NCBI GenBank assembly: GCA_963707915.1
Contig: OY970178.1
Coordinates: 1,952,001-2,016,000 of the forward strand
Length of the DNA: 64,000 nucleotides
Origin: Candidatus Eiseniibacteriota bacterium
GTDB taxonomy: Bacteria; Eisenbacteria; RBG-16-71-46
Direction: 5' to 3'
In this document: positions 1 through 64,000 of the stretch, one piece after another
How the letters are laid out: each line of letters opens with the position of its first letter
Position numbering within the stretch: position 1 is the first letter of the stretch
Program-made: the position numbers and the translations under genes
Notes under the pieces: generated by a model
What the model was told of the DNA's origin: nothing
Database searches by the model: none
Seen by the model: only the letters and a program-made list of their open reading frames with translations

Positions 1-1459
1 GCCCGGGCTCCAGGCGGTACGCCGCCTCGAGATGGGCGACGGCCGGGGCGACTTCGCCCGCCTCGAGAAGCGCGTTGCCCATGCCCTGCTCGGCGACCGC
101 GTTGTCGCGCGTGACGGCGAGCGCGTGGCCGAACACCGTGCGCGAGTCCCTCCACACCGTCACCTGCCGGGCGGTGGCACGGGACAGCCCCGCCAGCGCG
201 ATCACGGCGAGGGCCGCGGCCGCGAACCGGACACGCCGCGAGCGGGAGGCGAGGTCGCCGGCGAGCCAGACCAGCGCCATCGCCAGGCCGATGCCGGGAA
301 GGTAGGTGTAACGGTCGGCGTACGCCTGCTCGCCGACCTGGATCACCCCCGCCACCGGCGCCAGCATCCCGACGAACCACAGCCAGCCGACCAGGAGATA
401 CGGCCGGCGCCGCGCCTGCCGGAACGCCAGGACGGTCACGGCCGCGAACGCGGCGGCGGCGAGCGCGGCCGAGGCGACGGGGAGGCCGCGATCGTAGGGG
501 TAGAGCACCGCGAGGCCGGACGGCCAGAAGGTCTTCGCCACGTAGCGCCAGTACGAGAGCAGCGCGTTGGCGACGCGGAACCCCGGGCTGAGGACGTGGG
601 GCGAGACGTTCGCCCAGGTCACGTGCTGCACGAGGATCGTCACCACGGAGGCGGCGGCGGCCAGCAGGAACAGGGGCCACTTCTCCGCGACGAGCCGGCC
701 GAGCGGCCGCCCCGGCGCGCGCACCGGGGCGCGGGCGCCCGGCAGCCGCTGCATTCCCGCCAGCCGCCCGAGCGGCCAGACGTCGAGCAGCACGAGGACG
801 AACGGCAGCGTGACGAGCATCGGCTTGGCCATCAGCCCCAGGGCCAGACACAGGCCCACGAGCGCGTAGCGCCCACCGCCGGGTCGCTCGGCCCAGCGCA
901 CGTAGGTCCACAGCGCGAGGATGAAGAAGAGTCCGCTGAGCACGTCCTTGCGCTCCGCGACCCAGGCCACCGACTCGACCCGCAGCGGATGGAGCGCGAA
1001 CAGCGCGGCGACCAGCACGCTCCGCCACCAGGCACCGGTGAGCCGGTGGAGCACCAGCGCCACCAGCACGGCGTTCAGGGTGTGGAACGCGAGGCTCATC
1101 GCGTGGTGCGCGGCCGGCTGGATACCGAACAGGCTGACGTCGAGCATGTGGGAGACCGACGTGAGCGGGTGCCAGTTCGCGCCCTGCGGAGCGTGCAGGA
1201 ACCAGCGGAGCCCCTCGAGGGTCAGGCCGGCCGTGACGTGCGGGTTCCCGATGACGTACTCGGGATCGTCGAGCAGGACCCAGCCGTTGCGCAGCACCCC
1301 GGCGAAGGCCGCCACCGTGGCGGCGGCCAGCAGCGCGAGCGTCAGCCAGCGGCCGGGGCCCAGGCGCTCGTCCCGGGCCGGGCGGCGCGCCCTGCGGGGA
1401 TCAGCGGGGGCGTCGCCGGAGGGCGCCCGGGGATGGCGGCGATGGCCTCTCGCAGTCAT
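1..1459 (-). CDS. TMTC-like GT-C membrane glycosyltransferase / TPR protein (runs off window start)
   Basis: Manual translation from ATG 1459: ...GWVLLDDPEYVIGNPHV...NWHPLTSVSHMLD...LFALHPLRVESVAWVAERKDVLS..., typical of bacterial TMTC-like proteins. Missing from the ORF track because no stop lies in the window. Confidence 0.8.
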   Translation of the reverse strand, partial: MTARGHRRHPRAPSGDAPADPRRARRPARDERLGPGRWLTLALLAAATVAAFAGVLRNGWVLLDDPEYVIGNPHVTAGLTLEGLRWFLHAPQGANWHPLTSVSHMLDVSLFGIQPAAHHAMSLAFHTLNAVLVALVLHRLTGAWWRSVLVAALFALHPLRVESVAWVAERKDVLSGLFFILALWTYVRWAERPGGGRYALVGLCLALGLMAKPMLVTLPFVLVLLDVWPLGRLAGMQRLPGARAPVRAPGRPLGRLVAEKWPLFLLAAAASVVTILVQHVTWANVSPHVLSPGFRVANALLSYWRYVAKTFWPSGLAVLYPYDRGLPVASAALAAAAFAAVTVLAFRQARRRPYLLVGWLWFVGMLAPVAGVIQVGEQAYADRYTYLPGIGLAMALVWLAGDLASRSRRVRFAAAALAVIALAGLSRATARQVTVWRDSRTVFGHALAVTRDNAVAEQGMGNALLEAGEVAPAVAHLEAAYRLEPG

Positions 1460-1700
1460 GACGGAACCGTACCACACGGCGCAGCGGAACCGGGCGTTCG
1501 CGGAAGCCTTTGGGCCAAGCTGCACAGGAAGAACCGAAGGGCAGTCCGACGCCGCCCCCGGGCGCCGGATGCCGGGACCATGCCCATTTTCGCCGCGCAT
1601 CGAGCGGCCTTCGATGGTATCCTCTTCGCTTGGCGGGATTCCCCCAGCGCCGCGCATCGAGCCGATCCCGCCCGGCCGGTGATAGCCGCCGGAGGCTGTC

Positions 1701-2684
1701 GTGAAGAAGCGCCCGTTGCTCATCCTTGGATCCTGCATCCTCTTCTTCACCGCCCCCCTGCTCCCCGCGCCGGCCGGCGCGCAGACCCCCGCCTACGTCA
1801 CGCAGTGGGGCGCCTACGGCAGCGGGCCGGGACAGTTCACCATCCCCTACGGCATCGCGGTGGGCACCCATACCGTCTACGTCACCGACTACATGGACCA
1901 GCGCGTCCAGCGCTTCTCGGTCGACGGCGCCTTCCTGGGCGAATGGGGCAGCTACGGCAACGGCGACGGGCAGTTCTTCAACCCCGCCGGCGTGGCGACC
2001 GACGCAGCCGGCGACGTCTACGTCGTCGACCAGGCCAACTGCCGGATCCAGAAGTTCACGGCGGCGGGGAGCTTCCTGGCGCAGTGGGGGTCCTCCGGCA
2101 GCGAAGCGGGACAGTTCAGCATCCCCACCGGCGTGGCGACCGACGGTTTCGGCAACGTCTACGTCGCCGATGGCGGCGCGAACCAGCGGGTCCAGAAGTT
2201 CACCGGCGCGGGCACGTTCCTGACCCAGTGGGGGTTCCCCGGCAGCGGCGACGGCGAGTTCAGCGAGCCCACCGGGGTGGCGACGGACGCGGCCGGCAAC
2301 GTCTACGTCACCGACCAGAACCACCGCGTCCAGAAGTTCTCGGGCGCGGGGTCCTACCTCGCCCAGTGGGGCTCACTCGGCAGCGGCGACGGGCAGTTCT
2401 TCAACCCCGCCGGGGTGGCGACGGACGCGAACGGCAACGTCTACGTCGTGGACCTGGGCAACTCCCGCGTCCAGATGTTCAGCGGCGCCGGCGCCTACCT
2501 GGGCCAGTGGGGCACGGCGGGGAGCGGCGTCGGGGAGTTCTTCGAGCCGTTCTTCCTCGCGGTCGACGGGAGCGGCAGCATCTACGTCGTGGACCGGGGG
2601 AACAACCGCGTGCAGAAGTTCGGCCTGGGCCCGGTCAACGCCCGATCCACGAGCTGGGGTCGGCTCAAGGCGCTCTACCGGTAG
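1701..2684 (+). CDS. Secreted NHL-repeat six-bladed beta-propeller protein
   Basis: Signal peptide; six ~47-aa repeats (GQFxxPxGVATD..GNVYVxD..NxRVQKF); C-terminal STSWGRLKALYR; GGAGG upstream of GTG. Confidence 0.9.
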   Translation: MKKRPLLILGSCILFFTAPLLPAPAGAQTPAYVTQWGAYGSGPGQFTIPYGIAVGTHTVYVTDYMDQRVQRFSVDGAFLGEWGSYGNGDGQFFNPAGVATDAAGDVYVVDQANCRIQKFTAAGSFLAQWGSSGSEAGQFSIPTGVATDGFGNVYVADGGANQRVQKFTGAGTFLTQWGFPGSGDGEFSEPTGVATDAAGNVYVTDQNHRVQKFSGAGSYLAQWGSLGSGDGQFFNPAGVATDANGNVYVVDLGNSRVQMFSGAGAYLGQWGTAGSGVGEFFEPFFLAVDGSGSIYVVDRGNNRVQKFGLGPVNARSTSWGRLKALYR

Positions 2685-2706
2685 TCCGCGGCCGGCGCGC
2701 GGTCGC

Positions 2707-3579
2707 TCAACGGGCGCCTGCCGCGCGCGCCAGCAGGTAGCGGGGCCGGCGCGCCAGGTCCTCGCGGATCTCGACGGCCTGCCAGCCGGGATCGTTCCGC
2801 AGCCAGCCCGCCGCCTGGTGCGCGCGCGCCTCGGCCAGCTCGAGCGCCAGCACTCCCCCCGGTACGAGATGACGCGGCGAGCCCTCCACGATCTCGCGCA
2901 CGTCGTCCAGCCCGCTCGCCCCGGAGAAGAGCGCCTGCGGCGGCTCGAACGACCGCACGTCCTCGGGCAGGGCGTCCCGCTCGCCGGTCGCGATGTAGGG
3001 CGGGTTCGAGACCACGACTTCGAAGCGCTCCCGTGCATCGACGGCCTCGAGCCAGTGGCCGGCGACGAAGCGGACGCGGGCGTCGAGCCCGAGCGCCGCC
3101 GCGTTGGCGCGCGCCACCTCCAGCGCACCGGCGCTCGCGTCGGTCGCCGTGATGGCGGCGGCCGGCCACTCCGCCGCCAGCGCGAGCGCGACGGCGCCGG
3201 AGCCGGTGCCCAGGTCGAGCACCCGCGGCGCGGCCCAGCGCGCGGTTTCGGCGCGCAGGACCTCGAGCACGGCCTCGACCAGGCCTTCGGTCTCGGGACG
3301 CGGGACGAGCACGCGGGGGTCCACGGCGAGGTCGAGGTCCCGGAACGCGGCGCGCCCGGTGATGTACTGCACGGGCTCGTGCACCGCGCGGCGGGCGAGC
3401 CACGACTCGAGCCGACCGGCCTCGGCGGGCGTGAGGACGCGCCCGCCCTGCAGGTGGAGCTGCGGGCGGGCGACGGCGAGCAGGCGGCTCACCAGCTCCT
3501 CGGCATCGCTGCGGGGCGTGGGGAAGGACGCGAGCGCGGCGAGCGCGGAACGGAGCGCGGAGGCGACGGTGGGCTGCAC
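2707..3579 (-). CDS. prmC: Release factor glutamine N5-methyltransferase
   Basis: EPVQYITG, VLVPRPETE, LDLGTGSG and SNPPY motifs; near prfA. Start is GTG 3579 or ATG 3591. Confidence 0.95.
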   Translation of the reverse strand: MQPTVASALRSALAALASFPTPRSDAEELVSRLLAVARPQLHLQGGRVLTPAEAGRLESWLARRAVHEPVQYITGRAAFRDLDLAVDPRVLVPRPETEGLVEAVLEVLRAETARWAAPRVLDLGTGSGAVALALAAEWPAAAITATDASAGALEVARANAAALGLDARVRFVAGHWLEAVDARERFEVVVSNPPYIATGERDALPEDVRSFEPPQALFSGASGLDDVREIVEGSPRHLVPGGVLALELAEARAHQAAGWLRNDPGWQAVEIREDLARRPRYLLARAAGAR

Positions 3580-3609
3580 GCGGGGCAGCATAGCGGGCCG
3601 GGGCGGGCG

Positions 3610-3845
3610 CTCCAACGGGGGCGGCGGAGCGGGGACCGGGCGCGGGGGCTCCGAGACGGGGCCGGCGGAGCGGGCACCGGGCGCGGGGGCTCCAACGGGG
3701 GCGGCGGAGCGGGCACCGGGCGCGGAGGACGGCTAAGTACACACACGCTCGCCCTCCGCGCCCGGTGCCCGCCCCGCCGGCTCGCCCTGCGCGCCGGCTC
3801 GCCCTGCGCGCCGGGTGCCCGCCCCGCCGGCTCGCCACGCCCGCG
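3610..3845. repeat. GC-rich ~40-bp tandem repeats (3 copies) plus inverted copies; 20-bp perfect inverted repeat 3709-3728/3753-3772
   Basis: Units start at 3610, 3649 and 3690 (ctccaacgggggcggcggagcgggcaccgggcgcgggg). gcgggcaccgggcgcggagg pairs with cctccgcgcccggtgcccgc around a 24-nt loop. Confidence 0.8.
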
Positions 3846-4142
3846 CTAGTGCGGATCCAGCACGAACGCGTCGAACAGCATGAAGCCGCAGCAGGCGACG
3901 GCACCGACGATCGTGCCGACCTGGGTGCCCGCGGTGACCAGCGTGGCGCGCACGAAGATCCCGCATCCGACCGCGGCCAGGCCGCCGGCCACGCTGTCGA
4001 GTTGCACGTCGGGCCGGTCGATCTGGGCCGCCTGCCCGCTGGGTCCGGGCACGGGGGCGCCGTCCTGCGCGAGGGCGGCGGGCGGCAGCAGCGCGAGGGC
4101 GGCGATCAGCGCGCACATCGGGAGCGAACGCTTCCGGTTCAT
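3846..4142 (-). CDS. Small secreted hydrophobic Cys-containing peptide B (98 aa)
   Basis: MNRKRSLPMCALIAALALLPPAALA|QDG...GCGIFV...AVACCGFMLFDAFVLDPH; purine-rich RBS (AGAGGGGG) upstream. Confidence 0.75.
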   Translation of the reverse strand: MNRKRSLPMCALIAALALLPPAALAQDGAPVPGPSGQAAQIDRPDVQLDSVAGGLAAVGCGIFVRATLVTAGTQVGTIVGAVACCGFMLFDAFVLDPH

Positions 4143-4156
4143 GACCTGGTCCCCCT

Positions 4157-4381
4157 CTAGTCGTCGCTGGTGACGATCGCGTGGATGCAGACGAGCGCCG
4201 TGTAGAAGACGCTCGCCGGTACGGCGACCATGAAGACGATGGAGCCGGCGCAGGCCACGTACCTCAGCGCCGTGCCGGCCCCGTTCGGCGTCGCGGTCCC
4301 GGCCTCGGCCCGCGGCGTCACCGGTGCGAGCGCGAGCAGGACGGCCAGCGCCAGCACCACGATCCGGTTCTTCCGCCACAT
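4157..4381 (-). CDS. Small secreted hydrophobic Cys-containing peptide A (74 aa)
   Basis: MWRKNRIVVLALAVLLALAPVTPRAEA|GTAT...VACAGSIVFMVAVPASVFYTALVCIHAIVTSDD; strong GGAGGAGGAG RBS. Confidence 0.8.
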   Translation of the reverse strand: MWRKNRIVVLALAVLLALAPVTPRAEAGTATPNGAGTALRYVACAGSIVFMVAVPASVFYTALVCIHAIVTSDD

Positions 4382-4494
4382 CCCTTCTCCTCCTCCGGGG
4401 GCGGGGGGCGTTCGGACGATCCCGCGGGGGCAAGGCCTCCTCCAGCCGTCGCGACGCGGCCCCGCGCCGGCGGCGGGCGCGTCGCGCGGCCGGC

Positions 4495-4956
4495 TCAATC
4501 GGCGAGTCGCGTGCGCACGTAGCGGCCGGCCGCGTCGAAGCACAGCACTTCCCCGTAGACGCGGTGGCCCCACCGCCGGCGCCATTCGCCGCGCGCGTCC
4601 CACCACAGCGGTGCCGCCCCGAGCGCCGCGAGCGTGGCAGCGGCGGGCCGGCGCGGCGTGTCCACGACCAGCGCGCCCACGCGCAGGCCGCGGGGCGGGC
4701 GCGCGGTCAGCCGCGCGAGCGTTCGCCGACAGCCCGCGCAATCGGGATTGACCGCGACCAGCCAGGTGCCGGCGCTCGAGTCGGCGGTGGACGCGCTCAC
4801 CAGCACGAGCGGCGCCCCGAGGCCGGGCGTCTGCCAGACGCGCGTGCGGTCCTGGTGCCACAGCCAGCCCAGCGCGGCCAGCGCCGTCGCGGCCAGGCCC
4901 CATCCCGCCCACCGGGCGAGACGCCGGAGCGGCGGGGCGCCGGTGGCGGGCCTCAT
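4495..4956 (-). CDS. Membrane-anchored thioredoxin-like CXXC protein
   Basis: N-terminal TM segment; WLVAVNPDCAGC; C-terminal VLCFDAAGR; ATGA overlap with the upstream gene. Confidence 0.65.
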   Translation of the reverse strand: MRPATGAPPLRRLARWAGWGLAATALAALGWLWHQDRTRVWQTPGLGAPLVLVSASTADSSAGTWLVAVNPDCAGCRRTLARLTARPPRGLRVGALVVDTPRRPAAATLAALGAAPLWWDARGEWRRRWGHRVYGEVLCFDAAGRYVRTRLAD

Positions 4957-5570
4957 CGCAACGGGCTCATGCCGCGGAACAGGTCCATCGCCCACCACAG
5001 CGCGACCCGCGTGGCGAGCCACGCCACGGCGGTGACGAGCAGCGTCTCGCGCAGGCGGCGTCCGGCGCCGGTCGCCTGCAGCCAGGCCGTGATCGCGAGG
5101 CGGGTGAGCGTCAGCAGCCCGAGCCCGCCGAACGCCACCCACAGGGCGGGCTCCAGCCCGGGCAGGCGCTCCCGGACGAGCTGGAGCCCCGCCACCGGGG
5201 CGAGCCAGGGCGCGAGCCCCGGCGAGCGCCCCGCCAGCGCGACCAGGCTCTGCGCGAAGCGGTCCACCAGCGAGAGCGCGACGAGGGCGACGAAGAAGCG
5301 CACGTACGGCAGGCGCGCACCGCGCGTGCGCCACCACAGGGTGTAGGCGAGCGCCTCGACCGCGCTCGCGGCCAGGCGCGCCAGCACCATGATGCCGGCG
5401 GCGACGGCGAGGTTCAGGTGCTGCCCGGCGCCGAGCTCGCGCCCCTGGCGCAGCCCCAGCTCCCACCACGAGGCGAGCGCGACGACGAAGAGGAAGACGT
5501 TCATCCGGTGCATGCGGCGGGGGTCGGGTGCGGTTCGCGCGGCCAGCGCCGCGACCGACGGGTCCATCAT
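4953..5570 (-). CDS. Multi-pass membrane protein, Yip1-like
   Basis: About five hydrophobic segments; GGAGG-N2-ATG at 5570. Family assignment tentative. Confidence 0.6.
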   Translation of the reverse strand: MMDPSVAALAARTAPDPRRMHRMNVFLFVVALASWWELGLRQGRELGAGQHLNLAVAAGIMVLARLAASAVEALAYTLWWRTRGARLPYVRFFVALVALSLVDRFAQSLVALAGRSPGLAPWLAPVAGLQLVRERLPGLEPALWVAFGGLGLLTLTRLAITAWLQATGAGRRLRETLLVTAVAWLATRVALWWAMDLFRGMSPLR

Positions 5571-5637
5571 GACCTCCAGGCCGGGGGCGCCCGCGGTGGC
5601 GGGCGGGGTGCAGTCCCGGGAGCGGTGACGCCCCATC

Positions 5638-5652
5638 GCAAGGCGTGTGCCG
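5638..5652 (-). promoter_or_regulatory. Sigma54 -24/-12 promoter of the peptide cassette
   Basis: Minus strand CGGCAC-ACGCC-TTGC, about 70 nt upstream of ATG 5570. Confidence 0.6.
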
Positions 5653-5748
5653 CGCGAGGAAGGGTGGCGCGGGCGTCACCCGCTCACCCCGGAGGTCCCG
5701 GTCCCGTCCACGAGCAGGCCCGGGCGTCCACGTCGTGGACGGCGCCGC

Positions 5749-6828
5749 CTAGCCGTTCGCGGCGGAGCCCAGGGCCTCGAGGCGCTCGGCCATGTCGGCG
5801 GACAGCAGCGCCTCGGAGAGGTCGTCGAGCTGGCCTTCGAGGATCTCCGGCAGGTTGTGCACGGAGAAGTTGATGCGGTGGTCCGTGACCCGGCTCTGCG
5901 GGAAGTTGTAGGTCCGGATCTTCGCGCTGCGGTCGCCGGTCGAGACCTGCGACTTGCGCTGCGCGGCGTACTTGGCCTGCTGGGCCTGGAGCTTCGCGTC
6001 GTAGAGCCGCGCGCGCAGGACCTTCATGGCCTTCGCGCGGTTCTTGATCTGCGAGCGCTCGTCCTGGCAGGTGACGACCAGGTTGGTCGGCAGGTGGGTG
6101 ATGCGCACGGCGGAGTCGGTGGTGTTGACGCCCTGCCCGCCGGGGCCCCCCGAGCGGTAGACGTCCACGCGGATGTCCTTCTCCTGAATCTCCACGTCCA
6201 CGTCCTCGACCTCGGGCAGCACCGCCACCGTCGCGGCCGAGGTGTGGATGCGACCCGAGGCCTCGGTGTCGGGCACGCGCTGCACGCGGTGCACGCCGCT
6301 CTCGTACTTCATGCGCCGGTACACGGACTCGCCCGAGAGCGAGAAGATGATCTCCTTGAAGCCGCCCACCCCCGAGGGGCTCGAGGACATGATCTCCTGC
6401 TTCCAGCCCAGGCGCTCGGCGTACTTCGTGTACATGCGGGTCAGGTCGCCGGCGAAGAGCGAGGCCTCGTCGCCTCCGGTCCCGGCGCGGATCTCGACGA
6501 TGACGTTCTTGTCGTCGTCGGGGTCGCGGGGCAGCAGCAGGCGCTGCAGCGTGCCCTCGAGCTGCTCGCGGCGCGCCCGCAGCTCGGGCATCTCGGCGCG
6601 CGCCAGCTCGGCCAGCTCCTCGTCGCCCGAGGCGACCGCGCGCTCGTCGTCGGCCAGGGTGCGCTCGACGCTCCGGTGCTCCTCCAGCGCGCGGACGGTC
6701 TCCTCGAGCCGGGAGCGCTCGCGCGACAGGTCGCGCAGCTTCTTCGGGTCGCTGACGATCTCGCTCCGCCCGAGCAGGCCGGTCAACTCGGCGAACCGCT
6801 CCTCCACCTTGCGGAGCGCCTCCCACAT
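5749..6828 (-). CDS. prfA: Peptide chain release factor 1
   Basis: GGQ motif ([15 protein letters not shown]), PxT (RVPDTE), EIRAGTGG. Confidence 0.98.
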
Positions 6829-6842
6829 GCCGGTCGAGCCGC

Positions 6843-7781
6843 TCACTGGATGAACGCCATCTCGCCCTGGGCGGGGGCGCCGGCGCGCTCGAGGGCGACC
6901 ACCGCCTCGTCGCCGCGCACGCGCTCCAGCGCGGCGATGGCCACGGCGCACATCCCGAGGTCGGGCTCGCGCGTGGTGAGCCGCTGGAACTGCATCCCGG
7001 GCCAGACCAGCCAGCGCACCACCGGCCGGGTCGCGTGCCGGCCCGAGAGCCGCACGAACTCGAAGGCGATGCCGGCGATGAGCGGCATGCAGGCGATGCG
7101 CAGCAGGTGGTCGCCCACGCCGCGCGGCTTGCCGATGAAGCTGAAGACCACGACGCTCACCACCACCACCAGGAACAGGAACGAGGTGCCGCAGCGCGGG
7201 TGCAGGCGCGGGAACGTCATCACGCTCTCGGGCGTCAGCGGCGCGCCGTTCTCGATCGCGTGGATCGACTTGTGCTCGGCGCCGTGATAGCAGAGCACCC
7301 GGCGCATCTCCTTCCACTGGCTGATGAGCAGCAGGTAGAGCACGAACGCCAGCAGCCGGAACACGCCGTCCACCAGGCCGAAGCCCAGCCGGTCGTGGAA
7401 GCCCAGCGCGCCGGTCACGCGCGCGGGCACGATGACGAAGAGGAACATGCCGAGCGCCAGCGAGAGCACCAGGGTCGCCCCCTGGAGCAGCTGCTGGCCG
7501 GGCGAGGGCTTCGCCCCGGGCGTCACGCCCTCGTCGCGGCTGGCCTCGTCGGCGCTGAAGTTGAGCGCCGTCATGCCCAGCCCGAGGGTCTCGAAGAGCG
7601 AGACGGCCCCGCGCACGACCGGCCAGCCCAGCGGCTTGATGCGCCGCGTGACCGAGGAGAAGGGGCGCTCGAGGAAGGCGAGCGTGCCGTCCGGGCGGCG
7701 CACGGCCACCGCCATGCGCGAGGGCGAGCGCATCATGACGCCTTCGATGACCGCCTGTCCGCCGACCGGCAGGAACGGCAT
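6843..7781 (-). CDS. DUF1385 membrane protein
   Basis: [27 protein letters not shown]; usual rpmE-prfA context. Confidence 0.93.
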
Positions 7782-7848
7782 GGATCCTCCAGATGCGCGA
7801 ACGGCCCCCGGCCGGCGGCTGCACCGGACGGGAGCCGATCGTGGGACG

Positions 7849-8115
7849 CTACTTCCCGGCGGTCTCGGGAGTCTCGGGTGCCTGGGTCGTCGCGCCGGGC
7901 TGGTTGTAGCGCCGGCGGAAGCGCTCGATGCGGCCGGCCTTGTCCATGATCTTCTGCTTGCCGGTGAAGAAGGGATGGCAGTTCGAGCAGATCTCGAGGT
8001 GGACCTTGCCGTCCTTGGGATTGGGCTCCTGGGTGGTGCGGGTCTGCCACTGGTTGCCGCAGCTCGCGCAGTACAGCGTCTGCAGGTTGTAGATCGGGTG
8101 GATGCCGGCTCTCAT
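7849..8115 (-). CDS. rpmE: 50S ribosomal protein L31 (Zn-binding type)
   Basis: MRAGIHPIY...CASC...[20 protein letters not shown]. Confidence 0.97.
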
Positions 8116-8306
8116 CGATTCCTCCAGGTGGGTCCCTGCCAGGGCCAGCCGGTCCCGTGGTACCGGTCTCGTCCGCGCTGAATCCCCAGCATGACGGCGG
8201 CCGCGGATTATGCCCGAAGCGGGCGCGGAAGCCAAACCGCCCCGCGGGCGCGCCGGGCGCGCCCGGAACCCGGCTGGGCCCGGTGCCGCCCGGCGCTCCG
8301 CCCCGC

Positions 8307-11300
8307 CTACCGCCCGCCGAGCCAGACCAGGCGGCGGGTCAGCTTCAGCGGCCCCACGGCCGCCCGCACCACGTAGATCCCGGGGGCCAGGCCCTGCGGC
8401 CGCCACTCCCGCGTCGTGCGCCCGGCCTCGAACTTCTCCCCCGCGATGGGCCGCGCCACCTCGCGCCCGGCGACGTCGAGCACGCTCACGGTCACCACGG
8501 CGGCGCCCGCCAGCTCCAGCCCGAGCCGCACCACCCCCACGGCCGGGTTGGGCCACGGCGCCCGCAGCCGCAGCGTGGAGTTCCCCGGCTCCACCCCCGC
8601 GCCGGACTGGATGGTGAACACCGCGTCGCTGGCGTCGCTACCGCGGGTCCACGGCTCGCGCGGGGTCGCCTTCACGCGCGCCAGCGTGCTGACCACGTCG
8701 GGCACCGTCACCTCGGCGGCGTTGGATGCCAGGCCGCCCACGTTCTCCTGAAGCAGCTCGTAGCTGATCCCGTCATCCACCGAGAGCCACAGGTCGGCCG
8801 GCTCGGCCCCCAGCCACGAGACCACCTCCGAGGCGGTGCGCGTCCAGGTCTCGCCGCCGTTCGGCGAGGTCACGAGGTAGCGGTTGAAGTCGAACACGTA
8901 CGCGGCGCCGGACTGCGACGCGCTCATGTCGCTGTAGGGCGCTCCCACGATGACGTCCGGGAAGCCGTCGCCGAACACGTCGCCCGCCGCCCCGACCGAG
9001 GTGCCGAACGCGTCGTTCGTGGACAGGCCCAGCAGCGTCACGTCCGCGACGGTGTCCGCGCCCGCGCCGCCGAAGAAGACGTAGGCGGCGCCGGCGGTGG
9101 ATCCGCCGGTGTCGTTGTAGTAGGCGCCGACGATCACGTCGGCGTAGCCGTCGCCGTTCACGTCGCCGGCCGTCCCCACCGCGTGGCCGAACTCGTCCCC
9201 GGCCGCCACGCCCGGCAGCGCGAGGTCGGCCACCGCGTCGGCGGTCGCGCCGCCGAAGAAGACGTAGGCCCGGCCGATGTTGAGCCCGCCCACGTCGCTC
9301 AGCGGCGCGCCGACGACGACGTCGGCGTAGCCGTCGCCGTTCACGTCCCCGGCCGTGCCCACCGAGGTGCCGAAGTAGTCCCCCGGCGCCGCGCCCCACA
9401 CCGTCAGGTCGGCGGTGGCGTCGGGGCTCGTGCCGCCGTAGAACACGTAGGCGGCCCCGGCGTCGGTGCCGGCGGCGTCGTGGGTCGGGGCACCGACGAT
9501 GACGTCGTCGTAGCCGTCCCGGTTCACGTCGCCCGCCGTCCCCACCGAGATGCCGAAGTTGTCGTTGGCGGCCGCGCCGGTCAGCGTCCAGTCCGCCACC
9601 TTGTGGGGCGGCGTCCCGCCGAAGTACACGTACGCCCGGCCGGCGTTCGTCCCGCCCGCGTCGTTGTAGCGGGCGCCGATGATGAAGTCGTCGTAACCGT
9701 CGTGGTTCACGTCGCCGGCCGTCCCCACCGAGCAGCCGAAGAGGTCGTTCGCCGCCGCGCCGGTCAGGACCATGTCCGCGTTCGCGTCCGGGCTCGCCCC
9801 GCCGTAGTAGAGGTAGACCGCGCCGGCGTCCTGGCCGGACGCGTCGTTCTGCATCGCGCCGACCAGCCAGTCGTCGAAGCCGTCCCCGTTCACGTCCCCC
9901 GCCGTGCCCACCGCGTAGCCGAAGTAGTCGTAGGCCGCGGCGCCGGTCATGACCAGGTCCGGGATCGAGTCCGCGGCCGGCCCGCCGAAGTGGATGTACG
10001 CGCGCCCCGCGTAGGTGCCGCCCGCGTCGCTCATGTACTGGCCGACGATCAGGTCGGCGTAGCCGTCCCCGTTCACGTCCCCGGCCGTGCCCACCGCGTT
10101 GCCGACCCGGCCCAGCGCGTCGGTGTCGGTGAAGGTCAGCTCCAGCCGGTGCGCCACCGCCGGCGGAGGCCCCATGTCGAGGACGTACGCCCGGCCGGCG
10201 TTCCCTCCGCCGGCGTCGTCGTACGGCGCGCCGCCGACCAGGTCGGCGCGCCCGTCCCCGTTCACGTCCCCGGCCACCGCCGCCGAGTATCCCAACTCGT
10301 CGCCGGCCAGCCTGCCGGTCAGCGTCCGGTCCGCCACGGTGTCGAGACCGGGGCCGCCGAGGAACACGTACAGCGCCCCCGCGTCGGTGCCGCCCTGGTC
10401 GTTGAACGGCGCGCCGACGAGGATGTCGTCGTAGCCGTCGCCGTTCACGTCCCCGGCCGAGCTCACCGACTGGCCGAAGTAGTCCCCCGCCGCCAGGCCG
10501 GTCAGCACCAGGTCCGCGACCGCGTTGGGGCTCGCGCCGCCGTAGAAGAGGTAGGCCCGGCCGGCGTTCGAGCCGCCCGCGTCGTTGTACTCCGCCCCGA
10601 CCACCACGTCGTCGTAGCCGTCCCCGTTGACGTCCCCCGCGGCGCCCAGCGCACCGCCGAACTGGTCGCCGGCGGTCGCGCCGCTCAGCGTCAGGTCGGC
10701 GGTCGCGTTCAGGCTCGCGCCCCCGAAGAAGACGTAGGCCGCGCCCGCATACGTGGCCCCGCCCGGACCGGTGCGGGCGGGCGCGCCGACGATCACGTCG
10801 TCGTAGCCGTCGCCGTTCAGGTCCCCGGCCGGCGCCACCCGCGTTCCGAAGCGATCGCCCGCGCTCAGCCCGCTCAGCGTCAGGTCCGCCACCGCGTCCG
10901 GGCTCGAGCCGCCGCGGAAGACGTAGGCCCGGCCGGCATCCACACCCACGGCGTCGTTGGTGGGGGCACCGACCAGCACGTCGTCGTAGCCGTCGTGGTC
11001 CATGTCCCCGGCCGAGCCCACCGACATGCCGAACTGGTCGCCCGCCGCCGCGCCGGTGAGCGTCAGGTCCGCCACCGCGTCCGCGGCGGGACCGCCGAAG
11101 TAGACGTAGGCGCGCCCCGCGTTGGTCCCGCCGGCGTCGTTCTGGGTCGCGCCGACGACGACGTCGTCGTAGCCGTCGCCGTTCACGTCGCCGGCACAGC
11201 CCACCGAGATGCCGAAGACGTCGCCCGCCGCCTCGCCGACCAGCGTCAGGTCCGCCACCGCGTCGGCCCCGGGTCCGCCGTAGTAGACATAGGCCACGCC

Positions 11301-11546
11301 GGTGTTCGCGCCCAGCGCGTCGTTCGCCCAGGCGCCGACGATGACGTCGGCGTGGCCGTCCCCGTTCACGTCGCCGGCGGAGGCGACGGACCAGCCGAAG
11401 AAGTCGCCCGCGGCGACTCCCGTGGGCGCGAACATCGTGGGGAGGGTGTTCGCCCGGGCGGCGTCCGGGATCAGGGTGGCGAGGGCGAAGAAGAGACCCG
11501 CCAGCATGCGCATGGCGGGCACACGGAACACACGGATGCAGAACAT
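8307..11546 (-). CDS. Secreted FG-GAP (integrin-alpha-like) repeat protein with C-terminal PNP/FlgD-like domain
   Basis: 14 AGDxNGDG-type Ca-binding repeats with FG...[13 protein letters not shown]g-like domain; PWPNP...LDVAGR tail; signal peptide. Confidence 0.92.
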
Positions 11547-11785
11547 GGGGCCCCTCCGGTCGAGTGTGGATTCCTGAGGAAGTCTGCGTGCGTGACCGTG
11601 ATTCTACGCCCGCCCCATCGCGTTGCCCACGGCATTGTGGAGCCCCGGATGGCGGGCCGGGCGGTCCGGGGCGGGTCCGGGCGGCAGGGGTCGCGCGCGC
11701 TGGCGGGGCGGAGCGGGGCACGACGATGGCGGCGGGGCCGGCCCGTGGCGGACCGGCCCCGCTCCGGTCGCTCCCGGCCCGGTCG

Positions 11786-12289
11786 TCAGGGCTGGGGCGG
11801 CAGGTTCATCGCGCCCCACTCCTCGCGCGCCGGCCCGTAGACGCCCGGCACCTTGAGCCCCGCCTGGCGCATCAGCACGGTCATCTGCGCCCGGTGGTGC
11901 GCCTGGTGCAGGATCAACGCGGAGAGCACCGCGCCGCGCGGCCACTGCTCGCCGTACATCGGGATGAGCTCCTCCAGCATGGCGTCGTTCCACACCTTCG
12001 GCAGGCCCTCGCCCACCGAGCGGGCGCACAGCTCGTACTGGCGGACGACCTCGGCCAGCGACGGGGGCGGCGCGTCGTGCGCCGGCCCCACCACCGGCAC
12101 CCCCGCGTGCTGCATCATCTCGGGCAGCGTCAGCACGCAGTGCCACCCGATGAAGCCGAGCGTGCGACCCCCGGGGGCCACCGACTGCGAGAGCGAGTCC
12201 TCGGTGAGGGCACGGAGGATCTTGAGCGTCGCCTCGGTCTCGTAGGCCCACGTCTTCTGGAAGTCTTCCACCTTGCGGAACATCGTCAC
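11786..12289 (-). CDS. DinB-family protein
   Basis: RTLGFIGWH, HQAHHRAQMTVLMRQAG..VPGVYGP. Confidence 0.9.
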   Translation of the reverse strand: MTMFRKVEDFQKTWAYETEATLKILRALTEDSLSQSVAPGGRTLGFIGWHCVLTLPEMMQHAGVPVVGPAHDAPPPSLAEVVRQYELCARSVGEGLPKVWNDAMLEELIPMYGEQWPRGAVLSALILHQAHHRAQMTVLMRQAGLKVPGVYGPAREEWGAMNLPPQP

Positions 12290-12404
12290 CCTCCTCGCGT
12301 CCGGGTCCCGGCGCCCGACCGGCCGGGTCCACGATCCCCGCCCGCGGCCCGCCGAGGATACGCGATGCGTTCGCCCGCGGGGAAGGATCCGCCGGAGCCG
12401 CCGC

Positions 12405-12761
12405 TCAGAGGGTGATGACCTTCGCGGCCTCGAGCTGGGCTCCGAGGATGTCGGGCATCGCGCAGGCCGTCCCCGCGCGCCGCCGGTCCTGGAGACCGTA
12501 GAACTCGAGGCAGGTCGTGCACACCAGCAGCGCCGTGCCGCGCTGCTCGAGCGCGCGCAGCGGCTCGAGCAGCGGCGAGCCCTCGCAGACGAGGTGCACG
12601 CCCTCGGTGTAGAAGCACAGTGCGCGCGGGGTGAGGTCGCCGGCCAGCAGCAACCCGAGGTACTTGCCCATCAGCGCCAGCTGCAGCGCGTGCTCGCCCG
12701 AGCCCATGCCCTCGCGCGGCACCAGGATGACGGTGGAGGCCAGTCCGGCATCGCCGGTCAT
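12405..12761 (-). CDS. DsrE/DsrF-like (YedF-type) sulfur/selenium relay protein
   Basis: GMGSG...LCFYTEGV.L...[10 protein letters not shown]. Confidence 0.8.
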
Positions 12762-12786
12762 CGGGGGCTCCTGACGGCGCGGGGGA

Positions 12787-14070
<1,284 letters not shown>

Positions 14071-14430
14071 CGTTCGCCTTCGCTGGTCGGCGCGACCGCC
14101 TCCGGGGGACACCTCCCGGTCGATGACCGTGAGGCCCTGCCGGAACGCGGCGGGTGGCCGTGGGGCGGACCGGACTCGGGCCCGCTGGCCTGGGGTGGAT
14201 TGGGGTCGGGGTGGATGGTCCTGGCGGCGGTCCGCGGCTACCGGACCGGCGTACCGCGGCGCTGGACGGCTTCCTCGAGTGGATGATGGGGTGAAGGTGG
14301 AGCTACGAAAGGGAACTCTCGCGATGCGTCACCGGGGAGGTCCGCGCGCCCGGGGGCCCGGAGGCGGGGCGTGCGGCGAGCGGGACGCGGCCTGCCGGGC
14401 TTCGCGGACGCGCCATCGACTCGCAGGGCT

Positions 14431-14459
14431 ACAGTAAGTATCGGCTTTCCGGGTGTCAA
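14431..14459 (-). promoter_or_regulatory. Sigma70 promoter of rho
   Basis: TTGACA-N17-TACTGT on the minus strand. Confidence 0.75.
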
Positions 14460-14833
14460 GGTTGAGGACCCGCGCCCCCCCGGGGCCGGAACCGAAGAGC
14501 GGGGGCCGGGATCGAGCCGGGGCCCGGCCCCCGGCCGCCCACCGTGCAGCCCGGTATGCCGGGCCTCGCGAAACGCGATGAGACCCGTGCGCGCTTTCGC
14601 CCGCGCCTTCGCACCCAGCGCGCGAATCCCGCGCCATTCGCGGGGCCGGCCCCCGTCACGCGGGCGGGCGGGGCGTGGCACATGGCTTGCGGTCATGCGG
14701 GGGTGAGGGTGCGCTGGGTCGCGTCCCACCTCCGAGCCTGCCACCATCGCGCGGCCCGCCACCCCTCAACCACACTCAGCGCGCCCCGGGCCCCGAGAGA
14801 GCCCGGGGCGTCGGAGTCCCGGGAGCCGACCGG

Positions 14834-15498
14834 CTACCGCACGCGACGTGCCAGCGGGATGGTCACGCTCACGAACGTGGGCTCCATCACGCACCAGTCG
14901 GGCAGGGACTGGGCCGCGACCTGCACCCTCAGCGTGTCGCGCCGGCCGCTGAGCCGGACCGGCTGGAGCACGACGCTGTCCAGGCGCGCCACGGCCGAGC
15001 GCGGGCCGGTGACCAGGACGCTCTCGGGCGACACGATGATCACCGCGGCCCACGAAGTGTCGTCGGCGCCCGGCCCCTCGATCCGCAGGGCCGCGGGCAG
15101 CCGGCGCCGCACCCGGGGCTCGATGCCGATGTCGATGACCCGGGGCCCGATCACGCGATCCGCCTCGACGCCCTCGTAGCCGGCCAGCGGCAGGTCCTCG
15201 GCGGCGACCTCGCGCTGGAAGCGGCCCGGGCCGATGCCCTCGAGGGAGATCTTGATGGGCGGCTCGGTGACGCGCATCCGCAACAACTGCTTGCCGGTCC
15301 CGCGCAGTTGCGCCTGCACCGTGGAGGGCACCGGCCCCGAGAGCGAGAGCGAGTCCCCGAGCGACTGGATCTGCACGGGGAACGACATGGTCATCTCGGC
15401 CGGGCGGTCGAGGTAGACGTTCAGGTAGACCAGCAGCGCCAGCAGCAGGGCGGCCAGCTTGAGCCCGAGGTTGTCGAACAGCAGCCCCCGCAGCAGGT

Positions 15499-15502
<4 letters not shown>
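14834..15502 (-). CDS. YbbR/CdaR-like domain protein
   Basis: DNLGLKLAALLLALL N-terminal TM; VSPESVLVTGPRS YbbR-like motif. Confidence 0.8.
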
Positions 15503-16932
<1,430 letters not shown>

Positions 16933-16933
16933 G

Positions 16934-18349
16934 CTACGTCCCCCCCTGCGCCCGCTTCTTCGGGAAGCGCACCGTGCAGGTGGTGCCGCGCCCGACCTCG
17001 CTCTGGATCCTCAGCTCCCCGCCCGCCGACTCGGCCAGCCGCCGGGCCAGGAAGAGCCCGAGACCCGAGCCGGTGGCCCGGGTCGTGAAGAACGGGCTGC
17101 CCAGCCGCCGGAGCGTGGCGGCCGGGATCCCCTCGCCGTCGTCGGTGATGTCGACCTCGAAGCGGCCCGCCCGCTCGGCGAGACCGACCGCCAGGCGGCC
17201 ACCCCGCGGCATCGCCTCGAGAGCGTTCAGGACGAGGTTCAGATACAACTGTTTCAGCGACTCGTTGTCCAGCGCCACCGGCGCGGCCGTGAGCCGGAGG
17301 GCACGCTCGAGCGTCACCTCCCGGGCACGGCACTCGCCCTCGAGCAGGTCGAGCGTGGCTCCGAGCGCGACCGCGGCGTCTCCGGTCTCGGCCGCGCCCT
17401 CCGGCCCGCCCTCGCCGCCGCCCCGCGCGAACTCGAGGTAGCGCGCCACGGTGCGCGAGAGCCGGTCGGTCTCCTCGACCACGAAGTCGGCCATGCGGCG
17501 GGCCTCGGGCTCGAGGCGGCCGAGCCGCTGGGCCGAGCCGCGGATGATGGCGAGCGGGTTCTTGATCTCGTGCGCCAGCGTCGCCGTCAGCCGTCCCATC
17601 GCGGCCAGGTTCTGCGCCCGCGACAGGCGCCGCTCCAGCCGTGCCGCCGACCAGGCCCCGCGCACCACGATGGCGGCGAGCAGGAGCACCGCCAGCGACG
17701 TGGCCACGGCGACCAGCAGCAGCGTGCGGCCCAGGCGCGAGACCACCGGCAGGTAGGCCGGGGCCAGCTCCACCGCGACCACCCCCGGCACCCGGCCGGT
17801 CGAGTCGCGGACCGGGGCGAAGCCGGCGCGCAGCCGTTCGCCCTGGCGCTGGTAGGGGCCCGAGACCACGGTCGCGCCGCGCAGCGCGCGCCGCAGGGAC
17901 GGGCCCGCGAGGGTGGCGAGGTCGCTGGGCAGTCCCTCGGCGAGATCGGGCGCGCGCGCGTCCACGATGGTGACGCCGGACGAGTCGAGCAGGGAGGCGC
18001 CGGCCACGCCGGTCGAGGCGCGCAGGGTCACCAGCTGCACCTGGAGTGCGAGGTAGGCGCCGCCCTCATCGCGCAGGCGCGCCTCGGCCAGGTCCGCGGG
18101 ACCGATCTCGCGCGCGGCGGTGGCGGCGATGCGGGTGATGCGCTGCTCGAACTCGGACTCGAGCGCACCGGACACGCCCCGCCAGGTGACCCACGTCGAG
18201 ACCGCGGTGGCCAGCACCACCGCGAGGGCGAAGAGGGTGATGAAGACGAGCGTGCGCTGCACGGGCTGCCTCCCGGCGGCGTTCCACGGGCCCGGGCGGG
18301 CCCGCGCGGCGCCCCCTCCGGACGGGACGCGCTTCCACCGCAGCCGCAA
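16934..18349 (-). CDS. Membrane sensor histidine kinase
   Basis: Two TM segments, HEIKNPL H-box, N/G boxes. True start may be the GTG about 90 nt downstream. Confidence 0.9.
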
Positions 18350-18419
18350 TCTAGCCCGGAGGATTCACGAACCGCAAGCCGGCAGCGAGCGGCGTGCGGC
18401 GGCCGGAAGGCGCCCGGGG

Positions 18420-18824
18420 TCAGCCCTCGAGCCGGTCCCGCACGCGCAGGAGCCGGGCGCGCGCCTCCGCGGCGACGGGCTCGAGCGCGTCGTTGCCGAC
18501 GAAGCCCATGGCGGCCGCGGGGTCCATGAAGGTCACCGCCGAGCCGCCCTCGTCCTCGTAGACCGCCACGTTGCAGGGCAGCAGCAGGCCGATGTCGAGC
18601 TCGGCCTGGAAGGCCCGGTGCGCCAGCGGCGGGTTGCAGGCGCCGAGGATGACGTAGCGGCGGAAGGGCACCCCCAGCTTCTCCTGCAGCGTCTGCTGCA
18701 CGTCGATGCGCGTGAGGACGCCGAAGCCCTCCTCCTTCAGCAGCTCGGTCGTGCGCTGGACGGCCGCGTCGTAGCCGAGCGCGAGCTTCGCCCCGAAGCC
18801 GTACGGGGTGGTGATGGCCGACAT
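18420..18824 (-). CDS. DUF302 domain protein
   Basis: GFGVLTRID, ILGACNP, IGLLLPC; GGAGGGG RBS. Confidence 0.92.
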   Translation of the reverse strand: MSAITTPYGFGAKLALGYDAAVQRTTELLKEEGFGVLTRIDVQQTLQEKLGVPFRRYVILGACNPPLAHRAFQAELDIGLLLPCNVAVYEDEGGSAVTFMDPAAAMGFVGNDALEPVAAEARARLLRVRDRLEG

Positions 18825-18913
18825 GCTCCCCCTCCTTCCGGTTGCGAACCCGATCGCGAAGCGTCCGTGGACGCCCCCCGTGGGTGAGAGACACGCTGCA
18901 GCGCCGGGATCCG

Positions 18914-20338
18914 CTAGCGGGCGGCGGGCCGGGTCTCCTGCCGCAGCAGGTGGATCGCCGCGTGATCGGCATCCTCGGCCGCCTCGCCGATGGTCTCGGC
19001 CACCGTCGGATGCGCGTGGATGGCGCGGGCGAGGTGCCGCAGATCGAGGTCGGCGCCGAGCGCGAGCGCGCACTCGTGGATGATCTCGCTGGCCTTCGCG
19101 CCGATGATGTGCGCCCCCAGCAGCTGGTCGGTCGCGGCGTCGCCGATGAGCTTGACGAACCCGGCGGTCTCGAGATCGGCGATGTTGCGGCCGTGGGCGC
19201 GCAGCGGGAAGCGGCCGATCTTGAGCTCGCGCCCCGCCGCCCTCGCGTCGCGCTCGGTGAGGCCGACGCTGGCGATCTCGGGGCTCGTGAACGTGGCGGC
19301 GGGCACCGCGCGCCAGTCGGTCTGCGCCGGCCGTCCGGCGATGATCTCGGCGGCCGCCTTGCCCTGGGCCGAGGCGAAGTGCGCTAGTTGTCTCAGGTCG
19401 GTGACGTCGCCGATCGCGTAGATGCCCGGCGCCGAGGTCTGCAGCCGGTCGTTCACCCGCACGCGGCCGCGCTCGCCCAGCGCCACGCCGGCCTCCTCCA
19501 CCCCCAGCCCCGCGGTGTAGGGCTTGCGGCCGGTGGCCAACAGGACGGTGTCCACCTCCACCGTCCTCCCGCCGGAGAGCGTGAGCGTGATCGAACCGTC
19601 GGGGCCGTCCCTGCGCTCCTCGATCTTCGTCCCCAGGAAGACGTCGATCTTCTGCTTCTTCAGCTCGCGTTCGAGCGCCTGCGAGATCTCGTCGTCCTCG
19701 GCGAACACCAGGCGCGGCAACATCTCGATCACCGTGACCTTCGTGCCCAGCGCGGCGAAGAAGCCGGCGAACTCGCAGCCGATGACCCCCCCGCCCAGCA
19801 CCGCCATGCGCGCGGGCCGGGCCGGCAGGGCCAGGGCCTCGCGGCTGGTGATGACGCGCGTGCCGTCGAGCGCGAACCCCGGCGGGAGCCACGAGTCGGC
19901 CCCGGTGGCGACCAGGACGTGGCGCGCGACCCGTTCGACGGCGGTGCCGTCCGCGAGCCGCACGGCCACGCGGCCGGGAGCGGCCAGCCGCGCGGTGCCG
20001 CGCACGATCTCGACCCCGCGGCCCTGGAGCAACGCCTTCACTCCGCCGGTGAGCTGCCCCACCACCTTGTCCTTGCGCTCGAGCATCCAGTCCCAGCGCA
20101 CGGTGGGCGCGGCGACCTCGATGCCGAACTCCTTCGCGCGGCGGATCTGCCCGAGCAGGTGCGCGGAGACGATCCACGCCTTGGTGGGGATGCAGCCCCA
20201 GTTCAGGCAGGTGCCGCCCAGCTCGTCCTTCTCGACCACGGCGGTGCGCAGCCCCAGTTGCGCGGCGCGGATGGCGGCCACGTAGCCGCCGGGGCCGGTG
20301 CCGATGACGACGAGGTCGAAGGGACGGGCGTCGGGCAT
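18914..20338 (-). CDS. lpdA: Dihydrolipoyl dehydrogenase
   Basis: GTGPGG, GGTCLNWGCIP, HAHPT. Confidence 0.95.
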   Translation of the reverse strand: MPDARPFDLVVIGTGPGGYVAAIRAAQLGLRTAVVEKDELGGTCLNWGCIPTKAWIVSAHLLGQIRRAKEFGIEVAAPTVRWDWMLERKDKVVGQLTGGVKALLQGRGVEIVRGTARLAAPGRVAVRLADGTAVERVARHVLVATGADSWLPPGFALDGTRVITSREALALPARPARMAVLGGGVIGCEFAGFFAALGTKVTVIEMLPRLVFAEDDEISQALERELKKQKIDVFLGTKIEERRDGPDGSITLTLSGGRTVEVDTVLLATGRKPYTAGLGVEEAGVALGERGRVRVNDRLQTSAPGIYAIGDVTDLRQLAHFASAQGKAAAEIIAGRPAQTDWRAVPAATFTSPEIASVGLTERDARAAGRELKIGRFPLRAHGRNIADLETAGFVKLIGDAATDQLLGAHIIGAKASEIIHECALALGADLDLRHLARAIHAHPTVAETIGEAAEDADHAAIHLLRQETRPAAR

Positions 20339-20379
20339 GGGCATCCTCTCGTGGCTCGTGAAGCGGTCGCGGGCCGGGT

Positions 20380-21165
20380 CTACTTCCCCGTCCCGCCCGA
20401 CGGCATCCCGGGTGGCACCTCGCCCGGGCCCAGCGGCGGCGCCTTCTTCCCGGTCTTCTCGAGGATCTGCTGCATGTGCTGCACGATCTGCTGCTTCATG
20501 TCCTCGTGCGGGCCGGCCTCCAGCGAGCGGTGGAAGTACTTCAGGGCCGTCTCGTTCTCGCCCGCGCGCTCGTTCACGACGCCCAGGTTGAAGAGCGCGA
20601 TGGGCTGCTGCGGGTCGCGGGTCAGCGCCAGCTGGAACAGCTGCTCGGCGCGCGCCATCTCGCCCTGGTTGTACCAGCACACGCCCATGTCCACGATCGC
20701 CATGACGCGCGTGGAGTCGCGGGCGACCGCCCGCGCGTACCAGCCCGCGGCCTCGGCCCAGTTGGCGGTGTCGTAGAGCAGGTTGGCGTACTCGATGGTC
20801 GCGTCCACGTTGGTCGAATCGCGTCGGAGCACGGCGCGCAGGCTGTCGATCGCCCGCTGCTGGTCCTCCGAAGCGCCCGCGACCGGCACCGCGTTGTTCT
20901 TCCGGGCCCCGTCCACGGCCTGCCAGACCAGGAACCCGGCGGCCACGACCCCGAGGAACATCCACAGGAAGAGCATGTTGCGGTTGGCGACCGGCCGCTG
21001 CCGCGGACGGCGCACCGGGCGGCGGATGACGATCTCGGGCTCGGCAGCGCCCGGCGGCACGGGCTCGGAAGCCGGCTCCACGAGCGGGTAGTTGCAGTGG
21101 CTGCAGCTGGCGCTGCCGGCCGGGTTCTCGTGCCCGCAATCGGGGCAGCGGACGACGTCGGACAT
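20380..21165 (-). CDS. Zinc-ribbon + TM + TPR protein
   Basis: CPDC..CSHC N-terminus, one TM segment, TPR helices. Confidence 0.8.
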   Translation of the reverse strand: MSDVVRCPDCGHENPAGSASCSHCNYPLVEPASEPVPPGAAEPEIVIRRPVRRPRQRPVANRNMLFLWMFLGVVAAGFLVWQAVDGARKNNAVPVAGASEDQQRAIDSLRAVLRRDSTNVDATIEYANLLYDTANWAEAAGWYARAVARDSTRVMAIVDMGVCWYNQGEMARAEQLFQLALTRDPQQPIALFNLGVVNERAGENETALKYFHRSLEAGPHEDMKQQIVQHMQQILEKTGKKAPPLGPGEVPPGMPSGGTGK

Positions 21166-21271
21166 GGATCCCTCGAGGTTGGCGCGCGACCGGACGTCAC
21201 CGGCGAAGCCGGTGGCGCAGGACGGCCGGACTATAGGCGTCCCGCGAAGACCCCGGCAAGCGCGCGTCGCG

Positions 21272-22497
21272 GGCTAGAAGGTGGCGCCCAGGACCCGCGT
21301 CAGCACGCCCCGCAATTGATCCAGGTGGTAGGGCTTCCGGATGAACCCCGCCAGCCGCCCCGGCGGGATCTGCTGCGTCGCCTCCGCCTCGTCGTAGCCG
21401 CTCGACAGGATCACCTTCGCCCCCGGCTCGATCAGCAGGATCCGCTCCAGCGCCCCGGCCCCGTCCAGCTTCGGCATCGTCAGGTCCAGCAGGATCGCGC
21501 GGATCCCGGCCCCGTGCCGCCGCACCACCTCCACCGCCCGCTCCCCGTCCCCCGCCGTCAGCACCGTGAATCCCAGCGACTCCACCAGCGCCGCGCACGG
21601 CTGCAGCACCATCTCCTCGTCGTCCACGATCAGGATCGTCCCCTGCCCCGTGCCCCGCATCGCCTCCGCTCCGCCCGCGCGCGCACCGGACGCCTCCGCC
21701 GTCACCGCCGACGCCGCCCCGGCCGCCCGGAACAGCACCCGGATCGTCGTCCCCTTGCCCACCGCGCTGTCCAGCAGCAACGCCCCCCCGTGCCCCCGCA
21801 CGATCCCGAACACCGCCGGCAACCCCAGCCCGCGCCCGGTGAACTTCGTCGTGAAGAACGGGTCGAACATCCGCTTCTGCGTCTCCTCGTCCATCCCGCA
21901 GCCGCTGTCCGTCACCTCCACGTACGCGTAACGCCCCGCCGGCGCCGGCTCGCTCAGCCGGCTCCGCCCCAGGTACCCCGCGTCGCACTCCCGCACCCCC
22001 GTCGACAGCGTCACCACCCCGGGCGCGCTCCCCACCGCCTCCGCCGCGTTGGTGATCAGGTTCATCACCACCTGCTGGATCTGCCCCGCGTCCGCCTCCA
22101 CCGCCGGCAGCGCCCGGTCCAGCTGCAGGTTCAGCGTCACCGTCCGCGGGATCGACGTCCGCAGCAGGTGCACGTTCTCCTCCACCAGCTCGTTCAGGTC
22201 CACCCGCCCGACCAGGAACTTGCCCCGCCCCGAGTACGCCAGCATCTGCCGCGTCAGGTCCGCCGCCCGGCGCGCCGCGCTGCTCGCCGCGTCCAGCCGG
22301 GGCCGCACCGGCGAGATCGGGGAGAGGTCGCGCAGCCCCAGCTCGAGGTTCCCCAGGATCGCCATCAGCAGGTTGTTGAAGTCGTGCGCGATGCCGCCCG
22401 CCAGCACCCCCAGGCTCTCCAGCTTCTGCGTGTGCAGCAACTGCCGCTCCATCTCCAGCCGCGCCTGCTCCGCCCGCCGCCGCTCGGTGACGTCGCG
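21272..22497. repeat. ~1.2-kb near-identical direct repeat, copy 1 (copy 2 at 25123-26348)
   Basis: Constant offset of 3851 nt; only scattered substitutions. Confidence 0.95.
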
Positions 22498-24837
22498 CAC
22501 GATGGCCTGCAGGTAGACCTTCCCCCGCCACTCCACCCGGGCCAGCGAGACCTCGGCGTCGAAGGGCGTGCCGTCCTTGCGGCAGTGGAGCCACTCGAAC
22601 GACTGGGGCTCGCCCTCCAGCGTCGCGCGCATCCGGGCCTCGGCCAGGGGTGCGGACGGGGAGCCGTCCCGCTGCTCGGGCGGGGAGAAGTCCGCCGGAT
22701 GGTGCCCGAGGATCTCCTCCCGGGCGCAGCCGAAGACCTCGAGGGTGCGGGCGTTGCAGTCCGCGAACCGGCCGTCCGCCATGAGGAAGATGGCGTCGCT
22801 CGCGCTCTCGAACAGCATGCGGTAGCGGCCCTCGCTCTCCCGCAGCGCCGACTCCGCCCGCGCCCGCTCGGTGATGTCCACGATGGAGGCGGTGCCTCCC
22901 ACCAGTCCACCGGGCGAGTAGAGGCCGCGGACGAAGGTCACCGCGTGGACCGTGCCCCCGGACCGGGTGATGTACCGCTTCTCGACGACGAACTGGTCGA
23001 TCTCCCGCCGCTTGAGCCGCGCGTAGTACTCCCGGCTCTCGTCCTGGTCGTCGGGCACGGTGAACTCGCCGACGCTCTTCCCGATCAGTTCCTCCGGGGC
23101 GTACTCGAGCATCCTGCAGAAGAGCTTGTTGACCCGCCGCAACCTGAATTCCGCGTCGACCACGACGACCCCGTAGGGCAGGTCTTCCTCCAGCAGCATC
23201 CGGTCGACCTGCTTTCGTCCGATGACATCCCGCACGATCGCCAGCCGCCGGCCGTCCGCGAGCATCCGGACGCTCGCCTCGACGGGCACGGTCGAACCAT
23301 CCTTGCGCACGAGCCGCCACTCGCGCAGCGGCACCCCCTCCGGGACGACGTCCGTCCGCCCCGCGGGCTCCGGTCGCACGTCCTCGACGCCCAGGTCCCG
23401 GACGCCGAGCTTCGCCAACTCCTCACGGGAATACCCCAGCAGGTCCACGAAGGCCTGGTTGGCGCTCAGGCACCGCCCTTCCGCATCCGTGACCACGACG
23501 CCGTCCGAGGCCTGCTCCACCAGCGTCCGGTACCGCTCCTCGCTCTCCCGCAGCGCCTCCTCGGCCCGCCGGCGTTCGGTGACGTCCATGATGTCGCCGA
23601 TGACCTTCACGATCCGGTCCCCGTGCCGGACCGCCTCGCCCCGCGTGCGCACCCACAGCGCGCGGCCGCTTGTGGTGGTGAAGGGCGCCTCCAGGTCGTA
23701 GGGGGTGCCCTGCTCGGCGCAGCGCGTGAAGGCCTCGAGGACCGCGGCGCGGACCCCGGGCCCGTAACAGGCCAGGCTCCTCTCCATGTGCTCCGCCGAG
23801 CCGGGAGCGATGTCGCCCGGCGCCAGGTCGTGGATGCGGTAGGTCTCCTCCGTCCACGTCATGGCCTGCGTCCCGACGTCCCACTCCCAGCCGCCGATCC
23901 TGCTCAGCCGCTGGGTCGCCTTGAGCAGCGCCTCGCTCGACTGCCGGGCCTCCTCCATCCGCGCCCGGTCGGCGACGGCGTCGACGCTCTGGAGGAACGA
24001 CGCCAGCTGGACGACGTCCTCCTGCGAGTAGTCGTGGGGCCGGTTCGCCACCGCCGCCACCGCCGTGATCCTGCCGTTGCGGAAGAACGGCACGACCAGG
24101 AGCCGCGTCAGGGGGACATGCCCCTCCGGCAGTCCCTTCTTCGCCTCGTGCCCGGCGGCGTAATCGTTCATGATCAGCGGCGAGCGGCGGCGGACCGCCT
24201 CGGCCCACACGCCGGCCTCGCGGATGGAGAACTCCTCCGGCGGGTCCGCCAGCCGGCAATCCTTCAGCGCCGCGCCGGACCTCGCCTGGATGGTCATGGC
24301 CGACTCGTCCTCGTTGACCAGGCCGTAGAAGCCGTAGGCGCTGCGGGTCATTCGCACGATCGAGTCGAGGATGTGCTCGGCGATGGCCTGCGGACCGGCT
24401 TCGGACAGGGAGGACACGCTCCACAGCGCCTCGAGCCTCGCGTGGGCGATCCCGAGCGCCTCCTCCACCCGCTTGCGCCTGGTGATGTCGCGCGCGACGA
24501 CCAGCAGGCGGCCGTCGGGCAGGGACCGCGTCGTGAGCTCGACCGGGATCAGCCTCCCGTCCCTGCCCCGCAGCCGGCGTTCCGCGACCGTGCCTTCCCC
24601 GCCCCCGGAGCCGGAGAGCCCGGCCGGGTCGTCGGGCGGCTCCTCGGGATCCGCGAGGTCCGCGAGCGGTCGGCCCAGCAGTTCCCCGGCGGCGAAGCCC
24701 AGCGCCTCGCACGCGCGCGGATTGACCGCGATCATCCGCCCCCGGGGATCGGCGACGAACATGGCGTCGACGGCCTGCTGGAAGAGCGAGACGTAGAACT
24801 CCGCGGGCAGGCTCGGGGTCGCGGATTCACGATCCAT
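21274..24837 (-). CDS. Multi-PAS/GAF hybrid histidine kinase with receiver domain
   Basis: Several PAS/PAC domains, GAF, AHDFNNLL, HATPase, C-terminal REC. Confidence 0.93.
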   Translation of the reverse strand: MDRESATPSLPAEFYVSLFQQAVDAMFVADPRGRMIAVNPRACEALGFAAGELLGRPLADLADPEEPPDDPAGLSGSGGGEGTVAERRLRGRDGRLIPVELTTRSLPDGRLLVVARDITRRKRVEEALGIAHARLEALWSVSSLSEAGPQAIAEHILDSIVRMTRSAYGFYGLVNEDESAMTIQARSGAALKDCRLADPPEEFSIREAGVWAEAVRRRSPLIMNDYAAGHEAKKGLPEGHVPLTRLLVVPFFRNGRITAVAAVANRPHDYSQEDVVQLASFLQSVDAVADRARMEEARQSSEALLKATQRLSRIGGWEWDVGTQAMTWTEETYRIHDLAPGDIAPGSAEHMERSLACYGPGVRAAVLEAFTRCAEQGTPYDLEAPFTTTSGRALWVRTRGEAVRHGDRIVKVIGDIMDVTERRRAEEALRESEERYRTLVEQASDGVVVTDAEGRCLSANQAFVDLLGYSREELAKLGVRDLGVEDVRPEPAGRTDVVPEGVPLREWRLVRKDGSTVPVEASVRMLADGRRLAIVRDVIGRKQVDRMLLEEDLPYGVVVVDAEFRLRRVNKLFCRMLEYAPEELIGKSVGEFTVPDDQDESREYYARLKRREIDQFVVEKRYITRSGGTVHAVTFVRGLYSPGGLVGGTASIVDITERARAESALRESEGRYRMLFESASDAIFLMADGRFADCNARTLEVFGCAREEILGHHPADFSPPEQRDGSPSAPLAEARMRATLEGEPQSFEWLHCRKDGTPFDAEVSLARVEWRGKVYLQAIVRDVTERRRAEQARLEMERQLLHTQKLESLGVLAGGIAHDFNNLLMAILGNLELGLRDLSPISPVRPRLDAASSAARRAADLTRQMLAYSGRGKFLVGRVDLNELVEENVHLLRTSIPRTVTLNLQLDRALPAVEADAGQIQQVVMNLITNAAEAVGSAPGVVTLSTGVRECDAGYLGRSRLSEPAPAGRYAYVEVTDSGCGMDEETQKRMFDPFFTTKFTGRGLGLPAVFGIVRGHGGALLLDSAVGKGTTIRVLFRAAGAASAVTAEASGARAGGAEAMRGTGQGTILIVDDEEMVLQPCAALVESLGFTVLTAGDGERAVEVVRRHGAGIRAILLDLTMPKLDGAGALERILLIEPGAKVILSSGYDEAEATQQIPPGRLAGFIRKPYHLDQLRGVLTRVLGATF

Positions 24838-25026
24838 CGTCGGTTTCCCCCTGGATCATCCGAAGCGTGCGCTCCGCCCTCCCGCCGCGGGAGGCGTGAC
24901 CTCGGCCTGGCACCGGGTCCCACCGCGGGGGAATCGCGGAAAGCGACCGGATCGTCCGGACTGGACGGCACCAGGTCCCGGAGGGGCGGGAACGGGGTGA
25001 AGTGCCCTCATCCCGAGGACGACGGC

Positions 25027-25055
25027 ACTATACGTTCGCCCGTCCGGCACGGCAA
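25027..25055 (-). promoter_or_regulatory. Sigma70 promoter of the 21274-24837 kinase
   Basis: TTGCCG-N17-TATAGT. Confidence 0.55.
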
Positions 25056-25122
25056 TGCCCGTCCCGGACCATGCGTGCCGGGCCGTCGCCGGGGTGCTCT
25101 CCTCCCCGCGCGCCCCGGCGAC

Positions 25123-26348
25123 GGCTAGAAGGTGGCGCCCAGGACCCGCGTCAGCACGCCGCGCAATTGATCCAGGTGGTAGGGCTTCCGGATGAACCCC
25201 GCCAGCCGCCCCGGCGGAATCCGCTGCGTCGCCTCCGCCTCGTCGTAGCCGCTCGTCAGGATCACCTTCGCCCCCGGCTCGATCAGCAGGATCCGCTCCA
25301 GCGCCCCGGCCCCGTCCAGCTTCGGGAGCATCAGGTCCAGCAGGATCGCGCGGATCCCGGCCCCGTGCTGCCGCACCACCTCCACCGCCCGCTCCCCGTC
25401 CCCCGCCGTCAGCACCGTGAATCCCAGCGACTCCACCAGCGCCGCGCACGGCTGCAGCACCATCTCCTCGTCGTCCACGATCAGGATCGTCCCCTGCCCC
25501 GTGCCCCGCATCGCCTCCGCTCCGCCCGCGCGCGCACCGGACGCCTCCGCCGTCACCGCCGACGCCGCCCCGGCCGCCCGGAACAGCACCCGGATCGTCG
25601 TCCCCTTGCCCACCGCGCTGTCCAGCAGCAACGCCCCCCCGTGCCCCCGCACGATCCCGAACACCGCCGGCAACCCCAGCCCGCGCCCGGTGAACTTCGT
25701 CGTGAAGAACGGGTCGAACATCCGCTTCTGCGTCTCCTCGTCCATCCCGCAGCCGCTGTCCGTCACCTCCACGTACGCGTAGCGCCCCGCCGGCGCCGGC
25801 TCGCTCAGCCGGCTCCGCCCCAGGTACCCCGCGTCGCACTCCCGCACCCCCGTCGACAGCGTCACCACCCCGGGCGCGCTCCCCACCGCCTCCGCCGCGT
25901 TGGTGATCAGGTTCATCACCACCTGCTGGATCTGCCCCGCGTCCGCCTCCACCGCCGGCAGCGCCCGGTCCAGCTGCAGGTTCAGCGTCACCGTCCGCGG
26001 GATCGACGTCCGCAGCAGGTGCACGTTCTCCTCCACCAGCTCGTTCAGGTCCACCCGCCCGACCAGGAACTTGCCCCGCCCCGAGTACGCCAGCATCTGC
26101 CGCGTCAGGTCCGCCGCCCGCCGCGCCGCGTTGCTCGCCGCGTCCAGCCGGGGCCGCGCCGGCGAGACCGGGGAGAGGTCGCGCAGCCCCAGCTCGAGGT
26201 TCCCCAGGATCGCCATCAGCAGGTTGTTGAAGTCGTGCGCGATGCCGCCCGCCAGCACCCCCAGGCTCTCCAGCTTCTGCGTGTGCAGCAACTGCCGCTC
26301 CATCTCCAGCCGCGCCCGCTCCGCCCGCCGCCGCTCGGTGACGTCGCG
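25123..26348. repeat. ~1.2-kb direct repeat, copy 2
   Basis: Matches 21272-22497. Confidence 0.95.
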
Positions 26349-27071
26349 GAAGCTCCAGACGCGCCCGGCGATCTCGTCGCCGTTCATCAGCGGGCACGAG
26401 AACCGCTCGAAGATCCGGCCGTCCTTGAAGCTGACGGAGTCGAAGGTCTCCTCGTCGGAGCGGTAGAGCGCCCGGACCTTCTCGAGGAACACCATGGGGT
26501 CCTCGACCTGGTCCAGGACGAATCCGAGCAGCCGGTCGTCGTCCCCGGAGTCGGTGACCTCCCGCGGGATGCGCCACAGCTCGGCGAAGCGCGCGTTCCA
26601 GTGCACGACGCGCCCGCGATCATCCACCGCGAGGATGCCGTCGGTCACCGCTTCCGTCGTGGCTCGCAGGAGCGCCTCGCTGGCCCTGACCGCCTCGAGC
26701 GCCTGCCGCCGCTCCGTGAGATCGCGGACGACGCCCACCAGGTGGCCGTCGGGCAGCATCCGCGTGGTGAGCTCGACCGGGACCGTGATCCCGTCCTTGC
26801 GCACCAGCAGGCGTTCCGAGACCACGCTCTTCCCGGCGCGCAGTTCGTCCACGCGCAGGGGGTGCTTCCGCAGGTCCTCGGCGTCCGTGAAGCTCACGTA
26901 CGGCTGGCCCAGCGTCTCCTCCACGGTGAACCCCGTGAGCTCGCACAGGCGGGGGTTGACGGTGGCCAGCCGGCCCTGTGCGTCGGCGACGAACATGCCC
27001 TCGGCAGCGTGCTGGAAGAGCGCGGCGTAGAGCTCCGCCGAAAGGCCCGGGGCCACCGGATCGCGATCCAT
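25125..27071 (-). CDS. Two-PAS hybrid histidine kinase with receiver domain
   Basis: Start MDRDP parallels the paralog's MDRES; AHDFNNLL; REC. Confidence 0.93.
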   Translation of the reverse strand: MDRDPVAPGLSAELYAALFQHAAEGMFVADAQGRLATVNPRLCELTGFTVEETLGQPYVSFTDAEDLRKHPLRVDELRAGKSVVSERLLVRKDGITVPVELTTRMLPDGHLVGVVRDLTERRQALEAVRASEALLRATTEAVTDGILAVDDRGRVVHWNARFAELWRIPREVTDSGDDDRLLGFVLDQVEDPMVFLEKVRALYRSDEETFDSVSFKDGRIFERFSCPLMNGDEIAGRVWSFRDVTERRRAERARLEMERQLLHTQKLESLGVLAGGIAHDFNNLLMAILGNLELGLRDLSPVSPARPRLDAASNAARRAADLTRQMLAYSGRGKFLVGRVDLNELVEENVHLLRTSIPRTVTLNLQLDRALPAVEADAGQIQQVVMNLITNAAEAVGSAPGVVTLSTGVRECDAGYLGRSRLSEPAPAGRYAYVEVTDSGCGMDEETQKRMFDPFFTTKFTGRGLGLPAVFGIVRGHGGALLLDSAVGKGTTIRVLFRAAGAASAVTAEASGARAGGAEAMRGTGQGTILIVDDEEMVLQPCAALVESLGFTVLTAGDGERAVEVVRQHGAGIRAILLDLMLPKLDGAGALERILLIEPGAKVILTSGYDEAEATQRIPPGRLAGFIRKPYHLDQLRGVLTRVLGATF

Positions 27072-27220
27072 CAAGGGGTTCCCTCCCAGCATCGTGCAAA
27101 GCGACCGTTCCGCCATCCCGGCGCCCGGGGGGAGCGAGGACGGATTCCGGAGGACAGGCGGCCCCTGGTCCGCCGCGGCGCGGTGACCGCGGGAGGCGTC
27201 ATCCTGCCGACGGCCGCGCC

Positions 27221-27250
27221 AATATACGTTCCGCTCGCGGGCCGTGACAA
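27221..27250 (-). promoter_or_regulatory. Sigma70 promoter of the 25125-27071 kinase
   Basis: TTGTCA-N18-TATATT; shares GAACGTATA with the paralog's promoter. Confidence 0.5.
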
Positions 27251-27367
27251 TCCGCTTCGCCCCCCGCGACCCGGTCGGCCCGCGCGGGGAGCGGGCCGGC
27301 CGCCGGCGGTCCGCGGACCGCCCGGAGCCCGTTGCCGAACCGCTCCACTGGGACTAGCATCCGCCTC

Positions 27368-30300
27368 ATGAGACCTCCCATCCTTCTGTACCTGCTCGCC
27401 GTGATCGGCGCTTCGTCCCTCCCCACGTTCGCCCCGGAGGCCCGGTGCGAGACCACGCGGCTCACCGTGCTCCACACCACCGACCTGCACGGCGCGCTCA
27501 CCTCGTACGACTACCTCGCCGACCAGCCGGCGCCCTCGGGGCTCGTCAGGATCGCGAGCCTGGTGCGGGCGGCACGGGCCGAGGGACAGCCGGTGCTGCT
27601 GCTCGACGACGGCGACGTCATCCAGGGCGGCGCGATCGAGACCTTCTACTGGCGCGGCGACCGCGCGCGGCCCGAGCCGATGATGACCGCCATGACGCGC
27701 ATGGGCTACGACGCGATGGCGGTCGGCAACCACGAGTTCTCGTGGGGACCCGCCGGGCTCGCGATCGCGCGCGACGAGGCCGGATTCCCCTGGCTCGCCG
27801 CCAACGTCGTCCGGGCCAGCGACGGCTCGCCCGCCTTCGGCACCTCGATCGTGAAGAAGCTCGGTGACCTGCGCGTCGGGGTGGTCGGGCTCACGACTCC
27901 GGCGGTGCCCGCGCTCGAGGACTCCGCCCACTGGGCCGGCCTGCGCTTCCTCCCCCCGCTCGAGACCGGGAACGCGGAGGCCAAGCGCCTGCGCGAGGTC
28001 GAGCGCTGCGACGTGGTGGTGGTGCTCGCCCACACCGGGATCGAGCAGGACCTGGCCACGGCGTCCGCGCGGCCCGCCGACGCGCCCGACGAGAACTGGG
28101 GCACCCGCCTGGCCCGCGGGCTGAGCGGCGTGGACGTCCTCATCCTGGGCCACACGCACGCGACCCTGGTGGATGCGAACTCGCCCACCGGGCCGCTGGT
28201 CGTGCAGGCCGGGCGCAACGCCGAGGCGCTCGGCCGCGTGGACATCGAGCTGACCCGGGGCGGCCCGACCGAGCCCTGGCGCGTCGGGCTGCGCCGCGGG
28301 CAGACCATCGCCGTGGCCGACTCGGTCCCGGTGGACGCGGAGCTCGACAGCTTCGCGGCGCCCTACCACGCGGCCGCGCAGGCGGCGCTCTCCGAGCGCA
28401 TCGGCGAGGCCGCGCAGGACATCGGCTCGCCGCACGGGCGCCTCGCCGACGGCCCGCTCTGGGACCTGGTCCACGCCGCCCAGCTGGAGGCCAGCGGCGC
28501 GGACGTCTCCCTCGCCGCGCTCTTCGACCCCGCGGCCGTCATCCGTCGCGGCCCGGTGACGGTGCGTGACGCGCTGCGCGCCTACCCGTACGACAACACG
28601 CTCGCCGTGGTCGAATTGACGGGCGCGCAGTTGCGGCAGGCGCTGGAGCGCTCCGCGCGCTACTACGCCCCCTACACCTTCGAGTCCGGCCGCGCGCTGG
28701 TCGAGCCGGGCGTGGCGGGCTACAACGTCGACGCCGCGCAGGGGATCGGCTACGAGGTGGACCTCACGCGCCCGGCGGGCGAGCGGATCGTCAACCTCAT
28801 CTGGCGGGGGCAGCCCCTGGCGGCCGACCAGAAGCTCAAGGTCGCGGTCAACAACTACCGGCTCAACGGCGGTGGCGGATTCGAGGAGATCGCGAGCGCG
28901 CCGCGCCTGCTCTCCCACGGGCCCGAGGTGCGCGAGGCGCTGGTGGACCACATCCGCCGGGCCGGCACGCTCGAGGCCCGCACCGACCGCTCCTGGACGG
29001 TGCTGCCCGACTACGCGACGAGCATGGAACGGCCGCTGGTGGACCTGCTGGTGCGGCGCGGCGTGGCGCCGAAGGGCGAGGTGCTGCGCCTGTTCCCCGA
29101 CGAGCCGGCGCGGCGCACCGACCTCGCCTACTGGCTGGCGCGCGCCTTCGACTGGCGCGAGAAGCGGCCCTCGGGCGCCTTCGCCGACGTGCCCGATTCG
29201 CTCGAGCCCTGGCTCGACGGGCTGCTCCGGCGCGGCGTGCTCGGGAGCGACGCCCGCCAGGAGCTGATCCACCCGTTCGCGGTGGCCTCGCTCGTCAACG
29301 CCCAGGACTGGTGCGAGTCCGCGGCCCGCGCCTCGGGCTACGCGCTGGAGAGCGGCGCCGAGCGCGCCTCGTTCCGCCGCGGCCTCCTGGCCGGCGTGAG
29401 CCTCGCGGGGCGGGGTGACACGCTGACCCGCGCGCAGGTGCTGGGCCTGGTCGCCAACACCCGCTTCCCCACGGTGCGGGTGCTCGAGACCACCGACTTC
29501 CACGGCGCGCTGCTGCCGGGCGCGAAGGAGCGCCGCAGCGGGCGCGCCTACGGGGGCTCGCCCGTGCTGGCCGCGCACCTGCACCGGCTCCAGGCCGAGA
29601 ACCCCGAGGGCACCATCCTCGTGGACGGCGGCGACACCTTCCAGGGCACGATGATCTCGAACCTGCAGTTCGGCCACCCGGTGGTGGAGCAGATGAACCT
29701 GCTCGGCTACAGCGCGATGGCGATCGGCAACCACGACTTCGACTGGTCGGCCGACACGCTGATGCGGCGCGTCGACGAGATGCGGTTCTCCGCCCTCGCC
29801 GCGAACATGGTCGAGCGCAAGACCGGCCGGAGGCCGCGCTGGGCGCGCAGCGACACGCTGCTCGTGCGCCGCGGGGTGCGCGTGGGGCTGTTCGGCATGG
29901 CCTACGTCGGAACGCCGAGCGTGACCCTGGCGACCAACGTGGCGCACCTGCGCTTCGAGGACGACTCGGCCACCGCCGCCCGGATCGTGCCCCGGCTGCG
30001 CAAGCGCTGGCGCCCCCCAGTGGTGATCGAGATCGGCCACACCCCGGCCGAGACCGACTCGTCGCGGCACGCCTCGGGCGACCTCGCGCGGCTCGCGCGC
30101 GGGGTGCCGGGCGTGGACCTGTGGATGGGCGGCCACAGCCACAACTACGTCCTCGACGAGATCGGCGGCGCGACCGTGATGATCCCGGGCTCGCAGGGCC
30201 AGGCGATCGGCGTCTGCGACCTCACCGTGGACCCGGTGGCGAGGCGCGTCGTGGAGCGCAGCTCCCGGATCGTCAGCACCTACGCCGACGAGGTCACCCC

Positions 30301-30931
30301 CGACAGCACGCTCGCCGCGCGCCTCCAGGTCTGGAACGCGAGCGTGGCCGCGATCGCGGCCACCCCCATCGGCCGAAGCGCCCGCGCCCTCACGCGCAGC
30401 CGGGACGCCACGCTCGGCAACGTGGTGACCGACGCGATGCGGACCGAGGTGAAGGCCGACGTGGCGATCACCAACAGCGGCGGCCTGCGGGCCGACCTGC
30501 CGGCGGGGGTGATCACCAAGGGCTCGGTCTACGAGGTCATCCCCTTCGACAACACGCTGGTGGTGGTGAAGCTCAAGGGGGCCGAGGTGCGCACCCTGCT
30601 GGAGGAGGGCCTCGCGCGCGGACGGGTCTCCCCGCAGAGCGGGCTGCGCTACCGGTACGATCTCTCGCGGCCCGAGGGCCAGCGCCTGCTCTCGCTGACG
30701 CTCGCCGACAGCACGGCACTCGACGACGCCAGGACGTACACCGTGGTGGTCAACAACTTCATGGCCGCCGGCGGGGACAACTACAACACGCTGATGCACG
30801 CGACCGACAAGACGGACACCGGTGTACTGATGCGGGACGCGCTGGAGCGCTACCTCGCAGCGGCCTCCAGGGACCGCCCGCTGGACGTCGGCCCGGACGG
30901 ACGCATCGAGCGGGTGGGCGGAGGCCGGTAG
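27368..30931 (+). CDS. Secreted tandem 2',3'-cyclic phosphodiesterase / 5'-nucleotidase
   Basis: Two metallophosphoesterase modules (TTDLHG/GNHEF/GHTH and TTDFHG/GNHDF/GHSH), each with a 5'-nucleotidase C-domain. Confidence 0.92.
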   Translation: MRPPILLYLLAVIGASSLPTFAPEARCETTRLTVLHTTDLHGALTSYDYLADQPAPSGLVRIASLVRAARAEGQPVLLLDDGDVIQGGAIETFYWRGDRARPEPMMTAMTRMGYDAMAVGNHEFSWGPAGLAIARDEAGFPWLAANVVRASDGSPAFGTSIVKKLGDLRVGVVGLTTPAVPALEDSAHWAGLRFLPPLETGNAEAKRLREVERCDVVVVLAHTGIEQDLATASARPADAPDENWGTRLARGLSGVDVLILGHTHATLVDANSPTGPLVVQAGRNAEALGRVDIELTRGGPTEPWRVGLRRGQTIAVADSVPVDAELDSFAAPYHAAAQAALSERIGEAAQDIGSPHGRLADGPLWDLVHAAQLEASGADVSLAALFDPAAVIRRGPVTVRDALRAYPYDNTLAVVELTGAQLRQALERSARYYAPYTFESGRALVEPGVAGYNVDAAQGIGYEVDLTRPAGERIVNLIWRGQPLAADQKLKVAVNNYRLNGGGGFEEIASAPRLLSHGPEVREALVDHIRRAGTLEARTDRSWTVLPDYATSMERPLVDLLVRRGVAPKGEVLRLFPDEPARRTDLAYWLARAFDWREKRPSGAFADVPDSLEPWLDGLLRRGVLGSDARQELIHPFAVASLVNAQDWCESAARASGYALESGAERASFRRGLLAGVSLAGRGDTLTRAQVLGLVANTRFPTVRVLETTDFHGALLPGAKERRSGRAYGGSPVLAAHLHRLQAENPEGTILVDGGDTFQGTMISNLQFGHPVVEQMNLLGYSAMAIGNHDFDWSADTLMRRVDEMRFSALAANMVERKTGRRPRWARSDTLLVRRGVRVGLFGMAYVGTPSVTLATNVAHLRFEDDSATAARIVPRLRKRWRPPVVIEIGHTPAETDSSRHASGDLARLARGVPGVDLWMGGHSHNYVLDEIGGATVMIPGSQGQAIGVCDLTVDPVARRVVERSSRIVSTYADEVTPDSTLAARLQVWNASVAAIAATPIGRSARALTRSRDATLGNVVTDAMRTEVKADVAITNSGGLRADLPAGVITKGSVYEVIPFDNTLVVVKLKGAEVRTLLEEGLARGRVSPQSGLRYRYDLSRPEGQRLLSLTLADSTALDDARTYTVVVNNFMAAGGDNYNTLMHATDKTDTGVLMRDALERYLAAASRDRPLDVGPDGRIERVGGGR

Positions 30932-30957
30932 CCGCGGTGCGCCCCGTCTCCAGCACC

Positions 30958-30989
30958 GAGCCCCCGGCAGGCCTTCCCGCCGGGGGCTC
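30958..30989. terminator. Hairpin between convergent genes
   Basis: gagcccccggc...gccgggggctc; no U-tract. Confidence 0.5.
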
Positions 30990-31025
30990 GCGGGTTCCGT
31001 GGACCGGGTGCGCCGCCCGGCGCGC

Positions 31026-32321
31026 TCAGCGCCCCCTGCCCGCGGCCGAGTCGGGCGGGCCGGCGGCGTAGCCGATGCCCGACTTCTCGAGGTAGGCGTA
31101 CACGCCCGCGGCTAGCTGGCGCGCGATCTGGGCCTGGAACTCCTCGCTCGCGAGCAGGCGGGCCTCGACCGGGTTGTTGATGAACGCCGTCTCGACCAGC
31201 ACCGAGGGGAACTCCACCGACTTGAGCACGACGAATCCGGCCTGCTTCACGCCGCGCTCCCCGAGCCGGCGGTCGCGGGTGACGTGGTCGAGCAGGCTGG
31301 TGGCGAGCAACTGGCTCTGCTGCAGGGCCGAGGAGCGCTTCACGTCGTACAGGATGCTCACCAGGTCGTCGTCGGCCTGCTGGGGCACGCCGCCGACCAG
31401 GTCGGCCGCGTTCTCCATGTCGGCCAGGTCCTTGGTGGCCTGGTCGGTGGCCCCGCGCAGGGAGAGGAAGTAGACCTCGGTCCCGCTTCCGCTCCCACGC
31501 CGCGGCGAGGAGTTGGCGTGGAGGCTGATGAACAGGTCCGCCCGGGCCTGCTCGGCGATGCGGTAGCGCTCGCGCAGCGGGATGAAGGTGTCGTCGTCGC
31601 GCGTCAGCACCACGCGGATGCCGGGCGTGCGGCCCAGCTCCGCGGCGAGCGCGCGCGCCACGGCCAGGTTGGCCTGCTTCTCCACCACGCCGCGCAGGCC
31701 GCGCGCGCCGGTGTCCTCGCCACCGTGCCCGGCGTCCACGACCACGACGCGCACCCGCGACGGCTTCTTCACCGCGGCGACGGCGGCAGGGACCTGCTCC
31801 ACGGCCGCCCCGGCACCGGGACGCGTCACGTCCACCACGACGCGGAACGGCTTGTCCGGCTCGCCCTCCAGGGTGAAGACGCGGAAGGGCACCGAGTCGC
31901 TCAGCCACACCTGGAAGCGCGCGCCCCGGCGCCCGGTGAGCACCTCGACCGAGTCCACCAGCCCGTCGCGCACCGCGAGCACGGCGGGCACCCCGGCCTC
32001 GCGCAACAGCGGCTGCCCGGGCACGCTCACCACGAGCGCGCGGGTGCGGCCGGAATCCGGCGCCACCAGCGTCACCGGCGCCGAGAAGTCGAACACCAGC
32101 CGCGTGGCGGCGGGCGCCGATCGCGAACGCAGGCCGGTGAGGAACACGCCGCGCGCGGCGGCGGCCGGGCCGGGGATCGCCGCGAGCAACAGCGCCGTGA
32201 CCGCGGCCGCGAGCCCAAGCGCACGGCGGAGCGTGACGGCAGCGCCCCCGGTTCGCCGTGACCGAGCGTCACGGACGACGGCGGCGGGACCGCGCCCGCC
32301 GCCGCCTTCCGGGCCCCTCAC
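31026..32321 (-). CDS. amiC: N-acetylmuramoyl-L-alanine amidase (AMIN + Amidase_3)
   Basis: DAGHGG, FISLHAN, VLVETAF; start uncertain. Confidence 0.9.
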   Translation of the reverse strand: MRGPEGGGGRGPAAVVRDARSRRTGGAAVTLRRALGLAAAVTALLLAAIPGPAAAARGVFLTGLRSRSAPAATRLVFDFSAPVTLVAPDSGRTRALVVSVPGQPLLREAGVPAVLAVRDGLVDSVEVLTGRRGARFQVWLSDSVPFRVFTLEGEPDKPFRVVVDVTRPGAGAAVEQVPAAVAAVKKPSRVRVVVVDAGHGGEDTGARGLRGVVEKQANLAVARALAAELGRTPGIRVVLTRDDDTFIPLRERYRIAEQARADLFISLHANSSPRRGSGSGTEVYFLSLRGATDQATKDLADMENAADLVGGVPQQADDDLVSILYDVKRSSALQQSQLLATSLLDHVTRDRRLGERGVKQAGFVVLKSVEFPSVLVETAFINNPVEARLLASEEFQAQIARQLAAGVYAYLEKSGIGYAAGPPDSAAGRGR

Positions 32322-32331
32322 GCGCCGGGCC

Positions 32332-33810
32332 TCACTCGAGCCCCAGCGGGATGTAGCGGGTGTTGCCGTCGGTCGTCACCAGAAGGGTCGCGTGCGCCTT
32401 CCCCGAGGTCCGGGCGGCTTGCAGCGCCTTCGCGAAGGCCGCCGCCGAGGTCACCGGCCTGCCGCCCACCTCCTCGATCAGGTCGCCTTCCTGCAGCCCC
32501 GCCTCCTGCGCCGAGCCGCCGTCCGCGACGTCGGTCACGACCACGCCCGAGGGCGCGCCGTCTCCGGCCCTCTCTTCGGGCGTGAGGTCGCGCACCCGCA
32601 GGCCGCCGGGCACGGGCACGGTCCCCTCCGCACCCGGCGACGGGGCCCCGGCCACCGCCGCATCGGTGCGCTCGGCCAGCGTCAGCGTGATGGGCAGGCG
32701 GCGTCCGTCGCGCAGCACGACCAGCCGGATGCGGCTCCCGACCGGCATGTCGGCCACCTGGAAGCGGAACTTCTGCATGTCCGTGACGGGCGCGCCGTTC
32801 ATCTCGACGATGACGTCGTTGCGCTTGAGGCCCGCCCGGGCGGCCGGCTTGCCCTCGAGCACACCCTGGACCACCACGCCCTTGCTGTCCTTGATGCCGA
32901 AGCCGTCCGCCAGGTCGGGGGTCAGCTCGGCCAGCGTCACTCCCATCCAGGCCCGTTTCACCTTGCCCGAGGCGATGAGCTGTTCGGCCACGTGCTTCGC
33001 CAGGTTGATGGGGATGGCGAAGCTGATGCCCTGCCCGCTCGGGTTGATGGCGGTGTTGATGCCGATGGCCTCGCCGTGGATGTTGCACAGCGGGCCGCCC
33101 GAGTTGCCGAAGTTGATCGAGGCGTCGGTCTGGATGAAGTCCTGGTAGGCGGGGTTGCCGCCGAAGATGTTGAGGTTCGAGCGCCCCTGGGCGCTGATGA
33201 TGCCCACGGTCACCGTGCCGCGCAGTTCGCCCAGCGGGTTGCCGATCGCGATGGCCCAGTCGCCGATGCGCAGCTGGTCCGAGTCGCCCAGCGGCATCGA
33301 CGGCAGGTCGTGCCCGTCGATCTTGATGATGGCGACGTCGGTCTCCTGGTCGGTGCCGACCACGGTGGCCTTGAAGGTCCGCTTGTCGTTGAGCGTGACG
33401 GTGATGCCTTCGGCGTTGGCGACCACGTGGTTGTTCGTCAGGATGTGCCCCCCGGAGTCGATGATGAAGCCCGAGCCCGAGGAGGGTTCGACGCGCGGGC
33501 GCGAGGGCGGCTCCTGGCCGAAGAGACGGCGGAACATCTCGTCCTGCGGGAAGGTCGTGGCACCGGAGACCTTCTTCTTCACGTCGATGAAGACGACAGC
33601 GGGCAGAGTCCGCTCGACCACGCCCACGAACGGGCTCTCGAGCGAGCCCGGGCCGCCCGCGATCGCGGGCCGCTCCGGGCGCTGGGCCGTGGAGTCGCGC
33701 TGCAGGCCGAGCCCGGCGCTGAGGCCCAATCCGATCACGAGTCCCGCGAGGACGAGACCCGCCGCCGTGAAGTAGTGGGTGCGCGGCCGGGTGAAAGGCT
33801 GACTGCTCAT
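32332..33810 (-). CDS. degP: DegP/HtrA serine protease with two PDZ domains
   Basis: TNNHV, GNSGGPL, two PDZ domains. Confidence 0.93.
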   Translation of the reverse strand: MSSQPFTRPRTHYFTAAGLVLAGLVIGLGLSAGLGLQRDSTAQRPERPAIAGGPGSLESPFVGVVERTLPAVVFIDVKKKVSGATTFPQDEMFRRLFGQEPPSRPRVEPSSGSGFIIDSGGHILTNNHVVANAEGITVTLNDKRTFKATVVGTDQETDVAIIKIDGHDLPSMPLGDSDQLRIGDWAIAIGNPLGELRGTVTVGIISAQGRSNLNIFGGNPAYQDFIQTDASINFGNSGGPLCNIHGEAIGINTAINPSGQGISFAIPINLAKHVAEQLIASGKVKRAWMGVTLAELTPDLADGFGIKDSKGVVVQGVLEGKPAARAGLKRNDVIVEMNGAPVTDMQKFRFQVADMPVGSRIRLVVLRDGRRLPITLTLAERTDAAVAGAPSPGAEGTVPVPGGLRVRDLTPEERAGDGAPSGVVVTDVADGGSAQEAGLQEGDLIEEVGGRPVTSAAAFAKALQAARTSGKAHATLLVTTDGNTRYIPLGLE

Positions 33811-34158
33811 GGTGGATCCTCCTGTCAGGTGTCCGGCACCGGGCCCTGGTCCCCCCGTGCCGCGACGTCTGCGCGGACGGGGCGCCCGCGGTCACCCGCC
33901 GACGGCGGGTCGCGGATCGCGGGGCGCGGGCCGCCGTACGGTGCGGGCCGGAGCGCCCATGGTCATCTACCCTTAGGTTATCGCGTACCGCTTCGAGGCT
34001 GTCAGAAAGCCGTCAATTGTCCCCGCCCGCGTGGCGAACGCGGCGTGGCCTGCGCCCGCCGCGGCACCCCTGCGCCGGGTGGCGCGCAGTATACCCCGCG
34101 CCGGCCCGAGGTCACCTGCACGGTGGAAGCATCGGCCGCGGCTCGGCTACACTGCGGC

Positions 34159-34890
34159 ATGCTCTCCGAGGCCGTGTTCTTCATCTCCGACGCCCACCTG
34201 GGCGTCGAGGGCCGCGAGCGCGAGGCGGGACGGGAGGACCGGCTTCACGACTTCCTGGGCTCGCTCGCCGGCCGCGCTTCCGCCCTGGTCATCGTCGGCG
34301 ACCTGTTCGACTTCTGGTTCGAGTACCGCGCCGCCATCCCGCGGCGGCACTTCGCCACGCTCGCCATCCTCAGGCGCCTGCGCGAATCGGGCGTGACGCT
34401 CCATTACCTCAACGGCAATCACGACTTCTGGCTCGGCCGCTTCCTGGCCGAGGAGGTCGGAGTCGAAACGCACGACGGCCCCCTGGTGCTGGCGACCCAG
34501 GGCCGCCGGATCTGGCTCCATCACGGGGACGGGCTGGTCGGCGGCGACCTGGGCTACCGCGTCCTGCGGCGCGTGATCCGCGCCCCGGTGAGCATCGCGC
34601 TCTACGGGCTGCTGCACCCGGACCTGGGCCTCCCGCTCGCCCACCAGGTCTCGCGCTGGTCGCGCGACGCGCGCGGGGAGCGGCCGATCGACCCGGAGCG
34701 GCTGTGGCGCGAGATCGCGCTGCCGCGTTTCGCCGAGGGGTTCGACACGGTGATGGTGGGCCACTTCCACCACGTCCACGAGCGGCGCGAGCCGGGCCGC
34801 GAGTTCTTCGTGCTCGGCGACTGGCTCGAATCCTTCAGCTACGCGGTGCTCCAGGACGGCGTCGTGCGCCTCGAGCGCCAGGGCGCCTGA
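34159..34890 (+). CDS. lpxH: UDP-2,3-diacylglucosamine hydrolase-like metallophosphoesterase
   Basis: SDAHLG, GDLFDFW, GNHD, HGD, GHFH, LGDW. Confidence 0.85.
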   Translation: MLSEAVFFISDAHLGVEGREREAGREDRLHDFLGSLAGRASALVIVGDLFDFWFEYRAAIPRRHFATLAILRRLRESGVTLHYLNGNHDFWLGRFLAEEVGVETHDGPLVLATQGRRIWLHHGDGLVGGDLGYRVLRRVIRAPVSIALYGLLHPDLGLPLAHQVSRWSRDARGERPIDPERLWREIALPRFAEGFDTVMVGHFHHVHERREPGREFFVLGDWLESFSYAVLQDGVVRLERQGA

Positions 34891-34896
34891 GCCCGC

Positions 34897-35838
34897 TCAG
34901 AACTGCGCGGTGAACGCGACCCGGTGCGTGTCACCGAGGTCGAAACGCATCGGCACGAAGGCGTAGTCCACGCGCAGGCCGACCAGCGCGTAGCCGACCC
35001 CCAGGCTGTAGCTCGCGGCGTCGTCGTTCACGCGCAGCCCGCCGCGCAGGGTGGCGACGCCGGAACCGTTGGCCCCGCCGGCAGTGGCCACCTCCACCCC
35101 CATCATGCCGACGCCGTCGCGGCCGCGGGCGAAGCGGGCCTCGAGCGCGGTGCGCAGCGCGGCGCCGCGCGCCAGGCCGTGTTGCCAGGAGCCGCCCGCC
35201 TGCACCGCGACCGGCAGCGGCATGGCGGCGCCCGGACCGCCGTCGAGCGTGTAGCGCGCATCCCCGCCGAGATTGTGAGCGCTGAGCCCCAGGCGCACGC
35301 CGGGCAGCCGGGCCGGCACCCAGACCGCGCCGAACCCGGCCGCGTAGGCGGTCGCGGAGACCTCGGCCATCCGCTCGCGCAGGACCTGCACCGTGCCACC
35401 CACGCTCAGCCCGGGCGCGACGACGCGCCCGTGGCCCAGCGCGAACTCCAGGTCGTGGTAGCCGAAGGAGCCGCTCGCGGTCGGGTTCCCGTCCGCGTCG
35501 GTCGCGGCGATGGGCTCGGAGTAGAGCGCGCGCAAGGAGACCGCGGTGCCGCCGCCGAAGGAGCGGTTCGCGAGCGCGAACTGCTCGAGGCGCAGCGACT
35601 GCAGGTACTCGGTGTGCGTTCCCGTGAGCTGCACGCCCTTCACGCCCGCGAGCCCGGCCGGGTTCCAGAAGGCCGCCTCGACGCCCTGCGCGAGCGACGC
35701 GAACGCGCCACCGAGCGCGGCGGCCCGCGCCCCGCCCGGGATCTCCAGGAAGGCGAAGGCCGACGTGGCGCAGGTGGCGGGCCGCGCGCAGAGCAGGACG
35801 AGCGCGGCGCACGCGGCCGCGGCACGGAGTGGCTTCAT
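34897..35838 (-). CDS. PorV/PorQ-family outer-membrane beta-barrel
   Basis: FLEIPGGARAAALGGA, FWNPAGL, C-terminal LGDTHRVAFTAQF. Confidence 0.85.
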   Translation of the reverse strand: MKPLRAAAACAALVLLCARPATCATSAFAFLEIPGGARAAALGGAFASLAQGVEAAFWNPAGLAGVKGVQLTGTHTEYLQSLRLEQFALANRSFGGGTAVSLRALYSEPIAATDADGNPTASGSFGYHDLEFALGHGRVVAPGLSVGGTVQVLRERMAEVSATAYAAGFGAVWVPARLPGVRLGLSAHNLGGDARYTLDGGPGAAMPLPVAVQAGGSWQHGLARGAALRTALEARFARGRDGVGMMGVEVATAGGANGSGVATLRGGLRVNDDAASYSLGVGYALVGLRVDYAFVPMRFDLGDTHRVAFTAQF

Positions 35839-35963
35839 CAGATCCCCTTGGAGCAGGCGCCGGCCGGTCGCAGCCGCCACCACGAAGACGCGGGCGGGGC
35901 GGAGCCGGCTTTCCCGGCCCCGCTCCCTGCCCAGGCGAAGATGGAGTCTACCACGCGGATCGA

Positions 35964-37352
35964 TCAGCCCCGGCCGTGACGCTCCCCACCCTGGCCCCGC
36001 TCCGGGTTGTCCCGCGCGGGTGCCGGACGCGGGGCCGGGCTGCTCGGCGGCGGCGAGGGCCGCGACTCGTCACGCGGGCGATCGGCCTTGGGCGGCGGCG
36101 ACGAGGGACGCGCCCCCTCGCGCGGACGCTCGTACCGCGGCGACGGCGCCGACGGACGCGAGGTCTCGCGCGGCGAGCGGTAGACCGGCGCCGACCGCGT
36201 GTCGCGCGGGCGATCCACGCGCCCGCCCTCGTCAGGACCCGGGCGCCCCGCGGGCCCCCAGGTCGATCCCTGCCGGCCACCCGGGCCCGGCCGCGTGCCC
36301 TCCTGCAGCCGCCTGCCTTCCACCGGCTCCCGCACGCCCGGTCGGTTGGACCCGATCGGCACGCGCACGCCCGCGCCGATCCCGCCCCGGCCGTTGCCGC
36401 CACCGAGGAAGCCCGGCGGCAGCGGCTTGCCTTCCTTCCAGCGCGAGCCGTCGTAACGGCTCGGCGGGGCGTAGCCCGCAGGCGGCGCCGTCTTGCGGCG
36501 CGTGAGATGGCCGCTCCAGAGCGCGTTCCACTGCCGCCGGCCGTTCCAGGACGAGTAGTAGGGCCGGTCGTACGGGGCGCACGGGTAGCAGCGCGGCACG
36601 TAGCAGAAGTAGGGCACCGTGCCGAACCAGTAGCGCGGCCCCCAGCTCCAGCCCCAGTAGACGCGGAAGTCGAAAGCCGAACAACTCGTGTAGTAGGGGT
36701 CGTAGCCATCCCACCACGCCCACTGGTTGGGACGGTGGCAGTCGTTGCAGAGGTAGCGCGGGTAGCGCACGGCCTGGTGGATGTAGTACGAGCTGTAGGC
36801 GGTGGCGAAGAGCTCGGGGTCGTTGGCGTCGCTCAGCACCTGCCGGCGGATGCGCTCCATCGCCACGAACGGGTCGCCCATGATGCGACCGTCCGAGGTC
36901 ACGTCCTGGTCGTCGTCCTCCTCCCCCACGTAGCCGGCACCCTCGGCCTGGGGATCGTAGGGACGCAGGTAGCGGGGCAGGGCGTTGAAGGGCTCGCGGG
37001 AGAGGAGGGCGACGATGTAGCCCTGCCCCACGGGGCCCTGCACGACGAGCTGCAGACCCGACTGGGCGGGCGGCACCCGGTAGGTCTGCCGGCCCTCGAC
37101 GAAGCCGCTGCGGCCCTCGTAGGGATACAGCACGCGCACGTAGCCTTCCGAGTCGATGTCGTAGACCAGGAGGTAGCCGTCATCCGAGGCGCGCACCTTG
37201 ATCTGGATCGGTTCGCCGGGCTCGTACACCGCGTCCTTGCCCCGGTCGGTCCAGATGTCCAGGCCCATCGCCCGGGCCCCAGCCGGGGACGGCGAGAGGA
37301 CGAGTCCGATCGCGAGGACGCCCAGAAGCCACCGCATTCGCAACATGGTCAC
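35964..37352 (-). CDS. Secreted DUF4384 protein with CxDCH module and disordered tail
   Basis: DIWTDRG..AVYEPGE..DGYLLVYDIDSEG; YLCNDCH; Trp/Tyr-rich region then Pro/Arg-rich tail. Confidence 0.85.
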   Translation of the reverse strand: MTMLRMRWLLGVLAIGLVLSPSPAGARAMGLDIWTDRGKDAVYEPGEPIQIKVRASDDGYLLVYDIDSEGYVRVLYPYEGRSGFVEGRQTYRVPPAQSGLQLVVQGPVGQGYIVALLSREPFNALPRYLRPYDPQAEGAGYVGEEDDDQDVTSDGRIMGDPFVAMERIRRQVLSDANDPELFATAYSSYYIHQAVRYPRYLCNDCHRPNQWAWWDGYDPYYTSCSAFDFRVYWGWSWGPRYWFGTVPYFCYVPRCYPCAPYDRPYYSSWNGRRQWNALWSGHLTRRKTAPPAGYAPPSRYDGSRWKEGKPLPPGFLGGGNGRGGIGAGVRVPIGSNRPGVREPVEGRRLQEGTRPGPGGRQGSTWGPAGRPGPDEGGRVDRPRDTRSAPVYRSPRETSRPSAPSPRYERPREGARPSSPPPKADRPRDESRPSPPPSSPAPRPAPARDNPERGQGGERHGRG

Positions 37353-37894
37353 GCTCCTCCTGGAGGTCCGGGCCGTGGTCCGCCGGCCGGCCGCGAGTCC
37401 CGCGGCTGCTCGGCCGGAAGACGCTCCCGGTCCCTCTCGTCATGCCCGTTGTTCTTCCTGTTACCCGGCGTGCGCCGGGTCTTCTCCCGGACCTTCACGT
37501 CGCCGGGCCCCGAGGCCTTCCCGGGGGCCGTCCCGGCCCGCCACGAATCGTAGTCGCGCGGCTCGCGGTATCGCTTCTGGTCCCGGTACGCAGCCGGATA
37601 GCGGTATCGGCCGAACGAGGGGTTCTGTTGCTTGATCCGCACGTACTGTTCGCGGTAGACGCGGACGGTCTCCGGGTGACGATCCCACGCGTAACGGAAT
37701 CCGTGGCCCGCGCACCAGTCGTAGTAGGGATCGAGGTAGCGGTACCCGTGACAATCATAGCAGTAGTAGCTCGGCGACGGGCGTCCGGAAGGGGCGTATG
37801 ACCCCGCCAGCGGGTGGCGGGTCCCGACCCAGGCCGCACAGCCCGGGATCACGGCGAGCACGACGGCCGCGCAGGCGATCTGCGTCCAGCGCAC
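37349..37894 (-). CDS. Putative lipoprotein with CxDCH module
   Basis: Lipobox-like VIPGC; YYCYDCH; 4-nt overlap with the downstream gene. Confidence 0.75.
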   Translation of the reverse strand: MRWTQIACAAVVLAVIPGCAAWVGTRHPLAGSYAPSGRPSPSYYCYDCHGYRYLDPYYDWCAGHGFRYAWDRHPETVRVYREQYVRIKQQNPSFGRYRYPAAYRDQKRYREPRDYDSWRAGTAPGKASGPGDVKVREKTRRTPGNRKNNGHDERDRERLPAEQPRDSRPAGGPRPGPPGGA

Positions 37895-37916
37895 CAGAAC
37901 CCCCTTCCTGCCCGGT

Positions 37917-38774
37917 CTACCGGCGCAGCCAGACGATGGGCCGCCGCGGCGCGCCGCCCTCTTCGCCCGCCGGCTTCGCCTTCAGCTCGCGATTGCCCGC
38001 GTCGATCTGGTAGGCCCAGTCGAGGGTCACCTGGGTCGGGCCCACGGCGGTGATGCGGAACTTGGCGAAGTGGTTGTCACGGGTCCAGACCACGTAAGCG
38101 TGCCCAACGATGGCCTCGACCGTCCCGCTCGGCGACCAGCCCGATTCGGCATCCGGGGCGAAGTCCACGGCGTCGAGCGAGGAGACGTAGCCCGCGTCCT
38201 GGATGTCGGTGGACGTGCCGGACGCAAAGACCTGCTGGTAGGCGTACCCCAGCGAGTCCACCCAGTAGCCGAAGAAGATGTCGGCCGGCGCGTCGATGGT
38301 GTTGGTGCGCGCGAAGGCCGAGAAGTCGTAGCCGATGTTCGTCTCGTAGACGAGGAAGTTGTTGAGCACCAAGCCGGCGCCCGCAGGCCGGGGCGTGTCG
38401 AAGACATCGTCGTAGGACAGGTCGCTCTCCGCCCCCGCCCGGTTCACCGCGGCGACCGCGAAGAAGCGGGTGGCGCCGTTCGCGAGGCCGGTGACCACGT
38501 ACTCGACGTACTGGGCCCCCGCCGGGGCCGGGATGGCCGCGATCCGCGTGTACTCGCAGCCCGTCCCCCCGCAGGGCCCCTCGTAGATGCGGTAGCTGAC
38601 GACGTCGGGCTCGGTGTTCGCCAGCCAGACCAGCGTGACCTGGCCGTCCCCGGTGACGCTGAACAATCCCCGCGGCGCGGCGGGCGGGACGATGGGCGCG
38701 GTGGATTCCTCCCGGCAGCCGGCAAGCAGGACGCCGAGCAGCATGAGTGGCAGGAGCAGCCTGTTCATCGTCAT
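37917..38774 (-). CDS. Lipoprotein with fibronectin type III domain
   Basis: LLAGC lipobox; PAAPRGL..GDGQVTLVW..YRIY..AVAAVN..GAES; GGAGG RBS. Confidence 0.85.
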   Translation of the reverse strand: MTMNRLLLPLMLLGVLLAGCREESTAPIVPPAAPRGLFSVTGDGQVTLVWLANTEPDVVSYRIYEGPCGGTGCEYTRIAAIPAPAGAQYVEYVVTGLANGATRFFAVAAVNRAGAESDLSYDDVFDTPRPAGAGLVLNNFLVYETNIGYDFSAFARTNTIDAPADIFFGYWVDSLGYAYQQVFASGTSTDIQDAGYVSSLDAVDFAPDAESGWSPSGTVEAIVGHAYVVWTRDNHFAKFRITAVGPTQVTLDWAYQIDAGNRELKAKPAGEEGGAPRRPIVWLRR

Positions 38775-38826
38775 CCCTCCCGGTCGGGTGTGGTCACGGC
38801 GGGTCTGGTCGCCTGCATCATACTTG

Positions 38827-38841
38827 GCAACCGTCGTGCCA
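38827..38841 (-). promoter_or_regulatory. Sigma54 promoter of the lipoprotein-DUF4384-PorV operon
   Basis: Perfect TGGCAC-GACGG-TTGC; IHF-like CAA-N4-TTG at ~38879-38888. Confidence 0.8.
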
Positions 38842-39184
38842 TGCCACAGAGCCCGCTAGCGCCGGCGGGGCAGCGTCGCAACCCCTTGCGGATCAAAGCG
38901 GGAAACGCACGGAGTCGCCCCGGCGGAAGGCCCGCGGGGCGACTCGATCGTGCGGCCGGGACGCAGGTGTGAGCGCTGCGCCACACGTGCCTCTAGGAGC
39001 GACAGGACACCGGCCAGTTCCGGACGCAGTCGACTGCGACATCCCCCAATGTCCGCCAACTACGTCCTGGGCCGGTGCCCTGAAACCCTGAGCGGGCCGG
39101 TTCTGCGCGCTGAGATGCGAAGACCGGGTGTGCCTGGCTGCTCGGCGTTGTCGCCGGCTCGCTTCGGGTGAATCGCTCGTTATC

Positions 39185-39325
39185 CAAGCTAGGCGGGTGC
39201 AGGAGGCGGTGCGTTGTCTAGTGACTGGGGCTCGTACCCTCGACCGGGTCCCCCGCATTGCCGCCTAGCCCAGATTCTCATCCGGTGGTGCCACCGGACT
39301 TGATTGGAGGTCCCCCCCTCCGCTG
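39185..39325 (-). ncRNA. Candidate sigma54-dependent structured RNA (3' end uncertain)
   Basis: Lies downstream of a -24/-12 promoter; hairpins GGAGG/CCTCC, TCCGGTG/CACCGGA and GCTAGGCGG/CCGCCTAGC; no credible ORF. Confidence 0.4.
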
Positions 39326-39335
39326 GGCAGCGAAT

Positions 39336-39351
39336 AGCACGCGTCATGCCA
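39336..39351 (-). promoter_or_regulatory. Sigma54 promoter
   Basis: TGGCAT-GACGC-GTGCT; IHF-like TCAA-CGCG-TTG at ~39379-39389; AT-rich tract to ~39560. Confidence 0.65.
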
Positions 39352-39648
39352 TCGATTCGTCAAGCCGCGCCTATTCTCTCAACGCGTTGCACCGCAACTG
39401 AATGCGTTATGCGCCACGGCCACCGACCGACCCCGGCGACGGCCCGGAACAGGCGAAATCTATCAAGAACTTTGATGGTTCTGCGGACCATGGCCTAACC
39501 ACATGGAACGCATGGTCTTCGATGCAAAGACAATTGATAGGGCGATTGGCAACGGAAGTGCGAGTCGGAGCTCTGGCGGGACACCGGCGTGGAACGCCGG
39601 AGCGGGACCCCGGGGGGCCGGGCCGGCCCGCCGCGGGGAGGACGCGGA

Positions 39649-42600
39649 CTACGAGCGGCGGCGCTCGAGCTCGAGGGTGCGGATCCGGGAGAGCAGCGTC
39701 GGGTAGCTCAGGCCGAGCTCGCGCGCCACTTTCGCCTTGTTCCAGCGATGCCGGTCGAGCGCTTCGGAGATCACCCGGCGCTCCAGCTCCGAGACGCTCG
39801 AGCGCAGGCTCTGGCCCGCCTCGCCCGGACCCTCCCCCGGCGCCGCGGACCGCGTGGCGGGCTCGCGCATCTCGGGCGGCAGCAGTTCGATCCCGAGCTG
39901 GTCGCCCTGGTCGGCGAGCACCACCATCCGCTTCACCGTCTTGTCCAGCTCGCGCACGTTGCCGCGCCACTGGTGGGAGAGGAACAGCTGCATCACCTCG
40001 GGGCTGAATCCGCGCAGGTCCTTCTCCATCTGGCGCGAGTACACGCCGAGGAAGTGCTGCGACAGCACCGGGATGTCCTCGCGCCGCTCGCGCAGCGCGG
40101 GCACCCGCACGGTGATGTCGTTGAGGCGGTAGTAGAGGTCCTCGAGGAAGCGGCCCTCGCGGATGCGCTCGCGCAGGTCCGTGCCGGTGGCGCAGATCAC
40201 GCGCGCGTCCACCCGCTTGCTGCGCGTGGCGCCGACCGGGCGGATCTCGCTGCGGTCCAGCACGTGCAGCAGCTTCGCCTGCACCGACTCGGGGACCTTC
40301 TCGATCTCGTCGAGGAAGATGGTCCCGCCCTCGGCCTCCTCGAAGAGACCCTGCTTGTCGCGCACCGCCCCGGTGAAGGCGCCGTGCACGTAGCCGAACA
40401 ACTCGCTCTCGAGCAGCGACTCGGGCAGCGCGGCGCAGTTCACCTGCACGAACGGCCGGTCGCGGCGGTTCGACGATTCGTGCACGACCTGGGCCAGCAG
40501 GCCCTTGCCCGTGCCGGTCTCCCCCATGAAGAGGACGGTGGCCGAACTGTCGCCGACCTTCGAGAGCAGGGCGAGCAGGCCCTTCATCTCGCGCGAGGCG
40601 GTGACCACGCGCTCCATGCCGGCGCTCGGCTTCAGCTTGTCGCGCAGCTCGCGGTTCTCGACCAGCAGGAGCGAGCGCTGCGCCTCGACGATCGCCACCG
40701 CCGCGCTGTTCGCCAGCACCGCGAGCAGGTTCACATCGCGCTGCTTGAACGGCCCGAGCAGGTTGTCGTTGAGCCGGTCGACGAACACCAGGCCCACCGC
40801 CTGCGAGGGGAAGTTGAGCGGCACGCAGACCAGCGAGGCGACGCTCTCGAGCGCGTCGGCCACCGCCGCGCCGAAGCGTGGATCGGCGGCCACCCGGCTG
40901 GAGAACACCGGGCCGCTCTCGGCCAGGCGCGGTCCCACCGCCTCCTCCAGCGCGCGCAGGATCCGCCGCGCGCGGTCCCGTCCCAGCCCGTGTTGCGCGA
41001 CCACGTCGAGCCTCATGCCCCCGCTCGAGAACGCCACGAAGCCGCGGTCCCCGCCGGCGTTCTCCACGGCGAGCTTGACGGTCTGGGCGAGCAGACCGTT
41101 CATGTCCGAGGTCTCGCGGAACAGGCGGTTCGCGTCCTCCAGCGCGCGGAACTCGTTGCTGGTGGACAGCGAGACGGCGACGTACTGGCGCTCGATCTCG
41201 CGCCGCAGCGCCTCGGCGCGCCCGCCCGCAGGCGAGCCGGCCTCCAGCAGCCAGAGCTCGGCCTGTTCGAGCAGGCCCAGCGCCTGGTCGTAGTGCTCGC
41301 GCTCGGTCTCGAGGCGCGCGAGGGTGAGCAGCGACTCGGAGGCCAGCGACACGACACCGAGCTGGCGGAACAGCGTGGCCGCACGCTTGGCCGCGTCGGC
41401 GACCGGTTCGAGCGGCAGCCGCAGCCGGACGCTGGCCGGCAGCAGCAGCAGGAACTCGCCCCACCCGGCCAGCGTGGCGGCCAGCTCGTAGGTCTCGCCC
41501 AGGTCCTCGAAGGCCTGGGCCGCGCCGAGGAGCTTGACCTGCATGCCGGGCGCGGCCCCGCGCACCGCGTCGAGCTGGGCGAGGGCGCGGTCGGCGATGG
41601 CGGCCTCGATGCTGTCGCCCAGCTGCGCGGCCAGCGCGGCGCCCCGCGCCAGGTGCGCCTGCGCCTCGGACGCCCGTCCGGCCGCGAGCAGCGCGAGCCC
41701 CGTGCGGGTCTCGAGCTCCGCGACCAAGTCGCCGTGCGGCGCGGCGCGGCGCGCCTCGTCGAGCGCGGGCTCGAGCAGCGCGAGCGCCGCCATGGCGTCG
41801 CCGCGGTCCAGCGCCAGCTCCCCGAGGAACTCGCGCGCCAGCGTCGCCTCGCGCAGCGCTCCCACCGACCCCGCCAGCTCGAGCGCGCGCCGGAAGTTCT
41901 CCTCGGCGCTCTCCAGCTGCCGCCGCCGCCGCGCGAGCAGGCCGGTCGCCAGCAGCGCCGCGGCCTCGCCCTGCACGTGGCCGGTCTCGCGCGAGATCCT
42001 CAGCGACTGGCGGAAGTTCTCCTCGGCCAGGTCCCACTGCCCCAGCCGGTAGCGGATCAGGCCCAGGTTCTGGTGGTGCCCGCGCATGCGGGAATACAGG
42101 CCCGCCCGCTCGTCGAGGCGCAGCGCCTGCTCCAGGAAGCGCGTGGCCTCGCGCCACTCGCGCAGGTTCTTGTAGACCAGTCCGAGATTGTTGAGGGCGG
42201 TGACCAGCCCGTCGGTGTCGTCGATGCGGCGGAACGTGGCGGCGGCGTTCTGCAGCCAATCGATGGCCTCGGCGGAGCGGCCCTGTCGCGTCGCGCACAG
42301 CCCGAGCGTCGCCGTGACCTGGCCGACCGTGCGGTGCTCGTCGGTATCGCGCAGGACAGCATAGGCGTAGTGCGCGTAGCGGCGGCTGCGGCGGTACTGC
42401 CCCTGCTGGATGAGCGCCGCGGCGTAGTGGGCGGCGATGTTCGCCGCCTGCCGGGGGTCGCCGAGCAGGCGGGCCGCGGCGCGCGCCTCGCGCAGGGCGG
42501 CGACGGCGGACTCGTAGTCACCGCGCGCCGTGTGGGTCTCGGCCACCCGCAGGAGGATGCGGACGCGCTCCACCGGGGCGTCGGGACCGACCGCGCTCAG

Positions 42601-42738
42601 GGCGGCGCGATACTCCTCGAGCGCTTCCGAGAAGTTGTCAGCCGCCAGATGCAGATCGCCGATCGCTTCGTGACGGCCGGCGCCGGTACGAGCGGCGTCC
42701 GCTGCGCGAGCCAGATCGGGGGGGATCTCTCTCTGCAC
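39649..42738 (-). CDS. TPR-GAF-AAA+ sigma54 enhancer-binding protein
   Basis: About 520 aa of TPR-like repeats (ALNNLGLVY, QNLGLIRY), GAF, GETGTGK, GAFTGA, HTH; no receiver domain. Confidence 0.93.
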   Translation of the reverse strand: MQREIPPDLARAADAARTGAGRHEAIGDLHLAADNFSEALEEYRAALSAVGPDAPVERVRILLRVAETHTARGDYESAVAALREARAAARLLGDPRQAANIAAHYAAALIQQGQYRRSRRYAHYAYAVLRDTDEHRTVGQVTATLGLCATRQGRSAEAIDWLQNAAATFRRIDDTDGLVTALNNLGLVYKNLREWREATRFLEQALRLDERAGLYSRMRGHHQNLGLIRYRLGQWDLAEENFRQSLRISRETGHVQGEAAALLATGLLARRRRQLESAEENFRRALELAGSVGALREATLAREFLGELALDRGDAMAALALLEPALDEARRAAPHGDLVAELETRTGLALLAAGRASEAQAHLARGAALAAQLGDSIEAAIADRALAQLDAVRGAAPGMQVKLLGAAQAFEDLGETYELAATLAGWGEFLLLLPASVRLRLPLEPVADAAKRAATLFRQLGVVSLASESLLTLARLETEREHYDQALGLLEQAELWLLEAGSPAGGRAEALRREIERQYVAVSLSTSNEFRALEDANRLFRETSDMNGLLAQTVKLAVENAGGDRGFVAFSSGGMRLDVVAQHGLGRDRARRILRALEEAVGPRLAESGPVFSSRVAADPRFGAAVADALESVASLVCVPLNFPSQAVGLVFVDRLNDNLLGPFKQRDVNLLAVLANSAAVAIVEAQRSLLLVENRELRDKLKPSAGMERVVTASREMKGLLALLSKVGDSSATVLFMGETGTGKGLLAQVVHESSNRRDRPFVQVNCAALPESLLESELFGYVHGAFTGAVRDKQGLFEEAEGGTIFLDEIEKVPESVQAKLLHVLDRSEIRPVGATRSKRVDARVICATGTDLRERIREGRFLEDLYYRLNDITVRVPALRERREDIPVLSQHFLGVYSRQMEKDLRGFSPEVMQLFLSHQWRGNVRELDKTVKRMVVLADQGDQLGIELLPPEMREPATRSAAPGEGPGEAGQSLRSSVSELERRVISEALDRHRWNKAKVARELGLSYPTLLSRIRTLELERRRS

Positions 42739-42844
42739 TTTCGAACCCTCGAGTCACATCACCCGGTTGGACATCCCGGTGGTTCGACTCCGGGAGGCCT
42801 TTGGTGCCGCGAAGCGCTTTGGAAGTCCGTTCGATCCGTCGGGA

Positions 42845-43162
42845 CTACCTCGCTCCGAGATATCGATTGGCCCACATCCTGAAGATCCAGCGCAGCCACG
42901 GGTCGGTGGCAGGGCCCCCGGTATGAGCACCCTTCCCACGCGGGACCGGCGACATCGAGCCCTGCGCGAGCGGATGCGGGGTCTGACCGACATCGGGCTC
43001 CCCGGAAGTCGGAGCAGCCGGCGGCTTCGACACGCTCGCGAGCGACGAGGCGGCGGACGGTGTGGCCGCCCTCCCGTCCGCGAACGCGGTCGACCAGCCT
43101 GCCGCGGCGACCACCGAGAGCAGGACCAGCAGGAGCAGGAGTCTGTTGCGATCGGAAATCAT
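42845..43162 (-). CDS. Small secreted peptide (105 aa) upstream of the TPR regulator
   Basis: Signal peptide ending AFA; low-complexity body with SGEPDVG; amphipathic WLRWIFRMWANRY tail; GGAGG RBS. Confidence 0.75.
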   Translation of the reverse strand: MISDRNRLLLLLVLLSVVAAAGWSTAFADGRAATPSAASSLASVSKPPAAPTSGEPDVGQTPHPLAQGSMSPVPRGKGAHTGGPATDPWLRWIFRMWANRYLGAR

Positions 43163-43278
43163 GCGCTTCCGCTCCCTCCAAAGCTGGCGACTGTGACGCA
43201 TACAGCGACAGAACCGACCGGGGCTGGAGCCGCCCCGGACGAACCCGAGAACCTGGGGGACCTCTTTGCGCCGGGGTA

Positions 43279-43307
43279 AGTATCCAGCGACACCGGGCGA
43301 CCGTCAA
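43279..43307 (-). promoter_or_regulatory. Sigma70 promoter of the peptide/regulator unit
   Basis: TTGACG-N17-GATACT. Confidence 0.6.
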
Positions 43308-43411
43308 CAGAAACCCCACCGACGCGGCCCTGGATGCCGGCAGGCCGCGGAGATCCCGGCGCCGCGGCGGCCCGGGGACGCCCCGGGCAGGGGGAGGGGA
43401 CCGGGCGAGGA

Positions 43412-44362
43412 CTACCTGCGGTCCAGGAACTCCCCGGCGGCCATGCGAACGAGCCCGTAGCGCAGCCCCTGGGTGGAGCAGACCAGCGCCGAGGAGGGAA
43501 AGCGCTCGAACAACAGGGCCACCACCAGGGCGCCGGCGACGACGATGTCGGCCCGGCCCTCCCCCACGGTGGAGAAGCCCCTGCGATCCTGGTGGCTTGC
43601 CCGGGAGAGCCGTTCCACCAATCCGAGGAGTCGCTCGGGGCGGATGGGCCACCCCTCGAGCAGCGCCGGGTCATAGGTTTCGAGTTGGCGGTCCATCGAC
43701 GCCAGGACAGTCACCGTCCCGCCGACGCCAGCGAAGAGCGGTACCTTGTTCGGCATTGATGCACAATGATGCATGACTCCAGCCTGCACTTCGGCCTTGA
43801 GGGCAAGGATCTCGTCGGGTCCGGGTGGGTCGGAATGCAGGAACCGCTCGGTCAGGCTGACCGCGCCGAATGGAAGGCTCGCCCATCGGCCCGTCCGGGC
43901 GCCGACGCCGCTGACCACCTCGGTGCTGCCCCCGCCGATGTCGAAGACCACGCAGGCGCTGCGGGCCGCCTTGCGGCCGAGGCCGAGGATGACCGAGCGG
44001 TAGACCAGTTGCGCCTCGTCCTCCCCCGTGAGGATGCGGACGGGCAGGCCCGACCGCCGTTCGACGATGTCGGCCACTTCCTTGCCGTTTCGGGCGTTGC
44101 GGATGGCGGCGGTGGCACCGATCACGATGTGCTTCGCACCCAGCGACCGCGCCCGCCGCACGAAGCCCGCGGCCAGGCCGCCGACCCGCTGCGCCAGTTC
44201 CTCCTCGATGGTCCCGGCCCGGTCCAGCCCGCGCGCCAGGCGGCAGACCTCCCCCGCCCTGGCCACCGTCTCCAGCGTCCCGTCCGGGCCGAGGCGCTCG
44301 TCGACCTCGGCGACCAGGAGCCGGATGGAGTTGGACCCGATGTCAATTGCAGCTACGCGCAT
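43412..44362 (-). CDS. ppx: Ppx/GppA exopolyphosphatase (short form)
   Basis: IDIGSNS, ATAAIR, DIGGGSTE. Confidence 0.93.
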   Translation of the reverse strand: MRVAAIDIGSNSIRLLVAEVDERLGPDGTLETVARAGEVCRLARGLDRAGTIEEELAQRVGGLAAGFVRRARSLGAKHIVIGATAAIRNARNGKEVADIVERRSGLPVRILTGEDEAQLVYRSVILGLGRKAARSACVVFDIGGGSTEVVSGVGARTGRWASLPFGAVSLTERFLHSDPPGPDEILALKAEVQAGVMHHCASMPNKVPLFAGVGGTVTVLASMDRQLETYDPALLEGWPIRPERLLGLVERLSRASHQDRRGFSTVGEGRADIVVAGALVVALLFERFPSSALVCSTQGLRYGLVRMAAGEFLDRR

Positions 44363-44377
44363 ATGTCAATCTCGTGG

Positions 44378-44935
44378 TCAGAGCAGGTAGTCTTCGAGTT
44401 CGTTCGTTCCGCGTGTCGGCCGGGGCCCGGCGATCACGTTCGGACCGGGCTCGCTGGAGGAGGAGGACCCGACCACTCCGCCGGTTCCCGACCGGGCGGC
44501 CGAGGGGCGGCCATCTCCACCCCGTGGCCGCTCGATGGCCGCCGACCGCGACTTGCGGCCCCCGGCCACCGGGGCCGGGCGAGCCGAGGGCCCGCCACGC
44601 GACCCGTCGTGGCCGTCGGCGCGCGCTTCCTGTCCGGCACCGGAGAGCGCCCAGCCCAGCAACTCCGTCAAGTCCGGCGCGTCCGCCCTCAGCCGGAATC
44701 GCACCCGCCTGCCTTCGCGGTGCCCGGCCACCAGGCCCACGCGCTCCAGCGCCTGCAGGTGCCGGGTCGTGCACGACTGCGACAGCCCCACTTCTTCCGC
44801 CAACTCGCCGACACACCGGTCGGAGACCGCGAGCGCCCGGACCAGGCGGAAACGCGAGGGCTCCCCCAGGCAGGCCAGGACCGGACGCGCCGGGTCTTCG
44901 TTCGGATCTGGATCTTTCATTGCACGACGATGCAT
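44378..44935 (-). CDS. ArsR/SmtB-family regulator with disordered tail
   Basis: LGEPSRFRLVRAL...VGELAE..GLSQS.TTRHLQ.L...GLV; start 44935 or 44920. Confidence 0.85.
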   Translation of the reverse strand: MHRRAMKDPDPNEDPARPVLACLGEPSRFRLVRALAVSDRCVGELAEEVGLSQSCTTRHLQALERVGLVAGHREGRRVRFRLRADAPDLTELLGWALSGAGQEARADGHDGSRGGPSARPAPVAGGRKSRSAAIERPRGGDGRPSAARSGTGGVVGSSSSSEPGPNVIAGPRPTRGTNELEDYLL

Positions 44936-45010
44936 ATCACATCCCGCGATTGACCGCAATGAGTTGGCTCTGATAGTTTTCCCATTGCCCGGCAATGACC
45001 GCGCACACCC

Positions 45011-46084
45011 ATGTCCAATCTCCCGAATCCATCGCCTCACCCCCCCGCCGCCCCGAGCTTCTACGGACTGACCCGTGAACGGTTGGCCGAACGGCTGGCG
45101 AGCCAGGGTGTGCCCGCCTTCCGGGCATCCCAGTTGTTCACCTGGGTCTACCGGAAGCACCAGCGCGACCCCGAAGCCATGAGCAACCTTCCGCTCGCGT
45201 TCCGGCGTGAACTGTCCGGGCTCGTGGACCTCCGCCTGCCGACCGTCGCCTCGCACCTCGCCACGCCCGACGGCGACACCCACAAGCTGGTGCTCTCCCT
45301 GGCCGACGGCCGGCGGGTCGAGTGCGTCTCGATGCGCGCGGAGCGCGGCCTGACGTTCTGCCTCTCGAGCCAGGTCGGCTGCGCCCTGCGCTGCTCGTTC
45401 TGCGCGACCGGGACGATGGGACTCCAGCGCAACCTGCGCGCCGAGGAGATCGTGGCCCAGGTGCTGATCATGGGAGACCACCACGGCTGGGAGGACGACG
45501 GCTTCAACCTGGTGCTCATGGGCATGGGCGAGCCGCTGGCGAACTACGAGGCCGTGATGGAGGCCGTGCGCATCCTCCACGACGAGCTGGGACTCAACCT
45601 CGGCGCGCGACGCATCACGCTGTCCACCAGCGGACTGGTGCCGCAGATCGAGCGCCTCGCCGGGGAAGGCCTCGCGCTCGGACTGGCGCTCTCGCTGCAC
45701 GCCACCACCGACGCGCTGCGCGACACGCTGGTGCCCGTCAACCGGCGCTGGCCGCTGCGCGAGCTGCTGCCGGCCGTCCAGGCCTACGGGCTGCGCACCG
45801 GGCGGCGCGTGACGCTCGAGTACACGCTGATCGCCGACCTGAACGATGCGCCGGAGGACGCCGACCGGCTGGCCGCCATCGCGCGCGACCTGCCCAGCAA
45901 GATCAACCTCATCCCCTACAATCCCGTTCCCGGGCTCCCGTACCGGAGCCCCGGCCCGCAGGCGCTCCAGGCCTTCGCCGAGCGGCTCTACCCGCAGGCT
46001 CCCGCCGTCACCCTGCGCCACACGCAGGGCGGCGAGATCTGGGCCGCCTGCGGACAACTCGCGAACCTGGGCGACGGGGCCTGA
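45011..46084 (+). CDS. rlmN: 23S rRNA A2503 / tRNA A37 C2-methyltransferase
   Basis: SQVGC.L.CSFC, MGMGEP, AACGQL. Confidence 0.96.
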   Translation: MSNLPNPSPHPPAAPSFYGLTRERLAERLASQGVPAFRASQLFTWVYRKHQRDPEAMSNLPLAFRRELSGLVDLRLPTVASHLATPDGDTHKLVLSLADGRRVECVSMRAERGLTFCLSSQVGCALRCSFCATGTMGLQRNLRAEEIVAQVLIMGDHHGWEDDGFNLVLMGMGEPLANYEAVMEAVRILHDELGLNLGARRITLSTSGLVPQIERLAGEGLALGLALSLHATTDALRDTLVPVNRRWPLRELLPAVQAYGLRTGRRVTLEYTLIADLNDAPEDADRLAAIARDLPSKINLIPYNPVPGLPYRSPGPQALQAFAERLYPQAPAVTLRHTQGGEIWAACGQLANLGDGA

Positions 46085-46110
46085 GCCGACATGCACAGCC
46101 GGTTCGCGCC

Positions 46111-47624
46111 GTGAGCCTCCGCGCCCGCCTGATCGCGGCCCTGCTGGCGCTCGCGCTCCTGCCGACCGCGGTCTTCACCACCTTCACGCTGATCGAGTTG
46201 GACCGTGCCACGCAGGGGTGGTTCCGCCCCGGCGTGGACCGCGCGCTCGAGTCGGCCCAGCAGGTGAGCCGGACCGCGCTCGCGCGGATGGAAGCCACCT
46301 CGCTCTCGCGGGCCCGCGCCTGGGCCCGCTGGGCGACCGGCCCGGAACTCGACCTCGCCGGCCACACCCGTGCCCGCGCCGGGTTGCTGGAGGCGGGACT
46401 CGACTTCCTGCAGATCTACGGCCGGGTGGACGGCCGCTGGAGACTGCTCGAACAGGTGGTGCCCGAGGGGACGCCCCGGCTTCGCGGGGCGGACCTCTCC
46501 GCCGACCTGGACGCCGCGCTCGCCGGCGACGGCCTGGTCCGGTCGAACCACGGCGCGCTCGCCGGGGTCGCCCGGGTGGACTCCACCCACGCGCTCGCGG
46601 CGGGCATGCGGGTGCCGGCCGGCTTCTTCGCCGACGTGGAGCGCGTGAGCGAGGGACGCGGCGCGTACAGCCGGCTCGGCGTGATGGTGGACGTGCAGCG
46701 CCCGCTCACCTGGCTGCTGGTCGGGGGGCTGGTGCTCCTGCTGGGCGCGCTCGCGCTGTTCCTCGCCCGGGCGCTCGCCCGTCCCATCGCGCGTCCCCTC
46801 ACCGAGCTGTCGGCCGCGCTCGACCGCGTGGCCGACGGCGACCTGCGGGTGCGCGTGACCCCGCGCGGGGCGCGCGAGTTGCGCATGCTCGGCAGCGCCT
46901 TCAACGCCATGACCGCGCGGCTCGAGGAGGCGCGCACCGCGATGGCCGAGGCCGAGCGCGAGGCGGCCTGGCGGGACGTGGCGCGCAAGCTGGCGCACGA
47001 GTTCAAGAACATCCTCACCCCGCTCAAGCTCTCCCTGCAGCTGGTCGAGGCGGAGCTCGCGTCCGCGCCCGGGCCGCGCCGTGACACCGGCACGAACCTC
47101 CAGGCCGCCCTCGACGAGGTCGCGCAGCTGGCGCGGCTGGCCGAGCAGTTCTCCCAGTACGCGCGCCTGCCCGAGCCGCAACTGGAGTCGCTCGACCTGG
47201 CCCAGGTGGCCCGTTCGGCGGCGGGCCGCCCGATGTGCGAAGGTGTGGCGATCGCCTGCACGACCGATGAACCGGTGCCGGTGCGGGGCGACCGCGTGCT
47301 GCTGGCGCGGGCCGCACACAACCTGGCGCTCAACGCATGCGAGGCCAGCCCCGCGGGCGCGGTGGTCGAGATCGCCGCGCGACGCGAGCACGGTCACGCG
47401 GTGCTCGAGGTGCTGGACCGTGGCCCCGGCCTGCCCGCCGGGCTCACCGACCGGCTGTTCGAGCCCTACGTGAGCACGAAGCGGCGCGGCAGCGGCCTGG
47501 GTCTCTCGCTGGTGCGGGACATCGCGCGGCAGCACGGCGGGACGGTGTCGCTCCAGGACCGCGCGGGCGGCGGGGCGTGCGCACGGCTCGTGCTGCCGCT
47601 GGCGAAGGAAGGCGAGGTCTCTCG

Positions 47625-47628
<4 letters not shown>
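46111..47628 (+). CDS. HAMP sensor histidine kinase (NtrY-like)
   Basis: Two TM segments, HAMP, AWRDVARKLAHEFKN. Confidence 0.9.
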
Positions 47629-48971
<1,343 letters not shown>

Positions 48972-49115
48972 GCCGATGCGACGCGCGCGCGGAGGCGGGG
49001 ACGTGGCGTGGCGCGGCGGCATGCCCGTGTCGCGCGGGCGCGACACCGTGCGCGCGGGGCACGGCGCGAGACGCCGCGAGCGCCGCGGCGGCGGCGCCCC
49101 GGGGCGGACGGACGG

Positions 49116-49130
49116 TGGTATGGCGCTTGC
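49116..49130 (+). promoter_or_regulatory. Sigma54 promoter
   Basis: TGGTAT-GGCGC-TTGC, 40 nt before GTG 49170. Confidence 0.6.
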
Positions 49131-49169
49131 GATGGGGGCAGGGTTCCCCCATCCCGCCCAGGAGGCGAC

Positions 49170-50528
49170 GTGAGACCCATCATCCTCATCCTGCTGCTGG
49201 CGGCCCTGGCCGGCGCGCACCCGGCCCGCGCCGCCGCTCCCGACACGCTCGGGACGGGCCCGGCCCGCGCCGCCGTTCCCGACACGCTCGGGACGGGCCC
49301 GCCCGGGCTGCTCGAGTTCGCACCGCTCGCACCGGACTCCGATTCCGCGGAGGCCCCGCCCCCGCCGGATGCCGGCTTCGTGGGCCAGACCGAGTGGCTG
49401 AGCGCCCCGTTCGGCGAGCGCCTGCTCAGCGAGCCCGATGTCTGGCGCACGCGGCGCCTCCAGCTCGGGCGCAACGCCCGCAACACGCGCCTCGAGCCGG
49501 TCGTCGACTACAACCGCGTGGACCTGTTCCGGGTCGGGCTCACCGGCGAGGCCCAGGACCCGTCCACCATGGCGCCGCGTATCGGCGGCCGGTACGACTA
49601 CGCCACCGGGCGGCGGCGCGCGTTGTACGGCGTGCAACTCGAGCAACCGCTGCTGCCCCCCGGCCTGCTGGTCCTCGGCGTCTCGCTCTCGCGCCGCACC
49701 GACCACAGCGAGCTGCAGCAGACCGACGACGTCGAGAACAGCCTGGCGCTGCTGATCGCGCGGCAGGACTACCGTGACTACTTCGAGCGCGAGGGCTTCG
49801 GCGCCTACCTGGCCTGGCGCGTCCCCGACTTCTCGGTCGTCAGCGTGCACGTCCGCAACGACACCTACCGCTCGCTGGCGGTCCGCGGCGACACCTACTC
49901 GTTCTTCGAGCGCGACCAGGCGGTGCGCGGGAACCCGGCGGTGGCCGAGGGCGACGTCCACGCCGTGCTGTTCCGGCTGGAGCGCCAGACCCAGCGCACC
50001 GCGCGCACGCGCGCCGGGTTCTACCACTGGATCGAGGTCGAGCGCGCCGGCCACGGGATGGGCGGCGACTTCGAGTACACCCGCGCGCTGGCCGACGTGC
50101 GCACCGTCTGGCGGCTCTCCCCGACCGCGACGCTGGCGCTGCGCGCCGCGGGCGGGACCACGGCCACCGGCGTGCTGCCGCCGCAGAAGGAGTTCACCAT
50201 CGGAGGCGTGGACGGACTGCGCGCGCACGCCTTCGCGCAGTACCGCGGCAACCAGCTGCTGCTGGCGCAGGCCGAGTTCACGACCGCGCTGCCGCGCGTG
50301 CGGCCGCGCGGGTTCGACGCCGGGCTGCACGCGATCGCCTTCGTGGACGTCGGCCGGGCCTGGGACGACGGCGGCCACGCGTGGTGGCCCGGCCGGCAGC
50401 GGATGCAGGTGGACGGCGGCTTCGGGCTGACCACCGCGGAGGACAACCTGCGGGTCTACGTGGCCCGCGACCTGCAGCAGTCGCACGCGGACGCGGTGTT
50501 CAGCGTGCGGCTCCAGCGGCCCTTCTGA
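49170..50528 (+). CDS. Omp85/BamA-TamA-like outer-membrane barrel lacking POTRA domains
   Basis: Signal peptide; YNRVD; IGGVDGLRAH; terminal Phe; GGAGG RBS. Confidence 0.8.
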   Translation: MRPIILILLLAALAGAHPARAAAPDTLGTGPARAAVPDTLGTGPPGLLEFAPLAPDSDSAEAPPPPDAGFVGQTEWLSAPFGERLLSEPDVWRTRRLQLGRNARNTRLEPVVDYNRVDLFRVGLTGEAQDPSTMAPRIGGRYDYATGRRRALYGVQLEQPLLPPGLLVLGVSLSRRTDHSELQQTDDVENSLALLIARQDYRDYFEREGFGAYLAWRVPDFSVVSVHVRNDTYRSLAVRGDTYSFFERDQAVRGNPAVAEGDVHAVLFRLERQTQRTARTRAGFYHWIEVERAGHGMGGDFEYTRALADVRTVWRLSPTATLALRAAGGTTATGVLPPQKEFTIGGVDGLRAHAFAQYRGNQLLLAQAEFTTALPRVRPRGFDAGLHAIAFVDVGRAWDDGGHAWWPGRQRMQVDGGFGLTTAEDNLRVYVARDLQQSHADAVFSVRLQRPF

Positions 50529-50541
50529 TCCGGCATCCTTC

Positions 50542-51252
50542 GTGCGCTCCCCGCTCCCCGTCCGCTCCAGCGCCCCGCCGCGGCGCGACCCGCGCGACCG
50601 CGCCGTGGCGCGCGCCGCGCTCCTGCTCGCGCTGCTGCTCGCGCCGGCGCCGGCGGCACGCGCCCTGGAGATCACGGCCCAGCCGCCGCGCGAACACAGC
50701 GGCTACCTGTGGGTGGATGTCCGGCTCGGCGAGCTGTTCGACTCGCGGGTGGCGGGCAGCCTCGCGCGCGGCATGCCGGCGACGCTCGCGCTGCACGCCG
50801 AGCTGTGGAGGCGGCGTACCGGCTGGTTCGACGACCTCGAGAGCGTCTTCGATGCCGAGCTGCGCCTGCAGTACGACTTCCGCAGCGCCGCCTATCGCCT
50901 CGAGCGCACCGGGGCCCGCACCCTGCTCGTGCCCGGGCTGGACTCGGTGCGCACCGTGCTCCAACAGCTCCTGCCGCTGCCGGTCGGGCGCGTGGGCCCG
51001 CTGATCGCGGATCGGCGCTACTACGTCGTGGTGTCCGCGACGCTCAAGCCATTGAGGGTGGAGGACGCGGCGGAGGTCGAGGACTGGCTCTCGGGGGAGG
51101 TCGGAGGCGGGAGCCGGCAACCGTTCGGCCTGCTGACCGGCCTGCCCCGCTCGCTGTTCGACACGGCGCGCAACTTCGCCGGCTTCGGCGACGAGCACGC
51201 GCGCGCCATCACCGACGACTTCGGCTTGCAGGACCTGTTCGGCGGGCGGTAG
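50542..51252 (+). CDS. DUF4390-like secreted protein
   Basis: Signal peptide; ELWRRRTGWFD..LQYD; often found near NtrY/X. Confidence 0.7.
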   Translation: MRSPLPVRSSAPPRRDPRDRAVARAALLLALLLAPAPAARALEITAQPPREHSGYLWVDVRLGELFDSRVAGSLARGMPATLALHAELWRRRTGWFDDLESVFDAELRLQYDFRSAAYRLERTGARTLLVPGLDSVRTVLQQLLPLPVGRVGPLIADRRYYVVVSATLKPLRVEDAAEVEDWLSGEVGGGSRQPFGLLTGLPRSLFDTARNFAGFGDEHARAITDDFGLQDLFGGR

Positions 51253-51270
51253 CCGGGTCGGGCCCCGGAG

Positions 51271-52288
51271 TCAGGGCAGCAGGGTCACGCGGGCGCTGGC
51301 GCTGCCGTCGCGCGCGCGGGCGAAGACCACCCCCGGGGCGGGCTGGGCGCCGGACTCGTCCCGGCCGTCCCAGATCCAGCGCACGCCGCCGAAGACGGGC
51401 TCGGGCTCGACCGTGGCCAGGCGGCGGCCGGCGAGGTCGAACAGGTCCAGCGCCACCGGCGCGGAACCCTTCCGCGAGAAGAGCACCGGGCCCCGGGCCG
51501 GGTTGGGGCGCACGCCGAGCGAGACGGTCAGCAGCGGCCCCGAGAGCGAGAGCATGAAGTCCGCCAGGCCGGCGACCTGCGCGGGCGGCGTGAGCGAGGC
51601 GTTCTCGACGTTGCCGCTCGAGCGGGCCAGCGGGCCGCCGAACAGACCGCGGAAGTCCTCGGCGAAGATCTCGTGCGGCCGGTCGGAATGGGCCGCGCTG
51701 CTGGAGTAGACGTTGAGGTCGGTGATGCCGCGCAGGCCGCGGTAGCGCCCCCACGAGACGGCGTCCTGGTCCGGCAGGCGCGCGTACTGGATGACGTGGC
51801 CCAGCTCGTGGACGGATTCGGACTGCTGCTGCTCGCGCGAGCACCTGGTAGACGCCCGGCGAGAGCAGGATGAGCCCGGGGGCCGCGGCCGAGGTCAGGC
51901 CGGCGCGACGCGGGTAGGGGAGGATGAAGATCTCGGCCGCCACGCCGTCGAGCGGGTAGGTGACCGCGGCGAGCGCGGCGCGCACTTCGCCGGCGTCGAA
52001 GACGTGGAACTCCCCGTCGCCGTGGTTCGAGATGGCGGAGTCCGCCGGGGAGGTGACGAGCTCGAAGCTCATCCCGCCGGGCAGCACCAGCCAGAGCACG
52101 CCCTGGGAGTCCGGGCGGCACCAGTCGCGCAGCGTCTCCTGGGCGTCGTGGATGACGAGGCGGACGGGCGCCGGGAAGCCGCCGACCTGCATCTCGTTGG
52201 CGGCGGCCGGAACGATGGCCGGTACGGCGAGCAGGCCAGCCAGCGCGAGGGTGCGGGCGAAGTGGCGGATGCGGAGGACGGGCTCCAT
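51271..52288 (-). pseudogene. Frameshifted secreted HExxH metallopeptidase with FlgD-like C-terminal domain
   Basis: N-terminal frame (MEPVLR...PGVYQV) shifts near 51840 into SREQQQSESVHELGH...HEIFAEDF...PNP...WDGRD. Confidence 0.75.
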
Positions 52289-52302
52289 GCCGAAGCCCTA
52301 AC

Positions 52303-52317
52303 GCCACAAACATGCCA
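52303..52317 (-). promoter_or_regulatory. Possible sigma54 promoter
   Basis: TGGCAT-GTTTG-TGGC, 15 nt before ATG 52288. Confidence 0.45.
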
Positions 52318-52541
52318 GCCACGACGCCCGCAGCGGCCGGCGGACGTCCGGCGGATCAGCCCGTCAATCTGCTGCCGGGAAACCGGTTACGGGATCGCTC
52401 CGGAGCGGTCCATGGAACTCGGCCAGCCGGCCCGCAGCCGACGGAGACGGAAACCGGGGAATCCGACCCACGGCACCGACGGCCGTGGGTCGGATTCCGC
52501 TCCCCAGGCGTGTCCGGGGTCGCGATCGCCCGCGCAGGCTC

Positions 52542-53705
52542 CTAGGCGACGGGGGCGACGCCCGCGGGTGGCTGCGCTGGCCGCGAACCCACCCGCGAGA
52601 GGATGAGCGCGCCGGTGCCGATGATCGAGAGCCCCAGCACCAACAGGACTCCCAGCAGGGTGAAGAACAGCGAGAGCGTGCGCGGCACCCCCTCGGGCAC
52701 CGCGAAGCCGGCGCCCAGCCCGAAGCACAGCGCGACCAGGAGCGTGCCCACGACGATCGGGCCCATCAGACCGCCCTCGCCCGGCCGGCGGCGCAGGATC
52801 TTGCAGCCCAGCACGTAGCTCCCGGCGATCTGGCCCGCCCAGATGGCCAGCAGGTAGACGAAGGGCAGCAGCAGCGCGAAGGGGATGCCGACCACGGTGA
52901 TGAAGAGCAGCACCAGCGCGATCACGAAGAGCGGCGCGGAGAGCAGGCCGAGGAAGAACGAGCCGGCGCCGTGGCGCGAGGCGGTGTGCCCGATCTGCAG
53001 CATGCGCTCGGGGAAGAGCAGGGCGAGCAGCCAGCCGAGGACCAGCGTGACCAGCCAGCCCAGGACCACGACGGTGAGCAGCGTGGCCAGCGTCGGCACG
53101 CCCCAGCCCGGCGACATCAGGCCGATGGCCACGCTCTGGCCGCTGACCCGCGCATCCGGCGGCTGGTCGAGCACGCCGCCGATCGCGATGGCGTCGCCCT
53201 CCACGTTGGACCCGCCACGCAGGCGCACCGAGCCGAACACCGCCACCACGTCCCCCTCGACCGTGCCGCCGACGTCGACCGAACCGAACACGGCCACCAC
53301 GTCCCCGGGGATCGTCTTCCCGGCGGGCACGTGGGCGTCGGCGAACAGCCGCACCAGCCCGGCTTCGCCGGCGTTCACGACGATGGAGGTCCCGTTCCCC
53401 GAATCGCCCCCGATGACGACGCTCTCGCCCTTCCCATCCTCCACGGTCTCCACGGTCAGCCCGTGCCGGCCCACCTTGATCACGCCCTCGGGCTTCGGGC
53501 GGACGCGCGTCTCGAGGTGGCCCGTGCTGTCTCCGGGGCCGGAGCGCTCGATCTGGATGCCGGCGGGTCCGATGCGCACGTGGCGCACCACCCGCCCGCT
53601 GTCGCCGACCGCCAGGGCCAGCGCCGGAACCAGCCACAGGACGAGCGCCAGGAGGGCCCCGGTCGCCATCCCCCGGGCCCGAGCGCCCACCCGACCGCAC
53701 CTCAC
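52542..53705 (-). CDS. Bactofilin-like beta-helix plus multi-TM membrane protein (ECF operon)
   Basis: GDVVAVFGSV repeats followed by about five TM segments; start GTG 53705 or ATG 53669. Confidence 0.8.
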   Translation of the reverse strand: MRCGRVGARARGMATGALLALVLWLVPALALAVGDSGRVVRHVRIGPAGIQIERSGPGDSTGHLETRVRPKPEGVIKVGRHGLTVETVEDGKGESVVIGGDSGNGTSIVVNAGEAGLVRLFADAHVPAGKTIPGDVVAVFGSVDVGGTVEGDVVAVFGSVRLRGGSNVEGDAIAIGGVLDQPPDARVSGQSVAIGLMSPGWGVPTLATLLTVVVLGWLVTLVLGWLLALLFPERMLQIGHTASRHGAGSFFLGLLSAPLFVIALVLLFITVVGIPFALLLPFVYLLAIWAGQIAGSYVLGCKILRRRPGEGGLMGPIVVGTLLVALCFGLGAGFAVPEGVPRTLSLFFTLLGVLLVLGLSIIGTGALILSRVGSRPAQPPAGVAPVA

Positions 53706-53706
53706 C

Positions 53707-54330
53707 TCAGAAGCCCAGGACGCCGACATGGTGCACCTCCCGCGCCGCGGCACCCGCCCGCGGCCGCATCCACCACAACAAGGCCACGCAGACCGCGGCC
53801 GCCGCCCAGATCGCGAGGGCGACGCTGGGCTCCGCGAGCACGGCCCCAAGGGCCCGCGACAGCGGCGCGAGGCGCCCACCGACCGCGCGGACCACGCTCC
53901 AGCTGTCGGCGACGCGCACCGCCGAAGCTCCGAGCAGGTTCAGCACGAAGATCCCGGCTCCCAGCAGCCGGTGCGACAACTGGCCCGAAAGCGTCTCCAG
54001 TTGCGCGTGCCCGCCCGGCTGGAGCGCCCAGGTCGCCACCCCGGCGAAGCAGGCGGCGAGCGCGCCCGCGTAACCCCAGCCCAGTGCGGCGAGCCGGCGG
54101 TGGCGCGCGCGCGACGGCAGCACGCGCTCGAGGATCCTCCCGGTGAGTTCGGGCCGCGGCGCCAGCAGGGGGGCGCGCTCGAGCGTCGCGATGAGACCCT
54201 GGAACGACGCCACCTCGGCGGCGCAGTCACGGCACGCGGCCAGGTGCGCGCGGAAGGCCACGGTCTCCGCGGGCGGCAGTTCGCCGTCCAGGAAGTCCTG
54301 CAGGCGGAGGTTCTCGGCACAGCGCGTCAT
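53707..54330 (-). CDS. Anti-sigma factor (zf-HC2)
   Basis: HLAACRDC; TM segments. Confidence 0.9.
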   Translation of the reverse strand: MTRCAENLRLQDFLDGELPPAETVAFRAHLAACRDCAAEVASFQGLIATLERAPLLAPRPELTGRILERVLPSRARHRRLAALGWGYAGALAACFAGVATWALQPGGHAQLETLSGQLSHRLLGAGIFVLNLLGASAVRVADSWSVVRAVGGRLAPLSRALGAVLAEPSVALAIWAAAAVCVALLWWMRPRAGAAAREVHHVGVLGF

Positions 54331-54893
54331 GACCCGGCCTCCAGTCGCTCCTTCAGCAGGGCGCGCGCCCGGTGGATGCGCGCCTTCACCGTGCCCAGCG
54401 GCAGCCGCAGCGCCTCGGAGATCTCCTCGTAGGAGAGCCCCTGCTGGTGCCGCAGCACCACCACGATCCGGTAGTGCTCGGGCAGCGACCCGATCAGCCG
54501 GTCGGCGCTGCGCTGCTCCTGGCGCTGCTCGGCCAGCTCCTCGGGCCCCGGAGCGGGATCCGCGAAATCGACGGCGTGCTCCTCGTCCGACCCCGGCTCG
54601 CTGCGGAACAGCGAGACCGTCTTCACCCGGCGCCGGCGCAGCTGATCGATGCTCAGCCGCGCCGCGATGGTGAGCAGCCAGGCCGGGAAGGGCCGGGCCG
54701 GGTCGTAGCGATCGAGGGCCTTGAACATCCGGACGAACGTCTCCTGCGTGAGGTCCTCGGCATCCTCGGCCACGCGGACCATCCGCATGGCCACCGAGTA
54801 GACCTGCCTCTCGTAGCGCTCGATCAGCTCGCGGTAGGCCCGCTCGTCTCCGGCCAGGCAGCGCCGGACCAGTTCGGCGTCGCTGGGGCTCAC
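54327..54893 (-). CDS. ECF sigma factor (SigW/RpoE-like)
   Basis: DAEDLTQETF, WLLTIA, LSYEEIS..LPLGTVKARIHRAR. Confidence 0.95.
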   Translation of the reverse strand: MSPSDAELVRRCLAGDERAYRELIERYERQVYSVAMRMVRVAEDAEDLTQETFVRMFKALDRYDPARPFPAWLLTIAARLSIDQLRRRRVKTVSLFRSEPGSDEEHAVDFADPAPGPEELAEQRQEQRSADRLIGSLPEHYRIVVVLRHQQGLSYEEISEALRLPLGTVKARIHRARALLKERLEAGS

Positions 54894-54914
54894 CGGCTGA
54901 CCTTCATCTCCGCT

Positions 54915-54941
54915 TACGGGCGGCGGGCGGGGAAGGTTTCA
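54915..54941 (-). promoter_or_regulatory. ECF (SigW-type) autoregulatory promoter
   Basis: TGAAAC-N17-CGTA. Confidence 0.75.
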
Positions 54942-55042
54942 TGTGGGAGGACATTAGCGACCCGGTTCGGCGGTGGTCAAGGACCTGCGGGACTTCGAGT
55001 TGGGCAACCGGCCGCTTGACGGCAGGGGAAGCCCGAACGTAG

Positions 55043-56377
<1,335 letters not shown>

Positions 56378-56532
56378 CGCCGGACGCTTCGCGGGTACAT
56401 GTTGTCGGGTGTGGTCGGACGCGGCGAGCGTCCGGCCCACCCTGACCGGCCGGCGCGGCGACCGCCGGCCCGGAACTCGCAGGGACGCGAGCCCCGGCCC
56501 ACCGGGGACCATGGAGGAAGGACAGGGACGTC

Positions 56533-56889
56533 ATGCGCGACATCGGCACCCGCATCCAGCGCTACCGGCTCTCCCGCTACGCCCCACCCGAGGATCGCGT
56601 GCGCCGCGGCCTGCGCTGGGTGTGGCTCGCCGCCGCGCTCTGGCTCGTCTGGGTCGGCTTCGTGAGCGAGCACAACTTCATGCGGCTCCGGCAACTCGCG
56701 CGGGAGCGCCAGCTCTCGGAGGAGCAACTGCAGCAACTCCAGGGCGAGGTCGCCCGCCTGGACGCGCAGCAACGCGACCCGGCGGCGCAGCGCCTGCTGG
56801 CCGAGCACGCGCTGCGCGAGAAGTCGGGCATGGCCAGGCCCGGCGAGATCATCTACCAGATCCGCCCCGGAGCCCCCGGGAAGCGCTGA
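56533..56889 (+). CDS. ftsB: Septum formation initiator FtsB/DivIC
   Basis: TM segment, coiled coil, REKSGMARPGE; follows eno. Confidence 0.85.
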   Translation: MRDIGTRIQRYRLSRYAPPEDRVRRGLRWVWLAAALWLVWVGFVSEHNFMRLRQLARERQLSEEQLQQLQGEVARLDAQQRDPAAQRLLAEHALREKSGMARPGEIIYQIRPGAPGKR

Positions 56890-56927
56890 GTCGGCGGCGG
56901 GCCCGGCGCGGCCCCGCCGGCGGAAAT

Positions 56928-56962
56928 GCGGAGCGGCGCGGGCATCGCCCGCGCCGCTCCGC
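56928..56962. terminator. Hairpin between convergent genes
   Basis: gcggagcggcgcgggc/gcccgcgccgctccgc. Confidence 0.55.
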
Positions 56963-56988
56963 TCTCGTGGCCCGCCGGGAAGCCGGGC

Positions 56989-57855
56989 CTAGAAGCCGAT
57001 CGCCACGGCCATCCGCACGCCGAAGCCGCTGAGGTCGAGCCTGGGGATGCGGGCGATCGTCTTGCCGTCCGCGTCCAGGAGCGGCATCTGCAGGGGCAGC
57101 CGATTCGTGTCGAGGACGGGCACCATGATCACGTCCTCACCCGGGACGCTCGTCAGGCTGCGGATCTGCATGCTCCGGTAGACGGCGCCCACGATGACGG
57201 AGTAGCGCGCCGCGAAGAACAGGTGCGCGCCCACCTCGGCGTAGTACCCCGGGCTGTCGCCCCGCGCGACCAGCCGGTTGTTCCCGCCCAGCGAATTGAT
57301 GTCGAGCGTGTCGGGGCCGTTCGGGTTGGGATGGATCGGCAGGCCCACCTCGACCGTCGAGAAGCTCGCCTGGGTCCCGGTCATGCTCAGCAGGCCGGCA
57401 CCCACGAAGGCGCGGGCCTGGAAGTCCCCCTGCGTGTAGGGCGCGAGGTAGTACTGCGCCCCGACGTGGAACGGCGTCGAGACGACCTCGCCCACCACGT
57501 TGATGGACGCCCCGATGCTCGGCTGGTACTCCCGCTTGGTCCGGACCTTGAGCCGGCTCCCCCCCACCGCCAGGGCGAAGTTGGGGCGCACGAAGTAGCG
57601 CAACTCACCGTCGAACAGCCACGCCATGCCCACCTTGTCGAGCGGATTCTGGGTGCGGCCGTCGGAGTTGAGCGGGTACTCGTTGTAGCGACCGATGAGG
57701 TCGTTGATGCCGCCACCTTCGACCTGGCTCGGCATGCCCGAGATCACCAGGTTCAGACGGTGCACCTCGGCCGCCGCCATGGCCTCCGGGGAATGGCTGA
57801 AGACGCCGAAGGCCACGGCCAGCGCCAGCAGGGCCCCGAGACGAAGACGAGTCAA
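56989..57855 (-). CDS. Outer-membrane beta-barrel protein
   Basis: GGAGG before TTG; signal peptide; alternating strands; terminal GF. Confidence 0.75.
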   Translation of the reverse strand: MTRLRLGALLALAVAFGVFSHSPEAMAAAEVHRLNLVISGMPSQVEGGGINDLIGRYNEYPLNSDGRTQNPLDKVGMAWLFDGELRYFVRPNFALAVGGSRLKVRTKREYQPSIGASINVVGEVVSTPFHVGAQYYLAPYTQGDFQARAFVGAGLLSMTGTQASFSTVEVGLPIHPNPNGPDTLDINSLGGNNRLVARGDSPGYYAEVGAHLFFAARYSVIVGAVYRSMQIRSLTSVPGEDVIMVPVLDTNRLPLQMPLLDADGKTIARIPRLDLSGFGVRMAVAIGF

Positions 57856-58031
57856 CGCGAACCTCCCCAGATGAAGAGCCGATCCCGATGCGCAAGCCCC
57901 AGAATCCCGGTCAGAGTGCCGCATACTATCCGGCCTGCGGTCCCGGATGCAAGGCACGGAAGGGCGTTCCGGGGCGCCCCGGGCGGCACTTGACAGCCCA
58001 CCCGCCGGGGGCCTAACGTTCGAGCCGTTGA

Positions 58032-58108
<77 letters not shown>

Positions 58109-58111
58109 AAT

Positions 58112-58147
58112 GGGCCCCGGGGCCGTCGGCTCCGGGGCCCGCCCTTT
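58112..58147 (+). terminator. Intrinsic terminator after the tRNA
   Basis: gggccccgg...ccggggccc followed by a short T run. Confidence 0.55.
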
Positions 58148-58227
58148 GAGTCGTCCGCCGCGCGGTTCGCCGGCGGGGGCCGACCGGTAGAGCCCATCGC
58201 GGCCACGGTGCTAGTCTGCGCGCGCTC

Positions 58228-59253
58228 ATGAACGTGACACGACTGTCCGAAGACCGCGCCTGGTGCGACCACGTCCTGCCGCGCGTCTCGCGCACCTTCG
58301 CGCTCAACATCCGCCTGCTCGCCGGCACGTTCCGCGAGGCGGTGAGCACCGGCTACCTGCTCTGCCGGGCCGCCGACGCGATCGAGGACTCCTGGCCCGG
58401 GAGCGCCGGCGAGATCCGCGCGCGCTTCCGGCTCCTGCTCGATTCGCTCGGCGACGACGACGCCCCCGCCGAGTCCCTGGCCGCCCTGGCGCGCGGGACC
58501 GCGTCCCGGGCGAGCGACCTGGAGCTGGTCGCCGGCCTGCCGCGCGTGCGGCGCGTCTGGCGCGCGCTGCCCGCCGCCGACCGCGGGGTCCTCGCCGAGT
58601 GCGTGCACACCATGGCCACGGGCATGTGCCGCTACGCCGCGCGCGCCGCGGAACGCCCGCCCGGGGCGCCCTATCTCGACACCGAGGCCGAGCTGCGCGA
58701 CTACTGCTGGGTGGTGGCGGGCTGCGTGGGAGTGATGCTGACGCGGCTGTTCGGCGCCCGCGCCGCGGGCGATCCGGCGGCGCAGCGACGGCGGATCGAG
58801 CTCGCCCCGGCCGTCGGCGAGGCGCTGCAGCTCACCAACATCCTGCTCGACTGGTCCGCCGACGCGCGGCGCGGCCGCTGCTACCTCCCGGCCGCGTGGC
58901 TCGCCGAACACGGTCTCGAGCCGCGCGACCTGGTGGGGAGCGCACGTCCCGGCGTCACGGCCCTGGAGGTACGCCTCGAGGCGCGGGCCCGCGCCGCCCT
59001 CGCCCGGGTGCCCGACTACCTCGACGCCGTCCCGCCGCGCGCACTGCGCTACCGCCTGTTCACCCTGCTGCCCGCGCTCTGGGGGCTCGCCTCGATCGAG
59101 CACGCGCGCGAAGATCCCGAGTTCCCGTGGGGCGCGCGGCGGCCGCGACTGCCCCGGGGGCGGCTCTGGGGCGAGGCCGGCGGCGGGCTGCTGGGCCACC
59201 GCGGCGCGGCGTTGCGGCGGCTGCGGGCGGCGGGCGTTCCGGCCGGCGCCTGA
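58228..59253 (+). CDS. Squalene/phytoene synthase family protein
   Basis: VSRTFAL, YLLCRAADAIED, YCWVVAGCVG, LQLTNILLD. Confidence 0.9.
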   Translation: MNVTRLSEDRAWCDHVLPRVSRTFALNIRLLAGTFREAVSTGYLLCRAADAIEDSWPGSAGEIRARFRLLLDSLGDDDAPAESLAALARGTASRASDLELVAGLPRVRRVWRALPAADRGVLAECVHTMATGMCRYAARAAERPPGAPYLDTEAELRDYCWVVAGCVGVMLTRLFGARAAGDPAAQRRRIELAPAVGEALQLTNILLDWSADARRGRCYLPAAWLAEHGLEPRDLVGSARPGVTALEVRLEARARAALARVPDYLDAVPPRALRYRLFTLLPALWGLASIEHAREDPEFPWGARRPRLPRGRLWGEAGGGLLGHRGAALRRLRAAGVPAGA

Positions 59254-59291
59254 CCCGGGCGGGCCCCGCGGCCCGGCGGTGACCGCGGCGG

Positions 59292-60569
59292 CTACTCCAG
59301 CCGCTCGGTGGGCGCCGGCTCCGCGGCGCGGTCGCCCTGCAGCCGCGAGAGCACGCGGAAGCGCCAGGCCACCATCACGGCCCCCAGCAACATGACCCCG
59401 CCGCTGATGGTGGTCGAGACCGGCGCGCCCCAGCGCTGGGCGATCAGCCCGGAGCCGAGCGCCCCGATCGGCGCCGTGCCCGCGAACATCAGGGTGTAGA
59501 GGCTCATCACGCGGCCGCGGAAGCGGTCCTCGGTGGTGAGCTGCAGCAGCGTGTTCGTGCTGGCGACGTAGACGATGAGCCCGAAGCCCGCGAGCGCGCC
59601 CGCCGCGAGCGAAAGCGGGATCGCCCGCGACCAGGCGAAGAGCGCCAGCCCGCCGCCGCAGGCCGAGAGCCCCAGCAGCAGGTTGCGACGCAGACCGGGG
59701 CGGGCCGACCGTCCGGTGAGGCGCACCGCCCCGAGCAGCGCGCCCGCACCGAAGGCGGTCACCAGCAGGCCGTAGACCCTCGGGCCCGCGTGCAGGATGT
59801 CGCGCGCGTAGACCGGCAGCAGCAACTGGTACTGGAAGCCGATGCCGGCGGTCACGCAGAGCAGGAGCAGCAGGTTCCGCAGCGGACGCACGCCCCACGC
59901 GTAGCGCACGCCTTCCATCAGGCTCGACCCCAGCGCCCGGCCGCGGCGGTAGAACTCGCGCTTCGGCAGGTTCAGGCGCGCCAGGCTCGCCAGCACCGCG
60001 ACGTAGGAGAGCGCGTTGAGCCAGAAGCAGCCGCCCTCGCCCACGGTCGCGAGCAGCACGCCCGCCACCGCCGGCCCCACGACGCGCGCGGAGTTGAACG
60101 CCGCCGAGTTGAGCGCGATGGCGTTGCCCAGGTCCTCCTTGCCCACCAGCTCGACCACGAAGGACTGCCGCGCCGGCATGTCGAAGGCGTTGATGATCCC
60201 GAACACGCCCGCCAGGGTGAGCACCATCCACGGCTGCACCACGCCCGTGGTGACGACCGTGGCGAGGACGGCCGCCTGCAGCAGGGCGGCGCCCTGCGTC
60301 AGGACGAGCAGGCGACGGCGGTCCATGCGGTCGATCACCGCGCCGGCCCAGAGCGAGAGCAGCATGACCGGCAGGAACTGCGTGAAGCCGAGCAGGCCGA
60401 GCCAGAAGGCCGAGTGCGTGAGCCGGTGCATGAGCCAGCCCTGCGCCACGCTCTGCATCCAGGTGCCGACCAGCGAGACGAGCTGCCCACTCCAGTAGAG
60501 CCGAAAATTGCGGTGGCGCAGCGCGCTGAAGCGCGCCGCGAACCGGATGACGGTCGGGTTCCCTGCCAT
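59292..60569 (-). CDS. MFS transporter
   Basis: About 12 TM segments; NFRLYWSGQLVSLVGTWMQ; RGRVMSLY. Confidence 0.93.
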   Translation of the reverse strand: MAGNPTVIRFAARFSALRHRNFRLYWSGQLVSLVGTWMQSVAQGWLMHRLTHSAFWLGLLGFTQFLPVMLLSLWAGAVIDRMDRRRLLVLTQGAALLQAAVLATVVTTGVVQPWMVLTLAGVFGIINAFDMPARQSFVVELVGKEDLGNAIALNSAAFNSARVVGPAVAGVLLATVGEGGCFWLNALSYVAVLASLARLNLPKREFYRRGRALGSSLMEGVRYAWGVRPLRNLLLLLCVTAGIGFQYQLLLPVYARDILHAGPRVYGLLVTAFGAGALLGAVRLTGRSARPGLRRNLLLGLSACGGGLALFAWSRAIPLSLAAGALAGFGLIVYVASTNTLLQLTTEDRFRGRVMSLYTLMFAGTAPIGALGSGLIAQRWGAPVSTTISGGVMLLGAVMVAWRFRVLSRLQGDRAAEPAPTERLE

Positions 60570-60688
60570 GGCCCGGACGCTACTATGCCCGGGGGCGCTT
60601 CCCAAACCACCCGCCGTGCGCGAGACTCGGCCTGCCGCCTGCCCGGCTCGAACCGCCGGGCACGCCGCGGCCGGAGGCGAACGAACCC

Positions 60689-62026
<1,338 letters not shown>

Positions 62027-62285
62027 GCGCGGGGCGGGCCGGTGCCGAAGGCCGGCGGGCGCGGGCGGGTCGGGGGCGGAAGGCGCTCCGGGCGAGCGCT
62101 CGGTCGCGCCGGTCCCTGGCGCTCCCTCGCTCCTCCGCGCTGATCCGGCTCCGCCATCCTGGCTCCGCCGGGCGCGGGCGTCGCCCTGCGGCCTTCCGCC
62201 CCCGACCCGCCCGCGCCCGCCCCGGCGTTGAGCCCCTCCCGCGCCTGCGCTAGACTGCGTTCGCCACCAGCGAAAGGACCTTCGG

Positions 62286-62468
62286 ATGTGCCCCTTCTGC
62301 AAGGAACACGATGGCCGGACCTGCCAGGTCGTCGAGAAGCCCAACGGCCGCCTGGTCTGCGAGTGCGGACGACATTCCTGGCCAAGCGCGGGCGCGCTGC
62401 TCGAGACCTGCCGGCGGCAGGACCTGACCATCACCGGCATGCCGCAGATCTGGACCCAGGGCTACTGA
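62286..62468 (+). CDS. Small zinc-finger-like protein (60 aa)
   Basis: CPFC...CECGRH; AAAGGA RBS; operonic with hsp20. Confidence 0.65.
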   Translation: MCPFCKEHDGRTCQVVEKPNGRLVCECGRHSWPSAGALLETCRRQDLTITGMPQIWTQGY

Positions 62469-62482
62469 GCGCGGAGCCGAGC

Positions 62483-62929
62483 GTGAAGGACGATCCCAAG
62501 AACCCGCTCGAGAGCCTGCAGCACGAGGTCGAGCGCCTGTTCCACGACCTGGTCTACCGGCGCCATCCCGCATCGCACTTCGCCGAGCCGCGCTGGTCGC
62601 CCGCCGCGGACCTGGTCGTCGGCCAGGAATCGGCGCGCGTCATCTTCGAGCTGGCGGGCGTGCCGCGCGAGGGCGTGAAGGTCCTCCTGCGCGGCAACGT
62701 GCTCGAGGTGAGCGGCCGGCGCAGCCCGCCCCAGGAACCGGCCGGCACCCACTACCACCGCGCGGAGATCTACTTCGGCGATTTCCGCCGCCTGGTCGAG
62801 CTGCCCTGGGAAGCCGACGCGAGCCAGGTCGAGGCCGTCTACCGCGAAGGCATGCTCGAGGTGCGCCTCAAGCGCGCGCCGGAACCCGAACGCAAGGAGA
62901 TCGTGATCGAGGAGCCGGAAGCCCGCTGA
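62483..62929 (+). CDS. Hsp20/alpha-crystallin protein
   Basis: ELAGV, FGDFRRLVELP, AVYREGMLEV. Confidence 0.9.
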   Translation: MKDDPKNPLESLQHEVERLFHDLVYRRHPASHFAEPRWSPAADLVVGQESARVIFELAGVPREGVKVLLRGNVLEVSGRRSPPQEPAGTHYHRAEIYFGDFRRLVELPWEADASQVEAVYREGMLEVRLKRAPEPERKEIVIEEPEAR

Positions 62930-62957
62930 GGGCGCCCGGCCGATCGAGAAGACATCC

Positions 62958-64000
62958 ATGGCAGGACGCGCGAAGAAAGTGCCCGTCGCCGCGGAGGAGC
63001 CCGCGTCGCAGGAGTCCCAGGCGCCCCGGCTGCAGGGACCGCGGGAGCTCCCGGTGCTGCCGGTGCGGAACACCGTGCTCTTCCCCTTCGCCATCCTGCC
63101 GCTCAACGTGGGCCGCGAGCGCAGCGTCGCCCTGCTCAACGCCGTCATGGCCGGCGACCGCACGATCGCGGTGCTGGCCCAGCGGGACGGCGGCGTCGAG
63201 GATCCCGGCTTCGCCGACCTCCACGAGACCGGCACCCTCGGCACCGTCCTGCGCATGGTCCGCTTCCCCGACGAGCGCTACTCCGTGCTGGTGCAGGGCA
63301 TCGAGCGCATCCGCATCCTGCAGCCGGTGGCCGACCAGCCCTACCTCAAGGCGCGCTTCGAGGGCCTGGGCGAGACCAGCGACGAGAGCGTCGAGACCGA
63401 GGCGCTGATCAAGAACGTGCTGGAGCAGTTCGAGCGCGTCGTCGCGCTGATGCCCGCCATCCCCGACGAGGCGGTCGCCGCCGCGCGCAACCAGACCGGG
63501 TCGGGCCAGGTCGCCGACTTCATCGCCTCGTTGCTCGACCTGCCCGCCGAGGACAAGCAGAAGCTGCTCGAGACCCTGGACGCGAAGGAGCGCCTGCGCC
63601 TGCTCACCGGCGTGCTGGGCCGCGAGCTGCAGGTGCTCGAGGTCGGCGCCCAGATCCGCGACCAGGTCAAGGAGTCGCTCGACGAGCACCAGCGCGAGTT
63701 CGTCCTGCGCCAGCAGATGGAGGCCATCCGCAAGGAGCTGGGCGAGGGCGACGACGGCACGCGCGAGATCGACGAGCTCAAGGCCAAGCTCGAGAAGGCG
63801 CAGCTCCCGGCCGACGTGCAGAAGGAGGCCGACCGCGAGCTGGCCCGCCTGCGCACCATCCCGCAGCAGGCCGCCGAGCACACCGTCGCGCGCACCTACC
63901 TCGAGTGGCTGGCCGACATGCCCTGGGCCGTGCTCACCGACGACGACCTCGACCTCAAGCACGCCCGCTCGGTGCTCGACGAGGACCACTACGGCCTGGA
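62958..64000 (+). CDS. lon: Lon protease (partial, runs off window end)
   Basis: LPVLPVRNTVLFP, QREFVLRQQMEAIRKELGE, VLDEDHYGL. Confidence 0.95.
   Translation, partial: MAGRAKKVPVAAEEPASQESQAPRLQGPRELPVLPVRNTVLFPFAILPLNVGRERSVALLNAVMAGDRTIAVLAQRDGGVEDPGFADLHETGTLGTVLRMVRFPDERYSVLVQGIERIRILQPVADQPYLKARFEGLGETSDESVETEALIKNVLEQFERVVALMPAIPDEAVAAARNQTGSGQVADFIASLLDLPAEDKQKLLETLDAKERLRLLTGVLGRELQVLEVGAQIRDQVKESLDEHQREFVLRQQMEAIRKELGEGDDGTREIDELKAKLEKAQLPADVQKEADRELARLRTIPQQAAEHTVARTYLEWLADMPWAVLTDDDLDLKHARSVLDEDHYGL

Follow-up and report, generated by a model that had tools for sequence, protein, structure and literature searches.

The window analyzed in this study, 64,000 nucleotides of the Candidatus Eiseniibacteriota contig OY970178.1, carries on its minus strand a conserved cassette in which the gene of a small, predicted exported protein precedes that of a sigma54 activator with a TPR sensor, followed by two -24/-12 promoters and a structured RNA candidate (Table 1). 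On the reading that best explains this cassette, to which we give about even chances, an RRNPP-like cycle of peptide export, processing and re-import would be wired to a sigma54-small RNA output resembling that of LuxO and Qrr. The gene order, domains, promoters, core motif, groove residues, predicted RNA structure and complementarities can be read from the sequence itself. The initial annotation had described a 105-aa ORF upstream of, and co-directional with, a sigma54 activator of 1029 aa with TPR and GAF input and no receiver domain, and two -24/-12 sites directly downstream. All of these elements were located on the minus strand as described, and the observation was confirmed as real and conserved: the stop codon of the small ORF lies 106 nt before the GTG start of the activator, the domain search recovered the TPR and GAF regions and gave no receiver-domain match, and the two sites carry two and one mismatches.

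Table 1. Coordinates of the features of the cassette within the window.
Feature	Position	Strand	Basis
Sigma70-type promoter of the peptide-activator operon	43279..43307	-	-35 TTGACG, -10 GATACT
Leader motif GAGGTCCCCC, complementary to the RNA1 5' end	43255..43264	-	10-nt complement
Shine-Dalgarno-like GGAGGGAG of the small ORF	43172..43179	-	GGAG invariant in alignment A9
Small protein, predicted exported, candidate propeptide, 105 aa	42845..43162	-	ORF and conservation
Predicted Sec signal peptide, aa 1-28	43079..43162	-	Rule-based
Conserved core GEPD (aa 54-57), candidate ligand	42992..43003	-	Motif conservation
C-terminal amphipathic Trp/Arg segment of the small ORF	42848..42907	-	Hydrophobic moment, hydropathy
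TPR-GAF-AAA+-HTH sigma54 activator, 1029 aa	39649..42738	-	GTG start; domain searches
TPR solenoid sensor, aa 19-520	41179..42684	-	AlphaFold2
GAF domain, aa 546-683	40690..41103	-	PF01590 E 4e-9
Sigma54-interaction AAA+, aa 712-877, intact GAFTGA	40108..40605	-	PF00158 E 1e-64
Sigma54 promoter P1	39336..39351	-	2 mismatches
RNA1, conserved structured non-coding RNA candidate, ~325 nt	39000..39325	-	Fold z -5.68; alignments A1, A2
RNA1 5' hairpin, G-rich loop, complementary to the operon leader	39306..39322	-	Near-invariant in 32 sequences
RNA1 apical hairpin GGGTACGAGCCCC	39227..39239	-	Complementary to RNA of paralogous cassette
RNA1 3' long hairpin, G-rich loop	39004..39081	-	Pair changes; model R1
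Candidate enhancer (putative role), GTGT-N12-ACAC palindrome, ~140 nt upstream of P2	38967..38986	-	
Sigma54 promoter P2	38826..38841	-	1 mismatch
Predicted P2 operon of envelope proteins	34897..38774	-	ORFs and domain searches

The pairing of the two genes was almost without exception. The small ORF precedes the activator in 42 of 43 genome loci, in 63 of the 65 metagenome loci with enough upstream DNA, in all 16 loci of seven other families and in all 15 second-paralog loci, these locus sets being overlapping and kin to one another. In ten further families, a signal-peptide ORF was located upstream in 22 of 30 loci; 15 of these ORFs contained G[DE]xD and 7 of the 22 did not. The initial annotation had named, as grounds for dropping its proposal, homologous activators that lack a small secreted neighbor or peptides that share no motif; both the neighbor and a common motif were found. 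The genome carries three peptide/activator pairs, the two paralogous ones, elsewhere in the genome, having been missed in the initial annotation. Small ORFs accompany three of the 17 strong sigma54-domain matches in this genome, and all three are of the TPR type. When the 2842 called genes were filtered for an upstream hydrophobic ORF with G[DE]xD, nine passed, of which inspection identified two as short signal-peptide ORFs, namely those of this cassette and of the second TPR-sigma54 cassette; no GAF match was obtained in the second paralog. Moreover, a match to the TPR sensor was present in 199 of 201 sampled genomes of the Eisenbacteria, a common phylum of soil and sediment, and most orthologue records bear the name Ca. 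Eisenbacteria. Cluster look-ups named Eisenbacteria as the sole taxon (three of ten clusters were named by taxon), and no relative was found on viral contigs.

The small protein has a basic N-terminus, a Leu-rich h-region, an AFA site, SGEPDVG at aa 53-59 and a Trp/Arg tail, which bears out the signal peptide, island and tail noted earlier. By rule-based prediction, the basic N-terminus is shared by 43/43 and the h-region by 42/43 of the small ORFs, AxA occurs at aa 21-36 in 38/42, and a lipobox occurs in 0/42. The tail has a mean best hydrophobic moment of 0.58, one to five Trp residues in the last 25 aa (43/43) and a best 15-aa Kyte-Doolittle mean of 0.57 (maximum 1.37); it is amphipathic and too weakly hydrophobic for a transmembrane helix. 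The length is 91-110 aa in orthologues and about 90-130 aa across the system. Searches of Pfam and NCBIfam gave no match to the small ORF, and its Atlas neighbors were unnamed Eisenbacteria clusters with scores under 0.9. Upstream of the operon, TTGAC of the predicted promoter is invariant in 24/24 aligned regions, and the -10 box is nearly so. One RNA-library run, kept as contigs, contained 7% of the words. A contig of a relative (3870 nt) spans the small ORF and the activator and stops 171 nt past the latter; since DNA may have been present in the library, it shows neither transcription nor its absence.

The only conserved segment of the small protein is the core G-[DE]-x-D, which agrees with the G[ED]PD core anticipated for homologous small ORFs. 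Among 43 sequences the variants were GEPD (32), GDPD (9), SEPD (1) and GEPE (1), and the G and D did not vary in any of 53 windows, which had been selected by centring on the motif. As a short linear motif of free position, the core sits in Pro/Gly/Ser-rich linkers about 45-75 residues from the C-terminus, and it is tandemly repeated in several families (L058, L059, L063, L068, L224, L229, L231). Intragenic core repeats are likewise reported for the Phr and NprX propeptides (PMC5199041). In comparison with two close relatives, the synonymous/non-synonymous codon changes were 5/2 and 4/3 in the core region, and 1/9 and 4/11 in the linker. Furthermore, the core varies hardly at all across the phylum or between paralogs, which disfavors kin-specific quorum sensing, and the quorum-like signaling first proposed is unsupported in this form. 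The suggested co-variation of core and TPR residues did not hold either: the leading mutual-information positions (377, 244, 131, 231) follow one clade, with exceptions, and no phylogenetically independent co-variation of core and receptor was found. The idea of the initial annotation that GEPD might be the mature signal is supported by the conserved, repeated core and, weakly, by the complex prediction described below.

It is highly improbable that the small ORF is an arrest or leader peptide of the SecM/MifM type controlling translation of the activator in cis. Such a peptide would suit the signal peptide and Trp-rich C-terminus directly 5' of a gene, and the 89-119-nt spacer with a partly conserved hairpin in orthologues; however, the motif is mobile, repeated and remote from the C-terminus, the gap is only 39 nt in the second paralog, and the conserved TPR groove would be left unexplained. 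In addition, SecM and MifM have a conserved C-terminal arrest motif, whereas no invariant C-terminal column was present in 37 small-ORF sequences.

The activator displays the GAFTGA, Walker A/B and C-terminal HTH of bacterial enhancer-binding proteins, the last as a Fis HTH at aa 982-1020, and TPR families were matched in its N-terminal half, Pfam TPR_MalT above its cut-off. The AlphaFold2 model of the sensor (pLDDT 95.3, pTM 0.92) contains 26 helices, and 22 of 30 conserved polar positions lie on the A (groove) helices, with N183, K190, N191, N224, K/R231, R296, R345 and R384 among the conserved groove-helix residues. NprR holds its internal peptide, in which Asp is the only conserved residue, by a conserved Arg and by Asn residues (PMC3763537). 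The best structural match was domain III of MalT (PDB 1hz4; Z 28.3, rmsd 3.7, 355 aligned), tied with Apc5 (Z 28.2); peptide-bound Rap (Z 25.1, rmsd 4.4, 341 aligned) ranked below both, as did NprR (Z 22.6, rmsd 3.7, 296 aligned) and AimR (Z 22.0, rmsd 4.3, 330 aligned). The matches listed by Foldseek were uninformative, being eukaryotic or designed TPR solenoids with no RRNPP protein, and in sequence the match to Rap (E 4e-9) was far below those to LGN and kinesin light chain (E 1e-30 to 1e-21). As modeled, the TPR fold does not discriminate an RRNPP-type sensor from other solenoid sensors. Prediction of the peptide-TPR complex, as had been suggested, gave a weak pass: the score was 0.54 against 0.01 for the best of three controls, and runs agreed in at least 62% of contacts, but the pLDDT of the peptide was 47. 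The mark applied is reached by 116 of 157 solved pairs and 2 of 215 mismatched pairs, but with a score of 0.60 or less by only 18 solved pairs and by both mismatches. The core is likely the signal of the activator.

These data also bear on a MalT-like sensor, in which TPR and GAF would bind a metabolite or cell-wall fragment and the small protein, co-transcribed with the activator, would be a partner located in the periplasm or tethered to the membrane, its motif binding something else, e.g., a protease or transporter. MalT, a STAND ATPase that carries a LuxR HTH and responds to maltotriose, shares with the present activator the fusion of a solenoid sensor (domain III, SUPR) to an ATPase-type transcription activator. 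The top structural match, the TPR_MalT hit, the GAF domain and the weak complex score are all in keeping with such a sensor. Nevertheless, the small ORF accompanies the TPR sensor in paralogs with different neighbors and without GAF, and within the genome it is restricted to the TPR type of sigma54-domain protein, which makes this explanation decidedly unlikely. MalT, moreover, has no known cognate exported peptide gene and no sigma54.

Sites of the -24/-12 type with at most two mismatches number 205 in the 3.6-Mb genome, yet among orthologous loci in which the activator is intact and the downstream DNA long enough, P1 recurs in 33/34 and P2 in 31/31, so that they are not chance occurrences. 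In seven other families, a site was found 170-361 nt after the activator in 16/16 loci. From this linkage, we infer that the activator drives P1 and P2. GTGT-N9-14-ACAC lies upstream of P2 in 17/31 loci; a candidate enhancer upstream of P1 was rejected, a simple pattern being present in only 7/34. The predicted P2 operon encodes a 285-aa lipoprotein, a 181-aa ORF, a DUF4384 protein and a PorV/PorQ-like protein, the PorV-family match being above its cut-off, and the lipoprotein and DUF4384 genes also follow P2 in orthologues with enough DNA.

Between the two promoters lies a conserved structured RNA gene candidate, RNA1, which the initial annotation had overlooked. RNA1 starts at the predicted +1 of P1; its conserved 5' end falls 28-30 nt after the first base of P1 in 32/34 loci, and an RNA1-type 5' hairpin follows P1 in 14/16 distant loci. 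Two-sided changes were found in 7 of the 18 pairs of the 3' hairpin (shuffles as high, 0/500), which model R1 finds in 56/59 same-family genomes and after which most orthologues have a pyrimidine-rich tract. Rfam gave no match to RNA1 at E<=1 here, sub-threshold noise on an orthologue and only tRNA-type matches near RNA2, the RNA of the paralogous cassette; comparison of RNA1 with the Qrr, CrcZ, GlmY and Csr-Rsm families gave no match, and ARAGORN returned nothing on it. A divergent housekeeping RNA was rejected, 6S, SRP and tmRNA being elsewhere in the genome and RNase P elsewhere by motif only. The two paralogous RNAs are 320-430 nt long and structured, and belong to no Rfam family.

The 5' end of the cognate RNA is a perfect complement of the operon leader over at least 7 nt in 33/34 loci (10 nt here), GGTCCCC occurs in 38/43 leaders, and in the paralogous cassette the RNA 5' end is likewise complementary to the leader of its own operon. 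Furthermore, one loop of RNA1 complements the paralog's RNA in 19/21 genomes, including one compensatory insertion. Families f1 and f2 and a single f4 locus are the only places where the leader motif can be clearly recognized; it was absent in 10/10 loci of f3, f7, f9, f17 and f18. Release of an anti-Shine-Dalgarno structure by RNA binding was considered and rejected: with the leader site blocked, predicted RBS accessibility went from 0.37 to 0.35 (up in 4 and down in 6 of 34), without consistent gain. Genome-wide, leaders with the RNA1 seed showed no enrichment relative to control motifs (9 vs 10 and 5), and 7 of the 20 second sites fetched for the 13-nt seed fall in coding sequence and were treated as chance. 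It is unlikely that no RNA-RNA pairing takes place and that the complementary motifs serve instead as regulator-binding or inversion sites in the DNA, or the RNAs as CsrA sponges. CsrA in 29/31 related genomes, GGA-containing loops in both RNAs, the failure to find Hfq in the 95%-complete genome, and the motif pairs being inverted repeats at the DNA level would fit that view; however, imperfect complements retain G-U pairs (leader GGTCCCCTC, L065, G084), both sides of the complementary motifs have changed in L066 and in a clade with a one-base insertion, and the inverted arrangement was seen in none of the loci examined. In addition, CsrA of Eisenbacteria is often predicted to be non-canonical (PMC13443453).

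Taken in sequence, the favored mechanism would run as follows. The small protein would be a Sec-exported propeptide cleaved by signal peptidase and tethered to the membrane by its amphipathic tail; proteolysis on both sides would free the G-[DE]-x-D segment, which an Opp/Dpp-type transporter might take up. The re-imported segment may then bind in the TPR groove of the cytoplasmic activator encoded by the adjacent gene and switch it, as agonist or antagonist, whereupon the activator would transcribe RNA1 from P1 and the envelope-protein operon from P2. RNA1 would base-pair with the leader of the mRNA that encodes its own peptide and activator, with feedback of either sign, and also with the RNA of the paralogous cassette. 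The signal might pass between cells, or only out of and back into the same cell. Loci of peptide-type ABC importers are present in the genome and may serve this uptake; no dedicated protease or transporter gene was found in the cassette. This lack of linkage, the near-invariant core without independent co-variation, the need for cuts on both sides of it, the distant partners that lack G[DE]xD, the non-discriminating fold and the tail count against the mechanism, and so do the restricted leader motif and the unchanged RBS accessibility. A broader form of it, in which peptide cell-to-cell signaling by tethered propeptides and TPR-sigma54 receptors evolved independently throughout a diderm phylum, with RNAs feeding back and titrating each other by loop-loop pairing, is possible but doubtful.

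The main rival is an export or envelope monitor acting in trans, which we consider rather unlikely. The core of the unexported precursor would bind the same TPR groove on the cytoplasmic side of the membrane, and impaired secretion would switch on the envelope genes and RNAs without processing or import. The binding evidence is covered equally well, a core without kin specificity is accounted for, and the sigma70-type promoter, the membrane-seeking tail, the envelope-protein targets and the absence of a linked protease or importer all fit. On the other hand, the conserved AxA sites and tandem core repeats resemble pheromone precursors, several paralogous pairs per genome suit separate signals better than redundant monitors, and the known secretion monitors SecM, MifM and VemP work by ribosome arrest in cis. 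If this rival were true, the cassette would monitor secretion in trans by way of a receptor, for which we know no example in the literature.

In the RRNPP(A) systems (Rap-Phr, NprR-NprX, PlcR-PapR, AimR-AimP), as here, the gene of a propeptide with a signal peptide lies next to that of a cytoplasmic TPR receptor (PMC10075063, PMC9765709, PMC3763537). NprR-NprX is the closest single case, with SKPDIVG in NprX against SGEPDVG here and one key Asp in each; Asn/Arg in the groove, intragenic core repeats and several paralogous pairs per genome are further likenesses. However, RRNPP outputs are an N-terminal HTH or a phosphatase/three-helix bundle, in contrast to the C-terminal GAF-AAA+-Fis HTH found here; their receptors have 250-500 aa and those of this system 800-1050 aa (1029 at this locus, with a sensor of ~500 aa); their hosts are Bacillota or their mobile elements, not diderm Ca. 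Eisenbacteria, where none was on viral contigs; and their cores have diversified into pherotypes, unlike the present core. To our knowledge, the amphipathic tail has no counterpart in RRNPP propeptides, and homology to the sensor was seen only at the generic TPR level. With a detector range of 10-100 aa and validated lengths of 21-50 aa for propeptides (PMC10075063), the 105 aa here are borderline for the former and outside the latter. The system is not a member of RRNPP, from which it departs in the size and output domain of its receptor and in the phylum of its host. The original idea of RRNPP-like logic with a sigma54 output is partly supported, by the fixed pair, the conserved repeated core, the groove Asn/Arg/Lys and, weakly, the complex prediction; it fails as RRNPP membership, and it had omitted the RNA layer.

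The predicted output has its parallel in Vibrio, where sigma54-dependent small RNAs, the Qrr, are linked to the sigma54 activator LuxO and pair with the 5' UTR of the mRNA from which LuxO itself is made (luxOU), resembling the RNA-leader pairing predicted for both cassettes (PMC2632942). LuxO receives its input by phosphorylation of a receiver domain, for which the present activator gave no match. CbrB-CrcZ, GlrR-GlmY and Nla19-Pxr are further layouts in which a sigma54 activator is linked to such an RNA. Qrr RNAs are short and Hfq-dependent, whereas the RNAs here are longer, structured, mutually complementary paralogs. PEP-CTERM proteins with PrsR-type sigma54 regulators also combine export, a short Pro/acidic motif, a C-terminal hydrophobic-basic segment and sigma54 control; however, a transmembrane helix and a basic tail come after their motif, whereas here the tail is amphipathic and the motif lies about 45-75 aa from the end, and the activator scored 294.6 against TIGR02915 (cut-off 502.6).

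Cytoplasmic TPR receptors for peptides have been presented as a trait of the Firmicutes (PMC9765709, PMC10075063). The RRNPP detector, applied to Firmicutes and viruses, had a receptor limit of 500 aa and was thus unable to report the present system. The initial annotation knew no characterized counterpart, and a literature search found no description of such a system in double-membraned bacteria. Should the peptide prove to be the ligand, diderms would possess a sigma54 enhancer protein gated by a peptide, from which a peptide-inducible switch might be derived. Two unlisted RNA families come with the RNA layer, a feedback site being predicted for each, and the predicted RNA-RNA link would join paralogous signaling circuits in a genome without detected Hfq.

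The 105-aa protein, predicted to be exported, is a real, dedicated partner of the TPR-GAF-sigma54 activator encoded behind it. When the region upstream of activator homologues was scanned, as the initial annotation had proposed, a small signal-peptide ORF was found in 42/43 genome loci and in 63/65 metagenome loci having at least 560 nt upstream (from a set of 80, less 13 with insufficient sequence and 2 excluded for a match starting right at the edge of the contig), as well as in 16/16 loci of seven other families and 15/15 loci of a second paralog. In ten further families, an automatic filter detected an upstream signal-peptide ORF in 22/30 loci, 15 with G[DE]xD; these counts are not independent trials because the locus sets overlap and are kin. 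The TPR sensor was matched (E<=1e-20) in 199/201 sampled genomes of the phylum, Ca. Eisenbacteria, to which the orthologues assign the window; the weakest matches may be generic TPR proteins.

The initial annotation had described a co-directional small ORF about 105 nt upstream of a sigma54 activator with a TPR and GAF input, and two -24/-12 promoters directly downstream, all of which was confirmed (see table). No receiver domain was matched in a domain search of the 1029-aa activator. Where the activator was intact and the sequence long enough, the first promoter (P1) was present in 33/34 loci and the second (P2) in 31/31, the remaining 9/43 orthologous loci being cut short or carrying early stops; the genome-wide background of such sites was 205 in 3.6 Mb. 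P2 is followed by genes for a lipoprotein, a 181-aa ORF, a DUF4384 protein and a PorV/PorQ-like protein. A few genes past this operon lie HtrA/DegP-type protease and amidase genes (window 31026-33810, minus), and the former is a candidate propeptide trimmer. Upstream of the cassette (window 43412-48971) are Ppx/GppA and ArsR-type genes in the cassette's orientation, together with RlmN-histidine kinase-NtrC-type regulator genes that run divergently; wherever the family's orthologous loci extend far enough upstream, this order is kept.

Coordinates of the cassette, its promoters and RNA, and its paralogs
Feature	Position	Strand	Remarks
Small ORF	43162..42845	-	105 aa; ORF reading
Spacer, small ORF to activator		-	106 nt
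Activator	42738..39649	-	1029 aa; TPR, GAF, sigma54 AAA+, HTH domain matches
Activator GAF	residues 546-683
Activator sigma54 AAA+	residues 712-877		GAFTGA present
Activator HTH	residues 982-1020
P1, -24/-12 site	39351	-
P2, -24/-12 site	38841	-
RNA1	about 39325 to 39000	-	conserved non-coding structured RNA candidate; alignments, fold
Second cassette	L047:6172-9171 = G000:C1:1910171-1913170	minus	just upstream of tRNA-tuf cluster
Third cassette	L048:5804-10082 = G000:C1 about 1088800-1093080	minus

Among the orthologues, the small protein has a basic N-terminus (43/43), a hydrophobic region (42/43) and an AxA site (38/42) with no lipobox, which predicts Sec export and cleavage by signal peptidase I. 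The remainder is Pro/Gly/Ser-rich, up to a C-terminal segment that is amphipathic and Trp-rich but not transmembrane. As the initial annotation expected, it has one conserved island, which reads G-[DE]-P-D within the family and, phylum-wide, G-[DE]-x-D; for the latter, the compared windows were script-centred on the motif. Seven loci (L058, L059, L063, L068, L224, L229 and L231) carry this core in repeated form, and its place ranges from right behind the cleavage site to right ahead of the tail, which is how a short linear ligand would behave. The Phr and NprX propeptides, too, are reported to have intragenic repeats (PMC5199041). That the small ORF is an arrest peptide seems very improbable. 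Six distant TPR activators (L217, L227, L230, L236, L240 and L241) have upstream exported ORFs lacking G[DE]xD, with variant acidic-Pro cores (NPDD, GDPN, GVPD, DDPD and GEPE).

Structure prediction gave sensor residues 19-520 a confident fold of 26 helices (pLDDT 95.3). Across 53 sequences, 22/30 highly conserved polar positions, including N183, K190, N191, N224, K/R231, R296, R345 and R384, fell on the first helices of repeats, which line the groove in TPR solenoids generally and presumably do so here. The core here (SGEPDVG) may be set beside the NprX internal peptide SKPDIVG. In NprR, Asn residues hold the peptide backbone and a conserved Arg holds the single conserved Asp of that peptide (PMC3763537). 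We regard the likeness of core and groove to NprR/NprX as a resemblance, not homology. In a sequence search Rap (E 4e-9) ranked under LGN and kinesin light chain, and the top structural match was MalT domain III (Z 28.3, rmsd 3.7, 355 aligned), followed by Apc5 (28.2) and, close behind, peptide-bound Rap (25.1, 4.4, 341), NprR (22.6) and AimR (22.0). MalT-like sensing of a small molecule, in which the small protein would do something else, is a rival reading that we consider quite unlikely. The complex prediction that the initial annotation had suggested, run on the sensor and 33 residues around the core, scored 0.54 versus 0.01 for the best of three controls, with at least 62% of contacts agreeing between runs and a partner pLDDT of 47; the pass mark was reached by 116/157 solved and 2/215 mismatched pairs, with 18 solved pairs and both mismatches at <=0.60. 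The prediction weakly supports binding of the core by the sensor.

We propose that the propeptide would be exported and cleaved and, anchored to a membrane through its tail, be trimmed, and that its re-imported core would switch the activator, which would then drive RNA1 and the envelope operon, while the RNAs would add feedback and cross-talk between cassettes. Each step beyond the gene anatomy is an inference; we judge this circuit the most likely reading, with chances about even. The cassette contains no protease or transporter gene; Opp/Dpp-type loci are present elsewhere in the genome. A secretion monitor, in which the unexported precursor binds the activator, is unlikely but the strongest of the rival readings. 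The initial annotation had envisaged RRNPP-like logic wired to a sigma54 output. By analogy the input would work as in RRNPP systems (criteria and range in PMC10075063 and PMC9765709) and the output as in LuxO-Qrr, but the cassette is a member of neither. The quorum-like signal that the initial annotation proposed fared less well in kin-specific form: core and groove residues hardly differ between the two main paralogs or from family to family, which counts against it, and no independent co-variation with the receptor was found for the core Glu/Asp exchange. Specificity could lie in flanking residues, or the signal could be shared or autocrine. The cassette is real and conserved, and its mechanism is a proposal. 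The initial annotation knew of no such characterised system, and we found no description of the architecture in searches of a full-text collection with few subscription papers; the RRNPP_detector tables, which are limited to Firmicutes and viruses, could list candidates akin to it.

The window's genome (G000) carries three peptide/activator pairs. In the second cassette (L047), the small protein has 118 aa and the core GDPD, and the TPR-AAA+ activator, without GAF, is frameshifted late in the gene, as is the nearby tuf in that assembly. In the third (L048), an IS3-type element separates the TPR part from the AAA+ part, and no -24/-12 site with <=2 mismatches was found across its 14-kb locus. 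M16 and M14 peptidase genes flank this cassette.

RNA1 is a predicted output that the initial annotation had overlooked. In 32/34 loci the conserved 5' end is 28-30 nt past the first base of P1, about 3 nt past the expected start, and the fold z of RNA1 is -5.68. Two-sided changes were found in 7/18 pairs of the 3' hairpin (0/500 shuffles as high) and in 3/28 pairs of the 5' half (99.9% paired cells; 13/500 shuffles as high), tests that the relatedness of the sequences inflates. The 3' hairpin model matched 56/59 same-family genomes and rarely anything outside the order, and the 5' hairpin followed P1 in 14/16 distant loci. Rfam gave no match; 6S, SRP and tmRNA sit elsewhere in the genome, and RNA1 is not its copy of any of these. 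In family f9 (L060, L061), peptide, activator and both promoters are kept and the RNA 5' end after P1 differs.

In the second cassette, a separate sigma54 promoter precedes a separate RNA, RNA2, which starts GGATACGG. The invariant apical hairpin of RNA1, GGGTACGAGCCC, has an exact complement within RNA2, and a 12-mer of this site occurs three times in G000, two being the RNA1 and RNA2 sites. In 19/21 genomes (20 chosen from promoter-pattern matches plus G000), this site was the longest perfect complement, at least 11 nt; shuffled controls reached 12 nt in 3/105 trials. Three genomes with a one-base RNA1-loop insertion have a matching longer RNA2 site, perfect in two and, read by eye, reached through two G-U pairs in the third; these loci form one clade and so represent one insertion event and one later change. 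The pairing loop was predicted open in 20/21 RNA1 and 11/21 RNA2 folds. The complementary motifs may possibly be a DNA-binding site or serve CsrA titration instead. In three loci (L074, L076 and L087), a stand-alone sigma54 promoter is followed about 50 nt later by RNA2's seed, and the short RNA candidate there (about base 3570-3800), with a terminator-like hairpin and no adjoining TPR activator, is a possible third partner of RNA1.

The peptide-activator operon begins with a conserved sigma70-type promoter and then GGTCCCC, the complement of the RNA1 5' loop; the perfect complement spans 7 nt or more in 33/34 loci, 25 of which reach 8 nt or more. The second-cassette leader bears CCGTATCC, complementary to RNA2 over at least 8 nt in 13/14 loci (a fifteenth was left unparsed), with both sides changed in L066 and a G-U-compatible change in L065. 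Cross-cassette pairs attained 8 nt in 0/14 and 2/34, and random leaders in 13, 20 and 5 of 600. The motif was not evident in families f3, f7, f9, f17 and f18 (0/10 loci). The site lies about 80 nt ahead of the start codon, and blocking it did not change predicted RBS access. RNA feedback of either sign on the operon's own leader is predicted, for which repression of luxOU by Qrr (PMC2632942) is the nearest precedent.

A hairpin of roughly 100 nt whose loop is anti-SD-like (CACCTCC) is present in the RNA2 of relatives and missing from that of G000. In L089-L108, the 3' part of RNA2 has a highly conserved A-rich single-stranded stretch and then a conserved hairpin. Only CsrA of Eisenbacteria is mentioned in PMC13443453. 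In G000, csrA (L129:8136-8381, G000:C1 about 1186200) has a two-component sigma54 system downstream of it, along with genes for a ParA/MinD-type ATPase and a FliA-like sigma factor and a GGDEF gene.

Follow-up and report, generated by a model that had tools for sequence, protein, structure and literature searches.

The present study reveals that a 64,000-nt window of a Candidatus Eiseniibacteriota genome (contig OY970178.1, positions 1,952,001 to 2,016,000) holds a sigma54-driven, structured non-coding RNA that adjoins the gene of its presumed activator, an assignment confirmed by comparison of homologous sequences. The RNA probably pairs with the ribosome-binding region of its activator's mRNA and damps its translation, as Qrr does on luxO, apparently without Hfq. 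A Qrr1-like small RNA next to the activator had been proposed in a preliminary description of the locus; the comparative data bear this out, and the analogy now extends to the predicted feedback pairing. Eisenbacteria are abundant soil and water bacteria, and literature searches turned up nothing on their sRNAs. Searches on Eisenbacteria small RNAs or RNA motifs, whose coverage stopped short of the supplements where motif collections may sit, found no paper describing this RNA among those listed, which included a survey of CsrA. Our study adds a new sRNA family that spans almost a whole uncultured phylum and comes with a named, directly testable target. The features are listed in Table 1.

Table 1. 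Features of the RNA locus, with positions counted from the first letter of the window
Feature	Position	Strand	Remarks
Control region of the downstream lipoprotein operon	38826..38985	-	TGTGGCG..CACA element 38985-38968 and sigma54 promoter 38841-38826
Non-coding RNA gene, ~331 nt	38995..39325	-	Predicted start 12 nt past the -12 C; 3′ end = D2
D2, long terminator-like hairpin	39005..39080	-	Apical loop ACAYUGGGGGAUGU (39052-39039)
Linker motif CACCCGGU	39123..39130	-	Tentative complement of ACCGGGUG in the activator 5′ UTR
P3, long rod	39183..39274	-	Basal helix invariant and with G-U pairs; CGAGCCC in the apex (39241-39227)
P2, variable hairpin	39281..39298	-	Some homologues without P2; three covarying pairs in the alignment
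P1 hairpin GGAGG/CCUCC, loop G-run + A	39306..39321	-	Near-invariant; the stem change seen in f12 is compensatory
Sigma54 -24/-12 promoter of the RNA, TGGCAT-N5-GTGCT	39336..39351	-	36/36 family loci, fixed spacing
Palindromic enhancer-like site, TATAAA-N5-TTTATA, proximal copy	39461..39477	.	Best-scoring site of the 3.6-Mb genome
Palindromic enhancer-like site, distal copy	39523..39539	.	Third-best site genome-wide
TPR-GAF-AAA+-HTH sigma54 activator, 1029 aa	39649..42738	-	Pfam; presumed activator, predicted target
Predicted seed site, activator codons 5-8, AUCCCCCCCGAU	42715..42726	-	C6 loop on GAUC/GAUC stem
Activator SD region GAGGGUUCG (42750-42742) and upstream site (42767-42760)	42741..42768	-	Predicted partners of P3 apex and linker
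Secreted 105-aa pro-peptide, G(E/D)PD core	42845..43162	-	Candidate signal precursor; upstream of the activator

The RNA gene occupies the region between the activator gene and a lipoprotein-like gene (37917-38768). In the source family, the activator lies upstream of the RNA in 35/36 loci and the lipoprotein gene downstream in 34/36, the misses being contig ends. The sigma54 promoter sits where the preliminary description had placed it and is kept in all 36 homologues, starting 28 to 30 nt ahead of P1 in each. Both conserved domains were also found in 36/36, and the RNA measures 320 to 450 nt, bar one homologue with an inserted ORF. Folding z values were -6.2 for the whole 331 nt (39325-38995; 0/100 shuffles as good), -4.4 for 39325-39180 (0/200) and -6.6 for D2 (0/200).

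The RNA consists of the 5′ hairpin P1 with a GGGGGA loop, the variable P2, the long rod P3, a linker and the terminator-like D2 with a second G-loop. P1 and P2 are the two hairpins with which the transcript had been predicted to open, and the 9-bp stem described earlier (39269-39261/39196-39188) is real, being the middle of the longer rod P3. The alternative partner noted for this stem is there in the source genome, but a second exact partner of the 5′ strand is kept in 0/36 homologues, which gives the implied conformational switch no support. Similarly, GGGGGACC occurs twice at this locus of the source genome as claimed, but twice in domain 1 in just 1/36. The earlier description had overlooked the palindromic enhancer (39461-39477 and 39523-39539) as well as a second G-loop, which is conserved and lies in D2 (39052-39039).

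Covariation in the aligned loci supports these stems. In P3, counted with P1 and P2 left out, 97% of the cells were paired and 38 double changes were seen, and 0/500 shuffles reached the paired-cell and covariation scores, the structures being derived from the same alignments as were scored. D2, whose structure also came from the alignment scored, had double changes at 16/23 pairs, 93% of cells paired and 75 double changes in all (0/500 shuffles). The basal helix of P3 contains 93 G-U against 1 A-C, which fixes the minus strand as that of the RNA. The helix sequence and apex of P3 are invariant in all 36 family homologues. The apical UACGA/UUCGA may be T-loop-like, and the CGAGCCC of the apex is complementary to the activator SD region. 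When compared with the 16S 3′ end, the 3′ strand of P1 equals the anti-SD core. An intramolecular pseudoknot between P1 and the P3 apex appears improbable, as the source family offers just four G-C pairs for it and a 7-nt linker in one homologue (L033) makes the contact hard.

The transcript might instead serve the downstream lipoprotein operon as a structured 5′ leader or riboswitch, or encode a small protein. Such a role would fit with the shared strand of RNA and lipoprotein gene, with a terminator that is weak in the source genome, where an intrinsic-terminator scan called none, and with the 124-aa ORF between the two domains of L026. However, the downstream gene has its own sigma54 promoter in 35/36 homologues (here at 38841-38826, 480 nt after P1) and a different upstream element, TGTGGCG..CACA, in 30/36. 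This element and promoter of the downstream operon mark out the RNA as a separate transcription unit. Furthermore, a U-rich tail follows the closing hairpin of D2 in 22/36 homologues, and several loci of families f10 and f14 keep the RNA next to a different downstream gene. The 30-aa ORF from ATG 39281, put forward earlier as a possible explanation of the region, is present here but not conserved, with an in-frame ATG in 3/36 and the stop in frame in 18/36. A leader or mRNA, the former having been the alternative in the preliminary description, is thus highly improbable, and we treat the RNA as an independent unit.

Some features around the RNA deserve mention. A strong second hairpin lies past the downstream enhancer (38945-38912, minus strand) and has a U-tail in many homologues; it may be a back-up terminator after read-through, giving a ~420-nt form. 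The ORF of L026 (G034:C162) is Cys-rich, has a strong SD and encodes a hydrophobic stretch at the N-terminus. Its insertion implies that the domains tolerate ~600 nt spacing, and they may act or be processed separately. In L249 and L257 (f10, f14), an RNA of ~110-130 nt is directly followed by a different conserved ORF that replaces the lipoprotein gene. A receiver-type second sigma54 activator with a kinase at 47337-48971 (plus strand) is a candidate to act on the lipoprotein promoter through its TGTGGCG..CACA element, and a tRNA gene was found at 58032-58105 (plus strand). No known RNA family was matched at the locus, the point on which an Rfam check had been suggested: at gathering and E-value thresholds, neither the window nor 12 homologous loci outside the source family gave a match, the best E-values of 4.7-6.6 falling to unrelated families. 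The 6S RNA of the source genome (RF00013) lies elsewhere, at C1:810963-811183, and blastn found no second copy of our RNA in that genome.

The palindrome TATAAA-N5-TTTATA recurs upstream of the RNA class-wide. A motif search that forces one site per sequence gave every one of the 36 family loci a best score within 9.8-22.9 bits, and the commonest position of the palindrome in homologues is ~-189. The genome ranking given in Table 1 was obtained with a matrix trained without the source genome, and none of the other top-25 sites genome-wide is near a sigma54 motif. From these sites we infer that the neighbouring activator drives the RNA through the palindromes, possibly as its only sigma54 output. 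Between enhancer and promoter, CAA-N4-TTG at 39380..39390 (minus strand) is presumably an IHF-like site, judging by its sequence. Elsewhere in the source genome, the leader behind a strong sigma54 site (G000:C1:508819, plus strand) has ten letters in common with the 5′ side of the P3 apex; we take the gene behind it to be type IV pilin-like from its N-terminus.

The RNA is distributed across nearly the whole phylum. A DNA search of 61 genomes matched 35/36 other members of the source family, with only short and weak matches outside it, and a pattern scan of the species collection returned 76 stretches, titled mostly Candidatus Eisenbacteria. The exact promoter-plus-P1 pattern was present in 144/172 phylum genomes, against 5 hits in 4 genomes for the backwards control. 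Most genomes missing it belong to families with a variant P1 or promoter. The promoter, together with P1 or a clear variant of it, was present at all 60 orthologous activator loci from 16 other families, whereas the 6 paralogous activator loci have neither. Among 49 metagenome hits, 38 stand behind the activator, 6 are short of upstream DNA and 5 are without a proper -12 element. In most loci checked, the RNA lies ~200-350 nt behind the TPR-GAF-sigma54 activator. Outside the source family its length ranges from ~110 to ~500 nt, and D2 is found in about half of the families. Database cluster searches with the downstream gene returned Fn3-like lipoprotein clusters.

The start region of the activator gene is the predicted target. 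Codons 5-8 read ATY CCC CCY GAY in 47/50 loci. Pro6-Pro7 is encoded by CCC-CCC in 45/47 and by CCC-CCT in 2/47, compared with CCC-CCC for 154 of the 3357 Pro-Pro pairs genome-wide; the other Pro codons in the same activator gene region are CCG (89), CCC (62), CCT (16) and CCA (5). The C-run is placed in a GAUY-C6-GAUY hairpin in 42/47, with an unpaired probability of 0.90, and is unpaired in 44/47. In the modelled fold, the exposed C6 loop would be ready to kiss a G-loop. The SD motif GGGYUCR is present in 57/77 activators. In the source genome the arms of the RNA are collinear on the leader, P1 on +9..+21, the P3 apex on the SD and the linker on -30..-17, with hybrid-only energies of -19.9, -13.5 and -18.1 kcal/mol, respectively, and -14.5 kcal/mol for D2. 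For the linker motif and its 5′ UTR partner, 77 RNA/activator pairs have both in 49, one alone in 11 or 9 and neither in 8 (Fisher p 0.025, ignoring kinship).

Conservation of the C-run could alternatively be caused by the cis hairpin or by an SD-sequestering fold. In a rival reading, pairing turns activator translation on, as the RNA would undo a cis fold that ties up the SD with the C-run, a positive feedback resembling DsrA/rpoS. In several predicted folds, the C-run or CGAUCCC does bind the GGG of the SD, and the activator SD is only half unpaired (0.49). However, the C-run for the most part lies open in a loop, and in f4, f6, f7, f9, f11, f13, f14 and f18 the SD or spacer itself is part of the duplex, which would block the ribosome. 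Such an activation appears very unlikely to us, and damping of translation remains the preferred reading.

Loss of the C-run was compared with loss of the D2 loop over the same 77 pairs, in which near-duplicates may remain and from which 19 incomplete rows were set aside. Both are present in 71 pairs, a weakened run faces an intact D2 loop in 4, neither is found in 2, and the C-run stands alone in 0. Two of the four weakened runs (UCCCCCAG) retain 8-bp pairing with the D2 loop. Both elements were lost in G082, G076 and G069, which form one clade (99/91) whose sisters retain both. By this phylogeny, the joint loss apparently happened once, on a branch that evolves fast. The clade has kept P1 and the P3 apex, and because P1 survives, the co-loss implicates D2 and not P1.

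Energy alone does not single out the activator. In a scan of 2127 crude start regions, it ranked 22, 78 and 181 of 785 in its part for P1, D2 and apex, respectively. Many UCCCCC sites tie in such a scan, and C-rich spacers after the SD are not enriched (23 seen against 18.7 expected, of 1994). The best P1 target match, a Peptidase_C25 gene at C1:3009134, was rejected, as a conserved sigma70-like promoter follows downstream of its site, which is found in 1/29 orthologues. This gene (G000:C1:3009134-3013423, plus strand; L323, L327-L356) encodes 1430 aa of the Peptidase_C25/FlgD_ig type, with a TTGACC-N17-TAGACT/TACACT promoter in most orthologues. As this promoter ends a few bases before the ATG, the mRNA is nearly leaderless.

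Cognate pairs of RNA and activator were also compared with non-cognate ones. After removal of 13 close relatives, 47 of the 60 other-family loci were used together with 14 source-family pairs, 17 families in all. Starts were set by anti-SD energy, four of them hand-corrected. With families that are not independent draws and a -30..+25 window chosen after the sequences had been seen, cognate pairs exceeded other-family pairs in family-level permutation for P1 (p 0.0016), for D2 (p 0.004; 8 families) and for the remainder of the RNA (p 5e-5 with accessibility, p 0.09 without it). Double-centred tests gave 0.003 for P1 and 0.00015 for the rest of the RNA. Control windows in the coding region were null (p 0.12-0.88), and a window further upstream gave a signal for P1 only. 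The signal survives most windows, P1 being null only for 0..+25. Leaving out one family at a time raised p to at most 0.048 for P1 and 0.003 for the body, and dropping f4, f12 and f13 together gave 0.033 and 0.031, respectively. A first test of P1 in a wide window (-110..+45) was weak, with 6/17 families at p<=0.05, and a variant P1 was better than the consensus P1 on its own leader in 3/11 cases only.

The cognate duplexes measure 12 bp in f4, 9 bp in f11 and f12, 8-10 bp in f14, 11 bp in f13 and 11-12 bp in f6, f9 and f18. Families without a P1 site (f4, f7, f11, f12, f14, f15) match at the P3 apex, the 12 bp of f4 lying over the SD, and families without an apex site (f5, f6, f8, f9, f13) have P1 or D2 matches. 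The changed P1 of f13, f12 and f18 faces changed leaders. In f10, f17 and part of f18 no activator site was seen, and P1 is invariant even in such lineages. These data provide a rare comparative view of sRNA-target co-evolution in which pairing has moved from arm to arm, and the natural compensatory variants already define swap experiments.

A held-out set was drawn from 18 metagenome loci with a called start; it comprised 8 lineages, as the rest resembled groups already used. These lineages were mostly null, with the cognate pair top-ranked in 1/8 for P1 and 2/8 for the body, one of these body matches probably lying beyond the RNA end. Both body matches ranked within the top 5%. The metagenome locus L294 has a 15-bp P1 duplex, and another held-out lineage has an 11-bp site outside the window, seen by eye. 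In L267, L283 and L294, which form one lineage, a near-perfect P1 site (11-15 bp) lies apparently 43-50 nt inside the activator CDS, which hints at cleavage instead of ribosome blocking, or else at a start further downstream.

If the RNA served some other protein or RNA as a scaffold or decoy, with the T-loop-like apex and the G-loops among its features and with weak or absent activator pairing, this would explain why the P3 helix sequence and apex are invariant in 36/36 with fixed G-U pairs, and why P1 is invariant where the activator site is absent; the top genome-wide P1 match is also not conserved. In contrast to a fixed protein site, however, the apex sequence varies between families and tracks the cognate RBS. 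We therefore consider a scaffold or decoy unlikely.

Another possibility is a CsrA sponge of the CsrB/RsmZ kind, in which GGA-ending loops titrate CsrA and the mRNA matches are incidental. CsrA is intact in the source genome and in 64/80 genomes, GGA is kept in most P1 variants, and f13 lacks both GGA and CsrA. The D2 loop also resembles what we take to be the CsrA SELEX consensus, RUACARGGAUGU, with a G insertion. However, whereas CsrB, RsmY and RsmZ have many GGA loops, the Eisenbacteria RNA has just two conserved ones. Furthermore, P1 is perfect in f10 (CsrA in 0/6 genomes, which are 93-100% complete) and in f4 and f6 (0/1 each), and the D2 loop is lost in three genomes that retain CsrA. 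A sponge would, moreover, leave the cognate complementarity unexplained, and we assign it a very low probability. The csrA gene of the source genome (G000:C1:1186135-1186380, minus strand) is flanked on one side by a small-GTPase-like ORF and on the other by a sensor kinase/sigma54 regulator cluster, as judged from translations. Two csrA copies occur in five genomes, and csrA was not found in f10 or f13.

We thus favour the following mechanism. The TPR-GAF-sigma54 activator would bind the two TATAAA-N5-TTTATA palindromes and fire the sigma54 promoter of the RNA. The RNA folds, as covariation shows, into P1, P3 and, in about half of the families, the terminator D2, each displaying a single-stranded loop. 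As an independent, trans-acting small RNA, it would then pair through these loops with the initiation region of the activator, a step that is well supported by the comparative evidence, with a mixed result in the held-out lineages. The pairing sites span -30 to +21, so that they would most likely keep ribosomes from loading and thereby create a negative feedback. Qrr requires Hfq; repression of the activator is probably Hfq-independent, and Hfq (PF17209) was not found in the source genome (G000, 94.8% complete). The RNA is a candidate for Hfq-free loop-loop regulation.

Feedback can hardly be the sole job of the RNA, because the enhancer is directed at this RNA alone and lineages without an activator site still have an invariant P1. 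A feedback circuit without further output would serve no purpose, and the retention of P1 in those lineages makes further targets likely. Most likely, these would be read by the P1 G-loop together with the anti-SD strand.

On the input side, the candidate pro-peptide ORF was called in 50/50 family loci and in 33/47 other-family loci, the rest being mostly short of upstream DNA; in f11 its core is GDND/GDGD. The pro-peptide has no Pfam match, and database cluster searches returned only Eisenbacteria clusters, below 0.9. Binding of its core to the TPR part was predicted at 0.52, against 0.00 for the best control, with contact agreement of at least 62% and partner pLDDT of at least 41; this mark was reached by 116/157 solved and 2/215 mismatched pairs, and 18/157 of the former and both mismatches were at 0.60 or under. 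In the RRNPP family, the gene of a TPR sensor stands next to that of a secreted pro-peptide, an arrangement also seen here. A sequence search of solved structures with the TPR part returned generic TPR, kinesin-light-chain and LGN matches only. The synteny and the predicted binding lend weak support to a peptide input to the activator, and the peptide circuit suggested in the preliminary description remains a lead. In that case, the RNA would form the output of what may be a system of peptide communication. Among the papers listed in literature searches, titles and abstract openings showed no RRNPP/sigma54 fusion of this kind.

More speculatively, the phylum as a whole may possess an RRNPP-like, peptide-sensing sigma54 activator whose sole transcriptional output is one chaperone-independent, modular sRNA, with three loop arms swapped in use over 17 families keeping their grip on the RBS while the invariant P1 reads another regulon. 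We regard this complete picture as conceivable rather than probable. If true, it would be a quorum-sensing design joining a Firmicute-type peptide input to a Vibrio-type sRNA output in an uncultured diderm phylum.

The closest known arrangements also involve sigma54 activators. In excerpts of the source on Vibrionaceae, Qrr1 is described as an sRNA gene beside that of the sigma54 activator LuxO, whose mRNA it represses in a negative feedback within a signal-sensing context (PMC3262071). The Eisenbacteria locus shares the sigma54-promoted RNA beside an activator, and a pairing on the activator mRNA is predicted for it. In contrast to Qrr, its RNA is 110-500 nt long and multi-armed, with loop-displayed seeds and no Rfam match; its gene lies downstream of the activator on the same strand, in a genome with no Hfq found. 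Unlike LuxO, the activator has TPR, GAF, AAA+ and HTH domains and no Response_reg. In Myxococcales, Pxr is described in the parts available of two papers as an sRNA encoded 260 nt downstream of the sigma54 activator Nla19 (PxrR), with its own sigma54 promoter, a functional 5′ stem-loop and a host without Hfq (PMC5568312, PMC5684412). The own sigma54 promoter and the distance to the activator (~200-350 nt in most of our loci) are alike. However, the first loop of Pxr is C-rich, going by a primer sequence (PMC5568312), whereas the P1 loop is G-rich, with no Rfam match, and the same excerpts state that pxrR is not a predicted Pxr target (PMC5568312, PMC5684412).

CrcZ of Pseudomonadaceae is, as far as the source excerpt goes, an RNA of several hundred nt forming its own unit downstream of the sigma54 activator CbrB (PMC8871633). 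CrcZ sequesters Hfq/Crc, whereas in the source genome no Hfq and no Rfam match were found, and the conserved parts of our RNA are paired stems with G-rich loops. In Sinorhizobium, an excerpt of the source describes a double-negative loop in which NtrC of the NtrBC system represses NfeR1 (PMC10746234). For the Eisenbacteria RNA, in contrast, activation is proposed, and the predicted target is the activator itself, an echo of NfeR1-ntrB. The RNA therefore fails as a member of the Qrr, Pxr, CrcZ and NfeR1 systems. The P1 loop and 3′ strand come close to the reverse complement of the myxobacterial Pxr first loop, as given by the primer (PMC5568312); these mirror-image seeds on two activator-adjacent sigma54 RNAs are probably a coincidence.
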